A stretch of DNA of 64,000 nucleotides, from the NCBI GenBank assembly GCA_965197925.1, contig CBDAOC010000001.1:24724-88723 (forward strand), given 5' to 3'. Made by a program: the position numbers and the translations under genes. A model generated the notes under the pieces. That model worked only from the letters and a program-made list of their open reading frames with translations. It was not told the origin of the DNA and made no database searches. Below are positions 1 through 64,000 of this stretch, piece by piece. The stretch's first letter is position 1. Each line of letters opens with the position of its first letter. This DNA comes from Nitrososphaerales archaeon (GTDB lineage Archaea > Thermoproteota > Nitrososphaeria > Nitrososphaerales > UBA213).

Positions 1-255
1 TGATTTGGGTTGAAAATTATGTTTTACAATGTTATGCTTGAATTGGAAATGGTAAGGAATAATTTGAAAAGGAATTTTGGATTATAATTGCTATAGCTAC
101 AAAATCTATGAGTTAATATTGTAAGTTTTGATACCTAATTTTCACGTTTCGGATAAAATTCCTTCGAGTCACGATTCGCACAGTTACAAAAACCAATAGA
201 AGAATATTACCAACGAAATAATATCAATTTGTCAATACAAACTAAAAGGAATGGA

Positions 256-687
256 CTAACAAATTTCGATCAGATTTTCATCCAACACTATTCTTAACTT
301 GTCACCCGATTTTATTTTGAAAATATCTACATCTGGTCTGTCCGCTAATGGTATATTAGCAATTGCACATCCCGAAGCTGTGGTAATGTCAGCTTTATTA
401 CATATCATAGCCCTTGGAGCAACATTATTCATCTTTAAAGCAAATACAGAGTATGCACCAACGCTACTGCCAATAGCATTGGGAAACACAAATACTTTGT
501 TAGTAACATTCTTCTTATGAAGTTCGTGCTTTACGTCTTTTATTATTCCGCTCTTGAGATCAATCATCGTAAGAAAATTAATTGTCTGTTTGCTTACCAA
601 CGCTTCACCTTCTTCAGAACCACCAACAATCTTTCGGCAACTCATACGCACTCTTGTCTCACTATCTCCTTCAAAGGCTTTAAACAT
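256..687 (-). CDS. Aconitase X swivel-domain protein (DUF126; phosphomevalonate dehydratase small subunit)
   Basis: Motifs GEALVS..INFL, FPNAIGSSVG and GCAIANIP. Overlaps the large-subunit gene; the true start is probably a few codons downstream. Confidence 0.85.
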   Translation of the reverse strand: MFKAFEGDSETRVRMSCRKIVGGSEEGEALVSKQTINFLTMIDLKSGIIKDVKHELHKKNVTNKVFVFPNAIGSSVGAYSVFALKMNNVAPRAMICNKADITTASGCAIANIPLADRPDVDIFKIKSGDKLRIVLDENLIEIC

Positions 688-1802
688 ACGTCAACCTTGT
701 TGAAATTGTTCAAATAATATGCGCCCTTGATGCTGTTAGTAATTACGCTATCAACTTCTTTCTGATCAACAAGTGGAGTTAAACATGTACAGCAGTCACA
801 TAGCAACTGGCCTCCAGCATTCTCAATCTTTTGTGTGTATCCAAGATCTCTTGCACTTTCGTAAGCTGCCCTTGCGCAAAATATCAAGCATCTCTTCTTG
901 AATTTCTTTTCTTCAACCAAATTGGCCAGTAGAGATAGGTCTTCTACACCTAACTGGGGGCTGCCCAGAGTGATAATATCTCCACTCTCTTTGGTACTTA
1001 GCTCATCCTGCACATTCTTGGATTCTTCCTTTCCAAACTCTATTTTCTCACCATCAGTATTTCCTATAGAGAACATCCCACAGGATCCAGAAGTTCCTAT
1101 TGCAGCTGAAAGTGATTTTGCATTTTGCTTCTCCAATTGTTTGATGCTATCAAAGGCGACTACATTGTTCGCTACCTTACCAGCAAAATATCCCAGTAAA
1201 CCATAATCCAATTCGTTGTCAAGCTGACTTTTGATTTTTATACACTTGTCAGGTTTTCTCATCTCTTCAATTCGTAATTCTGAATAAGGTGCTTTACCAG
1301 TAAGTGCACTTGCAAGTGCGCTCAATGAACTCTCCTTGTTTGTTCGTAAATGTAGGATAGAGTTTGCGTAAATTACCGCATTACTTTCAGCAAAACTTAC
1401 ATTTGTTGCTTCAGGAGGGATTTGAAAAACTTCGTATGGGATACAAGTGTATGAATTCATTCCACCCATGAGCCTATACGCATCTACAATTTTGTTCTGT
1501 TCTGTAATGAACTTAGTGTTCACTTTCAATGAACTTATTTTAAGTGGATCGAAGCCCATAGGGTTTATTGTTGTCTTCACAGTAAATTTACAATCTCTAC
1601 TTAGGTTTTCAAGAAACTGCACACCAGAATCTCCAATCGTGTTATAATTCACACCAGAGACATGAGCCCAATTTACTGGGACGAGTTTTTCAGCATCAGT
1701 AGATTCACCTATTGCCAATAGTATTCTGTAAGCAGTGGCTAGTGCATCACCTTTTTCGCCATTAAGCGCTTTTTCTTCCTCTCTTGTTAACTGGATGAAC
1801 AC
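642..1802 (-). CDS. Aconitase X catalytic subunit (DUF521; phosphomevalonate dehydratase large subunit)
   Basis: Motifs AHVSGVNYNTIGD, YTCIPY, FAESNA, GSPQ, CDCCTCLTP and TNSIKGAYY; paired with DUF126. Confidence 0.88.
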   Translation of the reverse strand: MFIQLTREEEKALNGEKGDALATAYRILLAIGESTDAEKLVPVNWAHVSGVNYNTIGDSGVQFLENLSRDCKFTVKTTINPMGFDPLKISSLKVNTKFITEQNKIVDAYRLMGGMNSYTCIPYEVFQIPPEATNVSFAESNAVIYANSILHLRTNKESSLSALASALTGKAPYSELRIEEMRKPDKCIKIKSQLDNELDYGLLGYFAGKVANNVVAFDSIKQLEKQNAKSLSAAIGTSGSCGMFSIGNTDGEKIEFGKEESKNVQDELSTKESGDIITLGSPQLGVEDLSLLANLVEEKKFKKRCLIFCARAAYESARDLGYTQKIENAGGQLLCDCCTCLTPLVDQKEVDSVITNSIKGAYYLNNFNKVDVCLKPLKEIVRQECV

Positions 1803-1871
1803 ACTAACTGCATTCGCAATAATAAACTATTTCATACAAAGAATAATAATGATAATAACACCTTCCTCAGC

Positions 1872-2534
1872 ATGGATATACAAAAGGTTCTTGATTCGAT
1901 GCTTGAATCAATACGCAGATTAAAACCCCCAAGAATGACAGCTCTTAAAGAATTGCAGGAGACTGAAAATGGAGATCCGCTGCGGATACTAATGGGTACA
2001 ATACTATCTGCAAGAACTAGAGACGAAAATTCAACAATAGCCGTGAAGAATTTGTTTGCAAAATACAAAACAGTGGAAGAGATTGCTAATGCATCTACTA
2101 AAAAAATTGAACATCTGATCAAACCCTCTGGTTTCTATCATGTCAAGGCTAGAAGGATAAAGGAAGTGGCAAAGATCCTAATAGAACAGTATGATGGAAA
2201 TGTGCCTAATAATGTCTCTGAATTGCTAAAATTACCAGGAGTAGGAAGAAAGACTGCAAACTGTGTTCTGGTTTATGCATTTAACCAACCAGCCATACCG
2301 GTTGATACCCATGTGCATAGAATTGCCAATAGACTAGGATTGGTGCAAACCAAAACACCAGAAGAGACAGAAATAGAACTCACAAGTAAATTGGACAAAA
2401 AATACTGGATAAGAATCAATGACACGTTTGTTATGTTTGGACAGAATGTTTGCAAGCCGATAGGTCCGTTATGCGGGTCATGCCTTCTAAAAAATCAATG
2501 TAGGTATTACATGGAATTTATGTCCTCTTCTTGA
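1872..2534 (+). CDS. nth: Endonuclease III
   Basis: HhH motif LPGVGRKTAN, VDTHVHRI, and Fe-S motif CKPIGPLCGSCLLKNQC. Confidence 0.95.
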   Translation: MDIQKVLDSMLESIRRLKPPRMTALKELQETENGDPLRILMGTILSARTRDENSTIAVKNLFAKYKTVEEIANASTKKIEHLIKPSGFYHVKARRIKEVAKILIEQYDGNVPNNVSELLKLPGVGRKTANCVLVYAFNQPAIPVDTHVHRIANRLGLVQTKTPEETEIELTSKLDKKYWIRINDTFVMFGQNVCKPIGPLCGSCLLKNQCRYYMEFMSSS

Positions 2535-3192
2535 TAATCAGTAAAGTTAGGATTATGCCGGCAGTTACGACAGCCACTATAGGAGGAATCATCAGTATTG
2601 GGTTATCTAGGGGATTGCCTGACAAAACAGATAAAACTAATTCGCCCCCAAATGCGCTTACATCAGCATCAGAATCTTCTCTTCCATATAGCTCAACTGT
2701 ATCAAGAGTGAATGGACCTATTCGCAATCGATCCAAAACAATTCTCTGACCATTGTTTACGCTTAGCCTTTCATTCTGTACAAATGATGCAGATATTGAT
2801 TTGTCAGCGAACCACGCATGTGTATTTTCATACAGGCGCATGTAACCAACCTCTTCATTTGCAACAGCAATCCAGAGCCCATTAGAGGGGGGTGTGAGCA
2901 TCGCTATTTCTACAAAATTTGTATCTTCTGGATTTTCTTTTAGTCGTAGAACAATTTTCGCTTCTGGATTTTTTTCGTTATACTCCAAATTGTTTTGTAT
3001 ATTCAGTATCCAGTTAGCTAAGTGGTTGGTGGGAAATTCATAACGTTCAGGAGACAAAAACACCGCATTTGCTGCAGTGTATGGTATGGTAATAGTTTCA
3101 TATTTTCTCTTTTCTTGTTCTTGCGCATAAACCATATTTGTGATCATGGGTGACAATAAGATAATTATGATTACAAGAGCTAAGTTCTTCAT
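2518..3192 (-). CDS. Hypothetical exported, membrane-anchored protein
   Basis: N-terminal signal peptide and C-terminal TM helix followed by KKRT. Confidence 0.7.
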   Translation of the reverse strand: MKNLALVIIIILLSPMITNMVYAQEQEKRKYETITIPYTAANAVFLSPERYEFPTNHLANWILNIQNNLEYNEKNPEAKIVLRLKENPEDTNFVEIAMLTPPSNGLWIAVANEEVGYMRLYENTHAWFADKSISASFVQNERLSVNNGQRIVLDRLRIGPFTLDTVELYGREDSDADVSAFGGELVLSVLSGNPLDNPILMIPPIVAVVTAGIILTLLIIKKRT

Positions 3193-3223
3193 TTAATTAG
3201 CACCCAATATCATCAATAAAAAC

Positions 3224-5137
3224 CTAAGTTACAAATGGATTTTTCCAGTTCAATATCAATTCAGTAATCTCAGGTCGCATCAAGAGTTCAGATGGTCCTT
3301 CTCTACTGGTGACTATCTCTTTCAACTTCGTTCCACTCACCTCCAATCTATGCTGCGGATCATGTGGACAAGTATTTTCGCTAACAGTGCTCATACATAT
3401 CTTGCAATAAAAGAATGCTGGGAAGAAAACAGGTTTTATTTCAAGCTCTGGATAGTCCTTGAAAATCTCATGTGCTGCAAATGGATGGTAGTAGTTTCCA
3501 ACACCAGCATGGTCTCTACCTACAATGAAGTGAGAGCAACCATAGTTCTTGCAAACTATCGCTTGCAGAATGGCTTCCTTTGGGCCAGCATATCGTATTT
3601 CTGAGTGTAGTGTCGCAAACATCAAGCTTTCCTGTGGATAATAATTGCCTATCAGTGTTTCATATGCCTTTATTATCACTTCATCTTTGAAATCTCCGTC
3701 ATTCTTTCTTCCTATCAGTGGATTGATAAATAAACCATCGAATAGGTTTAGTGCAGCCTTCTGCAACATTTCATGTGCAAGGTGTGGTATGTTTCTTGTT
3801 TGAAAACCAACAACTGTTCTCCATCCACGTTTTCTAAATTCATCCCTTGTGTGTACTGGTGAAAATCTGTGGTTCCTAAGTTCACTGTTGATTGGCCTAT
3901 CTATTAAATCGATTTTGCCTCCGATTAACGTATCCTGCATTTTCATTATCCTATTGACGCCTGGATGTCCGATGTCATCTGTCTGACAAATTGCTTTGAC
4001 CATCTCCAGCTTGTTAAAATTGAAGAGTTCTTCAACATGCAATATTGCAAATATTCTGTCGAGTTCATCTCTTATAGCAACATCACCAGATTCCTTCATT
4101 TGTTTAGCAGTTTGCTCATCAGTGTCAAATACAATTGGAATAGTCCATGCTAGTCCATTTTCAAGCCTCCCTCGCTTTAGAACATTTGTAAAATCGTGAG
4201 CCAGCATGAATCCTTCTAACGGGCTAAAAATCCCATCCGCTATATTCTCTATATCGCTAACTCTATCCTCACCTACTCTTATGCTCATCAACTCATTTGC
4301 ATCATTGTATGCCTTTTCTCGAGAGTTTCCAGATAGAACTCTATTTACCAGCAGACCTCCATGAGGGGAAGGAATACCACTGCTCTCACTCAAAACAAAC
4401 AACTTTTTCTTAGCATGGGTGAAGTGCATTCCACATTCCTTATCGGCGTGTTGCTCCCACCACCATCTTCCTGCTCGCAGATCCTCTCCAGGTTTTACAG
4501 CCCTTGTACAACATTCACATCCTATACTCGGATATCCTTTGTCATTCAACTTATTATAAGGTACATTATTTTCCCTTAAGTAGTCCCACACCATATCCCA
4601 GGTCCAATCAGCAATTGGATTTACTTTTATGATGTTGCCTTGGCCTGAATCTATCTCAACTTTCTGGATGTCAGCTCTGGTTGATACTTGTTCTCTCATT
4701 AAACCAGTTAACCATGCATCCAGCTTGCTTAGGGCTCTGTTCAATGGATGGACTTTCCTAATTTCACAACACAATTTTCTGTTCTCAATGCTACGATAAA
4801 AGAGGTTTAGACCACGTGTCCTAACCATATTTTCAACCTCTTCTTGATCTGGAAAATAGATATTGATTGTGATACCGTATTTGTCACGTAGGGAATCCAT
4901 CAAATCGTATGTCTCTTGATTTAGTCGCCCAGTGTCTAAAGTAAAGATACCCGCATCTTTTCTTAACTTGGCTAGCATATCTATAATTACGAGATCACCT
5001 GGATTGAAACTGGAAGCCAATGCAATTCTTGGATGAAAGGTATCCAAAGCCCACTTTAGAACCTCTTGTGCGCTCTTGTTTTCCATACCATTAGAAATTT
5101 CCTGTACTTCTTCGGTGCTCATCTTAAGCATGCTCAT
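3224..5137 (-). CDS. cysH-sat: Fused APS/PAPS reductase (CysH) plus sulfate adenylyltransferase (Sat)
   Basis: N-half has LDTGRL, CCEIRKVHPL, GYPSIGCECCT and RAGRWWWE..KECGMH. C-half has PHGG, FSPLEGFM, QTRNIPHLAHE and HFIVGRDHAG. One open frame. Confidence 0.9.
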   Translation of the reverse strand: MSMLKMSTEEVQEISNGMENKSAQEVLKWALDTFHPRIALASSFNPGDLVIIDMLAKLRKDAGIFTLDTGRLNQETYDLMDSLRDKYGITINIYFPDQEEVENMVRTRGLNLFYRSIENRKLCCEIRKVHPLNRALSKLDAWLTGLMREQVSTRADIQKVEIDSGQGNIIKVNPIADWTWDMVWDYLRENNVPYNKLNDKGYPSIGCECCTRAVKPGEDLRAGRWWWEQHADKECGMHFTHAKKKLFVLSESSGIPSPHGGLLVNRVLSGNSREKAYNDANELMSIRVGEDRVSDIENIADGIFSPLEGFMLAHDFTNVLKRGRLENGLAWTIPIVFDTDEQTAKQMKESGDVAIRDELDRIFAILHVEELFNFNKLEMVKAICQTDDIGHPGVNRIMKMQDTLIGGKIDLIDRPINSELRNHRFSPVHTRDEFRKRGWRTVVGFQTRNIPHLAHEMLQKAALNLFDGLFINPLIGRKNDGDFKDEVIIKAYETLIGNYYPQESLMFATLHSEIRYAGPKEAILQAIVCKNYGCSHFIVGRDHAGVGNYYHPFAAHEIFKDYPELEIKPVFFPAFFYCKICMSTVSENTCPHDPQHRLEVSGTKLKEIVTSREGPSELLMRPEITELILNWKNPFVT

Positions 5138-5516
5138 TTCACATCCAGCCGGTCATCAACAATTTTGATAGAACTCTTCTTTCTGGCAGGTCAAACACTG
5201 CCATTGGATCCACGATAGTATTACTATAATAATCTCTACTGACCTTGTGGTCATATTGAAATACAACACTGTTGTAGTTATTTAAATCTTGCAGCCTTAT
5301 AGTTTTTTAATATTGTTTTTTATCCAATCTTTGTTAACCGAAGGGGATTGATTTATCTTAATCTATAAAACAATTATACTAATTTGAAGAGCCATAGGCA
5401 ACTACATTAGTAGATGTGATGTATGATCAGACTGATATGAAAAGTTTGATCATTATTGTTGAATGCAGTGCATGGATGTTGTAAGGTTTAAATAAGCTCC
5501 GCTATCCCAATCTGCG

Positions 5517-5846
5517 ATGGATATTGCAACCACGGTGAGAAATGTTCATGAAATAATCAAGGAAGATATTAGTGGAACATTTGATTCTTCTCTAGTCTTT
5601 AGAAAAGCTAAAGAAAGAGGGAATACGGAATTGACAGAATCGTTAACTCTACAATCTCTAGAATTTCTCCGGAAGATGCGTATAATCGAAGGAACCTCTG
5701 ATTCAGGAAAAGAGTTTAAAATTACTGACGTGGGACTTAATGTTCCATTAGAGCTCGTAGAAAAAAAATCTAAAGCTCTATATGGAAAGAAATATGTGCC
5801 AGGACAGCAGAGTTATACGCTCATAAGTTGCGGGTATTTCTTCTAA
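5517..5846 (+). CDS. Hypothetical protein, possible winged-helix fold
   Basis: 109-aa ORF preceded by TATA-like TTTAAATA; pattern LEFLRKMRIIE...FKITDVG. Confidence 0.5.
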   Translation: MDIATTVRNVHEIIKEDISGTFDSSLVFRKAKERGNTELTESLTLQSLEFLRKMRIIEGTSDSGKEFKITDVGLNVPLELVEKKSKALYGKKYVPGQQSYTLISCGYFF

Positions 5847-5852
5847 ATAGAT

Positions 5853-6937
5853 GAAGCATGGGCATTATTCCATATAACAAAAATAACTTGATGCCTCTGA
5901 TTGATTAACTTCCCAACATGTGCTTCAATGCCCTTAATGGTCTTCCTGTCAAGTAGTTGTAGTATACCATCAGCTGGTATAGCAATATAGAAATCAGAAC
6001 GATGCTCCTAGCTTTATCAAATCCTCTAACTGGCAATGGATCTATGGTAAATACATCCTTCATATGCTCTATCAATGGCTCAACGCTTATGCTCCTCCGA
6101 GAATATACATGCTGTCCAAATTCAGATTGATAGAACTGCAGCAATGCCAGTCTATTATCTGTAGTATGCCTATACCTTTCCAATGGGAATACTGGATGCC
6201 CTCTATACCTGCTGAAATCACATAACTTGTGATCATCATATCCTTCATCTCCTACAACATACCTCACCATTCCTAAAGGCAATGAAGATGTTATGCTTTC
6301 ATACATCTTGTTATCAGTAATGTTAGCTGTTGTGAAATCAGCTGATAATGGAACTATCAATGAACCTGTACTAGATGCTAGATGCAGTTTGTATCCGAAT
6401 ACCCGTCCCTTAGTTCTGCTGTAGCCCCATCGAGCATCTGTATCTATACCTGAACGTGGTACTTCATTCTTCATGTTTGATCTATGCCATACATGTCCCT
6501 TTGCTTTCAACAATGAACTGTCAACGGATACTATGGATGAGTCTACCAACCCATCTTTTATGAAGAGCACACCCATAACATCTATCCTTGATCTTATGTC
6601 AATTGATACGGCCTTGACCTTCTGTCGAATGTTCTTCTGTCTGGCAACCTATCAAGACCACATGCCTTCATTACCTTCCTGTTGTATGGCATGTCTATCA
6701 AAAAGTTTCATGCAAAGCATTGTTGCTTGGTATTCTTATCCATACTCTAACGATGAAGCATCTCACCATAACTGTAGGAGAATAGTAGAATGGTCTACTT
6801 TTCCTATTAGGTTTTGTCCGAATCACGTCAATCAAAAATAATATACGAAGAAGTATCGAGTCTGAGCTAAACACATTACCAATGAAAAATGGAACCTGAT
6901 CTTATCGTTTCGACCGGCTTAATTATGCCCAAGCCTC
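5853..6937 (-). mobile_element. IS type A copy 1 (DDE transposase, IS5/IS982-like; degenerate and chimeric)
   Basis: IRs GAAGCATGGGCATTATT and AATTATGCCCAAGCCTC; transposase fragment 5905-6576 with DTDARWG, GYKLH and GDEGYD. Confidence 0.9.
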
Positions 6938-6999
6938 AGGTAATTACTAATTATGATTCGTTGGATAATGCTTATGATCAATACGGGCGTTATTACGTT

Positions 7000-8085
7000 G
7001 TGACTCTGAAAGGGAAGAGGAACCATTACAACATCAAATTACTGAAAGGTTATGGAGTAAGCATAAGATTGAAAGAACATAGAGTAGTTTTGAATGATGG
7101 TAAAAATCCTTTCACAGAAGAACAGGAAAGAGAAGAATGGTTCGTTACAAAGCTTCCATACGAGAAGATAGTAATCTCAGGTAAGGGTTATGTTTCTACT
7201 GAGGCTATTAAATTATTAGCTAAGAAAAACATCAACGTTATTTTGACGGATACTTATGGAAATTTAATCTCAAATATGAATAATGTGATGTCAAGTAATA
7301 CTGCGACTAACTATAGGATAGGCCAGTATGATACATTTAGAGATCCTGATAAAAGATTGTATTTGCAAAAGCAACTTCTCTCTGCAAAGTTGCATAGTCA
7401 GATCGGATTTTTTAAATCGTTAGACAAAGAAGAACTTGAAAAAGCTATAGAACAATTAATAGATTATAAAGAATCAATTAATAGCTACAAAGATAGACGA
7501 AAGTTTCTTAGTATAGAATCAAGGTTTGGACACCTCTATTTTCGTAATTACTCCAAGTTGTTTCATTCCAAGTATGGATTCGATTCAAGGCACGGTGGGG
7601 GGTTGGTTATGTCTAATAGGTATGCATCAGATGTGATTAACGCACTTCTCAATTATGGGTACTCAGTATTAGCTGGAGAAATTGCCAAGTTTGTGAATGG
7701 TTTAGGATTAGACCCTTACTTTGGGTTTTATCATAAGATGCATACTTCCTTTCAAGCGTTGGTTTATGATTTGATTGAACCTTACCGTTGGATGGTGGAA
7801 TATTCTGTTTACAAGATGGCTGCTCCTACAAATCATGAACATCGCATAAAGAAAAGGGAATATGCATGGACTAGGGAAGGTAAGATAATTCTTGATACGA
7901 ATTTGATTAGAGGATTTTTGGAGTTGTTATCTCGGAAGTTAGATTCAGAGAGACCCTATTTATCAAAACATGGATTGAGGAGAGACGATGGTCTAGCAAT
8001 GTGTCAAGAGATTACTATTGCCAAGATTAACATACAGAATTTGGCTGAGTATTGTGTGGGGAAAAGAAATTACATTAATTTCTGA
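7000..8085 (+). CDS. cas1: Solo Cas1, casposase-like (thaumarchaeal type)
   Basis: GTG start at 7000; the longer ORF start at 6889 lies inside the IS. Cas1 motifs INALLNYGY, GLDPYFGFYH, LVYDLIEPYR and catalytic Glu in SIESR. No other cas gene nearby. Confidence 0.9.
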   Translation: MTLKGKRNHYNIKLLKGYGVSIRLKEHRVVLNDGKNPFTEEQEREEWFVTKLPYEKIVISGKGYVSTEAIKLLAKKNINVILTDTYGNLISNMNNVMSSNTATNYRIGQYDTFRDPDKRLYLQKQLLSAKLHSQIGFFKSLDKEELEKAIEQLIDYKESINSYKDRRKFLSIESRFGHLYFRNYSKLFHSKYGFDSRHGGGLVMSNRYASDVINALLNYGYSVLAGEIAKFVNGLGLDPYFGFYHKMHTSFQALVYDLIEPYRWMVEYSVYKMAAPTNHEHRIKKREYAWTREGKIILDTNLIRGFLELLSRKLDSERPYLSKHGLRRDDGLAMCQEITIAKINIQNLAEYCVGKRNYINF

Positions 8086-8512
8086 TAAGCATTAAGTGTC
8101 TTCTCTCATGCAATTGCAATATTTTATCTAACAACATACATCGCTAGGATTAATTAGGCATAGAATGTGACTGGTTCAAAGATGAGGGCAGAATACATTC
8201 AGAGTCTCTGGAATTTTTCCTAGATTCCTAGATTAGATTGAATAATTGAATCTAGTATGTTATAATAAATTGTTGTTCTATAATCAAGTCTTGAGGCATA
8301 TATGTGGATAGATCGTACACCTTTTGCAATTGCAACGGCAGTATAAATAGAATTGACATTTCGCACCCAAGATGTCCGTGTCGGAAATACAAGTAAATTC
8401 CGTGAGTGAACTATGAAATTCATCCTTACTCTACTCTTAGATACAATATTCCTTAACCAAGTCATTATAATATTATCGGTTAGCTAAGAATTGAAGGTTC
8501 TTTTTCTACTAT

Positions 8513-9393
8513 GAAGTCATCCCAATACTCTCCAATACATCATAATCGACGAAATGATAACAAATGCCAGATAGTTTTGTGCATTCTTCTCATATCTGAT
8601 CCTGGTTCTGTGGAACCCATTCTTCAACCAGGCAAAGAATCTCTCCACAACATAGCGCGTCTTGCCGTATAGGTATTGTTCTGTATCATCATTTTGTTGT
8701 TGTGTCTTACTGTTTTTTCTGTAAGGTATGCAGTCAGAGATTTTTCTTTTGGTGAGGTATTTCCTGATGAATTCTGCATCATAGCCCTTGTCTGCTTGGC
8801 ACCGCGCAATTTTTCTGATAGATCTCTCATCCAGATATTGTGAGATGCCATCCATCACGTCTACAAATCTTGCAGAGTCATGCTGATTTGCAGGACATTA
8901 CTACTGAGACTGGCAGTCCGTTTTGTTCCACCGCAACGTGTATTTTTGTGCCTGAAATCCTGTTGAATCCGTTGTATCCTATGACGCTTCCCCTTTTTTG
9001 GCCGGAACTGATGACGAATCGACTGATATTTTTTGCAGCTGCATCTTGCCTGATCTGTGGGCTGATTTGACTGCAGCGGAGAGGATATTCTTCCATATTC
9101 CACGTCGCTGCCAGTTCTGCAGTCTGCGGTGCGCAGTTGATTTGGAGCCGTACCTTTGTGACATCCCAGTCCACCTGCATCCTGTTATCCCGACAAACAG
9201 GATTCCGTTGACTGTCTTTCTGTCGTCTGCCCTTGGCCTTCCGGTTCTGGCTGGCTTGGGGAGATGCGGTGATATCATCTTCCATTGTTCATCTGTTATC
9301 TCCTGAAATTTCATGATCTGCTACGGGCAGCATTGCAAATAGATCCAAATGATCGTCAATTATTCACTAAATGATCAGTTTTGGGATCAGTTG
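8513..9393 (-). mobile_element. IS5-family element (two-ORF, frameshift type; damaged)
   Basis: ORFs 8979-9314 (GRPR, TGCRW, KKG slip site) and 8517-8858 (ADKGYD, RYVVERFFAWL); imperfect IRs related to IS type B. Confidence 0.88.
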
Positions 9394-9623
9394 AATCTAA
9401 AAAAGGTATATTTTAGAGGTTTCTCTTCCCCGTAGTTGAGCCTATACTCCATCATTTTTGTTTATCTAGTTTATTCCATTTCTTATTTTTTCAGTTCATC
9501 TTCACTATTTTTAGGGGAAACTTAAACAGCATAAACGGAACAACCTAGTAAGTTTTTGCATCATCTTCAAATTCAATATTCAAACTCAAGGAACAAAGGA
9601 TAATAATATCAATTGCGCATCTA

Positions 9624-10247
9624 GTGGTATTGAGATTCGGTAATAAACCCCAATGGATAATGATTCTTATTTCAGCTGCTTTCATGGGAGTGGGTTTGAC
9701 TATAATCTTATTTTCTAGCCAGAATCTTTCTAGTGGTCCATTAACGAGTCCCGTACCCTCTCCGGGATATGAGAGGAATCTATCATATACAGAAGTAGGA
9801 TTTCTTGGTAGGTTAATGTTCGCCATGGGGGTTTTACTGGCATTCATAAGTATAGGAATAAGAAAATGGTCTAGATACCAAGTTAGAGAAAAAAATATAG
9901 ACGGTGTAAAGGCCGTTGGTATATCCGTTGCAACTACGAACTACGATAAGGACAGAGGTGTAATACATAAAGTGATGCAAAGCGCAGAACTTGTAGCAAA
10001 CGCGAAAAACGAATTCGCTATGGATGAGCCAGAGTACAGGATGGGTTGGTATTTCTTCGTTTTACACGTAACTCCAAACATTATGGGAAGAGTTATTGAA
10101 CAAATAAGCACAAGACAAACAATGCAGAATATAAAGTTAGAAGATAGGTTTATCAAATGGCTTTCAAGTCAATTAGAAGAAAAAAAATGCGATGTATATC
10201 TTGATCTGGAATCACGGAAGGGTTCATCAAAGTATGGTCTCTTTTAG
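9624..10247 (+). CDS. Hypothetical membrane protein with two TM helices
   Basis: 207-aa ORF with two hydrophobic segments. Confidence 0.65.
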   Translation: MVLRFGNKPQWIMILISAAFMGVGLTIILFSSQNLSSGPLTSPVPSPGYERNLSYTEVGFLGRLMFAMGVLLAFISIGIRKWSRYQVREKNIDGVKAVGISVATTNYDKDRGVIHKVMQSAELVANAKNEFAMDEPEYRMGWYFFVLHVTPNIMGRVIEQISTRQTMQNIKLEDRFIKWLSSQLEEKKCDVYLDLESRKGSSKYGLF

Positions 10248-11196
10248 AGCACTTAACAATACCAAAATTTACTAAAATGTTTAGATGAATTATACGATGC
10301 GATTTTTTGAGTGTTTACTTTTCCTGCCTTATGCTTAGTGAGTTTTTGAATCCTCCCCGAACTCAAGAAATAGAAATGATAACATCACCTGTGTATGTAT
10401 TCATATCGAAATTTGCTATCAAACCTAGATGTCTAATGGTACTTACCACAATCAAGTGGAATTCTGGTTAAATGTCACAATTTCCTATCTTCCTTCTTCC
10501 AATGTTCACAGTATTATCATTTGTCTAGACTAAAATCTTACCATCACAGGCAGAAACAGAATTTTCAAAGTATTATAGGTCTATCCTTGATTTAAGAACT
10601 CTTCTAAGGTCTACCTTTTGATTTCTTAGAATATTCACAATAACCGCCATCCAAACTATACACATTTTAAGCCCTGATTACTAAATTGTTCCGCAGTCTC
10701 TAAACTATAATTTCTGTGATAACAGTATATCAAAGGGCTCTTCAACATATGTTTTTTTTGGAATTCCTCCAATGATATCTTGAGTTAAATGTATCGAATC
10801 AGGGATGTAAGAAGCCAGATACGATTTCTTATCCCGATATCAGCAATTGTAACCTTACCGCTCCCTAATTTTTTGCTTCCAAGACAGAGATATGTTTGAA
10901 GGTCGCTTTTTCACTTTTCACTATAATTCAGTCATCATGGATTCCAAATTAAGTTTACGAGTGCATCTATATCAAAGAGTTGCAGGCATTATCTTTTGTT
11001 AAGATCAAGCTTATTCCAACGAATCATAATGTGAAATATAATCTAAAAAACGATACAAAAACACTCCTAGGAAGGCAGGATTCTCTTTTTACTGATAAAG
11101 AATAGTAACAAGTCTGACATGAATTATTAGGAAAATTATAACAAATATTGAAAGTAGAAAAACAATATATGTAATACAATATTTATTTTAATTACG

Positions 11197-12387
11197 ATGA
11201 AACTAGAAATACCAAGGTTTACTGAAAGGTTTGGTGCGGTGAGTTTGAATTCTGTGCAGAAAGTTTATGAAATAGATTCAGGAGCTAAGCAGGAAGTATA
11301 TCAACCGCCACAAACGATCAGGAAAGTAGAGACAGACGAAGTAGAAAACATGGAGAGTAAAATGGCAATAGTGATACCAATAAAAAATGAAAAACTCAAG
11401 ATATTTGAAGGTGTGTTAAGCGGTATACCACACGATTGCTTTAATATTATAGTATCCAACAGTGATCGCGAATCTCTGGACAAGTACAAAATGGAGAGGA
11501 ATTGTGTTGAACAGTTCAATAAATTTGTTGGACGTGATTCTATAATAATTCATCAAAAAGATCCTGAGCTAGGAGAGATATTGAAGAAATTGGGATATAC
11601 AGATATGCTAGACGATGGGGCCATTAGAGATGGGAAGGGAGAATCGATGATTCTTGGTATGTTGTTGGCTAAAATGGTAGGGAAGGAGTATGTAGGATTT
11701 GTGGATGCAGATAATTATGTTCCGGGGGCAGTTAATGAATATGTGAAAATTTTTGCATCAAGCTTCGTTATGGCAAGCACACCTTACGTGATGTCCAGAA
11801 TTTCTTGGGTTTACAAGCCAAAAGTATCACAAGGAGGGTTTTCTTTTCCTATGAGGGGCAGAATATCAGAGTACACAAATAGTCACCTAAATTCTTTGAT
11901 ATCCCATCACACAGGGTTTGAAACCGATATCTGCAAGACAGGCAATTCTGGGGAACATGCAATGAGTATAAAGCTCGCAGAACTTCTCACATATACATCA
12001 GGATTTGCTATTGAGCCCTACGAAATAATGAATGTATTAGAGGAGTTTGGAGGATTGAATTCTGGCAGCAAGAATGAAGCACTTGATAAAGGCGTTGATG
12101 TCTTCCAAGTGCAAACTAGAAACCCACATTTTCATGAAGAAAAAGGAGAGGACCACCTGCAGGAAATGTTACTTTGTTCTTTGGCTTCAATCTATCATAG
12201 TAGGATATGTCCCAAACCATTAAGAGAAAAAATACTAGTAGAGCTTAGGAGTAATACTCAATTGAGCGAGGGTGATGAACCACCACTACTACATAAGATA
12301 AAACCGTTCAATTTTATCGATATTGATGTATTCGAAAAAATGTTAAGAGAAAAGTCCTCGACCTTGGAACAGTTTCGCTCATTATAG
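11197..12387 (+). CDS. mpgS: Mannosyl-3-phosphoglycerate synthase
   Basis: Motifs LEIPRFTERFG, GVLSGIPHDC, RDGKGE, GFVDADNYVPG, GNSGEHAM and TRNPHFHE. Confidence 0.92.
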   Translation: MKLEIPRFTERFGAVSLNSVQKVYEIDSGAKQEVYQPPQTIRKVETDEVENMESKMAIVIPIKNEKLKIFEGVLSGIPHDCFNIIVSNSDRESLDKYKMERNCVEQFNKFVGRDSIIIHQKDPELGEILKKLGYTDMLDDGAIRDGKGESMILGMLLAKMVGKEYVGFVDADNYVPGAVNEYVKIFASSFVMASTPYVMSRISWVYKPKVSQGGFSFPMRGRISEYTNSHLNSLISHHTGFETDICKTGNSGEHAMSIKLAELLTYTSGFAIEPYEIMNVLEEFGGLNSGSKNEALDKGVDVFQVQTRNPHFHEEKGEDHLQEMLLCSLASIYHSRICPKPLREKILVELRSNTQLSEGDEPPLLHKIKPFNFIDIDVFEKMLREKSSTLEQFRSL

Positions 12388-12392
12388 TTATC

Positions 12393-13034
12393 TTGAAAAA
12401 AAAACTTGCAGCATTTGATATGGATGGTACGTTGATCAACGGTAGGTTAGTTTTTGCTTTGGGGGACAAGTATGACTTTTCAGACAGAATTAGGGAAATA
12501 ATGGTCACGAATATAGAAGGACACAAAAAATCAAAAGAAATAGCAAAATTATGGAAGGGTGTAAAGGCTAGTGAGGTTACAGAAGCTGTAAGAGGCATAC
12601 CCATCATGGATGGGGCTTCTGAAATAATTGGAGAACTCAGAGAACTTGGTTATGTGATTGGTGTAATAAGCGATAGTTACACACTTGCTACTGAACACAT
12701 TGTAAAAAGATTCAATATGGATTTTAATGTCGCTAATGCATTAGAGGTGAAAGATGGTAAGCTTACAGGTGAAATAAATATGCCTTTAGGATGGGAACAA
12801 ATCAACTGCTGGTGCAAAATCTCTGTATGCAAGAGATTCCATCTTGAAAGACTGATTGGTTCCATGAATATCCCTTTGAAGGATACAATAGCTATTGGCG
12901 ATACTAGAAATGATCTTTGCATGATCGAGAGAGCTGGTAAAGGAATTGCATTCAATCCCAAGGATGAGAAGATAATGCAGAACAAAATAGTAGTAAATGG
13001 TCAAGATCTCCGGAAAATAATGAAATTTGTCTAA
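12393..13034 (+). CDS. HAD phosphatase, SerB-like
   Basis: Motifs FDMDGTL and GDTRNDLCM; starts 5 nt after mpgS. Confidence 0.85.
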   Translation: MKKKLAAFDMDGTLINGRLVFALGDKYDFSDRIREIMVTNIEGHKKSKEIAKLWKGVKASEVTEAVRGIPIMDGASEIIGELRELGYVIGVISDSYTLATEHIVKRFNMDFNVANALEVKDGKLTGEINMPLGWEQINCWCKISVCKRFHLERLIGSMNIPLKDTIAIGDTRNDLCMIERAGKGIAFNPKDEKIMQNKIVVNGQDLRKIMKFV

Positions 13035-13175
13035 TATTTTTTCCTACATTTTTTATCATTTTGATCAAAAAAACTTATAAAAGTTAGGTTCGAAGAATAT
13101 TATGATAGAAGTTGAAAGGTTCTGAACCGTTGAAAGGTTTCTCACCAATTAAATTCTACTGAAGTGAGAGCGATA

Positions 13176-14840
13176 ATGTGTGGTATATCAGGAGTACTGA
13201 GTAAGTCAGGGAAGAATGTTACACCGTATGTCATGGATATGCTATCATGCATGATTAACAGGGGTCCTGATGGTGCAGGAATAATAGTTAAGAATTCAAT
13301 GGCGCATTCGTATAAATTGTCAGATCTTGGACTGAATCAGTTCAATAGTGAAATAGCTCTGGGCCATACTAGACTGGCCATAGTCGGTGGCAATTGTGGG
13401 CTGCAGCCTTTCAGAAGTTGCAATGGGAAGATATTACTTGAGCACAATGGTGAGATCTATAATTACAAAAAATTAAGAGCAGAGTTAGAGCAGTCGCATC
13501 ATTTCATAACCAATACCGACAGTGAAGTGCTCGTGCATCTTATTGAAGAATATTACAAAGGAGATCTGCTCAAAGCAGTGAAGAGGGCAATGAGGAGGTT
13601 GGATGGTGTATACGCAATAGCAGTAAAGGATGAGGATAGCGTAGTGATATTTAGGGATAAGCTTGGAATAAGACAGCTTTACTATGGGGAAAATGATGAA
13701 TGTATAGCATTTGCATCAGAAAAAAAGGCATTATGGATGATCGGTGTGAAGAATATTCGCAGGGTTATGCCTGGGTTCGCGGTACGATTCTCCTCTGGAA
13801 AGACGAAGATCGAGAAAGTTCTTGAACCACCAGTTAATCCAAGGGGAAGGAAAGTAAATGGAATGAAATCAGCAATTAAAATGTATAAAAAGGCTCTATA
13901 TAGTTCAGTTAAGAAAAGGGTAGAGGATCTGGAGAAGGTTGGAATTATATTCTCAGGTGGAATAGACAGTGTTCTCATAGCGAAGGTAGCAAAGGATCTT
14001 GGTGTCCCTGAGCTGTGCTGTTATACAGCTGGTCAAGTAGACTCGCATGATTTGAAGTATGCCAATGAAGTGGCAGAAAAATTAGGATTGAATATAAAAT
14101 CAAAAACACTTACCGTGGATTACATTGAATCAGTACTTCCTAGAATAATTGATGTAATCGAGGATACAAATGCCGGGCAGGTTGAAGTTGCAATACCAGT
14201 TTATGCGGCAGTTGAGCTCGCCCATAAAGATGGATTCAAAGTCATGCTTAGTGGTCAAGGCGCTGATGAATTGTTTGGTGGATATCCTTGGTATAGTAAG
14301 ATAGTTGGGTCAAAAGGATATGATGAATTTCATAAATGCATGTTGAAGGATCTTCTATACTTATACAAGGAATCATTTGAGCGTGAAGACAAGATTACAA
14401 TGGCTCACAGCATAGAGTCAAGAATTCCATTTCTGGATCCACAAGTCATAAGGGTTGCAATGCGTATAGATCCAAAACTCAAGATATTTGACGGAGATGA
14501 TATTTTTGGCAAGCAGGTGCATAGACTACTTGCAGAAGAGATAGGAATACCAAGAAACATATCATTTAGACCCAAAGAAGCTGCACAACATGGTTCAGGA
14601 ATACATGAAGTAATAAACAATATTGCAAAAACAAAGGGTTTCACTCAAGAACTAGTTAGAAAACTTGATTATCAATCCGTATTGAATAGGAAGGAAAAAA
14701 TTGGGAGCTCTCAAAGATACGGTTATCTATTTGGTGATGAAGATTTATGGGTAGCAGAAGATCATGTGCAGATGTATCTTGATAATTTGGCTCGCAAACA
14801 CGGATTGGTAGAAAGCGAAAATGCACACAGATTGATTTAA
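13176..14840 (+). CDS. asnB: Asparagine synthase (glutamine-hydrolysing) family amidotransferase
   Basis: MCGI start at 13176; RGPDG, HNGEIYNY, SGGIDS and SGQGADELFGGY. Confidence 0.92.
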   Translation: MCGISGVLSKSGKNVTPYVMDMLSCMINRGPDGAGIIVKNSMAHSYKLSDLGLNQFNSEIALGHTRLAIVGGNCGLQPFRSCNGKILLEHNGEIYNYKKLRAELEQSHHFITNTDSEVLVHLIEEYYKGDLLKAVKRAMRRLDGVYAIAVKDEDSVVIFRDKLGIRQLYYGENDECIAFASEKKALWMIGVKNIRRVMPGFAVRFSSGKTKIEKVLEPPVNPRGRKVNGMKSAIKMYKKALYSSVKKRVEDLEKVGIIFSGGIDSVLIAKVAKDLGVPELCCYTAGQVDSHDLKYANEVAEKLGLNIKSKTLTVDYIESVLPRIIDVIEDTNAGQVEVAIPVYAAVELAHKDGFKVMLSGQGADELFGGYPWYSKIVGSKGYDEFHKCMLKDLLYLYKESFEREDKITMAHSIESRIPFLDPQVIRVAMRIDPKLKIFDGDDIFGKQVHRLLAEEIGIPRNISFRPKEAAQHGSGIHEVINNIAKTKGFTQELVRKLDYQSVLNRKEKIGSSQRYGYLFGDEDLWVAEDHVQMYLDNLARKHGLVESENAHRLI

Positions 14841-14936
14841 TTTTTAACTATATCTTCTCTCATCATGTTGTAAAATCAATAAATTCAAAAAATAAATGGT
14901 GAAAGATTTAATTCCTTCAATGTAGATAATGAGTGT

Positions 14937-15374
14937 ATGTCTTTTAGTTCTGGAGAAGAAAATGGTAAGGACTACATCCTTGCGAAAATAGGATACGTTG
15001 GATTTGCAGATCCGGAAGGAGTGGAAGGTCTAGTTGTACTAAAGACTGATGAAGGTAAGGAGTTTCCCATGAGGGCCTTTTCAGGAGAGGTTGCAAGGCA
15101 CATTTCAAGGTTCCAACAAGGAGACAAGGAAAGTATACCAACTATATACAATCTTGTTCAGGAGATAGCTGAGCTGAAGGAAATGTTACTAGCAGAAGTA
15201 CGGGTATATCAAAGCGGTTCGGTTCTACGTGCAAACCTTCACTTCAAAAATAGACAAGACCAACTGATTCTGAGAAACTATAGGGCATCAGATTGTATTG
15301 CACTTGCCGCTTGTTATGATATGCCTGTCTTGGTAAGAAGGAACCTCTTCGAGCAGGCTGTTCAAGAGAAATAA
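14937..15374 (+). CDS. Bifunctional nuclease family protein (DUF151)
   Basis: PTIYNL and YRASDCIALA resemble the RPxTHDL and RPSDAIALA family motifs. Confidence 0.75.
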   Translation: MSFSSGEENGKDYILAKIGYVGFADPEGVEGLVVLKTDEGKEFPMRAFSGEVARHISRFQQGDKESIPTIYNLVQEIAELKEMLLAEVRVYQSGSVLRANLHFKNRQDQLILRNYRASDCIALAACYDMPVLVRRNLFEQAVQEK

Positions 15375-16466
15375 CTATGTTACTATATCTGCGAGCCTTT
15401 CTTCCATATATGCGTGCTTTATCTCCATAGCTATCCTTCTTCCCACACCGAGTGTTTGCCCATGGTAATACTTCGTATACGGACTTGTTGTAGCCATTAT
15501 TGGATTGCCAGGAACTCTTAACGACACATCATACACCACAATATCCATGTCAACTGTTACAATACTTTGAAGGGAAATTGGTCCTATTATTCCCGGTGGA
15601 TACAAAACCTTGGTAGCTTTGGCGAACCTGTCGCCCAAATCAAATATCTTTTCCAGCATGGATTCCCTTATGCTCGCTGGAGTATGACCTACCTCAATGT
15701 TCTGAAGTTGTACGTCAATCTCAAGTTGTTGCTTTGCTGGCATAGATACAAAATCATGCTGATTGGTTTGCAGTCTTCTCTCAATACCAAGAAATTCTAC
15801 CTCTTCTTTTAGCGGAGAGTAGAAGAAGTTAAAGTTGAAATAAGTACCAATGACGAATTCCTCGATAACCGCGTTTGCGAGTTCATCTTTTTTTATTATC
15901 CCATTCTTTATTCTTTGCTGAATCTTTTGTTCGTAATCGTTATGAGATAAAGCCATAAAGAATGCCCTTTCAAGCTTCCTCTTTGCCTCCTGAATTTTAA
16001 CTATAACAGGTCTGTCGATCTCTTGGGCATCTTGAAAGATCTTAGGGTACCTCACTCCAGCCTTTTCTAATAAATGGTATTGATTTTTTTTGACCGTTCT
16101 TTCCTCCGCACGCAACATGAATCTGTTTCCAAATATAGGTAACAGTAAATTATTTTCGATTTTATTGTATCCTAGATATGCAGTTAAGGCTCGATGAGGT
16201 ACCAGAATTGTCTTTAGCCCCCTAAGTTTATCCTGTATGTCCCTGCGAAGCATATCAGAAAATTTGTTCAAGACTATCATATTGTCTACCAATCTACCAA
16301 ACCTTTTGTAGGGGGTTTCTCTTCCTTTCTGACATACTACAACCGTATTCAATTGTTCGTCCTTTGCTCCGTCCATAACTTCTAGAGCTGAATGACTTCC
16401 TAGTACACCTATAGTAATCTTGTCATAACCTTTCACAAGTTTCGTAATCTGCTTTCTTGATATCAT
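15375..16466 (-). CDS. purP: FAICAR synthetase, PurP family
   Basis: Motifs LGSHSALE, GAKDE, PIFGNR, GHTPASIRES and PPGIIGP. Confidence 0.9.
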   Translation of the reverse strand: MISRKQITKLVKGYDKITIGVLGSHSALEVMDGAKDEQLNTVVVCQKGRETPYKRFGRLVDNMIVLNKFSDMLRRDIQDKLRGLKTILVPHRALTAYLGYNKIENNLLLPIFGNRFMLRAEERTVKKNQYHLLEKAGVRYPKIFQDAQEIDRPVIVKIQEAKRKLERAFFMALSHNDYEQKIQQRIKNGIIKKDELANAVIEEFVIGTYFNFNFFYSPLKEEVEFLGIERRLQTNQHDFVSMPAKQQLEIDVQLQNIEVGHTPASIRESMLEKIFDLGDRFAKATKVLYPPGIIGPISLQSIVTVDMDIVVYDVSLRVPGNPIMATTSPYTKYYHGQTLGVGRRIAMEIKHAYMEERLADIVT

Positions 16467-16508
16467 ATCATAATCAACCTCTCGACTGTTGGTAAAAAGT
16501 ATTTGTGC

Positions 16509-17360
16509 TTAATACTCTGCTTTCCTATCTATCATCCCTTTATTTCTTGCCTTATACTCTGCAAACTTGAAGAACAATAGTGCAGTTATGGCAAAGCCAA
16601 TAGTGCCGAGAATCAAATATATCAGATCGTTTGTGAAGGGAACGTTTGAATTAGAAAGGGCAAGCCTGATGAGACTTAGGAAGTATGTTGATGGTAACAA
16701 ATATCCTACATGTTGCATAATTGTATGCAGCATACTGACAGGGAATACAACACCTGATAGAAGAAACATAATACCAGTAGTGTACTCGCTCAAAGAATAC
16801 TGCATCTTGAAGGAAAGAAGGTTAATTGCACATAGCATAAGTCCTAGGAAACTAAATGCTACTACACCAAGCAGGATAACTCCTATCAGGAGTAGATAAT
16901 TAACCTGCAATGCATTTATCCCTAGATCCAAACCAAATAATATTTCAAACGTTACCGTACCTATAACATAGGCAATTATCACAGATATTGTTGCATTGAT
17001 TGAAGCTGCAGTAGCTCTGCCAAAAATATATGGTTTGATAGATTCAGGAGCAATATAGATTTGCTTCAGCACTTCATACTTTGCTCGATCTTCATGCACC
17101 AAATAACCTAGGGATATGGCTATGTATGCAGGGTAAATGAAAAATATTGAACCTGTGAACGCATAAAAAAAGAATTCAGGATCCCTAAGACCAGCAGCTT
17201 CGCTTCCAATTAGAAATATCAGACCTATTAAGAACACACTTGCAATAGGTTTAGCGATCATGTAAGCGATGAACACAAAAGGATCTGTCCAGTTGGATTC
17301 AACCTTCCAACCTATCCATGCGGCCCAGATCAATACCTTAACTTTATTCGTTATTGCCAT
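16509..17360 (-). CDS. ABC-2 type permease
   Basis: Multi-TM with LLSGVVFP motif; in operon with the ATPase. Confidence 0.88.
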   Translation of the reverse strand: MAITNKVKVLIWAAWIGWKVESNWTDPFVFIAYMIAKPIASVFLIGLIFLIGSEAAGLRDPEFFFYAFTGSIFFIYPAYIAISLGYLVHEDRAKYEVLKQIYIAPESIKPYIFGRATAASINATISVIIAYVIGTVTFEILFGLDLGINALQVNYLLLIGVILLGVVAFSFLGLMLCAINLLSFKMQYSLSEYTTGIMFLLSGVVFPVSMLHTIMQHVGYLLPSTYFLSLIRLALSNSNVPFTNDLIYLILGTIGFAITALLFFKFAEYKARNKGMIDRKAEY

Positions 17361-18199
17361 CTTAGGGTCAACCTTCCTTCACGTTTGCTTATAGTCTCCA
17401 TTTTTTGAAGTGCGAGATAAGAAAGGGGTAATATCAGACATGCAAGTATAACTAATCCTAACAAATGAAGAATCACACTGTTGAAATCACCTCCCAGAAT
17501 CAAGATCTGCCTCATGGCATCAATACCTATTGTGAGAGGGATTACTGATGCAAGTAACTTGATGGTGAATGGAAAGAAATCACCACTAAGAACTGGGTAG
17601 TACATTCCAGACAGTACGTATATCGGTTCTTGCATCATGTCAGCAATATGCGTGGCCTCTCTCCCATAAAGAAGAAATAGAGATGCTAAGAGAATTCCCA
17701 TTCCGTATAATGCGATGATGCTTAAGATGAAAATTATTATTATTGAATAAACGTCACCAATTATAAGGTTAATTGGAAATATCGTAACTCCAATGAACAA
17801 TATCGATAATGCCCTGATGGTAGTGTTTATCATCCCCCCCATTGCCATTCCAATTAATATAGCCATCCTGGAGATTGGAGCTATCAAGTATAATGCCAAT
17901 GTCCCCGTTTCCTTTTCATGATAAAATTGACTTGACATTCCCCATAATACATTACTCCAAAATGAAAGCATAGCTCCACCAATTATCACGAAGCCGAGAT
18001 ATTCATTTGGTGCTTGAAGAGCTTGGTACATGTAAACATAAGCACTTATCGAAAGCATAGGAATAATGACTTCGGCAATAGTCCAATGCGGTTCTCGAAG
18101 GAGTCCCTTCATCCTTACATAAGCTCGAGCGTTTATCACTCTTGCATGATTAATCAACTCACTTGAAATGCCCATCCATACCAATCCCCTTTCCAACAA
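17351..18199 (-). CDS. ABC-2 type permease
   Basis: EKETGTL and LSGMYYP motifs; true start likely near 18175. Confidence 0.88.
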   Translation of the reverse strand: MLERGLVWMGISSELINHARVINARAYVRMKGLLREPHWTIAEVIIPMLSISAYVYMYQALQAPNEYLGFVIIGGAMLSFWSNVLWGMSSQFYHEKETGTLALYLIAPISRMAILIGMAMGGMINTTIRALSILFIGVTIFPINLIIGDVYSIIIIFILSIIALYGMGILLASLFLLYGREATHIADMMQEPIYVLSGMYYPVLSGDFFPFTIKLLASVIPLTIGIDAMRQILILGGDFNSVILHLLGLVILACLILPLSYLALQKMETISKREGRLTLRWQ

Positions 18200-19136
18200 A
18201 TTTCATGTAAACATCCTCAAGTGAAGGTTGTGAAGTATTTATGGAGATGATCTTGCATCCTCCCTTCGCCAAAAATGAAACAAGGTCTGGTATCCTAGAT
18301 TCGTTGTCTAGCACAGCTATGATCTTTTTTACACCACCGTTATTCTCTTGAATTGACGATCCTAAGATACCTTTGAGTTCACTAAAATTCAGTCTAGAAG
18401 ACCAATCTGTCACTTCGATCTTTACGGTGGTATCCTTTACCAGTGATGCCTTTAAGAATTGAGGTGTTCCACATGTAATTATGCTTCCATTATATATTAT
18501 TGCGATTCTATCACACATATCTTCGGCCTCCACCATATAGTGTGTTGTAAGAAGAACCGCATGAGATTTTTCACTCTTTACCCACTGCTTAACATATTGG
18601 CGCATATGTTTAGCATTAATAACATCCAAACCTAGAGTCGGTTCATCCAAAAACAATACCTTTGGTTCGTTTATAAAACCACGGGCAAGATTCAATCTTT
18701 GTCTAAATCCAGTTGAAAGTTTATGCATTCTTGTAGAGGTGTATTCCTCAAGTTCCATATCATGGATAAGTTTATTGATACGTTCGTTTGCTTCAGTACT
18801 GGAAAGCCCATAGATTTGGGAAAAGAACCAAAGGTTTTCCTTGACAGAAAGTATTCCATAGCCTGGTGTTTCACCCCCACTGACTAGGTTAATGACTTTT
18901 CTAACCTGTTTTGGTTGCTTGAGGACATCGAAACCATAAACCTTTGCTTGTCCATCAGATGGAAGCAGTAGAGTTGCTAGGATTTTTATGAATGTAGTTT
19001 TTCCAGCACCATTTGCACCCAAAAGTCCCAAGACCTCACCACAGTTCATTTTTAAATCGATTTTGTTTAATGCGGTGATTGTTCCCCCTTTAGTTTTGAA
19101 TAATCTAGATAGTGATTGTGCTTCTACAGCATACAT
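18159..19136 (-). CDS. ABC transporter ATP-binding protein
   Basis: Motifs GANGAGKTT, LSTG, FLDEPTLGLD and TTHYM. Confidence 0.93.
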   Translation of the reverse strand: MYAVEAQSLSRLFKTKGGTITALNKIDLKMNCGEVLGLLGANGAGKTTFIKILATLLLPSDGQAKVYGFDVLKQPKQVRKVINLVSGGETPGYGILSVKENLWFFSQIYGLSSTEANERINKLIHDMELEEYTSTRMHKLSTGFRQRLNLARGFINEPKVLFLDEPTLGLDVINAKHMRQYVKQWVKSEKSHAVLLTTHYMVEAEDMCDRIAIIYNGSIITCGTPQFLKASLVKDTTVKIEVTDWSSRLNFSELKGILGSSIQENNGGVKKIIAVLDNESRIPDLVSFLAKGGCKIISINTSQPSLEDVYMKFVGKGIGMDGHFK

Positions 19137-19154
19137 TTCTTTCCTCTAAAGATG

Positions 19155-19466
19155 CTAAGATTTTTCTTTCTTTAAAGCCTTATCTATCTCCATTCTCAAT
19201 TCGTCGTCGTTTTTGTTTTCAGCATCAACACCTAGAGCCTTTGCAATTTCGTTAAGTTTTTCCCTTTCCACCCTCTGACCTTTATAATCTTTAAGTTCCC
19301 TTTCAGCATCAATTCTCGCACGTTCATATTCAGAAGTCGCTTTTCCAATAGATTTTGCAATATCCGGGATCTTCTTGGCGCCAAAGAAGATCACTACCAC
19401 AGCAATGAGAATAAATATCCATTCATTTCCTGCGATAAAAAACTGAAGGTTTTCTATGCCTTCCAT
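19155..19466 (-). CDS. tatA: Twin-arginine translocase TatA
   Basis: FFGAKKIPDIAKSIG motif; adjacent to tatC. Confidence 0.9.
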   Translation of the reverse strand: MEGIENLQFFIAGNEWIFILIAVVVIFFGAKKIPDIAKSIGKATSEYERARIDAERELKDYKGQRVEREKLNEIAKALGVDAENKNDDELRMEIDKALKKEKS

Positions 19467-19505
19467 AACTAATAAGGGGTATGATCAGAATTTAAACTTA
19501 ACCTA

Positions 19506-20312
19506 TCATGATGGTCGTACCTCTGGAACTTTCTTTATCTTAAATTCTACAAAAACCATTCCACCTAGATAAAGAACCAACATCGGTATGGAAATAAACC
19601 ACATTGTGACTCCACTACCATCAGGTGTTATTATCGCTCCAAAGACAACTAGTATTAAGACTGCGTATCGTAGGTTATCTCTCCAGAATTTGGGTTCGAC
19701 CAATCCTGCTTTAGTGATCGCCCACATAATCACAGGCAGTTGAAATGAAATACCAAATGCCACCATAAATTGCATTGTGAAAGCTATGAATTCAGTTATA
19801 TTAAGAAATGTTATAACACCTATAGATTCTCCATACCGATAAAGAAAACCCAGTATAAATGGTATAACTACAAAGTATGAAAATAAACAACCTCCTCCAA
19901 ATAGAGCAATTATTGGTAAAGTGACTTTCCCGACCGTTTCCTTCTCGTTGGAATGCAATGCTGGACTAATGAACGCTCCAATTTCTCTTGCAATAAAAGG
20001 CATACCAAAAATAAATCCCAACAAAACAGCGATGTAGAATTGAGCGAAGAATGCTTGTCCCGGTGCGATCTGAATTAGATCCACTTGTGGAGGAACAAGT
20101 TCTTCCCTCATTACGGATGTTAGCTGAATGGCTACGTTGTTGAATGGATCTGGGTATAGCATCCAGATACTTGTACCATTCAACGTGAATTCTTTTACAC
20201 CAAGTGTTAAGGTGATTGCTGTTACTGTTATCAAAGCAATAGCTATTCTTGTCACTCTCTTCCTGAGTTCAGCTATATGCTGTCTAAGTTCACTCTCGTC
20301 ACTCATTGTCAA
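19506..20312 (-). CDS. tatC: Twin-arginine translocase TatC
   Basis: Motifs HIAELRKR, FISPAL, FQLP and ITPDGSG. Confidence 0.93.
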   Translation of the reverse strand: MTMSDESELRQHIAELRKRVTRIAIALITVTAITLTLGVKEFTLNGTSIWMLYPDPFNNVAIQLTSVMREELVPPQVDLIQIAPGQAFFAQFYIAVLLGFIFGMPFIAREIGAFISPALHSNEKETVGKVTLPIIALFGGGCLFSYFVVIPFILGFLYRYGESIGVITFLNITEFIAFTMQFMVAFGISFQLPVIMWAITKAGLVEPKFWRDNLRYAVLILVVFGAIITPDGSGVTMWFISIPMLVLYLGGMVFVEFKIKKVPEVRPS

Positions 20313-20338
20313 CGAATTTTGTACATTTTCCTATATAT

Positions 20339-20785
20339 CTAGTTCGCTATAAGAAGGGATTTTGATGGGAAAAGAGTTTTAGCCTCTTCATCTGATAGAC
20401 CTTCAAACTCAAGCCAAATTTCTCCACCTGCATCAAACTTTGTAATAATGTTTTTTGCAAGATCTGAGATAAATTTGTTATCAAGCTCTATTTTCGCACC
20501 AGAGAAAAAAGTTCGATAACTCTTTTTAACTATATTACCCCCAAAAGTATTTGATAAAAATTCCTCTAACCTAGAGGAAATTTCTTTAGTGCATTCTACA
20601 GTATACATTGCAACACCGTTAATCGACTCTTTGTCGTATGGCACACCAACCTTGAACCAGTAGATACTGAAGTATGATTCCTCAGAAGAACCACACCTTA
20701 TTTCCCAATGCTTTAATTTATCTACAGGGTATTGTGTCTCACTAACTTCCTTAGCTGTTAGGTGCCAGTAAAGCATCTTTACCAT
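20339..20785 (-). CDS. Hypothetical protein
   Basis: 148-aa ORF co-oriented upstream of tatC. Confidence 0.65.
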   Translation of the reverse strand: MVKMLYWHLTAKEVSETQYPVDKLKHWEIRCGSSEESYFSIYWFKVGVPYDKESINGVAMYTVECTKEISSRLEEFLSNTFGGNIVKKSYRTFFSGAKIELDNKFISDLAKNIITKFDAGGEIWLEFEGLSDEEAKTLFPSKSLLIAN

Positions 20786-20826
20786 ATTTGATAAAAGTAG
20801 TTATTGTTATATTAATCATTGTATGA

Positions 20827-22979
20827 TCACGTCACATTAACAGTCATGCTCTTGATGGGAGCGAGAGGAATAGGATCAACAATGTTATTCCATACAAATA
20901 TTTCTATTTCGAATTCGCCTCTTGTATCAGGAGTCCAGAGTAATGATGCATCTATGCTTTCAGAGGCGGAAAGTTCTTCAAGCCATGTGAGGGATATAGT
21001 AGCACCATCATAGTCCTTAACCTGTACTATATAAGAAAAACTAATTGTTTCATCTATATTGATTAAAATTTGCGATCTTACATCAATAGAATTTCCAACT
21101 TCTAGTCCCGGACTTACTTCTCGTTGCATTTATAAGATGAGGCTCCAGGATGCTGACCGTTTTTATCCCAGTGGGTTCCAGCTTGTTAGATAAAGTATAG
21201 ATGTATTCAGTAATTCTTCTGAAGTTAACACAGCTCTTAGAGCAAAATCTAACGCATCATCCATTGGGTCCATTATACTTTTAGTTCCCATGAAGGTGTT
21301 ATGATTGAAGTAGGTCATGTTTTCAAAATATTCTTTAGATTTTTCTATATCAATCTGTATGCTCGTCAACTTTATTGAAACAGATTGAGGAAGGTTATAT
21401 TCATCTCCACTCCTTACAAATTGGAGTTTTGAATCATCGATATTCTTTTGTGCTTGGTTGAGAAGATTTAGTACCATATCACGATCCAGCGCATCATAGT
21501 TGAATTGCCCAAATTCGTTTATTACCAACCCACATCTCAGAGAAGGGCCACAACCTAGGCTTGAAGGTGAAGAATAAGTCATTGGGGTATATGACCAATC
21601 AAAAACCAATCAATAAATTCTTCCTCAATGGGACTGACCATCATGCGGGTGTCTCAATCCTAAAACAGACCCATCTCATGGATCGTTACTCCAGACAAAC
21701 CAGCACCTGTATTGAACAGCGTATGTTTGTCTTGGGCCACAATTGCACAGCATGGTATTGTATTATCATCTGGATCAGGTACCGCTTTACCGAGAGTAGG
21801 TTCGTCGTCTACATATGCGCTCTTGTCAAAGACGAATAGCACAACAGGAATGAAAATCGTCTTTTTAGATTCTTCTTCCATCATTTCAAGTTGCTCTATA
21901 GGTAGATTGCTAACGATCCACTTGTTTAGTTCTGTAATAAGATCAGAACTCTTCACTAGAATGATCCCTTCACTCCCTTCTACATCTTTGAACGTAAGTG
22001 ACCGGAGTATTGATCTCTGTAGTTCGCGGGGCAATGAATCGAACATATACCCTTCAATTTCACTTGTCCAATCTACATATGGGATGAGTTTTGCAAAGGC
22101 ACTTTCAATAACACTGCTGTTGATGAATTCGTTCGAAATGTCTTGGAACACACGACCTGCAGTCATATCGATCAAGAAAATATCGATCTCGTGGTTTGAC
22201 TGATAAACAGGATTATAGAGATAACTTGGTGTGAATAGCAAAAGAAGAGCATTATTGACATATTTCGTTATGAATTCATGATATTCATCTTTTGTTTCTA
22301 TATCATAAATATTCTGATGGAAGTACCAATACGGATAGATCCATGGACCCGCAGAAAGGTCTATGAAGTAAAATCTATAGTTACCACCGAATCCCATCAT
22401 GCCTTCCTGTATGAATTCGATTCCAGTATCAGGATCTGTACCGATGGTTCCATAGGTATGGAAATAATTTACTTTGTCTGTTGAGGGTTTGAGGAAGTAT
22501 ATGGTATAACCATCTTCTCTGTGCAGTTCAGCCAACCATTCTTCTATTGCAAATGCATCGATTATCTTGTACATCCGTCTTTCCGGTTTGCCGAATTCTG
22601 GGTGTATATCCCTCATCCATTCCGCGACGAATTCCGGCATTGGGCTTTGTCTCGCAACATTATCCATGAATCCAAATAATTCATCAGATTGTTCAGGGGT
22701 CATATTGCTAAAAACGTAGCTATAATTGTATTTTACGCCTGCAATCCGATCTTCATAAAAAACGTTAGGCATATGAGTCTTTATCAGTTTTTTCCGAACT
22801 TCATTTTGGTCTTCTTCGGACCATGTATCACCTATCATCACTAGGTTAACTTGCATCGTGGTATTTACGATAATGTCTATGTTTGTGAGTTCTTGTTGCA
22901 TAGTTCCATGAGAGGGATGATAAATTGTAAAGGGAAATAAAACAATAATTGCTAGAAAAATGGACAGGATAATCCTCAT
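20827..22979 (-). pseudogene. Frameshifted secreted zinc metalloprotease (metzincin-like)
   Basis: Has a signal peptide. Restoring one A near 21668 gives IHEMGHVLGLRHPHDG. Further fragments lie at 21163-21609 and 20827-21129. Confidence 0.8.
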
Positions 22980-22984
22980 TTAAT

Positions 22985-23855
22985 CAACTCATCTCAAAAC
23001 TAACCATTTAGACAATTTTTAGCGACCATTTAGATCCATGAATAGCGACATCTAAAATTATTTTATGAAATTCCAAGAATTATCAGACAAACAGTGGAGT
23101 ATGATGGAATCACACATACCACCACATGCAAAAACTGGCAGGCCTAGGGATGATGATAGAAAAATCATTAACGGAATAATCCATGTTCTAACTACTGGAT
23201 GCCGATGGGACGATATGCCAAAAAGATATGGTGATGATTCTACTGCAAACAGAAGGTTAAACAAATGGCAACAAAAAGGAATCTGGAAAAAGATTCTATC
23301 GCGTACTATTCACTCAGCACATAAATCTGGCAAAATTAGTCTACAAAAATCAGTTGACTCTTCATCCATTCCTGATAAAAAAGGGGCAATGTAACTGGAT
23401 ATAATGGATTCAAGAGAATAACAGGTACAAAAATACATGCCGCAGTAGAGGGTAACGGATTTCCAATATCCATACTGTTGAGTCCAGCAAATGAACATGA
23501 CAGTACAAAATGCATGGATGTTACAGGATCAATTTCAGACTATCTTGATGATGATTCAATACAACAGATAGAATCAGTTTATGCAGACAAAATGATGCAA
23601 AATACATCAGAATGTATTTGTGGGATAGAAATATTGCATGTTGCATCCCATACAAAATAAATTCCAAGTTCATCTTGCAAAATAATGATTGCAAACATTG
23701 CAACAAGACAAGATTTGTAGTTGAGAGATTCCTTGCATGGCTCAAGAATGGATTTCACAGAACAAGAACCAGGTATGAAAGAACGGCAGAAAACTACCTG
23801 GCATTTGTTAATCTTGCATCATTTTTGATGTATTGTAGGGTTTTGAGATGAGTTG
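22985..23855 (+). mobile_element. IS type B copy 1 (IS5 family, two ORFs; damaged)
   Basis: Perfect IRs CAACTCATCTCAAAAC and GTTTTGAGATGAGTTG; A6G4 slip site; AAT on both flanks. Confidence 0.92.
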
Positions 23856-24444
23856 AATAGGTCTGAAATCCACAGTATCATGCTTAGGGGCAAGTAGATC
23901 TTAAATGAACATGCTATTTTCCCTCTTAATTCAACACCTGTAGATAGCTTGATGCACTTCTTCATTATCCCTGATCTATCCGTACAGTATGATGACACAT
24001 TACCGGATCTGAATCCAGATACATCTATTCCTACCAACAATTTCCTAGTCTTGGTGAAAAGCATGAATGAATATAACTCTGTACAGCAAGATACCATTGA
24101 TTCTTGAAGCAAACTCCTGAAGCGTTGTATAATGTGGTACCATTGTCTAACTGCATAAACATTCTGGGATAGTATGCTTCATGCAACCATTCCACAAACC
24201 TTCTATAGCTCTCCCCTCATACTGCCTAAATGCTAGCAGGATGATATGCTGCCAGACCGTATAAATATGGTTGCTCTTCCTGTGTATGGAGCGGTACTCT
24301 AGCCCTTATCAAGACATCAAGTATTGTTTTTGCAAGTTTGACGTAACGTGATTCTTTCATGCATAAGCATGCATGGCACGTAACACATTGATCTAATGGT
24401 GCAGTTCGATATACAATGGGCTAAAATCTATGGTTTCTACAAGC
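23856..24444 (-). mobile_element. Truncated, frameshifted archaeal IS5-like transposase remnant
   Basis: Fragments KSNHIYTVWQHIILL and GIDVSGFR; related end sequences recur near 30.3 kb and 36.7 kb. Confidence 0.75.
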
Positions 24445-24469
24445 TATGAGATATTTTCTTCTTTAAACC

Positions 24470-24622
24470 GTTTCAATCCTATGTTAGTCAGTTTCTAAAC
24501 TCGAGGATGAAAAACGGAAGGACCTGGACGTCGATGGTTTCAATCCTATGTTAGTCAGTTTCTAAACACCATGTTGTTTAGTGCGTCATGCTTCCATTTG
24601 TCTGGTTTTAATCCTATGTTAG
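24470..24622 (-). CRISPR. Orphan CRISPR remnant: two full 31-bp repeats, one partial repeat, two spacers
   Basis: GTTTCAATCCTATGTTAGTCAGTTTCTAAAC at 24470-24500 and 24537-24567, partial at 24605-24622. Unique spacers of 36 and 37 bp. The minus strand of the repeat ends in ATTGAAAC. Confidence 0.85.
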
Positions 24623-25663
24623 AGCCTATCCTAAAATTCTAGCTGATAGTTAATGATTGGTAGAAATGATAACATTTAGAATGCAAGAATATTAGTTCAT
24701 AATATCAGGTTTAGTTTTCTTACTATTGATTTTATTAGTATTGTAGATAATAGATACTAGAAACAGTTGCATTAACGTGTTTATGACACTACCAATATAT
24801 CGCTCTGTACACTATTAGGCAGTTAGCAAATTCTACTAGCGCCTGATAATTTTCCTCTCTCTTCTCGAACCTTACCAATAACTTTCTGAACCTGTTATGC
24901 CAAGATGCGGTTCTTTCTACAACCCATCTCTTTGCTTTGTACAAATTCTTTTTCAACACTTCACCCTTATGACGAATGTGATCCACATATCCCCTTCCTA
25001 ACTCCATACTCTATCTCAGGGAAATCATATCCTATTCATGCATATGTTCTGTTTAACTTTGGGCCTATCAACAACAATGCTATCTATTGTAGGAAAGGCT
25101 GATTTCATATCGTGCTTGTTTGCTCCAGTAATTACAGATGAGAGAGGTACTCCTCTTCTATCAACCAGCATGTGACGTTTGGTACCTAGCTTGCCTCTAT
25201 CCGTTGGGTTTGCTCCGGTCATTTTCCCCCTAATGGGGCCTTCGGTACGCTATCCATGGATTGCCAGTCCCATCCCATGCTCTTTAATTCATCATATATT
25301 TCCAGCAGCCTCTTCCATACCTTCTTGAATACTCCTATCCCAATCCATTCCTGAAATCTTGCATGGCAAGTTGAGCCAGAACCAAATTCTTTAGATACCT
25401 TCTTCCACTGGCATCCAGTTCTTAATACGTACAGTATTCCATTCAACACTTTTCTAAATGGTACAGCTGGCCTTCCAACTGTTCTTGCTGGTTTCTCTGG
25501 TGGCAACACTAGTTTGAACTCTTCCCATAGATTGTCTGGTATATGCCATATGGTCGGCATGCTCTTTTTCTTTGATTTTCTCACAAATTTAGCTAGAGAG
25601 GACAGATCTAGATCTGTTTCGGTATAAACAATTAGGCTATGATGTTAATTTTCGGATAGGCTC
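24622..25663 (-). mobile_element. IS5-family element with TTA target duplication; transposase fragmented
   Basis: IRs GAGCCTATCC.AAAATT; TTA on both flanks; ORFs with GRP, LRTGCQW, NPTDRGKLGTKR and RWVVERT. Confidence 0.88.
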
Positions 25664-25710
25664 TTAAGCACTAATTGAATTTAATAGTCTATGATATTAT
25701 GAACAGGTAA

Positions 25711-27177
25711 TTAACCGATATTATTGAGAACAAGCTGCTCTCTAGCTTCACGTTCGTTCTTTCTCAAGATCAGTCCTATAATTACTCCCATTAACACTAA
25801 CACTGCGAGAAGTATCAAAGCTAATTGAAATACGAAAGTGTTTATAGTAATATGAATTTCCTTTTCATTAGTTGGATCTATTATCGCTGAAAGTTCGGGG
25901 TCAACACACCTGAAGCATTTATTCAATGTAATTCCATAAGGACCGGGCTGAATTGCATTAAATCTGGTTTCACCCCAATCGTTAGTCCTCAAGCGCATAA
26001 CAACATATTCTTCCTTCGAGACATCCACAGATATTCCAGCTTGAGGTCTATTAAGAAAGTCCGTGACAATTATTTTTACCTCCGTTGGTTCATAATAAGA
26101 TATATCTTCTATTGGAGAAACTCTTATTGTATGGGCATCAATATTGTTTACTAATCTTACCATAAATTCATTTTCTGAAGAAACAAATAAAATGTTAGAA
26201 TCAAACGTAGTATTTTTCACGTGCTCAGTATAATAACCGTTTATGCTCATTAATCGAACTGGTCCTAGACCACTCGAAATACTTTCATCAACATAAGTAA
26301 TAGATATGCCCTCGAATTTTGGTTGTAATATTAAACTATGTCTCTGATCGATCACTCTTTCCTCTATCAAGTAATAACGGCTACTATCTACCGGTACCTT
26401 TACAACACATATACCATCTTTACATTCTTCAAGAGGTGTTAGAGTTATCGTTCTATCATTCCAAGGGTTAACCTCATGGATATTTGTAGTGTCAAACCAG
26501 CCCAGTTTTATTCTACTGAAGGCAGAAAAACCACCATGTGTTTTTGCGCCCATCAAATCCAGATCGTAATAGAAGATATCTGACATATATTGATTCCTTA
26601 TGTCACCGATAGCCCTTGATCTATCATAAAGATCTGGTAACTTCCCAAAGAGGTGAGCAAGTTCATGAACTGTCACTGCCGGAAGTAAATTGGAATCCAC
26701 TCTGGCGAAACCGAGTATCGTTTCTTGATCACGTATTATTAGTTGTCTATATATGGCACTACCTGTAGGATTCGAACGCCCTGCATGGAAGACTAGAATC
26801 CACGAATTATCAAAATCAATATTATTATCAATCATATCTATAAGCTCCTGAAGAAAAGTATAGTTGTCAAAACTTGGGCGGTTATAGTACGACAATGGTT
26901 TTACCATTGTGTACTTCGCTGATACCACAGTAGATTTGACTGATAATTTGTTGAAAGACGCTTCTCTGAAGATGGAATCTACTTGAGCCATATGGGATTC
27001 AATTTCTTTATTACTATGATTTAGTTTTGCGTCAGGAAATTCTACAAGTAAAACAATCACGTTTTGTTCTCTTTCTGTCTGTAGTGCATCTGCAGGTAGA
27101 ATGAACTTTATGAACATCAACAAACACAACATTATGATCAACACTTTGATGTATTTCATATACGCACAGTAGATCAA
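25711..27177 (-). CDS. M6 (immune inhibitor A-like) metalloprotease, membrane anchored
   Basis: Signal peptide; VLLVEFPD, HELAHLFGKLPDLYD, LMG, KLGW and YYLIEER; C-terminal TM. Confidence 0.85.
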   Translation of the reverse strand: MIYCAYMKYIKVLIIMLCLLMFIKFILPADALQTEREQNVIVLLVEFPDAKLNHSNKEIESHMAQVDSIFREASFNKLSVKSTVVSAKYTMVKPLSYYNRPSFDNYTFLQELIDMIDNNIDFDNSWILVFHAGRSNPTGSAIYRQLIIRDQETILGFARVDSNLLPAVTVHELAHLFGKLPDLYDRSRAIGDIRNQYMSDIFYYDLDLMGAKTHGGFSAFSRIKLGWFDTTNIHEVNPWNDRTITLTPLEECKDGICVVKVPVDSSRYYLIEERVIDQRHSLILQPKFEGISITYVDESISSGLGPVRLMSINGYYTEHVKNTTFDSNILFVSSENEFMVRLVNNIDAHTIRVSPIEDISYYEPTEVKIIVTDFLNRPQAGISVDVSKEEYVVMRLRTNDWGETRFNAIQPGPYGITLNKCFRCVDPELSAIIDPTNEKEIHITINTFVFQLALILLAVLVLMGVIIGLILRKNEREAREQLVLNNIG

Positions 27178-27599
27178 TAAATCAATTATCTAAATACCTA
27201 ACCCCCTGAGAGATATTAATAGGTCCATTACCCTGCAGTTACTCTAACCAATTTGTTTGACAGCCATTATGTAATGGTCTAAACATAATTGGCAGATATT
27301 ACCAACCACAAATTTGCATGAAAATTCTGAATATATACTTTCTAATCTGAATCAATTTTACCCATCCTGAATATTGGAATTTTAAGCGGGATCTCGGTGA
27401 TTTTTACTTCAACCTAAGATTACTTTCACATTTAACGAATAAAGGGAGAGATGATCTCTAACTACGATAATGAGATTATTAATTGACACACCAAAATAAT
27501 TTCTCTGTTAACCTTTCGACAGTTCCGAGCATAATAAGCAAATTCCTTTATCTGATGTTCATGGCGAGGCAAGAATAGAAGGAGATTGAATATTGGGAA

Positions 27600-28020
27600 A
27601 AGGGTAGCATTCTGCAGGAACAAAATTGCCTAGACAAACTGGAGTAACAATCTAAGGCATATTGTATATTCTTGGAGGAATAGGCTTTATGATAGGATCC
27701 GCAGTATTTGCGGTCCTTGTGAACTACCTGGCGTAGGAGGTACCTGACGTGGGATATGTTGATTTTGCATCTGCCATACTGGTTTTCCTGTCGTATTATT
27801 CGTTATATTGGGAATTATTTGGTTCGTGATTGCTGGAGGACTGTTAAAAGGAAAAACAAGGGGAAGAAAACTCGTTATCGGGCAGGTCATACTTGATTTG
27901 ATGATCGAGGCAGTTACAATTATTGTAGAGAATTTATTTACACTTTCCTGTATCATTTTTGATCTAGTACTTTACTATATGTGGCAACTGCATGTCGTTG
28001 AGTATTTCAATTCATGGTAA
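27600..28020 (+). pseudogene. Degraded small membrane-protein gene
   Basis: Hydrophobic fragment 27808-28020 with broken upstream frame. Confidence 0.4.
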
Positions 28021-28524
28021 TGATATATCCCGCGCATTTCAGTTTCCTGTATTGGAATTAACGGCGAGAAGATTTGAAATTATTTCCCATTAGCCTTTAA
28101 GTCTTTTTCCAGTACCGACTATCTGTGATTCCCATATATCCAGTAGGCATATCAATTCATTTATTGACCAAGTATGTTTTAGTCACTCCATTAAATGTCT
28201 AATAGCCATGTTGAATTATATTAGATGACCATAGATAATTATTTCCTTTTGTGATTAGTGCAGCCGGTATGACTTGTTTGTCGAGGCTAACCTATCTTCT
28301 AGTACATTGCTAGACGGTAATGGATATTCGGGTGTTTTAATTGCAAGGTGAATATAATCTGTCTGGGAAGCGCTGTGGTTTATGTAAGGATAATGATTCG
28401 AACTAGTGTTTCTGTACCATTTTCATTCTCCCATTTCCCAGCCATAAACTAAAGTTTCATTCAAGCTAAATTGTAGGAGTCTCAATATCAAGATAATATC
28501 TTTCAGAATATACTGTTAGTTGCT

Positions 28525-29487
28525 TTATCCAACAAATAATAGAATTACTAAAAACGTAAAGTATCCACCCAAAAGGGCGAAACCCTCATATCTGCTTATT
28601 ACAAATCCAGTCCTCATCAAAGGAAGTAATACGAGGCTAAACAATATCATCACTATATAATCAGAAAATATTGAGGATGCAACTTTTGTTGCTACTATTG
28701 CAGATGATATCCCAACTATAACAAGTATATTATAGATATTACTTCCAATTATGTTACCTATACTGATATCCGCATTTCCCCTTTTGACTGCCACTATAGC
28801 GGTAAACAATTCAGGTAAGTTCGTGCCGATAGCTATAATCGTAAGTCCTATTATTCTTTCAGAAACACCTAAAGTTTCTGCCAGTATTACCGCATTGTCC
28901 ACAGTGACAATAGCTCCTACAGTGAGAAGAGTTATCCCTATTGCTATAAAGAAGATAGCCTTCACGCTGCTACCTTTGGTATTTTTACTTGATTCCTGCT
29001 GTTTAGGTTTATGACTGATTTCTTTTCTTGATTGCGCATAACTGAAAATGGTAAATGCTATTGATCCACCAACCAAGATAATGCCTTCGATTTGAGATAT
29101 CTCTCCGTCCATCGAAAGAGGGAATAATAAAAATGCTACCCCAATCATAATAGGTACTTGTTTCTTGACTATACTCCTTTGCACAATTAGAGGAAATATC
29201 ACTGCAGAGAAGCCGATGATAAGCCCAATGTTAACTATATTGCTACCAATTACATTACCTAATAATATCCCTGACTTGCCTTCTAATGCTGATACAATAC
29301 CTATGACCAGCTCGGGGGTGGATGTTCCAAAAGCAACTATTGTCAACCCAATAACAAGTTGACTCACTCTCAATTTTCTTGCTATATTAACTGAACCATT
29401 AACCATCAAATTAGACCCATAATAAAGCATGGCAAGACCTAGCATAATCAAAAGTGTATTGATTACAAGGTTCAACACGGCTATCAA
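28525..29487 (-). CDS. Calcium/sodium antiporter (YrbG/CaCA family)
   Basis: Alpha repeats GTSTPEL..GNVIGSNI and GTNLPEL..GNIIGSNI. Confidence 0.93.
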   Translation of the reverse strand: MIAVLNLVINTLLIMLGLAMLYYGSNLMVNGSVNIARKLRVSQLVIGLTIVAFGTSTPELVIGIVSALEGKSGILLGNVIGSNIVNIGLIIGFSAVIFPLIVQRSIVKKQVPIMIGVAFLLFPLSMDGEISQIEGIILVGGSIAFTIFSYAQSRKEISHKPKQQESSKNTKGSSVKAIFFIAIGITLLTVGAIVTVDNAVILAETLGVSERIIGLTIIAIGTNLPELFTAIVAVKRGNADISIGNIIGSNIYNILVIVGISSAIVATKVASSIFSDYIVMILFSLVLLPLMRTGFVISRYEGFALLGGYFTFLVILLFVG

Positions 29488-30231
29488 TAACAGATGAAGT
29501 TATTTTGATATTACTATCAAGCAAGAAAGAACTGACATTTGACAGGAGATATTATAACATCATGGACACGTCTTAAGGAATATCAGGATATACAAGAACA
29601 GTCATAATCCTTGGCTAGTACTATCTTATTCTGATTAGCTCACTTCACGATTCCTTCTATATTCAAAGAAAAAGATATACATCCGATAAAGTATTTGTAT
29701 AGCCTGCATACAAATGGCGAAAAGATAATGATAAATTTTACCATAAACAAGGCTAAGAATATTTTCCGTGCAAGTGGAGTGGTGTAGAGAAAGTTCATGG
29801 GTGATAGGATAACCGTAAATGTATACAATAACGGAAAGAAGAGAAAAAGCTATACACCAGATCATATAGCTGCTATGTCGAATAATTAGCAACAAGATCA
29901 TGAATATTTGGTAGATTGAGATTTTGATCAGTTATTATCATTAAGATTCATGCCTGATAGTAATTCGAATTGGGTACAATGAAGCACAGGTTAGAAGGGG
30001 AGAGTTACTTGATATGGATTTGATAGATTCATGGCCCGGCGAATTAGCAAGAATGAATGAAGAAATTATTCAATATAGTATTTTGCTATCTATCCTTGCA
30101 GCAAACTTCTGAAGAGTTGAATAATATGGGACTCTAATTGTAGATACATTCTAAGATAGAATGCCTCATGGAGCTATTCTACGAACCTTCTGTAGCTCTT
30201 CCCTTCACTGTCTTAGCACTAGAAAGATAAA

Positions 30232-30431
30232 GTGCTACCATACAGTTAGATGTGATTGCTCTTCCTATGCATGTATAAAGGCACTCTAGCCTGCCTCAAA
30301 ACATTGAGCACCGTTTTGGCAGGTTTGACATATCTTGATTCCTTCATATGTAGGTATAAGTCATCTAGCACATTGATCTAATGATGCAATTCCATATACA
30401 ATGGATTAATATCTATGGTTTCTACAAAGGC
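30232..30431 (-). mobile_element. IS end remnant related to 23856-24444
   Basis: Shares CACATTGATCTAATG..ATATACAATGG..TCTATGGTTTCTACAA. Confidence 0.6.
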
Positions 30432-30600
30432 TTACTAATTTGTGTTATAATTATAAAAGTCTATTTTTATCAAAATAGACAATCGACTCTTGACACAAAA
30501 TTTAACCTTTATAGTTTTTGTTCGCTACCTTCTAAAGAAAAGAGTCTATGAGCTATTAATGATCGGTAAACTTTAATTTTCATCAATCGAGTTACTTCGC

Positions 30601-31461
30601 ATGCAGGAAATTAGAGTTTCTGTTACACAATTCAAGTTGAGACCATATAAGACTTTTGAAAGATTCTCAGAATCAGTACTTAATGTAACCAAAAAAACAA
30701 AAAAGGCAGATTTTCTTGTATTTGGAGAATGGTTCATGCTTGGCTTGTTAGCCATAAATACAAATTTAGCAAATGCAAACTATTCTAATATAAGAAATAT
30801 TTCAAAATACACAGATGATTATATTGAGTTGTTCAGCAAATTGGCAAAAGAAAGAGACCAATTCATAGTGGGGGGAACTACTGTTGAACTTGATAATGAC
30901 AAATATTATGACACATGCTTTATGTTTGATCCAGGTGGTAATATCCATAAGCATAGAAAGACCCACGTCTTTCCATTAGAGAGAGAAAAATGGGGTATAT
31001 CAAAGTATGACAATCTGAAGGTAATAAAGACTGAAAAGGCGAAGGTAGGTATTTGTATTTGCTATGAATCGCAAATACCGGAATGTGCAAGGATGCTTAC
31101 AATCAAGGGTGCTGAAATAATTTTTTGTCCATCATTGACCCTTACCATAGCTGGGTACCATAGGATAAGACATTCATGTGAAGCCAGGTCCATAGAGAAT
31201 CAGTTAATCACGGTGATGAGCAGTGTAATAGGAAATCTCTCTCCAATGAATGTGAGTGGGAAAGGAAAATCTTCTATTTTAGCACCCTGTGACAAGCCCT
31301 GGCCTAGCGACGGAATAATTGCAGAAGGCATGATGAATAAAGAGATGGTTATTGCAGCTAAATTCAATTTAGATGATATCTACGTCACAAGAGAAAAAGG
31401 GGCGGCCAGACCCCATAAGGATAGAATGAAGAGGTCATCTTTATACAGAAAATGGTATTAG
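30601..31461 (+). CDS. Carbon-nitrogen hydrolase (nitrilase superfamily)
   Basis: Catalytic E-K-C in VFGE, HRKTH and ICYE; also ARSIEN. Confidence 0.9.
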   Translation: MQEIRVSVTQFKLRPYKTFERFSESVLNVTKKTKKADFLVFGEWFMLGLLAINTNLANANYSNIRNISKYTDDYIELFSKLAKERDQFIVGGTTVELDNDKYYDTCFMFDPGGNIHKHRKTHVFPLEREKWGISKYDNLKVIKTEKAKVGICICYESQIPECARMLTIKGAEIIFCPSLTLTIAGYHRIRHSCEARSIENQLITVMSSVIGNLSPMNVSGKGKSSILAPCDKPWPSDGIIAEGMMNKEMVIAAKFNLDDIYVTREKGAARPHKDRMKRSSLYRKWY

Positions 31462-31644
31462 TTCATAACAACTCTAGGACTTGTATTTCATAACCTTAAA
31501 AAATCTAATATGCTGTTAAAAGGTCAAGCCCTCTTATATTGTTCTACATAACAATCAATTTCAATAGGTATGAATCAGGTGATTACGATATTTTTATTAC
31601 GTTAAATATCAAGATTTTAATATCTGATTTTAGGTAGCGAATAT

Positions 31645-32199
31645 ATGGTAAAAACACCATCCAGTCATACATTACAACCGGGACAAAAGGCCCCTGATTT
31701 TAGTCTGAAAGGAATTGATAGCAAATTATATTCATTAAAGGACTTTAGCTCTAAAGCATTACTCGTAGTTTTCATATGCAATCATTGTCCTTACGTAATT
31801 GCCAGGATCGAGGATATAATTGCTTTACAGAAAAAATTCAAAGATAGTTTGAGGGTTGTGGGAATAAACAGTAACGATCCAAATTACGAAGGAGAGGGTT
31901 TTCAAAACATGGTAAGATTTGCTGAAGAAAGAAACGTGAACTTTCCCTACCTGATTGACGAAACTCAAGACTTGGCAAGAAAATACGGAGCAACATGCAC
32001 ACCAGACCCATTTCTCTTTGACACTGACAAAAAATTGGTATTCCATGGGAGAATAAATGATGCTATGGAACCAGAGCAGAAACCTCTAACACTAATAATG
32101 GAAAATAATATAGAAAAATTACTCAATGGCGATACGATCGAGAAACCCTTTGACCCCTCAATAGGCTGCTCTATAAAATGGAAGACTCCTGTAGATTAG
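31645..32199 (+). CDS. Thioredoxin-fold AhpC/TSA family protein
   Basis: Motifs FICNHCPYV, YGATCTPD and SIGCSIKW. Confidence 0.9.
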   Translation: MVKTPSSHTLQPGQKAPDFSLKGIDSKLYSLKDFSSKALLVVFICNHCPYVIARIEDIIALQKKFKDSLRVVGINSNDPNYEGEGFQNMVRFAEERNVNFPYLIDETQDLARKYGATCTPDPFLFDTDKKLVFHGRINDAMEPEQKPLTLIMENNIEKLLNGDTIEKPFDPSIGCSIKWKTPVD

Positions 32200-32252
32200 C
32201 TCATCTTTATCAACTTTCGAGTTCATAATATCTAGTATCACTGAAATTTTTT

Positions 32253-32603
32253 ATGATATCATGGGACCATTGTGGTAATATGTGCATAAATGATTTTACA
32301 GTTGCATGTGCAATAGATGGATCACCTCCTTACTTTGCATATGAAGGAGAAACGATGTTGATTATTGATTCTGAAGCACATGAAAAAAGTGGAGTGAGTG
32401 GATTTCTTGAAATAGAAATACATATGGAAGCACTGATTTCTCATGAATCAATACATGTTGTGATCAAGAAACTTGAGAACCAGGAAGTATCTGACTCATT
32501 GGATGATTTAGAAATAATAGTGCGTCGGAAGGGATTGGATTTTCAAGTTACACTCAACAACATTGCTTTTGCCGCTGATAAGTCGGGTATAGTTTTACCA
32601 TAA
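32253..32603 (+). CDS. Hypothetical protein
   Basis: 116-aa ORF with an HESIH motif. Confidence 0.65.
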   Translation: MISWDHCGNMCINDFTVACAIDGSPPYFAYEGETMLIIDSEAHEKSGVSGFLEIEIHMEALISHESIHVVIKKLENQEVSDSLDDLEIIVRRKGLDFQVTLNNIAFAADKSGIVLP

Positions 32604-32774
32604 GTAATTTTTGTCTTCTTCATTCACGAGTTTTTCCATATCAAGATGGTTGTTAGGGCTTTGGGTATATCACCAATAGTTAACCACAAGAATTTGAATC
32701 GATGACCAAAGCTAAATTTCAAATTGTAGTTCCCCATAATTTTGATTTCATTGTGTTTGCTTAACGTAAGTAAT

Positions 32775-33440
32775 TTAGATTACAACTTTAGGATTTGCCT
32801 TCTTGACCTTCTCCCAATCATCAAGAAACGCTTTAAGCCCCTTATCTGTTAATGGATGTCTGATCATTTTTCCCAATACATCTGGGGGCATAGTAACAAT
32901 ATCAGCACCTATCTTCCCTGCTTCTATGACATGCAAAGGATGCCTAACACTTGCAACCAACACTTGTGTTTTAATATTATAGTTTCTAAATATCTGCACT
33001 ATCTCCCTTATCACATCCATTCCAATATGGCCAGCATCATCAAGCCTACCAATGAATGGACTCACAAACGAGGCTCCGGCTTTAGCTGCCAAAAGACCCT
33101 GATTGGCAGAAAATATCAATGTGCAATTGGTATTAATGCCTTCTTGTCTGAGAGTATTAATTGCCTTTAATCCTTCAGCTATCATGGGTATTTTTACAAC
33201 TACATTTTGACCGAACTTCTTCAACATATGGGCTTCTTCCAACATCCCTTCAGTGTTGGTGCTTACTACTTCTAAGCTTACTGGACCCTTCACTATCTTC
33301 ACAATCTCAGCCATTATGTTTGCAGGATCACCTTCCTCCTTAGACAGGAGAGTTGGGTTTGTAGTTATGCCGTCCAGTACACCCAAATCGTTGTACTTTC
33401 TAATTGAGTCTAGATTGGCCGTATCCAGAAAAATCTTCAT
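32775..33440 (-). CDS. fsa: Transaldolase / fructose-6-phosphate aldolase (FSA/TalC family)
   Basis: Motifs MKIFLDTAN, GITTNPT, VVKIP, SPFIGRLDD and ASVR. Confidence 0.93.
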   Translation of the reverse strand: MKIFLDTANLDSIRKYNDLGVLDGITTNPTLLSKEEGDPANIMAEIVKIVKGPVSLEVVSTNTEGMLEEAHMLKKFGQNVVVKIPMIAEGLKAINTLRQEGINTNCTLIFSANQGLLAAKAGASFVSPFIGRLDDAGHIGMDVIREIVQIFRNYNIKTQVLVASVRHPLHVIEAGKIGADIVTMPPDVLGKMIRHPLTDKGLKAFLDDWEKVKKANPKVVI

Positions 33441-33620
33441 ATTCTTTAAATTCCCACCTGTGATACAACTCGTAGACACCAACCACCATAATTCTCTGCA
33501 ATTCTAGAGCACATACTTCCATAAGGTTGGATTAATTCATTTAAAAACATAACTTCTAAATGAAGTCGTTATGGTATACTTATCTTAAAGGGGGAAACTA
33601 TCTACTTTTAATAATTAACT

Positions 33621-34711
33621 GAGACTTGGGCATAATTCAATTATAATATTATTTTGAAATTATTACTATTAGCTTCCCAACATATACTTCAATGCCCTAA
33701 GAGGCCTTCCTGTCAAGTAGTTGTAGTAAACCATTACCTGATACAACAATACTGATAACAACACTATACTCCTTACCTTATCAAATCCTCTAACTGGCAA
33801 TGGATCTATGGTAAATACATCCTTCATATGCTCTATCAATGGCTCAACGCTTATGCTCCTCCGAGAATATACATGCTGCCCATATTCAGAGTTATAGAAC
33901 TGCAGCAATGCCAGTCTATTATTATCTGTAGCATGCCTATACCTTTCCAATGGGAATACTGGATGCCCTCTATACCTGCTGAAATCACATAACTTGTGAT
34001 CATCATATCCTTCATCTCCTACAACATACCTTACCATTCCTGTAGGCAATGAAGATGTTATGCTTTCATACATCTTGTTATCAGTAATGTTAGCTGTTGT
34101 GAAATCAGCTGATAATGGAACTATCAATGAACCTGTGCTACATGCTAGATGCATCTTGTATCCAAATACCCATCCCTTGGTTCTGCTGAATCCCCATCGA
34201 GCATCTGTATCTATACCCGAGCGTGGCACTTCATTCTTCATGTTTGATCTATGCCATACATGTCCCTTTGCTTTCAACAATGAACTGTCAACGGATACTA
34301 TGGATGAGTCTACCAACCCATCTTTTATGAAGAGCATACCCATAACATCTATCCTTGATCTTATGTCAATTGATATGGTCTTGACCTTCTGTCGAATGTT
34401 CTTTTATCTGGCAACCTATCAAGACCACATGATTCCATAACTCTCCTGTTGTATGGCATGTCTATCGAAAAATATTGATGTAACACATTGTTGCTTGGTA
34501 TTCTTACCCATACTCTAACGATGAAGCATCTCATCATTACTGTAGGAGAATAGTAGAATGGTCTACCTCTTTTCCTATTAGGTTTTGTCCAAGGAATCAC
34601 GTCAATCAAAAATAATATACGAAGAAGTATCGAGTCTGAGCTAAACATATCAACAATGAAAAATGGAACCTGATCTTATCGTTTCGACCGGCTTAATTAT
34701 GCCCAAGCCTC
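33621..34711 (-). mobile_element. IS type A copy 2 (1091 bp)
   Basis: IRs GAGACTTGGGCATAATT and AATTATGCCCAAGCCTC; split transposase 34361-34648 plus 33669-34343. Confidence 0.93.
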
Positions 34712-34937
34712 AAATACATAGGAAGCGGTTAATGGTATAATACCGATTAGTGGATTTACAGCTGAGAAGAGGCGACGTAAATCCAGTTCTGTTTATTGCA
34801 CCGTGATGTTTATTCTGGTTACTTAGTTAAACTAAATTATTGAAGAGTCTCTAATGTTCAATTCAATTAGTTGATCATCAATATTTGTTTCTTGTAATAG
34901 CCTAACTGGTATTTTGAGCCGATAGTTCACATGAGTT

Positions 34938-35393
34938 CTAATTACATTCGTGGATCGGAAATGCCGAGGAGTATTCGACTCTGAATTTCCTTCCCCAACC
35001 TTTAGCTTGCTTAGCTACCTGTAGTAGGAACAAACCCTTCAAGTAGGTATACCAACCCTCAGCGATCAGTGAGCGCGCATATGATTCAAGGGCAAAACGC
35101 TGCTCCTCAAGTAATCTGAAGAACTTGTCGGCCGAACCAAAAGCTCTCACTACAAATTCGAATGCTTCTCTGCTAGTTGCGACAGGGCAAGCTATTTCTG
35201 ACAACCGTTTGTATCCAGAATTCATTGATCGGTACGCGTTACCAAAATCCGTATCCTCCATATAAGAAGAAAAGCGAGCACATGGGGACGAAAAGGCATT
35301 TTTGGAAATTGAATTATTAACAAACGAAACGGATATACCCGTATTGGTTTTTCCGATTATCTGATTTAGATAATCCAGGAGCCTCATAGTCAT
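34938..35393 (-). CDS. Hypothetical protein
   Basis: 151-aa ORF with upstream TTTAAATA. Confidence 0.5.
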   Translation of the reverse strand: MTMRLLDYLNQIIGKTNTGISVSFVNNSISKNAFSSPCARFSSYMEDTDFGNAYRSMNSGYKRLSEIACPVATSREAFEFVVRAFGSADKFFRLLEEQRFALESYARSLIAEGWYTYLKGLFLLQVAKQAKGWGRKFRVEYSSAFPIHECN

Positions 35394-35860
35394 GTCTGTA
35401 CGCCTAGACTACAATATTATTTAAAGTTTGGACATTTTATCAAGTGAAGTTGAAAGCGACGGGAAAAAATATTTAGATACTATCTAACTCACCAAATGGG
35501 TTCTATACCTTGAAACCTAAAAAAAGGACAAGCCGACCTTGAATAGACCCCTAATTAATCAGGATCATTTATTAGAATTCCCTTTGGGCTTGTTTGTCAA
35601 GAAATTCTTACACAATTGGAATCGTAAACATTAATTGTCATTAACGGATGCGCCAATTTTCATTATCACCAACCTAATTACTTTATTCTGACGTTGTCAT
35701 TTGTTTTTCCGTAATCTGTGGAAGTTGTTTGAATGACATGATAAATCAACGGTTATACTGATCAGAATCGCATCATATCAAATATTCACAATCTTCTGAC
35801 TAATAATTCGGCACAGCATATATAGAAGCCGCTTGAAGAAATAACAGAAGTGAAATTATA

Positions 35861-36451
35861 ATGGATCCTGAAATTGAGCAGAGTAGAAAGGCTACTTATA
35901 GAATTAATTCCCTGATATTGAACAGATGGTCTCCAAGATCCATGACGGGAGAAGAGTTGAATCATGAAGAGCTGATGAGCCTGTTTGAAGCTGCAAGATG
36001 GGCTCCGTCTTCATACAATAACCAACCATGGAGATTCATTTATGCAAAGCTTAACACGCAACAGTGGGACAGATTCTACAATCTAATGGTAGAGGGTAAC
36101 AAGAGCTGGGCAAAGGAGGCTTCCGTACTTGTTGTAGTCATTTCCAGGAAGAATTTCGAGTTTAACGAGAAACCATCAATAACCCATGAATTGGACACTG
36201 GTGCTGCATGGGAAAAGTTGGCATTAGAGGCAACTTCAAAAGGTTTAGTTACACATGGTCTACAGGGGTTTGATTACGAAAGAGCGAGGGAAGTTTTGGA
36301 AATTCCGGATAGCTATGATGTGTTAGCTATGGTTGCCATAGGCAAAAAGGCTCCAAAGGAGAATCTCCCCCACAACTTCAGGAAAGAGAATTCCCTAGTG
36401 AAAGAAAACCCTTGAAAGAAATTGTGATGGAAGGAAAATTTATACCCTGAA
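35861..36451 (+). CDS. Nitroreductase family protein, C-terminus probably frameshifted
   Basis: Motifs RWSPR, ARWAPSSYNNQPWRF and DTGAAW. The family tail (PSERKPLKEIVMEGKF) is in another frame. Confidence 0.85.
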
Positions 36452-36595
36452 TTAGAAGAATCTCCAATCCCTAACAGAATCCAAATTTGCAAAAGATAAT
36501 TAATTTTTTCTGTCATTACAACCAATTAACCCCAACGCTGGGTTTGATTTATTTTTCAATTTGTAAAATGAAGGTATATTATTGTTAATCGATAC

Positions 36596-36785
36596 TTGTA
36601 GAATTAGAGTTTACAGTGGATGTGATTGCTTTGACCGTAAAACTTAGTTACGGACTTGACTTAAAACGTGGCTCCGTCAGATGTGACACATCGTGATTCC
36701 TTCATGTGTAGAAGTGGGCAATATACCATAAATTGATCACTTGACAATTACACATACAATTGGCTAGGATGTATGAATTCTAGAG
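36596..36785 (-). mobile_element. Degenerate IS end remnant
   Basis: Weak similarity to 30232-30431 (GATGTGATTGCT..GATTCCTTCATGTGTAG). Confidence 0.4.
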
Positions 36786-36829
36786 TATCATGATTTAAAA
36801 ATTAAATAGTTCCTTATTCACTTTAGGTT

Positions 36830-37321
36830 ATGTCTACAGAAGAATATGTTAAACCAGAAGAAGGGGACATTTTACCAGAACTGACTCAACATACTGAAGA
36901 TCTGAAATTGTTCTAACTAGAAACAGAAAGACCTGTTATGAAAGCAGCAACCAAACCTACATCTCATGGATGTATCGGTTTGGGAAAAAGGCTAGAAGTA
37001 TGTTGTGATGTTTATGATGGAAAAGTAGATATCTATATGAACATTTTGGGACAGCGAGTAGCTGGTAGAAGCATTGATTCCAATGGCACGACTCAAGACT
37101 ATGCAGCAAATATAGGATTTGCTAAGGTTAGTGGAAGTTATCGTGTAGATTGGAACAAGAAAACGGTCTCAGTAAAAGGAAAGGCCTGTTACTGGAAAGT
37201 AGTAAAATGGGTTGCGTATCCTACAGCAAAACTATCTTATCTTGGTAGTTTTGCCATTTTTTCAATTAAAGTATCAATATTCAAAATAGATACAAAATTT
37301 TTATCCAATATGGGAATGTAA
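36830..37321 (+). pseudogene. Small hypothetical protein gene with internal stops
   Basis: ATG at about 36830, stops near 36914, ORF resumes at 36938. Confidence 0.35.
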
Positions 37322-38155
37322 AGTAAAAGAAAGATGATTCCAAAAATGCATAATCTTATCTAGGATTATGGCAAACTGATTCGATGTGTAAAAGAAGGGC
37401 CGGGTTGAAGGTGACAAGTGTAAAATATGGAGGGAGACAAAAATATCAATATAGATCCAAAGTTGATCTGGTGCAGAAAAATTTGGGAATTATGAAATTA
37501 TTGATGGTAATAACATTCTCATAAGTAAACACGATATTGGTTACTTTATCGCAATGAATCAAGATGCAATAGAAATGTTATGTTCACTATTCACTACTTT
37601 TGTTTGTCGTTATGGTTTATGTTCCTCCCATGGTAACATTTTGTGAAGAATCCCCTGGTATAGAAAAAATCGAGATCACCGGTACTACAGTTATACCAGA
37701 ATTTCATCTAGATCTCGTTGTCTTGTCTGCTACTTTCCTGGAATCCTGCTAGTGGTTTTATATCGAGTAAGCCCAAGATCCAGGGTACTGTGCCCCAGAG
37801 TGATGAGTTAGGTATTCCGGTCTTTGCCCTGTAAGAATGCTTCTCTAAGGATTTCATGATGTTCAATTCATCACATTCCGGTATAGACTTTCTAGTCATT
37901 ATTGGTTTATGATTTAATAGAACACTCCAATGGTTAGTTGACATTACCATCTTTAAGGTTGTACTAAGAAGATGGGTAAAGAAGAATTTGTCGAGGAAGC
38001 ATTTTCATGATCTTTAGTCTGAATAAATAGTAGAAAAGATACCATTCTGAATACCTACTATAGACATACCATTCTGAATACCTAGTTGATAAGACATCAA
38101 ACATAATTAGGGAATGTCAAATCTCTCATTTAGGACCATGATATGAAATCGTAAG

Positions 38156-38943
38156 ATGACCAAGTTACTTAATCCGCTGCAGTCAAGAGCGACAGCAATA
38201 GTTTTGAGCTTACTTCTGCTAGGTTCAGGAGCCTTGTACGTGAAGCAAGCCGGCGCTGAAGAAGGAGAAACTTTTGATGTTTCGGCAGACTCTACCTCAA
38301 CAAAACTCCTCCCGATGTTAACAATGGAAATAAAATCTTCCTTCGTGTAGCTGGTACTGATATTCTGAGCACAAGGGCAGTTGTGAAGTTTGACCAAGAC
38401 CAGATTGAAAACAGCTCTAGCGGCACGCTGATTTCGGCCACATTACAACTTGAGATTGATGTAACCAACAACAATTAGGGTAGTGGTAGAACCATCGACA
38501 TCCATAGGTTGACTAGCCCTTGGAATGAAACAGATGTCACATGGAATTTTCCAGAGTACCACCGGAGGTGATTTCGTAGCAACAGCCACAGACACAGTCA
38601 CCATCACCAATGGTCAGACTAACACCGTTGAGTTTGACATCCTAGAGGACATCGAAGCGTTCGTTTCTGGAACGCCAAATTATGGTTGGATTATCAAGAA
38701 GGTCGATGAGACATCTGGGTGTGGTATTGACTTTAAATCGAGGGAAGCAGGAACGCCAAAATTGGTGATTGCATTCTCGTCTCCATTAACCACAAGTGGT
38801 GGTAATGGTTGCCGCACATGGACCACGTTGAATGACGAAGCAATAGCAGAACTCCCTACAAATGTGGATCATAGGCGATGCACAATAATCGACAACAAAG
38901 CACCCAAGATTGTAAGAGCATTCATGACACCAGGTAATTATCT
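38156..38943 (+). pseudogene. Secreted DNRLRE-domain-like protein, frameshifted and IS-truncated
   Basis: Signal peptide; fragments RAVVKFD, ISATLQL, HRLTSPWNETDVTWN, NYGWIIK and SREAGTPKLVI. Confidence 0.75.
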
Positions 38944-40034
38944 GAGGCTTGGGCGTAATTTAGTTCGAAACGATAAGATCAGGTTCCATTTTTCATTGTT
39001 GATATGTTTAGCTCAGACTCGATACTTCTTCGTATATTATTTTTGATTGACGTGATTCCTTGGACAAAACCTAATAGGAAAAGAGGTAGACCATTCTACT
39101 ATTCTCCTACAGTAATGATGAGATGCTTCATCGTTAGAGTATGGGTAAGAATACCAAGCAACAATGTGTTACATCAATATTTTTCGATAGACATGCCATA
39201 CAACAGGAAGGTAATGAAGGCATGTGGTCTTGATAGGTTGCCAGATAAAAGAACATTCGACAGAAGGTCAAGACCATATCAATTGACATAAGATCAAGGA
39301 TAGATGTTATGGGTATGCTCTTCATAAAAGATGGGTTGGTAGACTCATCCATAGTATCCGTTGACAGTTCATTGTTGAAAGCAAAGGGACATGTATGGCA
39401 TAGATCAAACATGAAGAAGAATGAAGTGCCACGCTCGGGTATAGATACAGATGCTCGATGGGGATTCAGCAGAACCAAGGGATGGGTATTTGGATACAAG
39501 ATGCATCTAGCATGTAGCACAGGTTCATTGATAGTTCCATTATCAGCTGATTTCACAACAGCTAACATTACTGATAACAAGATGTATGAAAGCATAACAT
39601 CTTCATTGCCTACAGGAATGGTAAGGTATGTTGTAGGAGATGAAGGATATGATGATCACAAGTTATGTGATTTCAGCAGGTATAGAGGGCATCCAGTATT
39701 CCCATTGGAAAGGTATAGGCATGCTACAGATAATAATAGACTGGCATTGCTGCAGTTCTATAACTCTGAATATGGGCAGCATGTATATTCTCGGAGGAGC
39801 ATAAGCGTTGAGCCATTGATAGAGCATATGAAGGATGTATTTACCATAGATCCATTGCCAGTTAGAGGATTTGATAAGGTAAGGAGTATAGTGTTGTTAT
39901 CAGTATTGTTGTATCAGGTAATGGTTTACTACAACTACTTGACAGGAAGGCCTCTTAGGGCATTGAAGTATATGTTGGGAAGCTAATAGTAATAATTTCA
40001 AAATAATATTATAATTGAATTATGCCCAAGTCTC
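38944..40034 (+). mobile_element. IS type A copy 3 (1091 bp)
   Basis: Same IRs; ORFs 39004-39291 and 39309-39986. Confidence 0.93.
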
Positions 40035-40399
40035 ATGTATTTAGTAAACTATACAGAGGAAATCAAACTGGACAAGGCATCACATACCTTAACAAACAGG
40101 AATTCGAGCTCCTTCCTATACTCATCTATGTTTTTGATTATTTTTTCAATAGCCTCGACCCATCTAACTCAGAAGGCAAGATTTACACTATGTGCGGGGA
40201 GATAAAAATTCTTAATGTACCTCATTTTCTTTAAAACTTAAGGAAATATACTGAGGATTCATAGACTTGGTAAATACTAGGAAATACAGTCCTGTTCATT
40301 CCCTATTAAATCCATACAAGACAAATAGTATTTCATTCTTAAAAAGTAGAAAAGGTACCCTCCATAATAAAAAAACTGAGATTGGTTTGGGCTATATCA

Positions 40400-40636
40400 T
40401 TACTTCTTGGCTTCAGAAGAAACAGCATTTGCTTTCACTCTTGCAATCAGAATAATAACAATAACAGCGATTGTGGTAACAACTATCGCATAGATCAACA
40501 ATTGTTGGATATTTTCCGCATCTCCGAAGACTGTTTTGAATATAGTTTGTATGGTTGTTTTCCATGCCAAAGCTGCTACTAGGCCAAAAGAAAAAGTCAA
40601 TAGGGCCGCTAGCTTTTCGATTATTTCCAGCTTCAT
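40400..40636 (-). CDS. Small membrane protein (DUF5654-like)
   Basis: Motifs SFGLVAALAW and YAIVVT. Confidence 0.75.
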   Translation of the reverse strand: MKLEIIEKLAALLTFSFGLVAALAWKTTIQTIFKTVFGDAENIQQLLIYAIVVTTIAVIVIILIARVKANAVSSEAKK

Positions 40637-41351
40637 ACTGGACTTCTTTTCTTCTTAACTCGTCATTCTTGTTTCAATCCGAAAGTCGGAAAATGAGATT
40701 TATATTTTATGCGGAAAATATGTACCCAACAAGAGTGTACAAGTTTATCACGATATGGATATAGAATGTGTTCTTTTCATGTCTGAGGTTTGCAAAAGAG
40801 GATTCAATGTTGGAAGTAAGTAGAAACAGTAAATACTGATAATACTAAATTTGTGAAGATCAATATTCATTGAGAATCACTTTCGTATCTAATTGAATAC
40901 CAAACACGTAAACCTTTCAGTATATTTCTTCAAATCGCAAAGGGTTTGGTAAATGGGAGAAGAACTAATCGTTGAAGCCCTAAGGAAGGGGAATGACAGT
41001 TTGATTATTACCAAAGTCACCGTTGAACGTTGAGTTCGGTACCATGATTAAGGAAGACAATAAGATATTTAGCTGTTACTATGTTGTTTTAGTCAAGAGA
41101 ATTATTCCTTCTGGTTGTGTAGTGGGAGGACCTCAAACCTCTAGAGTGTTTGATACCTTAATACGGAAAAATTATTGCTGGTCAACCAAGTGAAATGAAT
41201 ACAATAGACTTGTGTATATTGATACGAGATTAAATGACTTATTTCAACGAGTCTACATCCAATATAAGTAATGGATAGTGAATCTTAAATGATAAGGAAT
41301 TAGTAAAAAGAAAAAGAGGAAAAGTTATGGAGTCGAGTCGGGATTCTTTCT

Positions 41352-41741
41352 TTATGCGTGGATGCCTATCTTCTGCTTCTCTTCCCTGTTAGCCAGGAAT
41401 GAGGTCATCCAACCTAAGATGGCACCAAAGAGAGCATACTGTAGTAATGGCACAAGTAATTCTGTGTACGGCATTGATTCTGGCTTTGCTATTACAGCGA
41501 AAGATACCAATCCAGTAATTACACCCAATGATACTGCATCTTTGGTTCTTACTGGTTTAACACTATCGTTGGATGTCAACACACCATATATTGCACCTAC
41601 GATTAGAGTGGTAGGCAATAGCACTTGAAGGTCCAGAGTGTTTGTACCAAACATAGTAACCGCTAACACCAGTCCTGCAATGAGTCCTGCAATCGCTCCA
41701 TTTCGAATACCCTTCTTTATTTCGTACTTGTTGTTTGACAT
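41352..41741 (-). CDS. Hypothetical four-TM membrane protein
   Basis: GAIAGLIAG and LFGAILG helices. Confidence 0.65.
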   Translation of the reverse strand: MSNNKYEIKKGIRNGAIAGLIAGLVLAVTMFGTNTLDLQVLLPTTLIVGAIYGVLTSNDSVKPVRTKDAVSLGVITGLVSFAVIAKPESMPYTELLVPLLQYALFGAILGWMTSFLANREEKQKIGIHA

Positions 41742-42351
41742 ATTTGTCGATAGCCATAGATGCAATGTAATATCCTTAAGCTTAGATAGTATAATGTTGA
41801 TCTAGGAGTTGTCATATTATACACCATCGAAGGACAATATGCATGTCAACATTTGTTGCATGGATGCGATGGTTTTGTTCTTCCAATCTCATATGATGTT
41901 GCATCTCATCATCAAGGATAATGAGAGGAATTGAAACTTTGATTTGATGTATTTAAAGATAAATGAATTCCAAGTTTGCACATGTTCATTTGTTCAGCTC
42001 GGTAAAAATAAATTTGGATTGCGGCTATGGAGGATAGCTGTCATACAAGCAGAAATTGAAAAGGAAGAGATAGTGCCAACGAAATTTTGACAGTGGAAAT
42101 TAGTCCAGATATTTTGGCCAAGATGCCTGAATGATTCGTAAGATTATGGAAACTATATTTAGAGACGATTAACAAGACACACCCGAAGAGTTCTCACCAT
42201 ATGATAAGAAAAACGGCGACATAGAGAGGGGTGAACAGATATTGTCGAATTCGTCAGATTGGTATGATGAGATTGCTGGGGAAATCAGGAGATACAGGGA
42301 TAAGTTTGGCGAGAGGGCGTAAAAGAAGTACAAGATGATTTTCTTCTCAGA

Positions 42352-42724
42352 GTGGCGAAGAGAGTCGACAGCTTCTCCATGGGCTGCGATGAATGCCAGC
42401 AGTTTCGAGGGGAAATCACAAAGCTTGTCAGGAACCTAGGTGATCCAGCTTCTTCGACAAAAGAAGAGCGCAAAAACCACTCAAGGGTCATTAACACCAT
42501 GACAAAACATCTCCAGAAACTTCACAAATTGGTCATGGCGGGAGAGAACGTTGGGAAACTGACTGGTATGGTCATGGTATTTGGTAGTTCCTTTGGCGTC
42601 GTCTTTGGCGCCGTGCTTGGAAATGTAAGTGGCGGAATTACCTTCGGAATGATCATCGGGCTAATGATAGGCGCCGCGATTGGAGCTTCGCTAGACGCGA
42701 GAGCAAAGAAGGGGCAGGATTATC
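42352..42724 (+). pseudogene. Gly-rich membrane protein, 3' end abutting the IS6 element
   Basis: CxxC motif plus Gly-zipper TMs; the frame runs into the TIR. Confidence 0.55.
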
Positions 42725-42746
42725 GGTTCTGTAACATCTTCGAGAC

Positions 42747-45140
42747 CTATTTTTTCTGAAATGAACTGTCTATTGCTAGTTTACAATTATCCCCAATCAA
42801 GTTATTCATTTCTAAATATGCCTTGTCTAATGATTTCTTATATTGTTCAATTTTGCCTGTAAGCGTAGTAAATTCACTCATTATTTTTAATTTTTGTTTA
42901 TCTGTAGGTAAATAAATTGACAGTTTTAGCAGATAGTCAGATTTAACACGTCTCCTATTGGTTGTTCCACGAGATAATTTTTCTAAAATACTTTCAAAAT
43001 CACCATATTTGATACATGCTTCCAAATATTCCAAATCTACAATATGACTATCAATTTGAAATAAAGGAAAATCAGAAGTCACAACAGCACCATCTAATTC
43101 TTTTGGAATTATTGCCAACGCTCCATTTCTAGCATCAATTTTAGATATTATCAAATTATTTTTTCTTGCTACATACTGTACTTTGGTAAGAATTTCTTTA
43201 CCTTTGATTGTTTTTCTAAGAATTGCACCCCTACCATGTAGTTGAACCCTAACTTGTTTGTAATTTATATTATCTTCAACCATTATTTTTTCATTACATG
43301 GAATAAGAAACTTGGAAAAACTGACAAATCCATCATTCTCAATGTCTGATTTTACATTGTATGTCTTGAATAATAAATCATAATTATTTTCTTTAATTCT
43401 ATCAATCGTAACCAAACATGATTTTTCTGAATTTCTTTGCTCAGACCATTTACTCAATAAATCAGGAATGTCATTTTGTTTTATGGGTCTCCTAAAATCA
43501 CTGTTAAGATCAAAACCATCTTGTTCTAAATTATAAAACCAAACTTGTTTAGTGCCACTTGGTTTTTCTTGATTAATACATTTCTCAAAAAATATTATGT
43601 TTGTTTTATTCTGTTTTGCGTATGGACGAAACACGCCTGCAGGCAATGAGATTATAGCCTTAACATCACATCTTTGCAACAAATATTTACGTACCTTTAA
43701 TTCTGTACCACTTCTAAAAAGCAAGCCTTCTGGTATTACTACTGCAGCTCTCCCCCCACTCGTCATACTTTCAATAATATGTTGCAAAAATATGGCATCT
43801 CCGTTTTTGCCAATTATCGGATAATAATTTCCATAATCTGTCTCTTGTCCATAAGGGGGATTTGCTACAACATCATATTGCTCTTTTATTGGATTTGCCA
43901 AACTGTCCATTTGTTCTATGTTGTTATGCCCATCACCTGTAATGATCATGTTCATTTTTGCAATTTTGGCAGTTCCTGTAAATTCTCTGCCATAGATAGT
44001 CTCTTCCTTTAATTTTTTGATAATGTTTTTGTCTTGTGCAGATCTTTTTTTGATTTAATTAAATGCAGAAATTAAAAATCCACCTGTACCACATGTAGGA
44101 TCATAAATCTTTTCACCGAACTTGGGCTCAACCAAGTCAATCATTAGGTTTACAATATGTCGAGGCGTAAAATACTCTCCAAGATCATTTCCTATGGTTA
44201 TTGATGTTTTAAGAAAATACTCAAAAGCATCTCCTTTTACATCTGAATCCGTATTTGTTGAATTAATTTTAGATAATTTGTCCACTATGGATTTCAAAGT
44301 AATGTGATTTTGTATTCGTAACTCAGTTTCAAACACGTCTACACTATGATTGTATTTGTTGACTAATCTAGGCAATACTATCTTGTTTACATAATCTAGC
44401 ATTTCTTCTGATTGTCTTGTATTGAAAGCATCCCAACAATATTTAGCTTCTAGTATGCGTTCTTCACCTTCCTTCTCTCGGTTTTCCTCAATTTCACTAA
44501 TCAATTTCAAAAACAATATGTTTGAAAATTCTGTAAATCGTTCTATTCCTTCACGTAGTCCTTCTTTTCTTAGCATCTTATTTGCATATCTGAAAACATT
44601 GATCAGTTCGGTACGTGAATGTTTTACTTCTGGGGTTTCTTCTGAAATATTATGCCCTTCATTGATGAATCTAAGTATGTATTTTTCATTTATCAGTTGA
44701 GTTACGGTAACACCATCTATCTTTAGCTCCTCATACTCATCAAGTTTCTCTGATTTGAAAAATGAACCATCGTATGCAAAAACTATCTTGACACCTAATG
44801 TTTTTGCATATAGTTTTTTTGCCTGTTCTAATGCTTCATCCACATTCTGACCTTTTCTTTTGGCTTCAATTACTGCAATAGGTTTGTCTGAATTTGATTT
44901 GTATAGAACATAATTAGGAGGTTTTTTGAATCCACTGATTTTCTTTAGTTTTATGTTTTGTTCCTCGGTCTTTGCTCTTTCGGTAGTTACATTACATTCT
45001 TTTGAAAATTCATCGGTATGCCATCCTAAATTATCTAACATCTGATCAATTTTTTTCCTGGTAGCGGTTTCTAACGGATCTGTTTGTTTCATTTCTTTGT
45101 ACTCCTTTTTTTGAGAGGAATTTTTCTTGGCTTGTTCCAA
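42747..45140 (-). pseudogene. Fused restriction-modification gene (nuclease-like N-domain, N6-adenine MTase, one TRD) split by an in-frame TAA
   Basis: Motifs IEAK, GEYFTP, DPTCGTGGFL, NPPY and an HsdS-like tail. The two ORFs are in frame across the stop at 44055-44057. Confidence 0.88.
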
Positions 45141-45271
45141 TAAGGACTTTTACAACTAGGGCAAATAGTAGGAATTTCAATCTCATTAGGATTTTCTTGA
45201 TTGATTGTTTTTGGATGCCATACGTGATTACATCTTTCACATTGATAACCCTTTAGCTGTATTATAGCCAT
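45089..45271 (-). CDS. Small zinc-finger protein
   Basis: CERCNHVW...CPSCKSPYW. Confidence 0.75.
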   Translation of the reverse strand: MAIIQLKGYQCERCNHVWHPKTINQENPNEIEIPTICPSCKSPYWNKPRKIPLKKRSTKK

Positions 45272-45312
45272 TGTTTATTCAACATTGTTTAAACAACTAT
45301 GTTATTTAAATA

Positions 45313-45384
45313 TATAAGTATGGGTTATGTTTATATTATAAGTATGGGTTATGTTTATATTATAAGTATGGGTTATGTTTATAT
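45313..45384 (+). repeat. 24-bp tandem repeat, three units
   Basis: Unit TATAAGTATGGGTTATGTTTATAT. Confidence 0.97.
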
Positions 45385-45414
45385 GTTATACAAACTATAC
45401 ATATACAGTAAGAA

Positions 45415-46530
45415 ATGAATACAAGAAAACAAAGGGCCAAATCGATGATGGAAACTAAAGGTCATTGCTCACAGTTTGAATCTGATAAATTTACCGTAAG
45501 ATCACAGACTAATCCAAGTAAATTCTACATTGTATCAAAAACATATAACGGTTTGAAATGTGAGTGTAAAGACCATGAGATTAGAAAGGCAGATTGTAAG
45601 CACATCAAGATAGTTTTAGAAATTATCAAGAATAACAAATGTCGTAGAGATAACACATTTAGAATCATGGAACGCTCAAAGTTAGAATTATGCAAATATT
45701 GTGATTCAGGTAGAATCACCAAAAAGGAAACTAGAAAGAACAAGAACGGCACAGTTCAGATATTCAAGTGTCTTGACTGCAAAAAGAGATTTACTGCTAA
45801 CTTTGGATTTGAGAAAAAACAGTTTGATGATAATATTATCACTGGCTCACTTCAAATGTATTATTCGGGAATGTCAGTCAGAGACATTTCAAACCACTAT
45901 CAAATGATGGGGATTGATGTATCGCATATGACTATCTATAGATGGATTTGTAATTATTCCAAAATAACATCTGTCTATCTAAATGGTATAGTTCCAAGAG
46001 TAGGGGATTGGTTCCGAGCTGATGAAGTATGGATTAAGGTAAATGGCAAACAAAACTATCTGTTTGCAAGTATGGATGATGATACAAGATATTGGCTAGC
46101 TAGTGACATGACAGATACAAAGTTTCAGCACAATGCAGATAATCTTTTAGAATTAACCAAGAAACAAGCTGGTAAGAATCCACGAAATTTCGTTACTGAC
46201 GGACTACCAGCATACATGAAATCCTCAAAGAAAGTGTTTGGTAAGGACACTAACCACGTTAGACATATTCACCTAAAAGGCGACATGAACAACAACAAAA
46301 TGGAACGTCTAAATGTTGAGATAAGAGACAGGGAGAAAGTATTTCGTGGATTAAAGAGAATGGATACTGCTATTTTGGATGGAATGAGAGTTTACTATAA
46401 TTTCACAAAAAAGCACGGTGCATTAAAGGGTAAGACCCCAGCTCAAGCCTCAATAATAGAGATTGATGGTAAGAACAAGTGGAAAACGATTATTCAAAAT
46501 GCTTCACTACATAAGGGAAATTCAGTTTAA
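45415..46530 (+). CDS. IS6-family DDE transposase with N-terminal SWIM-like and Zn-ribbon domains
   Basis: Motifs CECKD..CKH, CKYC..CLDC, SHMTIYRW, ADEVWIK, VTDGLPAY and NNKMER. Confidence 0.92.
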   Translation: MNTRKQRAKSMMETKGHCSQFESDKFTVRSQTNPSKFYIVSKTYNGLKCECKDHEIRKADCKHIKIVLEIIKNNKCRRDNTFRIMERSKLELCKYCDSGRITKKETRKNKNGTVQIFKCLDCKKRFTANFGFEKKQFDDNIITGSLQMYYSGMSVRDISNHYQMMGIDVSHMTIYRWICNYSKITSVYLNGIVPRVGDWFRADEVWIKVNGKQNYLFASMDDDTRYWLASDMTDTKFQHNADNLLELTKKQAGKNPRNFVTDGLPAYMKSSKKVFGKDTNHVRHIHLKGDMNNNKMERLNVEIRDREKVFRGLKRMDTAILDGMRVYYNFTKKHGALKGKTPAQASIIEIDGKNKWKTIIQNASLHKGNSV

Positions 46531-46556
46531 TCAGGTCTCGAAGATGTTACAGAACC

Positions 46557-47228
46557 ACCCAATATATCATTACAATACAACAGATTTTCTTCAATATGTG
46601 TCAAAAATGAAATTAAAAAAAACATCTGGAGAAACATTCATGTATTCAAATATAGGTTTTGGCTTAATTGCAAAAATATTTGAGCGTGTAACAAATTCTA
46701 CATTTGAAGAACTAATAAAAAATCGTATTTGCGATGTGTTGGATATGAATGATACAGGGATTAATCTTTTTGACACACATAAAGATAGACTGGCGACGGG
46801 TTATTCTTATATTGGAAAAAAAGCTGAAGATTGGGTTGCACCTGCCATTGAAAGTGCAGGTAGTATTCGCTCTACAGTATCTGATTTACTAAGATTCATA
46901 AAAGCAAATTTAGCTTTGAATGATTCAGTATTGTCTCCCTTCTTAATACTGTCAAATGACAAGGGTTGAACCTAATCTTACCTTATTCACGAAATATTTT
47001 CCAAAATATTTTTTGGGATTACCGGTATCCAAATTCCGTTTGGGATGGCATGTATATAATCTTGGCAATACTGAGATTCTAGGACATGATGGCGGTACCG
47101 AAGGATTTTCTAGTTGTATGATTATGAATCCAGAAAAAAAATCTGGTGTAGTTGTTTTAACCAATAGAGCATTGAAACTTGTTCACAAATTAGGTATAGA
47201 TTTGTTAAATGAAATGGATGATGATTAA
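46557..47228 (+). pseudogene. Beta-lactamase-family serine hydrolase, 5'-truncated and frameshifted
   Basis: YSNIGFGL and GHDGGTEGF present; SxxK region missing. Confidence 0.85.
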
Positions 47229-47592
47229 TTCTAAAAACTAGACCTAGTTCGACATGTTGTATAAATATTCTTGTTTCAATCGCAAGAAGGGAGACTCTAA
47301 GATACCAAACTAATTATTTGAATGGGGTTGAACATATGAAAGATAGCGGTTCCAATTATGTTAGAATATTCTCGATGTCCAACGAACATGGATGACTTTA
47401 TCCAAACTCATTGCTGAGACGAGCTCAGGAAATACTTTGTTAACATTCACACTGTTGGAAACCCTACAGGTGAAATTCGTGGGCAAATCTGAGATCTCTT
47501 CTACACGTCTTAAATTTGATGAATTTCAGGCTCAATAAACATTAGGCGGATACAACCCCAATAGACCCCTGGGTTCCAACTAATTCTATAGA

Positions 47593-48470
47593 CAACTCAT
47601 CTCAAAACTAACCATTTAGACAATTTTTAGCGACCATTTAGATCCATGAATAGCGACATCTAAAATTATTTTATGAAATTCCAAGAATTATCAGACAAAC
47701 AGTGGAGTATGATAGAATCACACATACCACCACATGCAAAAACTGGCAGGCCTAGGGATGATGATAGAAAAATCATTAACGGAATAATCCATGTTCTAAC
47801 TACTGGATGCCGATGGGACGATATGCCAAAAAGATATGGTGATGATTCTACTGCAAACAGAAGGTTAAACAAATGGCAACAAAAAGGAATCTGGAAAAAG
47901 ATTCTATCACGTACTATTCACTCAGCACATAAATCTGGCAAAATTAATCTGCAAAAAATATCAGTTGACTCTTCATCCATTCCTGATAAAAAAGGGGCAA
48001 TGTAACTGGATATAATGGATTCAAGAGAATAACAGGTACAAAAATACATGCCACAGTAGAGAGTAACGGATTTCCAATATCCATACTGTTGAGTCCAGCA
48101 AATGAACATGACAGTACAAAATGCATGGATGTTACAGGATCAATTTCAGACTATCTTGATGATGATTCAATACAACAGATAGAACCAGTTTATGCAGACA
48201 AAGGGCATGATGCAAAATACATCAGAATGTATTTGTGGGATAGAAATATTGCATGTTGCATCCCATACAAAATAAATTCCAAGTTCATCTTGCAAAATAA
48301 TGATTGCAAACATTACAACAAGACAAGATTTGTAGTTGAGAGATTCCTTGCATGGCTCAAGAATGGATTTCACAGAACAAGAACCAGGTATGAAAGAACG
48401 GCAGAAAACTATCTGGCATTTGTTAATCCTGCATCATTTTTGATGTATTGTAGGGTTTTGAGATGAGTTG
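47593..48470 (+). mobile_element. IS type B copy 2 (IS5 family)
   Basis: Perfect 16-bp IRs; ORFs joined by a -1 shift at AAAAAAGGGG. Confidence 0.93.
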
Positions 48471-49125
48471 GTTATGCTTTCATACATCTTGTTATCAGTA
48501 ATGTTAGCTGTTGTGAAATCAGCTGATAATGGAACTATCAACGAACCTGTGCTACATGCTAGATGCATCTTGTATCCGAATATCCATCCCTTGGTTCTGC
48601 TGAATCCCCATCGAGCATCTGTATCTATACCGGAGCGTGGCACTTCGTTCTTCTTCATGCTAGATTTGTGCCATACATGTCCCTTTGCTTTCAACAATGA
48701 ACTGTCAACGGATACTATGGCTGGGTCTACCAACCCATCTTTTATGAAGAGCACACCCATAGCACCTATCCTTGATCTTATGTCAATTGATACGGCCTTG
48801 ACCTTCTGTCGAATGTTCTTTTATCTGGCAACCTATCAAGACCACATGCCTTCATTACCTTCCTGTTGTATGGCATGTCTATCGAATAGTATTCATGCAA
48901 AGCATTGTTGCTTGGTATTCTTATCCATACTCTAACGATGAAGCATCTCACCATAACTGTAGGAGAATAGTAGAATGGTCTACCTCTTTTCCTATTAGGT
49001 TTTGACCAAGGAATCACGTCAATCAAAAATAATATACGAAGAAGTATGGAGTCTGAGCTAAACATATCAACAATAAAAACTAGAACCTGATCTTATCGTT
49101 TCGAACTAAATTACGCCCAAGCCTC
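48471..49125 (-). mobile_element. IS type A copy 4, truncated by IS type B
   Basis: One IR only; the transposase reads into the type B IR. Confidence 0.92.
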
Positions 49126-49303
49126 AGATATCTATCAGACAACAGCTTCGATTGGAAAGACAATACTTCTAATTTCTTGACTGTTGATATTGTGGTCCAC
49201 TCTTTTTCAAACAGATGTTGACGGAAGTATGTAATATATTTACATCAAATCTGCTGGCTTCCAATTAAGCAGATATTAAAAGGTAGTACTGTTTACCAGA
49301 GAT

Positions 49304-50233
49304 GTGGATACTGTAGAGGCATTTGAGAGGGATATAATGTATCAGGTTACCGATCTTAAGAAATTTTCACAGTCATTAAATGTTAAGAAAATAAATGTTG
49401 AGCAGCAACAGAGATGTATATTCACCGGTGCTGGAGATTCATTTGTTGCAGCATTGATAGCAGAACTGGCTTCTGATCACAGGATCCAATGCGTTGATCC
49501 TATGGATATATGCATAAATCCAACAATTGTTAAAGAAAGGTTTCTTTATACAGTATCGGTATCGGGAAATACAAGGGCAAACATAGATGCTACAACGATA
49601 GCTAATAAGGTTGCTGAGAAGACAATTGCTATTACTGCGGATGCTAATAGTAGGCTTGCCAAAATCTGTGATGAGGTTATAGAATTGAATTTTAGAAGTT
49701 CTAACATCTTAACATCAGGAAGTATAGGTTTCGCTGCGTCTATGTTTGCATGCCTCTCACTCGTGAAGGATTTGCGTCTTGGTGATATTAAACGACTTTT
49801 TGTTCAAGCAAAGAAAGATGCGGAGAGAATAGAAGTAAGTGGACATATGTACATAGTCGGTAGCTGGATCACTTTCCCATTAGCCATTTATGGTTCGGCT
49901 AAATTGTATGAAGTACTTGGAATAAAGGCTCAATATGCAATGCTGGAACAGTTTTGTCATATGGAACTCTTTTCTATGCGAAGAGGTGATACTGTTCTTG
50001 TACTAACCTCAAACGATGATAATATAAGCAAATTAATGGAAAAACTTCTGGATAAAGATTATAATGTTTTTATTTGCAAACCTAAAGGTAACAACTTGGA
50101 AGAAAAACTGTTATATCATACAATGGTACTGCAGCAATTGGCGCTTCAGAATGTAAAGAGACAAAAATTTAACGAATGCTATTTCATGAGGAATAAAAAG
50201 TTAAAATCAATAAGCAGTAAACTAATTTACTGA
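49304..50233 (+). CDS. SIS-domain sugar isomerase (GlmS C-terminal-like)
   Basis: Motifs FTGAGDS, VSVSGNT, AKLYE and EQFCH. Confidence 0.85.
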   Translation: MDTVEAFERDIMYQVTDLKKFSQSLNVKKINVEQQQRCIFTGAGDSFVAALIAELASDHRIQCVDPMDICINPTIVKERFLYTVSVSGNTRANIDATTIANKVAEKTIAITADANSRLAKICDEVIELNFRSSNILTSGSIGFAASMFACLSLVKDLRLGDIKRLFVQAKKDAERIEVSGHMYIVGSWITFPLAIYGSAKLYEVLGIKAQYAMLEQFCHMELFSMRRGDTVLVLTSNDDNISKLMEKLLDKDYNVFICKPKGNNLEEKLLYHTMVLQQLALQNVKRQKFNECYFMRNKKLKSISSKLIY

Positions 50234-50878
50234 ACGAACTTCCTTGCTTTTCACCATTCATTCTATTTCATCAATGATTAAACCAAGTTTATTTATAACT
50301 ATAGTAGGGTGATTTGAATAATTCTGAATGGTTAGATTCAATGAAGCATCACAATTATACCTGTTGATATTATCCTTGCGGCAAGATTGGAAACTATAAC
50401 AATTTCATTTTCTATGTATCTTATCAATTGTATACGGCAGCTTTCAATTCATTTTATCTTCACTATCTAAAACTGGCTTATAACAAGGAATCATCAGCCT
50501 TCGAGCTTATCAAACGGGCGGTTATTTTCTCTACTTATAAATCCATTCTCACTTCTGTTCTTTTGCCCTGTATGGATAAGCATTGTGGAAATTTTATCTT
50601 AACTCAGATCATCTCTAATACTATTCTCGTTCTGTATTATTGATCATAATTCATTTTTCAACTTTGTTGAGTATCCAAGGATTCTCCAGTTTATTGATTG
50701 TGTATCCAAATTGATACCCATTTATTCACTGAGGCTCTTAATGATTAACAATTTGACACAGCTAGCAGGTGGAGTTGTAAAAAGGTGTTCCATTTGCCAA
50801 TTTGCAAGTAGAGTCCTAAATTTTGTATCCTTATTGAGCTAACAATGATTAATGATTTAATGATTTCTAGCAGAAGGA

Positions 50879-50885
50879 TTAAATA
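50879..50885 (+). promoter_or_regulatory. Putative TATA box of aEF-2
   Basis: TTAAATA about 30 nt upstream of ATG 50916, preceded by a purine-rich stretch. Confidence 0.45.
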
Positions 50886-50915
50886 AAGATACTCGACAGA
50901 GTTGTGCCAGATAGG

Positions 50916-53136
50916 ATGCCGCGTTACAAGTCAACTCAAGAAGCATTAAAGGTCATAGGCAATAAAGACCAAATTCGAATGGAGTGGGGTTGACTCCTTA
51001 CACCCGAATAATATTGGTACTATAGCCCATGTAGATCACGGAAAAACTACCATGAGCGATAGCTTATTGGCTGCCACTGGCATGATAAGTCCCTCCGTGG
51101 CTGGGCAGGCATTGGCATTAGATTTCATGGAATTAGAACAAACAAGACAGATGACTATCAATGCAGCTAACGTTACTTTGTATTACGAGGAGGATGGTAA
51201 GGCCTATGTTATGAATATGATCGATACACCAGGGCATATTGACTTTACCGGAAGGGTAACCAGAAGTTTAAGGGCCATCGATGGTGCCATAGTTGTCTGT
51301 GACTCTGTGGAAGGAGTTATGACCCAGACAGAAACCGTTACCAGACAGGCGCTTGAAGAGAGAGTAAAACCCGTTCTGTACATCAACAAGATAGATCGGT
51401 TGGTCAAGGAATTGAGGTTAACGCCTCCTAAGATGCAGGAATGGTTGGCGGGAATAATTGGTGATTTTAACAGACTGATCGACATTTATGCCGAACCTGA
51501 GCTGAAGGAGAAATGGAAGGTTAGTATACAGAATGATAGTGTAGCATTTGGTTCCGCTAAAGATAGGTGGGGTTTCAATGCTGGTATGGCAGCAAAAAGA
51601 GGAATTAACTTTAACACTATTTTTGACGCTTATACCTCGGGAGAACCCAAAGAATTAGGCAAAAAGGCTCCCTTACATGAAGCAGTGTTGAGTATGGTTG
51701 TTAAACATCTCCCCCCTCCACACGTTGCTCAGAAATACAGAATACCCAAAATATGGAAAGGTGATCTTACCTCTGATATTGGCAAGGCTCTTCTAGAGTG
51801 TGATGATAATGGTCCCGCTATAATGATGATCACTACCATGGTGGTTGATCCTCAGGCAGGGCCGGTAGCAGTGGGTAGATTGTTTTCAGGTACATTAAAG
51901 GATGGTAATGAAATTCATCTCATAGATTCAAAGAGAAAGGAAAGAATTCAATCCGTTAACTTGTTTATGGGTGCTACCAGAGAGATTGTTGGTTCACTTG
52001 GTGCTGGTAACATACCTGCATTGCTTGGATTAGAACATGCGAGAGCTGGAGAAACCATAGGTTCTACACAAAACATTTATCCATTTGAATCGATCAAGTA
52101 CGTTTCTGAAGCTGTCATCACAGTTGCTGTGGAACCAAAACATCCAAAGGATTTACCCAAACTAGTTGAAACATTGAGAAAGATGAGTATAGAGGATCCC
52201 AACTTAGTGGTGAAGATCAATGAAGAAACTGGCGAGACTCTAATGGCTGGTATGGGAGTATTACACTTGGAAATAGCTACCTCGTTACTAGAGCAAGCTG
52301 GCCTGGAGATTACTACTTCCCCACCGTTGATCAATTATAGAGAAACAGTAAGAGCAGCTGCAGGGCCAATAATGTCAAAGTCACCGAACAGGCATAACAA
52401 GTTGTTTGTTAAAGTGGAACCCTTGAGTGAAGACGTGATAGAGTTGATAAGAACTGGAAAGATAAACGAAAACATGGACAAGAAAGATATAGGCGCGGTT
52501 TTGCGGGAGAAGGGCTGGGAAACAGACGAAGCCAGAAGGGTAGTAGCTATAGAGAGCGGGAGTCTACTCGTTGATGCAACCAAGGGTGTTCAATACTTGC
52601 AGGAATCTATGGACTCGATAAAATCCGGTTTCACCGACATCATGCTCACTGGTCCGATGGCCCAAGAACATTGTAGAGGAATAAAGATTATTTTACATCA
52701 CTTCGTCCCACATGAAGATCCGGCGCATAGAACTCTTGCACAGCTTATGCCCGCAAGTAGAAGGGCTGTCATGGGCTCGATACTTGTAGCAGATCCGGTT
52801 TTGCTGGAGCCAGTACTTGGTATTGAAATAAAATGTCCTGCGGATATGATTGGAACAGTTGCTGGTATATTATCCGGGAAGCGTGGTAAGTTGATTAACG
52901 TTGATCAGAGAGGTATAATAGCAATTGTAACGGGTGAAGTACCAGCATCCGAAACTTTTGATTTGTCAGAGACTATGCGAGGAGGTACTGCTGGCAAAGC
53001 GATTTGGAATACTCACTTTAAGCTATGGCAAGCTGTGCCATCCTCGCTTCTTAAATCAATAATAACAGACATTAGGAAGAGGAAGGGTTTGAGCCCAGAG
53101 CCTCCAAGCCCTGATGAATTTATTGATAAAGAATAA
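50916..53136 (+). CDS. fusA: Translation elongation factor aEF-2, join(50916..50979,51011..53136)
   Basis: MPRYKSTQEALKVIGNKDQIR joined to NIGTIAHVDHGKTT; also DTPGH, NKID and diphthamide loop HEDPAHR. Confidence 0.96.
50980..51010 (+). other. Putative 31-nt bulge-helix-bulge intron in aEF-2 mRNA
   Basis: 4-bp helix UUCG/CGAA with 3-nt bulges AAU and UAA; removal restores the frame. Confidence 0.88.
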
Positions 53137-53188
53137 AAAGTGATTCCCCCCCTCCTAGGCACGGATTTGTGTCGCTGACTAGGTAATT

Positions 53189-54279
53189 GAGACTTGGGCA
53201 TAATTCAATTATAATATTATTTTGAAATTATTACTATTAGCTTCCCAACATATACTTCAATGCCCTAAGAGGCCTTCCTGTCAAGTAGTTGTAGTACACC
53301 ATTACCTGATACAACAATACTGATAACAACACTATACTCCTTACCTTATCAAATCCTCTAACTGGCAATGGATCTATGGTAAATACATCCTTCATATGCT
53401 CTACCAATGGCTCAACGCTTATGCTCCTCCGAGAATATACATGCTGTCCAAATTCAGATTGATAGAACTGCAGCAATGCCAGTCTATTATTATCTGTAGT
53501 ATGCTTGTACCTTTCCAATGGGAATACTGGATGCCCTCTATACCTGCTGAAATCACATAACTTGTGATCATCATATCCTTCATCTCCTACAACATACTTT
53601 ACCATTCCTGTAGGCAATGAAGATGTTATGCTTTCATACATCTTGTTATCAGTAATGTTAGCTGTTGTGAAATCAGCTGATAATGGAACTATCAACGAAC
53701 TTGTGCTACATGCTAGATGTAGTTTGTATCCGAATATCCATCCCTTGGTTCTGCTGAATCCCCATCGAGCATCTGTATCTATACCGGAGCGTGGCACTTC
53801 GTTCTTCTTCATGCTAGATTTGTGCCATACATGTCCCTTTGCTTTCAACAATGAACTGTCAACGGATACTATGGCTGGGTCTACCAACCCATCTTTTATG
53901 AAGAGCATACCCATAACATCTATCCTTGATCTTATGTCAATTGATACGGCCTTGACCTTCTGTCGAATGTTCTTCTGTCTGGCAACCTATTAAGACCACA
54001 TGCCTTCATTACCTTCCTGTTGTATGGCATGTCTATCGAATAGTATTCATGCAAAGCATTGTTGCTTGGTATTCTTATCCATACTCTAACGATGAAGCAT
54101 CTCACCATAACTGTAGGAGAATAGTAGAATGGTCTACCTCTTTTCCTATTAGGTTTTGACCAAGGAATCACGTCAATCAAAAATAATATACGAAGAAGTA
54201 TGGAGTCTGAGCTAAACATATCAACAATAAAAACTAGAACCTGATCTTATCGTTTCGAACTAAATTACGCCCAAGCCTC
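53189..54279 (-). mobile_element. IS type A copy 5 (1091 bp)
   Basis: Same IRs; ORFs 53932-54219 and 53237-53914. Confidence 0.93.
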
Positions 54280-54397
54280 AATTAAATAATTGATCCTCGC
54301 ACTGCATCTCTAAGCTCTAAATTACGTAAATGTGCAGTCCTTCGTCTAAATTTTGTAGTATGATATTATTATGTCAAAATAATATTTCGCTGTGGAA

Positions 54398-54583
54398 TCA
54401 AGTATGAGTCTTAGCGAATTTGATGAGTTCTTCCTTAGCCTGCTCAAAGGAAGATCCTTTATTATTGACTTCGTTCAATAGTTTCTTAATCAAGTCGACT
54501 TCGCTAGTCGGTGTTCTACTACACTGGGCCGTAATTTCCTCTTTACATAGGAATCTAAGTTTATCTAACTCCTGTGGTGTCAT
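54398..54583 (-). CDS. Small hypothetical protein
   Basis: 61-aa ORF with upstream GGAGG. Confidence 0.5.
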   Translation of the reverse strand: MTPQELDKLRFLCKEEITAQCSRTPTSEVDLIKKLLNEVNNKGSSFEQAKEELIKFAKTHT

Positions 54584-54955
54584 AATACTTCTACCTCCAA
54601 GCTTACCATATTTACATTTAGGGTCAATATTGATAAGGTATCAGAGATGATGTGTTAGTACTTTTGACTGCCATGACATCTAAAGCATTCCAAGTATGCT
54701 CTCCTTTGTTATGAATATGCAAAGTGATAACTTAAGACTCGACTAGCTATAGAAAGGGGTACATGAAGAAAGATCTCGTGTTGTGAGGTTCTTGAGTTAG
54801 CTCAAGGCAGGGTTTTAGAAGATTAGAGAAAAGGTACAAGAGATTAGCTAGAAGATTCAGAGGATCCCAAGTTTTGGCATCCATATTAAATTGAATAGTT
54901 TTGATTGAAATTCCCAGAACAAAAGATATATCTAACTTGTTGAGGGTGATTACTT

Positions 54956-55996
54956 ATGCCTATCGAATTTAGGAAATATGAAGTCAAGGAGGTCTTTCTT
55001 AATCCAGCTGACAATTATAAGCCCGAGCATCAAAGAATCGAATTGAGGCGAAATCCACTCACAAAAAGATGGTGTAGAATAAATGTTAGCCGTACACAAA
55101 GGCCAAGGTCGGTACATACAATAATATCAAGCGATTTGGTTGATACTACCCCTTCAAGCTGTCCATTTTGTCCTGACAACATAGAAAAGGTGACGCCAAA
55201 ATTTTTTGACTTGGCAGAGAGAGATAGGATAAGAGTGGGAAACTCTTGGTTGTTTCCAAACAAATTTCCTTATGGTGAAAATCATGCCGTTGCCGTTTTA
55301 TCTGACGAACATTTCCTCAACCTGGATAAGATTAATGTTGATGACTTTGCTAACACCTTGCTAGCTTGTAAGGAGTACCTTGCCTTGGTTAAAGAGAAAT
55401 CGAATAATATAAACTACTGTGCAATCGGATGGAATCACTCGGCATCAGCAGGGGCGGTATTGCTTCATCCCCATTTACAAATATTAGCAGAGGAAAGGCC
55501 GACATTGTATTTGAACTCGTTGATAGGCCATAGTGAGGATTACTACGCTAATGAAAAGAGCAGCTATTGGAAAGATATAGTTGATACCGAAAAGAATCTT
55601 GGTGAGAGGCATGTTTCATCCTCTGATGAAATTGATTGGATTGCAAGCTTTGCTCCACAGGGACACAACGGAATTATCGGGATCATTAAGAATGCATCAA
55701 ATATGCTTGATGTGACTGAAATACAGATAAGAGAATTTGCTTCAGGCGTATCATCTGTTATCAAGGCTTATAATATGATGGGAGTCAATAGCTTTAATTT
55801 GTCGATCTTTTCTGGTCCATTAGCAGGGCAAAGAAATGACTTTTCTCTTCATGTAAGGATAATCTCCAGACCAATATTTGGTGAGTATTATACTAGTGAT
55901 AGCTCCTTTATGGAGAGATTTCATCACGAGCCTGTGATTGAAACAGTACCCGAAGAAACTGCTAGACTATGCAAACTTTCAATGAAATCCTCCTAA
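54956..55996 (+). CDS. galT: Galactose-1-phosphate uridylyltransferase family protein
   Basis: Motifs ELRRNPLT, CPFCP, FPNKFP and HPHLQ. Confidence 0.85.
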   Translation: MPIEFRKYEVKEVFLNPADNYKPEHQRIELRRNPLTKRWCRINVSRTQRPRSVHTIISSDLVDTTPSSCPFCPDNIEKVTPKFFDLAERDRIRVGNSWLFPNKFPYGENHAVAVLSDEHFLNLDKINVDDFANTLLACKEYLALVKEKSNNINYCAIGWNHSASAGAVLLHPHLQILAEERPTLYLNSLIGHSEDYYANEKSSYWKDIVDTEKNLGERHVSSSDEIDWIASFAPQGHNGIIGIIKNASNMLDVTEIQIREFASGVSSVIKAYNMMGVNSFNLSIFSGPLAGQRNDFSLHVRIISRPIFGEYYTSDSSFMERFHHEPVIETVPEETARLCKLSMKSS

Positions 55997-56953
55997 CTTT
56001 CTCTAATGATGAAGAAGAGAAATCATATTTGTTTGATAACACTATCCAAAAGTTCTTGTCTTTATACTCTGCCAATACCCAAAAAATACAATTTTTTATC
56101 AATTCTATAAACTTTATGCGTAAGATATGTGCATAAGATTGGTGTAATTCATTTTAGTAACAACTATGGGGAATTGGGAAATTAGTAAGAATAATTATTC
56201 TGGTCAATAATTTGTAAGAATTAACTTACATCAGTTGTTTCTTCTCCATTTAAGAAACGGATTATAGACCAGGTAAGGGCTATCCTTCTCACAAATTTCA
56301 TCTGAAAAGGATCACAACTATGTCTGTAAGAGTAACAAGATTTGATGTGTTTTGATATGGGACTTTTCCACACGTTCAATTATTGGAAGATTTTGTTTAT
56401 GTTAAAGAATTCGACATGGAGTTGTGTGTTTCCCTTCATTATCATAATAGGAGTAAGATTAGAATTAATGAACTGATGAACTGAAAACACTTTAACTGAA
56501 TTGTATTTGAGCTAATAGATAAACATGACAGATTTTCTGTGAGTTTATACACGTTCCCAAAGACAATAATCTAGTCAATAATGAATTTAGTAAATTTTTC
56601 ATTCATAAAGCTCATGGATTTTCCCTCCATGGATATCCTTTCATTGGTCAAGATTTGGTTTTGGATTAGGAGGATTTTGGCAAATACATACTTCATAAAG
56701 ATGAAATTAAAAAAAAGAAAGAGATAAGCCGATAAGAAATCAGAATTAAGGCAATTGGAAAAGTTCTGAGGAGGTGCCCGAGACAATTTATAGAAGGTGA
56801 GAAAGCTCTAAAGGCCACTAATCCATTTCAGGCACAAATTCCACCTTTTTCTACGAAAAACGATAATGTATTAACAGAACAGATTGATGGAGTTTCTTGT
56901 TTGGTTTAGGATTGAAAAAGACCTTTCAATACTACATTAATTACTAGTTAGTT

Positions 56954-57608
56954 GAGGCTTGGGCGTAATTTAGTTCGAAACGATAAGATCAGGTTCTAGT
57001 TTTTATTGTTGATATGTTTAGCTCAGACTCCATACTTCTTCGTATATTATTTTTGATTGACGTGATTCCTTGGTCAAAACCTAATAGGAAAAGAGGTAGA
57101 CCATTCTACTATTCTCCTACAGTTATGGTGAGATGCTTCATCGTTAGAGTATGGATAAGAATACCAAGCAACAATGCTTTGCATGAATACTATTCGATAG
57201 ACATGCCATACAACAGGAAGGTAATGAAGGCATGTGGTCTTGATAGGTTGCCAGATAAAAGAACATTCGACAGAAGGTCAAGGCCGTATCAATTGACATA
57301 AGATCAAGGATAGGTGCTATGGGTGTGCTCTTCATAAAAGATGGGTTGGTAGACCCAGCCATAGTATCCGTTGACAGTTCATTGTTGAAAGCAAAGGGAC
57401 ATGTATGGCACAAATCTAGCATGAAGAAGAACGAAGTGCCACGCTCCGGTATAGATACAGATGCTCGATGGGGATTCAGCAGAACCAAGGGATGGATATT
57501 CGGATACAAACTACATCTAGCATGTAGCACAAGTTCGTTGATAGTTCCATTATCAGCTGATTTCACAACAGCTAACATTACTGATAACAAGATGTATGAA
57601 AGCATAAC
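56954..57608 (+). mobile_element. IS type A copy 6, truncated
   Basis: Mirror of 48471-49125. Confidence 0.92.
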
Positions 57609-58486
57609 CAACTCATCTCAAAACCCTACAATACATCAAAAATGATGCAGGATTAACAAATGCCAGATAGTTTTCTGCCGTTCTTTCATACCTGGTTCTT
57701 GTTCTGTGAAATCCATTCTTGAGCCATGCAAGGAATCTCTCAACTACAAATCTTGTCTTGTTGTAATGTTTGCAATCATTATTTTGCAAGATGAACTTGG
57801 AATTTATTTTGTATGGGATGCAACATGCAATATTTCTATCCCACAAATACATTCTGATGTATTTTGCATCATGCCCTTTGTCTGCATAAACTGGTTCTAT
57901 CTGTTGTATTGAATCATCATCAAGATAGTCTGAAATTGATCCTGTAACATCCATGCATTTTGTACTGTCATGTTCATTTGCTGGACTCAACAGTATGGAT
58001 ATTGGAAATCCGTTACTCTCTACTGTGGCATGTATTTTTGTACCTGTTATTCTCTTGAATCCATTATATCCAGTTACATTGCCCCTTTTTTATCAGGAAT
58101 GGATGAAGAGTCAACTGATATTTTTTGCAGATTAATTTTGCCAGATTTATGTGCTGAGTGAATAGTACGTGATAGAATCTTTTTCCAGATTCCTTTTTGT
58201 TGCCATTTGTTTAACCTTCTGTTTGCAGTAGAATCATCACCATATCTTTTTGGCATATCGTCCCATCGGCATCCAGTAGTTAGAACATGGATTATTCCGT
58301 TAATGATTTTTCTATCATCATCCCTAGGCCTGCCAGTTTTTGCATGTGGTGGTATGTGTGATTCTATCATACTCCACTGTTTGTCTGATAATTCTTGGAA
58401 TTTCATAAAATAATTTTAGATGTCGCTATTCATGGATCTAAATGGTCGCTAAAAATTGTCTAAATGGTTAGTTTTGAGATGAGTTG
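57609..58486 (-). mobile_element. IS type B copy 3
   Basis: Mirror of 47593-48470. Confidence 0.93.
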
Positions 58487-58850
58487 TCTATAGAATTAGT
58501 TGGAACCCAGGGGTCTATTGGGGTTGTATCCGCCTAATGTTTATTGAGCCTGAAATTCATCAAATTTAAGACGTGTAGAAGAGATCTCAGATTTGCCCAC
58601 GAATTTCACCTGTAGGGTTTCCAACAGTGTGAATGTTAACAAAGTATTTCCTGAGCTCGTCTCAGCAATGAGTTTGGATAAAGTCATCCATGTTCGTTGG
58701 ACATCGAGAATATTCTAACATAATTGGAACCGCTATCTTTCATATGTTCAACCCCATTCAAATAATTAGTTTGGTATCTTAGAGTCTCCCTTCTTGCGAT
58801 TGAAACAAGAATATTTATACAACATGTCGAACTAGGTCTAGTTTTTAGAA

Positions 58851-59522
58851 TTAATCATCATCCATTTCATTTAACAAATCTATACCTAATTTGTGAACAA
58901 GTTTCAATGCTCTATTGGTTAAAACAACTACACCAGATTTTTTTTCTGGATTCATAATCATACAACTAGAAAATCCTTCGGTACCGCCATCATGTCCTAG
59001 AATCTCAGTATTGCCAAGATTATATACATGCCATCCCAAACGGAATTTGGATACCGGTAATCCCAAAAAATATTTTGGAAAATATTTCGTGAATAAGGTA
59101 AGATTAGGTTCAACCCTTGTCATTTGACAGTATTAAGAAGGGAGACAATACTGAATCATTCAAAGCTAAATTTGCTTTTATGAATCTTAGTAAATCAGAT
59201 ACTGTAGAGCGAATACTACCTGCACTTTCAATGGCAGGTGCAACCCAATCTTCAGCTTTTTTTCCAATATAAGAATAACCCGTCGCCAGTCTATCTTTAT
59301 GTGTGTCAAAAAGATTAATCCCTGTATCATTCATATCCAACACATCGCAAATACGATTTTTTATTAGTTCTTCAAATGTAGAATTTGTTACACGCTCAAA
59401 TATTTTTGCAATTAAGCCAAAACCTATATTTGAATACATGAATGTTTCTCCAGATGTTTTTTTTAATTTCATTTTTGACACATATTGAAGAAAATCTGTT
59501 GTATTGTAATGATATATTGGGT
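58851..59522 (-). pseudogene. Serine hydrolase fragment (duplicate)
   Basis: Mirror of 46557-47228. Confidence 0.85.
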
Positions 59523-59548
59523 GGTTCTGTAACATCTTCGAGACCTGA

Positions 59549-60664
59549 TTAAACTGAATTTCCCTTATGTAGTGAAGCATTTTGAATAATCGTTTTCCAC
59601 TTGTTCTTACCATCAATCTCTATTATTGAGGCTTGAGCTGGGGTCTTACCCTTTAATGCACCGTGCTTTTTTGTGAAATTATAGTAAACTCTCATTCCAT
59701 CCAAAATAGCAGTATCCATTCTCTTTAATCCACGAAATACTTTCTCCCTGTCTCTTATCTCAACATTTAGACGTTCCATTTTGTTGTTGTTCATGTCGCC
59801 TTTTAGGTGAATATGTCTAACGTGGTTAGTGTCCTTACCAAACACTTTCTTTGAGGATTTCATGTATGCTGGTAGTCCGTCAGTAACGAAATTTCGTGGA
59901 TTCTTACCAGCTTGTTTCTTGGTTAATTCTAAAAGATTATCTGCATTGTGCTGAAACTTTGTATCTGTCATGTCACTAGCTAGCCAATATCTTGTATCAT
60001 CATCCATACTTGCAAACAGATAGTTTTGTTTGCCATTTACCTTAATCCATACTTCATCAGCTCGGAACCAATCCCCTACTCTTGGAACTATACCATTTAG
60101 ATAGACAGATGTTATTTTGGAATAATTACAAATCCATCTATAGATAGTCATATGCGATACATCAATCCCCATCATTTGATAGTGGTTTGAAATGTCTCTG
60201 ACTGACATTCCCGAATAATACATTTGAAGTGAGCCAGTGATAATATTATCATCAAACTGTTTTTTCTCAAATCCAAAGTTAGCAGTAAATCTCTTTTTGC
60301 AGTCAAGACACTTGAATATCTGAACTGTGCCGTTCTTGTTCTTTCTAGTTTCCTTTTTGGTGATTCTACCTGAATCACAATATTTGCATAATTCTAACTT
60401 TGAGCGTTCCATGATTCTAAATGTGTTATCTCTACGACATTTGTTATTCTTGATAATTTCTAAAACTATCTTGATGTGCTTACAATCTGCCTTTCTAATC
60501 TCATGGTCTTTACACTCACATTTCAAACCGTTATATGTTTTTGATACAATGTAGAATTTACTTGGATTAGTCTGTGATCTTACGGTAAATTTATCAGATT
60601 CAAACTGTGAGCAATGACCTTTAGTTTCCATCATCGATTTGGCCCTTTGTTTTCTTGTATTCAT
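59549..60664 (-). CDS. IS6-family transposase (duplicate)
   Basis: Identical translation to 45415-46530. Confidence 0.92.
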   Translation of the reverse strand: MNTRKQRAKSMMETKGHCSQFESDKFTVRSQTNPSKFYIVSKTYNGLKCECKDHEIRKADCKHIKIVLEIIKNNKCRRDNTFRIMERSKLELCKYCDSGRITKKETRKNKNGTVQIFKCLDCKKRFTANFGFEKKQFDDNIITGSLQMYYSGMSVRDISNHYQMMGIDVSHMTIYRWICNYSKITSVYLNGIVPRVGDWFRADEVWIKVNGKQNYLFASMDDDTRYWLASDMTDTKFQHNADNLLELTKKQAGKNPRNFVTDGLPAYMKSSKKVFGKDTNHVRHIHLKGDMNNNKMERLNVEIRDREKVFRGLKRMDTAILDGMRVYYNFTKKHGALKGKTPAQASIIEIDGKNKWKTIIQNASLHKGNSV

Positions 60665-60694
60665 TTCTTACTGTATATGTATAGTTTGTATAAC

Positions 60695-60790
60695 ATATAA
60701 ACATAACCCATACTTATAATATAAACATAACCCATACTTATAATATAAACATAACCCATACTTATAATATAAACATAACCCATACTTATA
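60695..60790 (-). repeat. 24-bp tandem repeat, four units
   Basis: Same unit as 45313-45384 with one extra copy. Confidence 0.97.
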
Positions 60791-60831
60791 TATTTAAATA
60801 ACATAGTTGTTTAAACAATGTTGAATAAACA

Positions 60832-61014
60832 ATGGCTATAATACAGCTAAAGGGTTATCAATGTGAAAGATGTAATCACGTATGGCATCCAAAAACAATC
60901 AATCAAGAAAATCCTAATGAGATTGAAATTCCTACTATTTGCCCTAGTTGTAAAAGTCCTTATTGGAACAAGCCAAGAAAAATTCCTCTCAAAAAAAGGA
61001 GTACAAAGAAATGA
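60832..61014 (+). CDS. Small zinc-finger protein (duplicate)
   Basis: Identical to 45089-45271. Confidence 0.75.
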   Translation: MAIIQLKGYQCERCNHVWHPKTINQENPNEIEIPTICPSCKSPYWNKPRKIPLKKRSTKK

Positions 61015-63356
61015 AACAAACAGATCCGTTAGAAACCGCTACCAGGAAAAAAATTGATCAGATGTTAGATAATTTAGGATGGCATACCGATGAATTTTCA
61101 AAAGAATGTAATGTAACTACCGAAAGAGCAAAGACCGAGGAACAAAACATAAAACTAAAGAAAATCAGTGGATTCAAAAAACCTCCTAATTATGTTCTAT
61201 ACAAATCAAATTCAGACAAACCTATTGCAGTAATTGAAGCCAAAAGAAAAGGTCAGAATGTGGATGAAGCATTAGAACAGGCAAAAAAACTATATGCAAA
61301 AACATTAGGTGTCAAGATAGTTTTTGCATACGATGGTTCATTTTTCAAATCAGAGAAACTTGATGAGTATGAGGAGCTAAAGATAGATGGTGTTACCGTA
61401 ACTCAACTGATAAATGAAAAATACATACTTAGATTCATCAATGAAGGGCATAATATTTCAGAAGAAACCCCAGAAGTAAAACATTCACGTACCGAACTGA
61501 TCAATGTTTTCAGATATGCAAATAAGATGCTAAGAAAAGAAGGACTACGTGAAGGAATAGAACGATTTACAGAATTTTCAAACATATTGTTTTTGAAATT
61601 GATTAGTGAAATTGAGGAAAACCGAGAGAAGGAAGGTGAAGAACGCATACTAGAAGCTAAATATTGTTGGGATGCTTTCAATACAAGACAATCAGAAGAA
61701 ATGCTAGATTATGTAAACAAGATAGTATTGCCTAGATTAGTCAACAAATACAATCATAGTGTAGACGTGTTTGAAACTGAGTTACGAATACAAAATCACA
61801 TTACTTTGAAATCCATAGTGGACAAATTATCTAAAATTAATTCAACAAATACGGATTCAGATGTAAAAGGAGATGCTTTTGAGTATTTTCTTAAAACATC
61901 AATAACCATAGGAAATGATCTTGGAGAGTATTTTACGCCTCGACATATTGTAAACCTAATGATTGACTTGGTTGAGCCCAAGTTCGGTGAAAAGATTTAT
62001 GATCCTACATGTGGTACAGGTGGATTTTTAATTTCTGCATTTAATTAAATCAAAAAAAGATCTGCACAAGACAAAAACATTATCAAAAAATTAAAGGAAG
62101 AGACTATCTATGGCAGAGAATTTACAGGAACTGCCAAAATTGCAAAAATGAACATGATCATTACAGGTGATGGGCATAACAACATAGAACAAATGGACAG
62201 TTTGGCAAATCCAATAAAAGAGCAATATGATGTTGTAGCAAATCCCCCTTATGGACAAGAGACAGATTATGGAAATTATTATCCGATAATTGGCAAAAAC
62301 GGAGATGCCATATTTTTGCAACATATTATTGAAAGTATGACGAGTGGGGGGAGAGCTGCAGTAGTAATACCAGAAGGCTTGCTTTTTAGAAGTGGTACAG
62401 AATTAAAGGTACGTAAATATTTGTTGCAAAGATGTGATGTTAAGGCTATAATCTCATTGCCTGCAGGCGTGTTTCGTCCATACGCAAAACAGAATAAAAC
62501 AAACATAATATTTTTTGAGAAATGTATTAATCAAGAAAAACCAAGTGGCACTAAACAAGTTTGGTTTTATAATTTAGAACAAGATGGTTTTGATCTTAAC
62601 AGTGATTTTAGGAGACCCATAAAACAAAATGACATTCCTGATTTATTGAGTAAATGGTCTGAGCAAAGAAATTCAGAAAAATCATGTTTGGTTACGATTG
62701 ATAGAATTAAAGAAAATAATTATGATTTATTATTCAAGACATACAATGTAAAATCAGACATTGAGAATGATGGATTTGTCAGTTTTTCCAAGTTTCTTAT
62801 TCCATGTAATGAAAAAATAATGGTTGAAGATAATATAAATTACAAACAAGTTAGGGTTCAACTACATGGTAGGGGTGCAATTCTTAGAAAAACAATCAAA
62901 GGTAAAGAAATTCTTACCAAAGTACAGTATGTAGCAAGAAAAAATAATTTGATAATATCTAAAATTGATGCTAGAAATGGAGCGTTGGCAATAATTCCAA
63001 AAGAATTAGATGGTGCTGTTGTGACTTCTGATTTTCCTTTATTTCAAATTGATAGTCATATTGTAGATTTGGAATATTTGGAAGCATGTATCAAATATGG
63101 TGATTTTGAAAGTATTTTAGAAAAATTATCTCGTGGAACAACCAATAGGAGACGTGTTAAATCTGACTATCTGCTAAAACTGTCAATTTATTTACCTACA
63201 GATAAACAAAAATTAAAAATAATGAGTGAATTTACTACGCTTACAGGCAAAATTGAACAATATAAGAAATCATTAGACAAGGCATATTTAGAAATGAATA
63301 ACTTGATTGGGGATAATTGTAAACTAGCAATAGACAGTTCATTTCAGAAAAAATAG
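60963..63356 (+). pseudogene. Fused R-M-S gene with in-frame TAA (duplicate)
   Basis: Stop at 62046-62048; downstream ATG 62148 is in the same frame. Confidence 0.88.
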
Positions 63357-63378
63357 GTCTCGAAGATGTTACAGAACC

Positions 63379-63751
63379 GATAATCCTGCCCCTTCTTTGC
63401 TCTCGCGTCTAGCGAAGCTCCAATCGCGGCGCCTATCATTAGCCCGATGATCATTCCGAAGGTAATTCCGCCACTTACATTTCCAAGCACGGCGCCAAAG
63501 ACGACGCCAAAGGAACTACCAAATACCATGACCATACCAGTCAGTTTCCCAACGTTCTCTCCCGCCATGACCAATTTGTGAAGTTTCTGGAGATGTTTTG
63601 TCATGGTGTTAATGACCCTTGAGTGGTTTTTGCGCTCTTCTTTTGTCGAAGAAGCTGGATCACCTAGGTTCCTGACAAGCTTTGTGATTTCCCCTCGAAA
63701 CTGCTGGCATTCATCGCAGCCCATGGAGAAGCTGTCGACTCTCTTCGCCAC
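63379..63751 (-). pseudogene. Gly-rich membrane protein (duplicate)
   Basis: Mirror of 42352-42724. Confidence 0.55.
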
Positions 63752-64000
63752 TCTGAGAAGAAAATCATCTTGTACTTCTTTTACGCCCTCTCGCCAAACT
63801 TATCCCTGTATCTCCTGATTTCCCCAGCAATCTCATCATACCAATCTGACGAATTCGACAATATCTGTTCACCCCTCTCTATGTCGCCGTTTTTCTTATC
63901 ATATGGTGAGAACTCTTCGGGTGTGTCTTGTTAATCGTCTCTAAATATAGTTTCCATAATCTTACGAATCATTCAGGCATCTTGGCCAAAATATCTGGAC

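What the first reader, a model, noticed from the sequence alone, without database searches (positions are those of the whole stretch)
6938..8085. Solo casposase-like cas1 can be re-joined to the 3' end of aEF-2 through a swapped IS target duplication
Seen: the 8 bp right of IS-A copy 1 (6938-6945, AGGTAATT) equal the 8 bp left of the same-orientation IS-A copy 5 (53181-53188), and neither copy matches its own other flank. Removing the IS and joining the two flanks places the cas1 GTG 106 nt downstream of the aEF-2 stop, co-oriented. Established: thaumarchaeal family-1 casposons encode a Cas1-like integrase near one end and insert at the 3' end of the aEF-2 gene. Inference: this is a casposon end at aEF-2 that was split and moved about 46 kb by IS recombination. 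The cas1 frame and catalytic E/H/E motifs remain intact, and no polB is visible in the window.
Basis: partly seen in the sequence, partly recalled or inferred. Interest (0 to 1): 0.8.

Follow-up and report, generated by a model that had tools for sequence, protein, structure and literature searches.

The report
IS-split casposon remnant at aEF-2
The lone cas1 gene is the integrase of a decayed self-replicating transposon (a casposon) that once sat directly behind the elongation factor aEF-2 gene and was later cut apart by insertion sequences; this is a known kind of element in an unusually scrambled state.

Summary
AGGTAATT lies right of IS-A copy 1 (6938-6945) and left of copy 5 (53181-53188), and neither copy matches its own other flank.

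The 8-mer alone is weak evidence. This IS targets A-N-N-T-A-N-N-T, only 17 of 62 full copies keep their duplication, and a third end in the genome carries the same 8-mer.

Independent evidence supports the join:
- One uninterrupted right terminal inverted repeat (TIR, 11003-11090) aligns first with the aEF-2-side flank and then, abutting it, with the cas1-side flank.
- A 13-bp copy of the aEF-2 end (11091-11103, 12/13) follows that repeat. Next come the genes that lie directly behind aEF-2 in three family relatives.
- Two uninterrupted paralogous left ends in this genome run from TIR to cas1 start across the same 8-mer site.
- A relative's MAG holds a complete 17-kb element: aEF-2, TIR, cas1, protein-primed PolB, TIR and duplication.
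- Nine of 28 orthologous cas1 loci follow aEF-2. Four have gaps of 111-123 nt; the rejoined window gives 110.

What remains is about 3.3 kb of casposon DNA without PolB, also interrupted by a second IS.

Verdict: a new, decayed member of the family-1 casposons. The route of the 46-kb displacement is unresolved.

The parts
50917..53136 (+). aEF-2 gene, the casposon target. Its 3' end carries the leader TTT (53119-53121) and the left target-site duplication ATTGATAAAGAAT (53122-53134). The stop codon TAA is made of the last T of the duplication plus the first AA of the casposon.
   Evidence: Pfam EF-G/EF-2 domains. 71% identity to SAW134 aEF-2. The target is 12/13 identical to the experimentally defined Ca. 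N. koreensis duplication ATTGATAAAGAGT with its TTT leader (PMC8464041, passages read). The 5' end carries a 31-nt insert.
53135..53188 (+). Outer half of the casposon left terminal inverted repeat, ending in the 8-mer AGGTAATT (53181-53188) that IS-A duplicated.
   Evidence: nhmmer TIR profile hit at E 1.9e-10. Window 53120-53187 (leader, duplication and this half) aligns with the right end at 11102-11038, 45/65 identical; 0 of 500 shuffles reach the score. 46/55 and 52/58 identical to the uninterrupted paralogs C20:766355 and C18:191720.
53189..54279 (+). IS-A copy 5 (IS5 family, transposase on the - strand). Flanks are AGGTAATT and AATTAAAT.
5853..6937 (+). IS-A copy 1 (same orientation, 92% identical to copy 5, different left-terminal subfamily). 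Flanks are AAATAGAT and AGGTAATT (6938-6945).
6946..6979 (+). Inner half of the left terminal inverted repeat and the leader before cas1.
   Evidence: Window 6943-6979 aligns with 11037-11003 of the right end, 31/34 identical; 0 of 500 shuffles reach the score. It is colinear with paralog positions 76-176, 76/97 identical.
7000..8085 (+). cas1 (casposase), 361 aa from GTG 7000, intact. E173, H245 and E260 are present and there is no added HTH domain. An in-frame ATG at 6889 inside IS-A would give a 398-aa fusion ORF.
   Evidence: Pfam PF01867 at E 8.8e-48. The best solved relative is 6opm at 1.3e-34; that this chain is the M. mazei casposase is recalled. 69% identity to the Cas1 of the complete SAW134 casposon. 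Tree.
8086..8512 (.). Casposon interior of unknown content, with no Pfam match.
8513..9393 (-). IS-B (IS5 family, DUF4096 plus DDE) inside the remnant. Its 3-bp flanks TAT and AAT differ.
   Evidence: 14 of 38 IS-B copies keep identical 3-bp flanks.
9394..11002 (.). Casposon right part. It holds an ORF at 9624-10247 (207 aa) with no family match.
11003..11090 (-). Right terminal inverted repeat, uninterrupted. It is the inverted partner of 53135-53188 plus 6946-6979.
11091..11103 (+). Right target-site duplication ACTGATAAAGAAT, 12/13 identical to 53122-53134.
11155..13034 (+). Mannosyl-3-phosphoglycerate synthase and a HAD phosphatase. These are the ancestral downstream neighbours of aEF-2.
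   Evidence: Pfam PF09488 at E 1.1e-150 and HAD families. In G002, G003 and G006 the 1.5 kb after the aEF-2 stop maps here, with 81-84% amino-acid identity over the first gene.

Best explanation
The cas1 at 7000-8085 is the casposase of a family-1-type casposon that integrated at the 3' end of aEF-2.

The target was a TTT leader plus the 13-bp site ATTGATAAAGAAT, which was duplicated on integration.

An IS5-family element (IS-A, 8-bp duplication) then inserted into the left TIR at AGGTAATT. Later homologous recombination among the more than 100 IS-A copies separated aEF-2 plus the outer TIR half (now at 53 kb) from the rest of the element.

The rest (6946-11090) still carries its right TIR and duplication. 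It is still attached to aEF-2's ancestral downstream genes.

The remnant is about 3.3 kb of casposon DNA. It holds an intact casposase, no protein-primed PolB and a second IS (IS-B), so it cannot replicate itself and probably cannot move.

Shown: the flank identity, the split TIR, the duplication, the synteny and the orthology to a complete casposon.

Inferred: the order of events, that recombination rather than misassembly caused the separation, and whether the casposase is still active.
For: 1. The uninterrupted right end, read inward from 11103, aligns with the aEF-2-side flank 53120-53187 over 11102-11038 (45/65). It then aligns directly with the cas1-side flank 6943-6979 over 11037-11003 (31/34). 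For each half, 0 of 500 shuffles reach the score.
2. The duplication at 11091-11103 matches 53122-53134 at 12/13.
3. Behind aEF-2 in 7 family relatives tested: 3 show the genes at window 11155-12600, 3 show the gene at 14859-16271, and 1 (G008) shows a TIR plus cas1 relic.
4. On the uninterrupted paralog C20:766355, the aEF-2-side flank maps to positions 26-83 and the cas1-side flank to 76-176. The overlap is exactly the 8-mer site.
5. SAW134 MAG: aEF-2 (71% identity), then 52-nt TIRs (92% identical to each other), cas1 (69%), a 628-aa protein-primed PolB, and the 13-bp duplication ATCGATAAAGAAT at both junctions, about 17 kb in all.
6. In 9 of 28 order loci, cas1 follows aEF-2 co-oriented. 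Four have gaps of 111, 116, 121 and 123; the rejoined window gives 110.
7. In the tree, the window Cas1 lies in a 34-row clade. The genome's CRISPR Cas1-Cas2 fusion (next to Cas4) sits on a branch of about 10 changes per column.
8. The target matches the experimentally defined Ca. N. koreensis site and the published aEF-2 targeting of family 1.
Against: - There is no PolB in the remnant. A defining gene of a casposon is therefore absent at this locus.
- The 8-mer is not unique: C18:151964 carries it too.
- Today's order (cas1 side to the left of aEF-2, same orientation) cannot arise from one exchange between copies 1 and 5. Their other flanks (AAATAGAT, AATTAAAT) do not pair, and no third copy closes a cycle.
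- Short-read contigs of four public runs could not span either IS, so the assembly at these repeats is unverified.
- The last 7 kb of the contig is a perfect inverted copy of 42103-49134, which raises doubt about assembly near aEF-2.
- The tree holds no named family-2 casposases and no wide set of CRISPR Cas1.
Confidence: 0.88

Rival explanations
1. The casposon reading is right, but the 46-kb separation is an assembly error at IS-A repeats. In the real chromosome, aEF-2, TIR, one IS-A and cas1 are contiguous.
For: - The contig ends in a 7-kb, 100% inverted copy of 42103-49134, bounded by IS-A copies.
- Only 17 of 62 IS-A copies and 14 of 38 IS-B copies keep matching flanks.
- Public contigs break at the IS.
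Against: - Copies 1 and 5 are only 92% identical and have different left-terminal subfamilies, so they are not one copy assembled twice.
- A 2.9-Mb genome with more than 200 IS copies in 20 contigs implies long reads that span 1.1-kb repeats. This is an inference.
Confidence: 0.09
2. The 8-mer match is coincidence. The TIR half at aEF-2 and the cas1-bearing piece come from two different casposon copies (for example a tandem pair), each hit by IS-A at the same preferred site.
For: - The genome holds nine nhmmer TIR-profile matches at E up to 0.04 (the weakest at 0.036), plus a degenerate tenth end seen by eye, of two sequence types.
- Tandem family-1 casposons at ef-2 are published.
- IS-A has a strong target preference.
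Against: - The right end attached to the cas1 piece carries the aEF-2 duplication and abuts aEF-2's ancestral neighbours.
- Both halves fit adjacent stretches of that one right TIR.
- This reading needs two insertions at the same site plus two losses.
Confidence: 0.03
3. The gene is a stray CRISPR adaptation Cas1 and not a casposase.
For: Sources that name the homologs call them 'CRISPR-associated endonuclease Cas1'.
Against: - No array in window 1-20000.
- The only Cas2 in the genome is fused to a different Cas1 on C20, next to Cas4.
- TIRs, the duplication and the aEF-2 context all fit a casposon.
- Orthologs lie in PolB-bearing elements.
Confidence: 0.01

Closest known systems
Family 1 casposons of Nitrosopumilus (NitAR1-C1, NitAR2-C1, NitSJ-C1; Krupovic 2014, PMC4046053, passages read; Ca. 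N. koreensis casposase biochemistry, PMC8464041, passages read)
   Same: - Compact Cas1 without an HTH domain.
- Insertion at the 3'-distal end of aEF-2 without destroying the gene.
- TTT leader and a 13-bp duplication that differs by one base from the experimentally defined one.
- TIRs present.
- Orthologs travel with a protein-primed PolB.
   Different: - This copy has lost PolB and is about 3.3 kb.
- Its left TIR is split by an IS, and the two parts lie 46 kb apart.
- Cas1 is only about 50% identical to the orthologs in the genus-g30 genomes (1.6-1.9 Mb). That these are Nitrosopumilus is my guess. It is nearer to those of family f15.
Thaumarchaeal casposons of Krupovic 2019 (PMC6563490, passages read): NitNF5-C1/C2 tandem at ef-2, NitDev and NitEve-C1 at other sites
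   Same: - ef-2 is the commonest target.
- Several casposons per genome, tandem junctions and IS insertions in integrated elements are all described.
- P0086 from Ca. Nitrososphaera evergladensis SR1 falls in the same 13-row clade as the window Cas1.
   Different: - The passages I read describe no element cut apart and scattered by IS recombination.
- This genome holds nine profile-matched termini, mostly away from aEF-2.
CRISPR Cas1-Cas2 adaptation module
   Same: Same protein fold family and the same catalytic E/H/E positions.
   Different: No Cas2, no array and no other cas genes at this locus. The genome's true module is on C20 and is very distant in sequence.

Membership tests
Family 1 casposon | Cas1-family integrase not linked to CRISPR or cas2 | tested here: met
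   PF01867 at E 8.8e-48. No tandem array in window 1-20000. The only Cas2 in the genome is on C20.
Family 1 casposon | [quoted passage not shown] | tested here: not met
   PF03175 matches lie only at C18:187517-188211 (broken); a weak match in a replicative PolB lies on C20. None is in the window. The orthologous complete SAW134 element does carry one. This locus is therefore a remnant, not a complete member.
Family 1 casposon | Terminal inverted repeats | tested here: met
   The left repeat (53135-53188 plus 6946-6979) pairs with the right repeat (11003-11090). The full alignments, which also take in the duplication and leader, are 45/65 and 31/34 identical; 0 of 500 shuffles reach either score.
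Family 1 casposon | Target-site duplication flanking the TIRs | tested here: met
   53122-53134 and 11091-11103 are 12/13 identical, and each is preceded by TTT.
Family 1 casposon | Insertion at the 3' end of aEF-2 | tested here: met
   The left junction is at the aEF-2 stop. The right junction abuts aEF-2's downstream genes of 3 relatives. 9 of 28 orthologous loci follow aEF-2.
Family 1 casposon | Cas1 groups with family 1 casposases rather than CRISPR Cas1 | tested here: inconclusive
   The window Cas1 lies in a 34-row clade in which 10 rows are aEF-2-adjacent, far from the genome's own CRISPR Cas1. No named family-1, family-2 or wide CRISPR references were in the tree. 6opm (recalled to be the M. 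mazei casposase) outscores the best CRISPR Cas1 chain, 1.3e-34 against 9.7e-27.
CRISPR-Cas adaptation module | Cas1 beside Cas2 and a repeat array | tested here: not met

The most novel reading that the evidence does not exclude
The 3.3-kb PolB-less element with an intact, conserved casposase is not just debris. It would be either a non-autonomous mini-casposon or a retained solo casposase.

An 89%-identical full-length homolog exists on a 2.4-Mb contig of another assembly.

The nine TIR-profile matches, most away from aEF-2, would then record real off-target integrations by this enzyme rather than IS scattering. They include one inverted-TIR / 13-nt spacer / direct-TIR junction on C18, and ends directly next to mini CRISPR arrays.
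Probability: 0.12. Interest if true: 0.65.

Novelty: new member of a known kind. Interest (0 to 1): 0.4.

Why it matters
This locus adds a well-documented case of how a casposon dies. An IS insertion in a TIR, IS-driven rearrangement and loss of the polymerase have all occurred, while the casposase reading frame survives.

It also shows that swapped IS duplications in an IS-laden genome need independent support before they are used to rebuild ancestral junctions. Here an internal control was available: the intact right TIR and the conserved neighbours.

The basic biology (a family-1 casposon at aEF-2) is already published, so specialists would not be surprised.

Tried and rejected
1. Joining cas1 to the broken PolB on C18 through IS-B. 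Window 8086-8509 has no PolB-like frame, SAW134 PolB finds nothing on C1, and the 3-bp IS-B flanks do not pair. Rejected.

2. C18:151964 as the true partner of the cas1 flank. That end cuts a HYR/PKD surface-protein ORF, and the cas1 flank has an in-frame TAA, so it does not continue that ORF. Rejected, but it shows that chance 8-mer matches occur.

3. C19:284932 (an exact 16-nt copy of the aEF-2 end) as the ancestral right junction. tblastx found no similarity to the relatives' flanks. Left unexplained.

4. A three-copy cycle of IS-A flanks. None found. The 7/8 matches of copy 2's flanks to copy 1's left flank and copy 5's right flank are within chance.

5. Public runs.
   - All four laid runs are short contigs that stop in the IS.
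   - The 1626-nt (1624-nt in one run) contig at 6914-8539 has only 24 letters inside IS-A, below the 31 needed to count as bridging.
   - No IS-free allele was seen.
   - A joint from 8069 to 5844 in three runs is explained by a 64-nt paralog of the cas1 3' end at C20:1014948-1015011.

6. dN/dS. Synonymous sites are saturated (pS 0.73-0.92). The only finite value is 0.08, against SAW134. It says nothing about recent constraint.

7. Earlier findings for this genome: none.

Full report
**The observation**

The window holds six copies or part-copies of a 1.1-kb IS5-family element, IS-A. It encodes DDE_Tnp_1 and DUF772 domains. Aligning the copies fixes its ends and shows an 8-bp flank duplication.

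- Copy 1 (5853-6937) is flanked by AAATAGAT and AGGTAATT.
- Copy 5 (53189-54279), in the same orientation, is flanked by AGGTAATT and AATTAAAT.

**How much the 8-mer is worth**

The window lies in a 2.9-Mb genome of 20 contigs. That genome carries 229 IS-A ends.

- The flanks follow A-N-N-T-A-N-N-T. A, T, A and T are found at positions 1, 4, 5 and 8 in 201, 206, 209 and 198 of 229 ends.
- Only 17 of 62 paired full copies keep identical flanks.
- Among 66 orphan left and 89 orphan right ends there are 86 exact cross matches, against about 72 expected from a position-weight model.
- 55 of 89 orphan right ends have at least one exact partner.
- AGGTAATT is rarer (probability 0.006, 0.40 expected among the orphan left ends), yet a third end carries it, at C18:151964.

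That third end interrupts a HYR/PKD surface-protein ORF, and the cas1 flank does not continue this ORF. It is therefore a chance match.

**Independent proof inside the window**

A search for copies of the aEF-2 end found TTT + ACTGATAAAGAAT at 11088-11103. I read the sequence to its left inward, as the right end of an element.

- The aEF-2-side flank (53120-53187) aligns with 11102-11038, 45/65 identical.
- The cas1-side flank (6943-6979) aligns with the directly adjoining 11037-11003, 31/34 identical.
- 0 of 500 shuffles reach either score.

One uninterrupted right TIR therefore matches a left TIR that is now in two pieces, broken within the AGGTAATT word. The duplications at 53122-53134 and 11091-11103 agree at 12 of 13 positions.

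**Synteny**

I took the 1.5 kb after the aEF-2 stop in seven genomes of the same family. An eighth locus ended at its contig edge and was left out.

- In G002, G003 and G006 this stretch maps to window 11155-12600. These genes are a mannosyl-3-phosphoglycerate synthase and a HAD phosphatase.
- In G001, G005 and G007 it maps to window 14859-16271.
- In G008 it holds a TIR-like stretch and a cas1 relic that starts 78 nt after the stop.

The DNA to the right of the remnant is thus aEF-2's ancestral downstream neighbourhood. The SIS-domain gene upstream of aEF-2 is also conserved with SAW134.

**Paralogs and relatives**

An nhmmer profile of the TIRs finds nine termini in this genome at E up to 0.04. 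Two of them, C20:766355 and C18:191720, run uninterrupted from the TIR through an AGATTAAT / AATTAAT site into the leader and the cas1 start. On C20:766355 the two window flanks map to positions 26-83 and 76-176, overlapping by exactly the 8-mer site.

A Nitrosopumilaceae MAG (SAW134) carries the complete element. In order it holds:
- aEF-2;
- the junction GAATTT|ATCGATAAAGAAT|AAAAATAGAATCCCCC...;
- cas1 (69% identity to the window's);
- HEPN, STAND-NTPase and helicase genes;
- a 628-aa protein-primed PolB;
- an inverted 52-nt TIR and the same 13-mer again.

The whole element is about 17 kb.

In a sample of 401 genomes of the order, 28 (G000 included) have an ortholog at E up to 1e-60. Of the 28 loci returned, 9 have the aEF-2 3' end co-oriented within 1.5 kb upstream. 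The gaps are 111, 116, 121 and 123 nt in four of them, and the rejoined window gives 110. The other 19 loci show no aEF-2 within 1.5 kb.

**Which kind of Cas1**

- The protein is compact: 361 aa, with the Cas1 domain over residues 18-309 and no further Pfam domain.
- Its best solved relative is 6opm at 1.3e-34, ahead of CRISPR Cas1 4n06 at 9.7e-27. That 6opm is the M. mazei casposase is recalled.
- The genome's real adaptation module is a Cas1-Cas2 fusion next to Cas4 on C20.
- In a 35-row tree that fusion sits on a branch of about 10 changes per column. The window protein lies in a starred 13-row clade that includes three aEF-2-adjacent orthologs and the Ca. Nitrososphaera evergladensis SR1 protein.
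- The tree lacks named family-2 and broad CRISPR references, so I rate this one membership feature as inconclusive.

Published passages confirm three points. Family 1 is defined by a protein-primed PolB and a compact Cas1. ef-2 is the commonest thaumarchaeal target. The Ca. N. koreensis casposase needs a TTT leader and the 13-bp site ATTGATAAAGAGT.

**What is left, and what is missing**

Without the two IS, the element is about 3.3 kb: a split left TIR, cas1, 427 nt of unknown sequence, about 1.6 kb with one 207-aa ORF of no known family, and the right TIR.

There is no PolB in the window. The only protein-primed PolB of the genome is on C18. It is broken by a frameshift, a TGA codon and an IS-B insertion. 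Further small fragments lie on C20.

IS-B (8513-9393) has unequal 3-bp flanks, as do 24 of 38 IS-B copies. The middle of the element may therefore have been lost by IS-B recombination. I could not show this, and the attempt to join cas1 to the C18 PolB failed.

Synonymous sites between cas1 and its orthologs are saturated. Long-term constraint is evident (pN 0.15-0.23 against pS 0.73-0.92), but recent constraint is unknown.

**The rearrangement**

Today the cas1 side lies to the left of aEF-2, in the same orientation. One exchange between two direct IS copies cannot produce this order. The outer flanks of copies 1 and 5 do not pair, and no third copy closes a cycle. Several events are needed, for example excision as a circle and re-entry at another IS, or serial inversions.

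Misassembly is the alternative. The contig ends in a perfect 7-kb inverted copy of 42103-49134 bounded by IS-A. The four public runs that hold cas1 are short contigs that cannot span the IS. Copies 1 and 5 differ by 8% and in their left-end subfamily, which speaks against a simple collapse.

**Verdict**

The locus is a decayed, IS-dismembered member of the family-1 casposons at aEF-2: a new member of a known kind, of moderate interest.

Noticed in passing
window 50917-51050 (aEF-2 5' end); loci L067-L071, L073, L074: The first 21 codons of aEF-2 (MPRYKSTQEALKVIGNKDQIR, ATG 50917) are out of frame with the rest. A 31-nt insert (about 50980-51010) lies between them.

A 30-31-nt insert sits at the same place in 8 of 8 genomes of the family that I examined. 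SAW134 lacks it.

RNAalifold gives an outer helix, a 4-bp helix UUCG/CGAA, a 3-nt bulge and a 4-nt bulge on opposite strands, and an inner hairpin whose sequence differs among the genomes, apparently with compensating changes (by eye, not counted). This is a bulge-helix-bulge motif, so the insert is a candidate mRNA intron in an essential gene.

One literature search listed no paper on it by title or abstract.
   Followed up: partly
window 42103-49134 and 56945-64000: A perfect (100%) 7-kb inverted repeat runs to the end of the contig. Inverted IS-A part-copies bound the 7.8-kb aEF-2 segment between the arms. This is either an invertible segment or an assembly artefact.
   Followed up: no
L010 (G000:C18:176000-195999) 11143-19016: A cluster of casposon debris:
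- broken protein-primed PolB;
- two direct type-1 TIRs;
- an inverted type-2 TIR separated from a direct type-1 TIR by exactly 13 nt;
- a perfect 307-bp inverted repeat holding a ribbon-helix-helix gene;
- a 21-nt copy of the aEF-2 end followed by a type-2 TIR and a DUF5615 gene, as at the SAW134 right end.
   Followed up: partly
L010 17209-17815 (C18:193215-193814) and C20:871625-873720: A 31-codon 5' fragment of casposase-like cas1, with a degenerate TIR upstream, lies about 55 nt from a mini array of three CRISPR-like 29-36-nt repeats (spacings 370 and 66). Four copies of the same repeat (successive spacings 1961, 66 and 68) lie on C20, with an IS-B in the 1961-nt gap.
   Followed up: partly
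G000:C19:284917-284932 (- strand) and C18:194256-194276: Two further copies of the aEF-2 3' end (16/16 and 15/16 over the searched word). They share about 50 nt of upstream sequence that resembles a truncated inverted type-2 TIR. The C19 copy is followed by DNA with no match to the relatives' aEF-2 flanks.
   Followed up: partly
whole genome G000: The IS load is extreme: 229 IS-A ends and 38 full IS-B copies (99-100% alike). Most copies lack matching flank duplications (17 of 62 and 14 of 38 keep them). This implies pervasive IS-mediated rearrangement.
   Followed up: partly
G008 (SAT137 MAG) loci L026-L029: At least four cas1 copies at 69-72% identity, most of them at contig ends. The C43 copy lies downstream of an aspartyl-tRNA synthetase gene, among genes full of NUMOD3-like repeats. 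Its Cas1 has an N-terminal extension with the same repeat.
   Followed up: no
window 6889-7000: The right end of IS-A copy 1 supplies an in-frame ATG (6889), which gives a 398-aa IS-cas1 fusion ORF. Outward transcription from the IS into cas1 is possible.
   Followed up: no

Follow-up and report, generated by a model that had tools for sequence, protein, structure and literature searches.

The gene for the translation factor aEF-2 in a Nitrososphaerales archaeon is very probably a split gene, interrupted by a 31-nt bulge-helix-bulge (BHB) intron that would be spliced out by EndA and RtcB, with only the spliced mRNA encoding the full-length protein. The evidence comes from the anatomy of the gene, from RNA contigs in which the insert is missing, and from the conservation of the BHB geometry across the order.

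An aEF-2 gene restored by removal of 31 nt

All coordinates are positions within the window, the whole stretch of 64,000 nt that was analysed (assembly GCA_965197925.1, contig CBDAOC010000001.1). The host is a sponge-associated ammonia-oxidizing archaeon of the order Nitrososphaerales, with amoA present. The gene is laid out as follows:

50877..50890, + strand: promoter-like A/T-rich element (GGATTAAATAAAGA), ~26-39 nt upstream of the ATG
50916..50979, + strand: exon 1 of aEF-2, codons 1-21 (MPRYKSTQEALKVIGNKDQIR) and the first base of the Asn22 codon
50980..51010, + strand: intron of 31 nt, with TGA 50991-93 in the exon-1 frame; absent from the RNA contigs of runs X14 and X16, kept in runs X1 and X5
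51011..53136, + strand: exon 2 of aEF-2, opening with the final two bases of the Asn22 codon and containing the P-loop (AHVDHGKTT), the remainder and the stop

In the unspliced frame, the ATG at 50916 is followed by MPRYKSTQEALKVIGNKDQIR and then by the TGA at 50991-93. The insert shifts the frame, and NIGTIAHVDHGKTT is read in the +1 frame from 51010, with exon 2 starting just ahead of the P-loop. The ORF caller's start, ATG 51052, lies downstream of the P-loop, and public databases likewise hold exon-2-only aEF-2 proteins of 694/695 aa. That the called ORF lacks the P-loop, that the true start is at 50916 and that the reading stops at 50991 and resumes in another frame had all been proposed in the first-pass annotation, and every coordinate proved correct. 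Removal of 50980-51010, by cutting after the second base of each bulge, gives ..QIR-NIGTIAHVDHGKTT.. (QIR-NIGTIAH) in frame. The calculated product has 729 aa, and intron-less homologues have 726-733 aa. Intron-less relatives (L017, L025, L030, L032 and others) read unbroken through M-P-K/R-F/Y-K-..-QIRNFGVIAHVDHGKTT.

Exon 2 alone aligns to positions 21-720 of the aEF-2 profile TIGR00490 with 857.9 bits, above the cut-off of 738.45, and has no further breaks; the 20 missing profile positions correspond to exon 1, as judged by comparison with intron-less relatives. The 25-aa exon-1 peptide, too short a query, gave no match in NCBIfam at E up to 10. The aEF-2 gene is single-copy in this genome (98.7% complete), where the matches next in rank are other GTPases (E 6.5e-5 and 2.3e-4), and this removes the objection, raised in the first-pass annotation, that a second intact aEF-2 might exist while the interrupted copy decays. 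Upstream, the same GGATTAAATAAAGA motif, which we take to be a BRE/TATA element, is found equally far upstream in 8 relatives of the same family and also in loci L015 and L016 of f8. Its position 26-39 nt before the ATG suggests that the 5' leader of the aEF-2 mRNA is very short.

RNA evidence for splicing

The 31-nt insert is a real, spliced pre-mRNA intron. In two metatranscriptome runs (X14 and X16, two samples of one study), one contig each skips exactly 31 nt, joining 50978/79 to 51010/11. The flanking 49+152 nt and 42+184 nt have 0 mismatches to the window (201/201 and 226/226 bases). Because A50979 and A51010 are the same base, removal of 50979-51009 or of 50980-51010 yields an identical product. 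The skip is thus what the first-pass annotation had expected when it assigned exactly 50980-51010 to the intron and I-R-N-I-G to the joined codons, and its suggestion that RNA data be searched for the junction was borne out by the contigs of both runs. In runs X1 and X5, whose kind is not on record and which are presumed to be DNA, the whole 1001-nt stretch is present unspliced in 4-kb contigs with no joint. The RNA evidence takes the form of contigs, as opposed to raw reads, that were assembled from a single study at a low word depth (6-8x), and no ratio of spliced to unspliced RNA is obtainable from it.

The BHB structure at the insert

The exon and intron bases around the junction can form the following elements:

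50968..51018, + strand: whole bulge-helix-bulge motif, with outer helix, central helix, two bulges and inner hairpin
50968-72 and 51014-18, + strand: outer stem, ACCAA paired with UUGGU, present in the sequence
50974..50977, + strand: 5' strand of the central helix, UUCG, exonic, pairing with 51005-51008 (4 bp)
51005..51008, + strand: 3' strand of the central helix, CGAA, intronic, pairing with 50974-50977
50978..50980, + strand: 5' bulge AAU, predicted cut 50979/50980, RNA contig junction 50978/79
51009..51011, + strand: 3' bulge UAA, predicted cut 51010/51011, RNA contig junction 51010/11
50981..51004, + strand: inner hairpin, a 9-position stem (50981-89 with 50996-51004) with one A.A mismatch and a 6-nt loop, UUGACU

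As expected of a BHB intron, two 3-nt bulges lie on opposite strands around a 4-bp helix (though the minimum free energy, MFE, fold prefers 5 bp and 4 nt), flanking helices h and h' are found on both sides, and cuts after the second bulge base give a functional junction. Compensatory change occurs amid varying sequence and length, and the genome encodes a splicing endonuclease and an RtcB ligase. The MFE fold has -16.4 kcal/mol, with a modest z of -2.39 (4/200 shuffles are as good), and extends the central helix to 5 bp by pairing A50973 with U51009, leaving a 4-nt bulge. The strict 3-4-3 conformer, at -12.2 to -13.5 kcal/mol, is 3-4 kcal/mol less stable. A50973 is also able to pair with U51012, leaving A51013 bulged, in which case the outer helix consists of one pair, the bulged A and 5 pairs. 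The stems, bulges and inner hairpin listed in the first-pass annotation are all present at the positions it gave, and so is the 3-4-3 motif that it termed canonical; the term itself is slightly generous because of the bulged A in the outer helix and the differing MFE fold. It is the comparative and RNA data, rather than fold energy by itself, that argue against a chance motif.

Conservation across the order

Of 30 aEF-2 loci examined first, 22 have an insert at this position. When 151 sampled genomes of the order were scanned, the insert was found in 34, together with covariation. Another 38 genomes match the exon flanks only, which indicates that the insert is absent there, and 79 gave no match. 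All genomes of the same family (9/9) and of family f8 (11/11) carry the insert, and intron-less aEF-2 alleles exist in other families of the order. The nearest named relatives, Nitrosotenuis and Nitrososphaera, have loci without the insert, as named by a peptide-pattern search that was too general (80 loci kept, of which 7 are archaeal and the others bacterial EF-G). A quick IQ-TREE tree of EF-2 (49 rows, careful search unfinished) has an unresolved backbone on which the site-1 label takes anywhere from 1 to 6 changes, so that gain and loss of the intron at this site cannot be told apart.

Each of the 34 inserts, which range from 16 to 63 nt, has exactly one BHB solution (3-4-3), and this solution restores [IV]RN[FI]G. 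Their lengths are 3n in 12 cases, 3n+1 in 21 and 3n+2 in one. Since all twelve 3n inserts contain a stop in the exon-1 frame, translation through the inserts is impossible. Of the 34 genomes, 29 have UUCG/CGAA as the central helix and the other 5 have CAGG/CCUG, a difference that is compensatory at all four pairs. In an alignment of 63 related sequences (52 distinct), fitted to the model structure, 92.2% of cells pair vs 83.7% in shuffles, slid controls pair at 37-50%, and double-sided changes number 102 vs 31.2 in shuffles, with 0/500 shuffles reaching 102. Across the 52 distinct sequences, 97.1% of outer-helix cells and 85.2% of inner-helix cells pair. In the family alignment 7/9 pairs of the inner helix have changes on both sides, and two further covariation analyses agree with the main one.

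Splicing machinery and other candidate introns in the genome

The genome encodes two EndA paralogs, ORFs of 183 and 189 aa that each combine PF01974 and PF02778 (N- and C-terminal domains; 96.6 and 83.4 bits), and one RtcB (599.6 bits). The EndA loci lie at C19:216010 and C19:402879 and the RtcB locus at C20:600904. None of these genes is interrupted. ARAGORN predicts introns in 17/61 tRNAs. In the same genome cbf5 (TIGR00425, 393.4 bits) forms an uninterrupted, stop-free frame of 333 aa, so the cbf5 intron is absent.

A de novo scan of the genome for 3-4-3 motifs with flanking pairs was very noisy. Its 83,703 structural matches fell to 1,662 with an ORF-joining filter and to 145 with stricter helix rules, which, owing to the A.A mismatch, excluded even the aEF-2 intron. 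A search for the UUCG...CGAA core returned 27 loose matches, among which only the aEF-2 site is convincing.

Alternative explanations

It is conceivable that the 31-nt skip represents DNA or RNA of a co-occurring strain that lacks the insert, the copy in the window being left unspliced. DNA can be present in RNA libraries, and intron-less alleles are known from other families of the order. However, the RNA contigs are identical to the flanks in the window over 201/201 and 226/226 bases, and runs X1 and X5 (presumed DNA), with 100% matches, hold only the insert-bearing form and no joint. The insert is also carried by all 9 same-family and all 11 f8 genomes, and without splicing the gene would lack its P-loop, there being no second copy. 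We therefore regard a second strain as a very unlikely source of the skip. The P-loop-less protein that gene callers yield could also be mistaken for the product of a decaying pseudogene, or the insert for an assembly artefact, readings to which we give next to no credence. The gene is essential and single-copy, exon 2 is otherwise unbroken and reaches 857.9 bits along the full profile, the same stretch is found whole in 8 runs from 3 studies (unbroken in contigs of two), and the insert is conserved with compensatory changes.

Perhaps the insert leaves the RNA by another route, through a different endonuclease/ligase pair or a self-cleaving fold instead of EndA and RtcB. The MFE fold does differ from the strict BHB. 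Yet the RNA junction falls precisely where the BHB cutting rule places it, 34/34 inserts retain the 3-4-3 geometry despite their varying sequence and length, and EndA and RtcB are both encoded. A group I or II intron was rejected on grounds of size, 16-63 nt being too short for either. All this makes another route highly improbable. Ribosome bypass or a +1 shift (programmed recoding), without RNA splicing, has some appeal at first sight: exon 2 is read in the +1 frame relative to exon 1, whose own frame runs into a stop codon, an arrangement shared with many recoding sites. Such recoding is almost certainly not what happens, however, since the 31 nt are missing from the RNA contigs and read-through would add 10 unrelated residues to the first strand of the G domain. 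With 12/34 inserts being 3n with in-frame stops and one being 3n+2, a single +1 shift would also be unable to serve all of them; the mixture of 3n, 3n+1 and 3n+2 lengths and the in-frame stops of the 3n class led us to reject a programmed +1 frameshift site. An intein was rejected as well, as the insert contains TGA 50991, shifts the frame and is absent from RNA.

A model for aEF-2 expression

Returning to a BHB intron as the preferred explanation, we propose that aEF-2 would be transcribed as a single pre-mRNA in which the intron lies one codon before the first beta-strand and the P-loop of the GTPase domain. Exon bases (codons D-Q-I-R and N-I-G) and the intron would then fold into helix-bulge-helix-bulge-helix. 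A heteromeric EndA, made of the two paralogous subunits, would cut after the second base of each 3-nt bulge, and RtcB would join the exons, releasing the intron, probably as a circle. The full 729-aa aEF-2 would arise from the spliced mRNA only, and unspliced RNA would give a 25-aa peptide, or a P-loop-less protein if translation starts downstream. We infer the identity of the acting enzymes, EndA and RtcB, as well as the circular fate of the intron and any regulatory role that it might have.

A second insertion site

Within the order there are two insertion sites, 36 nt apart, one in the Asn codon before the first strand (site 1) and the other in the P-loop Lys codon (site 2). The site-2 introns and the CAGG-type site-1 introns start with the same bases (ACUG), share a stem end (CAGCC) and have similar exon surroundings (AUCAGGAA and AUCACGGAA), a resemblance such as relocation via reverse splicing or gene conversion might leave. 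A true intein is found in the aEF-2 P-loop of a relative from another family (G011). The proximity of the two sites, the shared intron ends and contexts, and the intein in the same loop hint that mobile BHB introns could use the P-loop end of aEF-2 as a landing zone. The intron might also gate the translocation factor by EndA/RtcB capacity, like HAC1/XBP1. We put this forward tentatively, as a scenario that is more probably wrong than right.

Significance and comparison with known systems

A literature search found no report of a BHB intron in aEF-2, in keeping with the first-pass annotation, whose reader knew of no EF-2 example. The aEF-2 gene would be the second protein gene with a tRNA-type intron, beside cbf5, which has been cited as the sole case for >20 years. 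Its carrier is an essential, highly expressed translation factor of mesophilic ammonia-oxidizing archaea, so EndA/RtcB splicing of mRNA would not be confined to hyperthermophilic Crenarchaeota, and expression of the translation machinery would depend on the tRNA-splicing machinery in intron-bearing lineages. P-loop-less aEF-2 entries (694/695 aa) are stored as normal proteins, which affects EF-2 phylogenies and marker sets. The natural variants (16-63 nt, two helix types, two sites) make a good system for studying BHB substrate rules and mobility.

In Crenarchaeota, a BHB intron in the pre-mRNA of cbf5 (pseudouridine synthase) was reportedly described by Watanabe in 2002 and by Yoshinari in 2006. 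Unlike that intron, the present one resides in aEF-2 and in Nitrososphaerales ammonia oxidizers, not in Sulfolobales/Desulfurococcales; the host's own cbf5 is uninterrupted, the order holds two insertion sites 36 nt apart, and the evidence for splicing is metatranscriptomic as opposed to RT-PCR or enzyme assay. The likenesses are nonetheless considerable. Like the cbf5 intron (Yokobori 2009, PMC2738675), the aEF-2 intron belongs to a type long known from Crenarchaeota: both introns are short, lack an ORF, lie in a protein gene, have a possibly relaxed BHB and occur in hosts with two-subunit EndA, and both are patchy across lineages and missed by gene callers. A term search of a 2025 EndA paper (PMC12397907) turned up only references to cbf5. 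According to Schwarz et al. 2020 (PMC7714728), cbf5 is the only other BHB mRNA intron reported besides HVO_1309 of Haloferax volcanii, whose mRNA acts as an EndA substrate in vivo as well as in vitro and carries a BHB element in its 5' UTR. HVO_1309 and aEF-2 are alike in having a BHB element within an mRNA, on which EndA would act in aEF-2 too, and unlike in that the HVO_1309 element sits in the untranslated leader, not inside the coding sequence.

The aEF-2 intron agrees with archaeal pre-tRNA and pre-rRNA BHB processing in its 3-nt bulge/4-bp helix/3-nt bulge arrangement and in the cuts after the second bulge base. In tRNA introns at position 37/38, the central helix is built from 5'-exon and intron bases, as it is in the aEF-2 insert. 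Unlike these precursors, the aEF-2 substrate is an mRNA, so its exon bases must satisfy both coding and pairing requirements, and the outcome of splicing would decide the production of an essential protein. In eukaryotes, the IRE1/RtcB splicing of HAC1/XBP1 mRNA is likewise spliceosome-free and frame-changing and relies on an endonuclease and RtcB-type ligation. Its endonuclease and RNA motif are different, however, and HAC1/XBP1 splicing is stress-regulated.

An interrupted aEF-2 gene

The aEF-2 gene of this Nitrososphaerales archaeon is divided between two reading frames of the forward strand. The frame opened by ATG 50916 reads MPRYKSTQEALKVIGNKDQIR, then MEWG, and ends at the stop TGA 50991-93, and the +1 frame from 51010 reads NIGTIAHVDHGKTTMSD... 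and is continuous with a 694-aa ORF. The first-pass annotation had proposed a bulge-helix-bulge (BHB) intron at this place; its sequence and coordinates match the window base for base, and it was right that the called ORF lacks the P-loop, as the mechanical ORF list puts the start at ATG 51052, past that loop. The translation of 51010-53133 is a bona fide aEF-2 (TIGR00490, 857.9 bits, cut-off 738.45), with a match that spans profile positions 21-720 only, so that about 20 N-terminal positions are absent from the exon-2 product. Since the match starts there and intron-less relatives read an unbroken N-terminus, MP(K/R)(F/Y)K..-QIRNFGVIAHVDHGKTT, exon 1 is the missing N-terminal block.

The layout of the insert and its flanks is that of an archaeal BHB site.

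Elements of the interrupted gene (forward strand)
50916-50979: exon 1
50968-72 and 51014-18: outer helix, ACCAA/UUGGU
50974-77 and 51005-08: central helix, UUCG/CGAA
50978-80 and 51009-11: bulges AAU and UAA, 3 nt on each strand after the central helix
50980-51010: intron
50981-51004: inner hairpin
51011-53136: exon 2

The outer helix may include a further A50973-U51012 pair, with A51013 bulged. The central helix is built from 5'-exon and intron bases, as it is in tRNA introns at position 37/38. As had been proposed, cuts between the second and third bases of the bulges remove 50980-51010 and do restore the reading frame: the Arg21 codon plus one A would be joined to AU-AUU-GGU, giving Asn-Ile-Gly. 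The region 50960-51026 has a predicted fold of -16.4 kcal/mol (z = -2.39; 4 of 200 shuffles were equally good), and this lowest predicted fold has a 5-bp central helix and a 4-nt bulge rather than the strict 3-4-3 conformer, which is predicted at -12.2 to -13.5 kcal/mol. Predicted fold energy taken alone would make a weak case, and the case rests on RNA and comparative data.

Splicing in RNA libraries

The stretch occurs, whole or in part, in 20 public sequencing runs that include two RNA libraries, and contigs of four runs (X1, X5, X14 and X16) were compared with window positions 50700-51700. X14 and X16 are metatranscriptomes of two samples from one study, labelled sponge metagenome. Each yields one contig that is identical to the window and skips exactly 31 nt, with flanks of 49+152 nt and 42+184 nt and 0 mismatches. 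The contig joint runs from 50978 to 51010, which is equivalent to 50979 to 51011 because one base fits either side, and it is the spliced junction that the first-pass annotation had predicted. The spliced form is present in RNA libraries; the contigs give no ratio, and both runs come from one study.

Conservation and covariation

Among the first aEF-2 loci fetched (own genome and 29 others of the order), 22 of 30 carry an insert at the same Asn22-codon site (site 1) and eight have none. A covariance model built from the 22 insert-bearing loci was run on 151 genomes of the order, a match longer than 44 nt (the exon flanks) being scored as insert present and one of exactly 44 nt as flanks only. 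The insert is present in 34 of the 151 genomes (families f1 9/9, own genome included; f8 11/11; f13 4/4; f18 2/2; f19 4/6; f2, f3, f7 and f10 1/1 each) and absent from 38 (f15 21, f14 12, f12 5); the 79 genomes with no model match are uninformative either way. Scored genomes of the order's three largest families (97, 112 and 112 in a 401-genome sample) lack it. Every insert (34/34) can be parsed in just one way that combines a central helix of 4 bp, two bulges of 3 nt and a restored [IV]RN[FI]G junction. Lengths are 31 nt in 14 genomes, 30 in seven, 37 in three and 45 in two, with 16, 28, 32, 33, 42, 43, 49 and 63 nt in one genome each. The shortest (L064/L072, genome G074) has an inner stem of merely 2-3 bp; the longest (L061, G058) has a hairpin loop full of short tandem TTAG/TTAA-like repeats that looks as if it had grown by slippage.

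Metagenome contigs were also scanned by exact pattern, giving 39 stretches with a model match in 34, and the enlarged covariation set comprised 63 sequences, 52 of them distinct. Paired cells amounted to 85.6% (75.8% in shuffles) in the first MAFFT alignment, 89.9% (79.9%) in 32 model-aligned sequences and 92.2% (83.7%) in the 63-sequence set, figures that carry the bias of the alignments toward the model and the kinship of the sequences. In the 63-sequence set, partners slid by 1-3 columns were 37-50% paired, and compensatory change occurs at 7 of 9 inner-helix pairs. Cells with two-sided changes number 102 in this set, against 31.2 in shuffles, and 0 of 500 shuffles reach the observed figure.

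Alternative explanations

A tRNA-type (BHB) pre-mRNA intron in the single aEF-2 gene is real and spliced in vivo; which enzymes splice it, what becomes of the excised intron and whether it has a regulatory meaning are matters of inference. Four other accounts are disfavoured because of the RNA, genomic, conservation and covariation data, and we consider it improbable that the truth lies with any of them. The RNA-library contigs, coming from a single study, might represent a co-occurring allele without the intron; X1 and X5, whose kind is not on record and which are presumed to be DNA, contain the full stretch, insert included, in 4-kb contigs with no joint. Recoding in place of splicing could be imagined for an insert that shifts the frame, but 12 of the 34 inserts are divisible by three and all of these have a stop in the exon-1 frame, and therefore read-through and a common frameshift are excluded.

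A pseudogene or an artefact is a further alternative, and the first-pass annotation had itself raised a second, intact aEF-2 as a possible refutation. The gene is single in the own genome (2.9 Mb, 20 contigs, completeness 98.7%, contamination 5.4%), where the next matches are other GTPases (E 6.5e-5 and 2.3e-4). Removal by a nuclease other than the splicing endonuclease EndA is disfavoured as well. The genome encodes two EndA paralogs (183 and 189 aa), each with an N-terminal and a catalytic-type domain; the Tyr..His..Lys pattern is kept in one, and the other has no His. We take the pair to be a catalytic and a structural subunit, presumably of the heterotetramer type with a broad substrate range. 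The RNA ligase RtcB is encoded by one uninterrupted gene, and ARAGORN predicts introns, some doubtful, in 17 of 61 tRNA genes.

A shifted motif, a second BHB site and an intein

In five genomes of f19 and f3 (loci L019, L021, L027, L153 and L154) the central helix is CAGG/CCUG instead of UUCG/CGAA, with all four pairs changed, and the entire BHB is offset from the codon frame by 1 nt, which puts the intron in phase 2, not phase 1, of the Asn codon and leaves the protein junction identical. A BHB insert of 28-30 nt within the P-loop Lys codon (site 2), 36 nt 3' of site 1, occurs in 5 of 151 genomes (genera g13 2/2 and g22 3/3; loci L067-L070 and L197-L201; relatives G021, G012, G028, G035 and G085), all without the site-1 insert. 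Here ACGG pairs with CCGU or CCGA in the central helix, and cutting as predicted restores H-G-K-T-T. In their first bases (ACUG), stem end (CAGCC) and exon context the site-2 introns seem to resemble the CAGG-type site-1 introns, an apparent likeness that hints at relocation. In another genome (G011; locus L071, contig C140) an intein lies in the aEF-2 P-loop, in an open frame of 1355 aa with the ending ..VHN immediately before TTMSDSLL; this loop is thus interrupted by an intron in some lineages and by an intein in the lineage of G011.

Gene neighbourhood and genome

A GGATTAAATAAAGA-like element at 50877-50890, about 26-39 nt 5' of the start codon and conserved in L005-L012, L015 and L016, is probably a BRE/TATA promoter; with the element so near, the aEF-2 mRNA would be nearly leaderless. 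Directly 3' of aEF-2 lies an IS-type transposase (53237-54219, - strand) split over two ORFs, one matching DDE_Tnp_1 (72.9 bits) and the other resembling an N-terminal DUF772 piece. By tblastn the own genome holds 70 near-full-length copies, 61 at >=90% identity, a large IS expansion. PMC6563490 describes the ef-2 3' end as a casposon target in Thaumarchaeota. The genome carries amoA; among relatives that have names, Nitrososphaerales, Nitrosotenuis and Nitrososphaera are the closest.

Comparison with known introns

Public protein collections contain many 'elongation factor EF-2' entries of 694/695 aa from Nitrososphaerales MAGs that start at the Met past the P-loop and are exon-2-only products (intron-less forms have 726-733 aa); these are products of an unrecognized intron, stored as normal proteins. 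A full-text search of literature outside the subscription journals turned up no aEF-2 gene described as carrying a BHB intron. Such an intron is unmentioned in the portions available of an aEF-2 evolution survey (PMC6143161) and of PMC6563490, and the accessible text of a 2026 review (PMC13149111) names no archaeal mRNA intron. In the excerpts of PMC12397907 (2025), 'protein-coding' and 'mRNA' are confined to the reference list, at three papers on cbf5, the crenarchaeal gene with a known BHB mRNA intron. The own genome's cbf5 shows no interruption. Cenarchaeum and Nitrosopumilus are listed without the cbf5 intron in PMC2738675 (2009), where introns in protein genes besides cbf5 are described as predictions only. 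PMC7714728 (2020), on a BHB element in the 5' UTR of Haloferax volcanii HVO_1309 mRNA, names the cbf5 intron as the sole further case then reported of a BHB intron in an mRNA.
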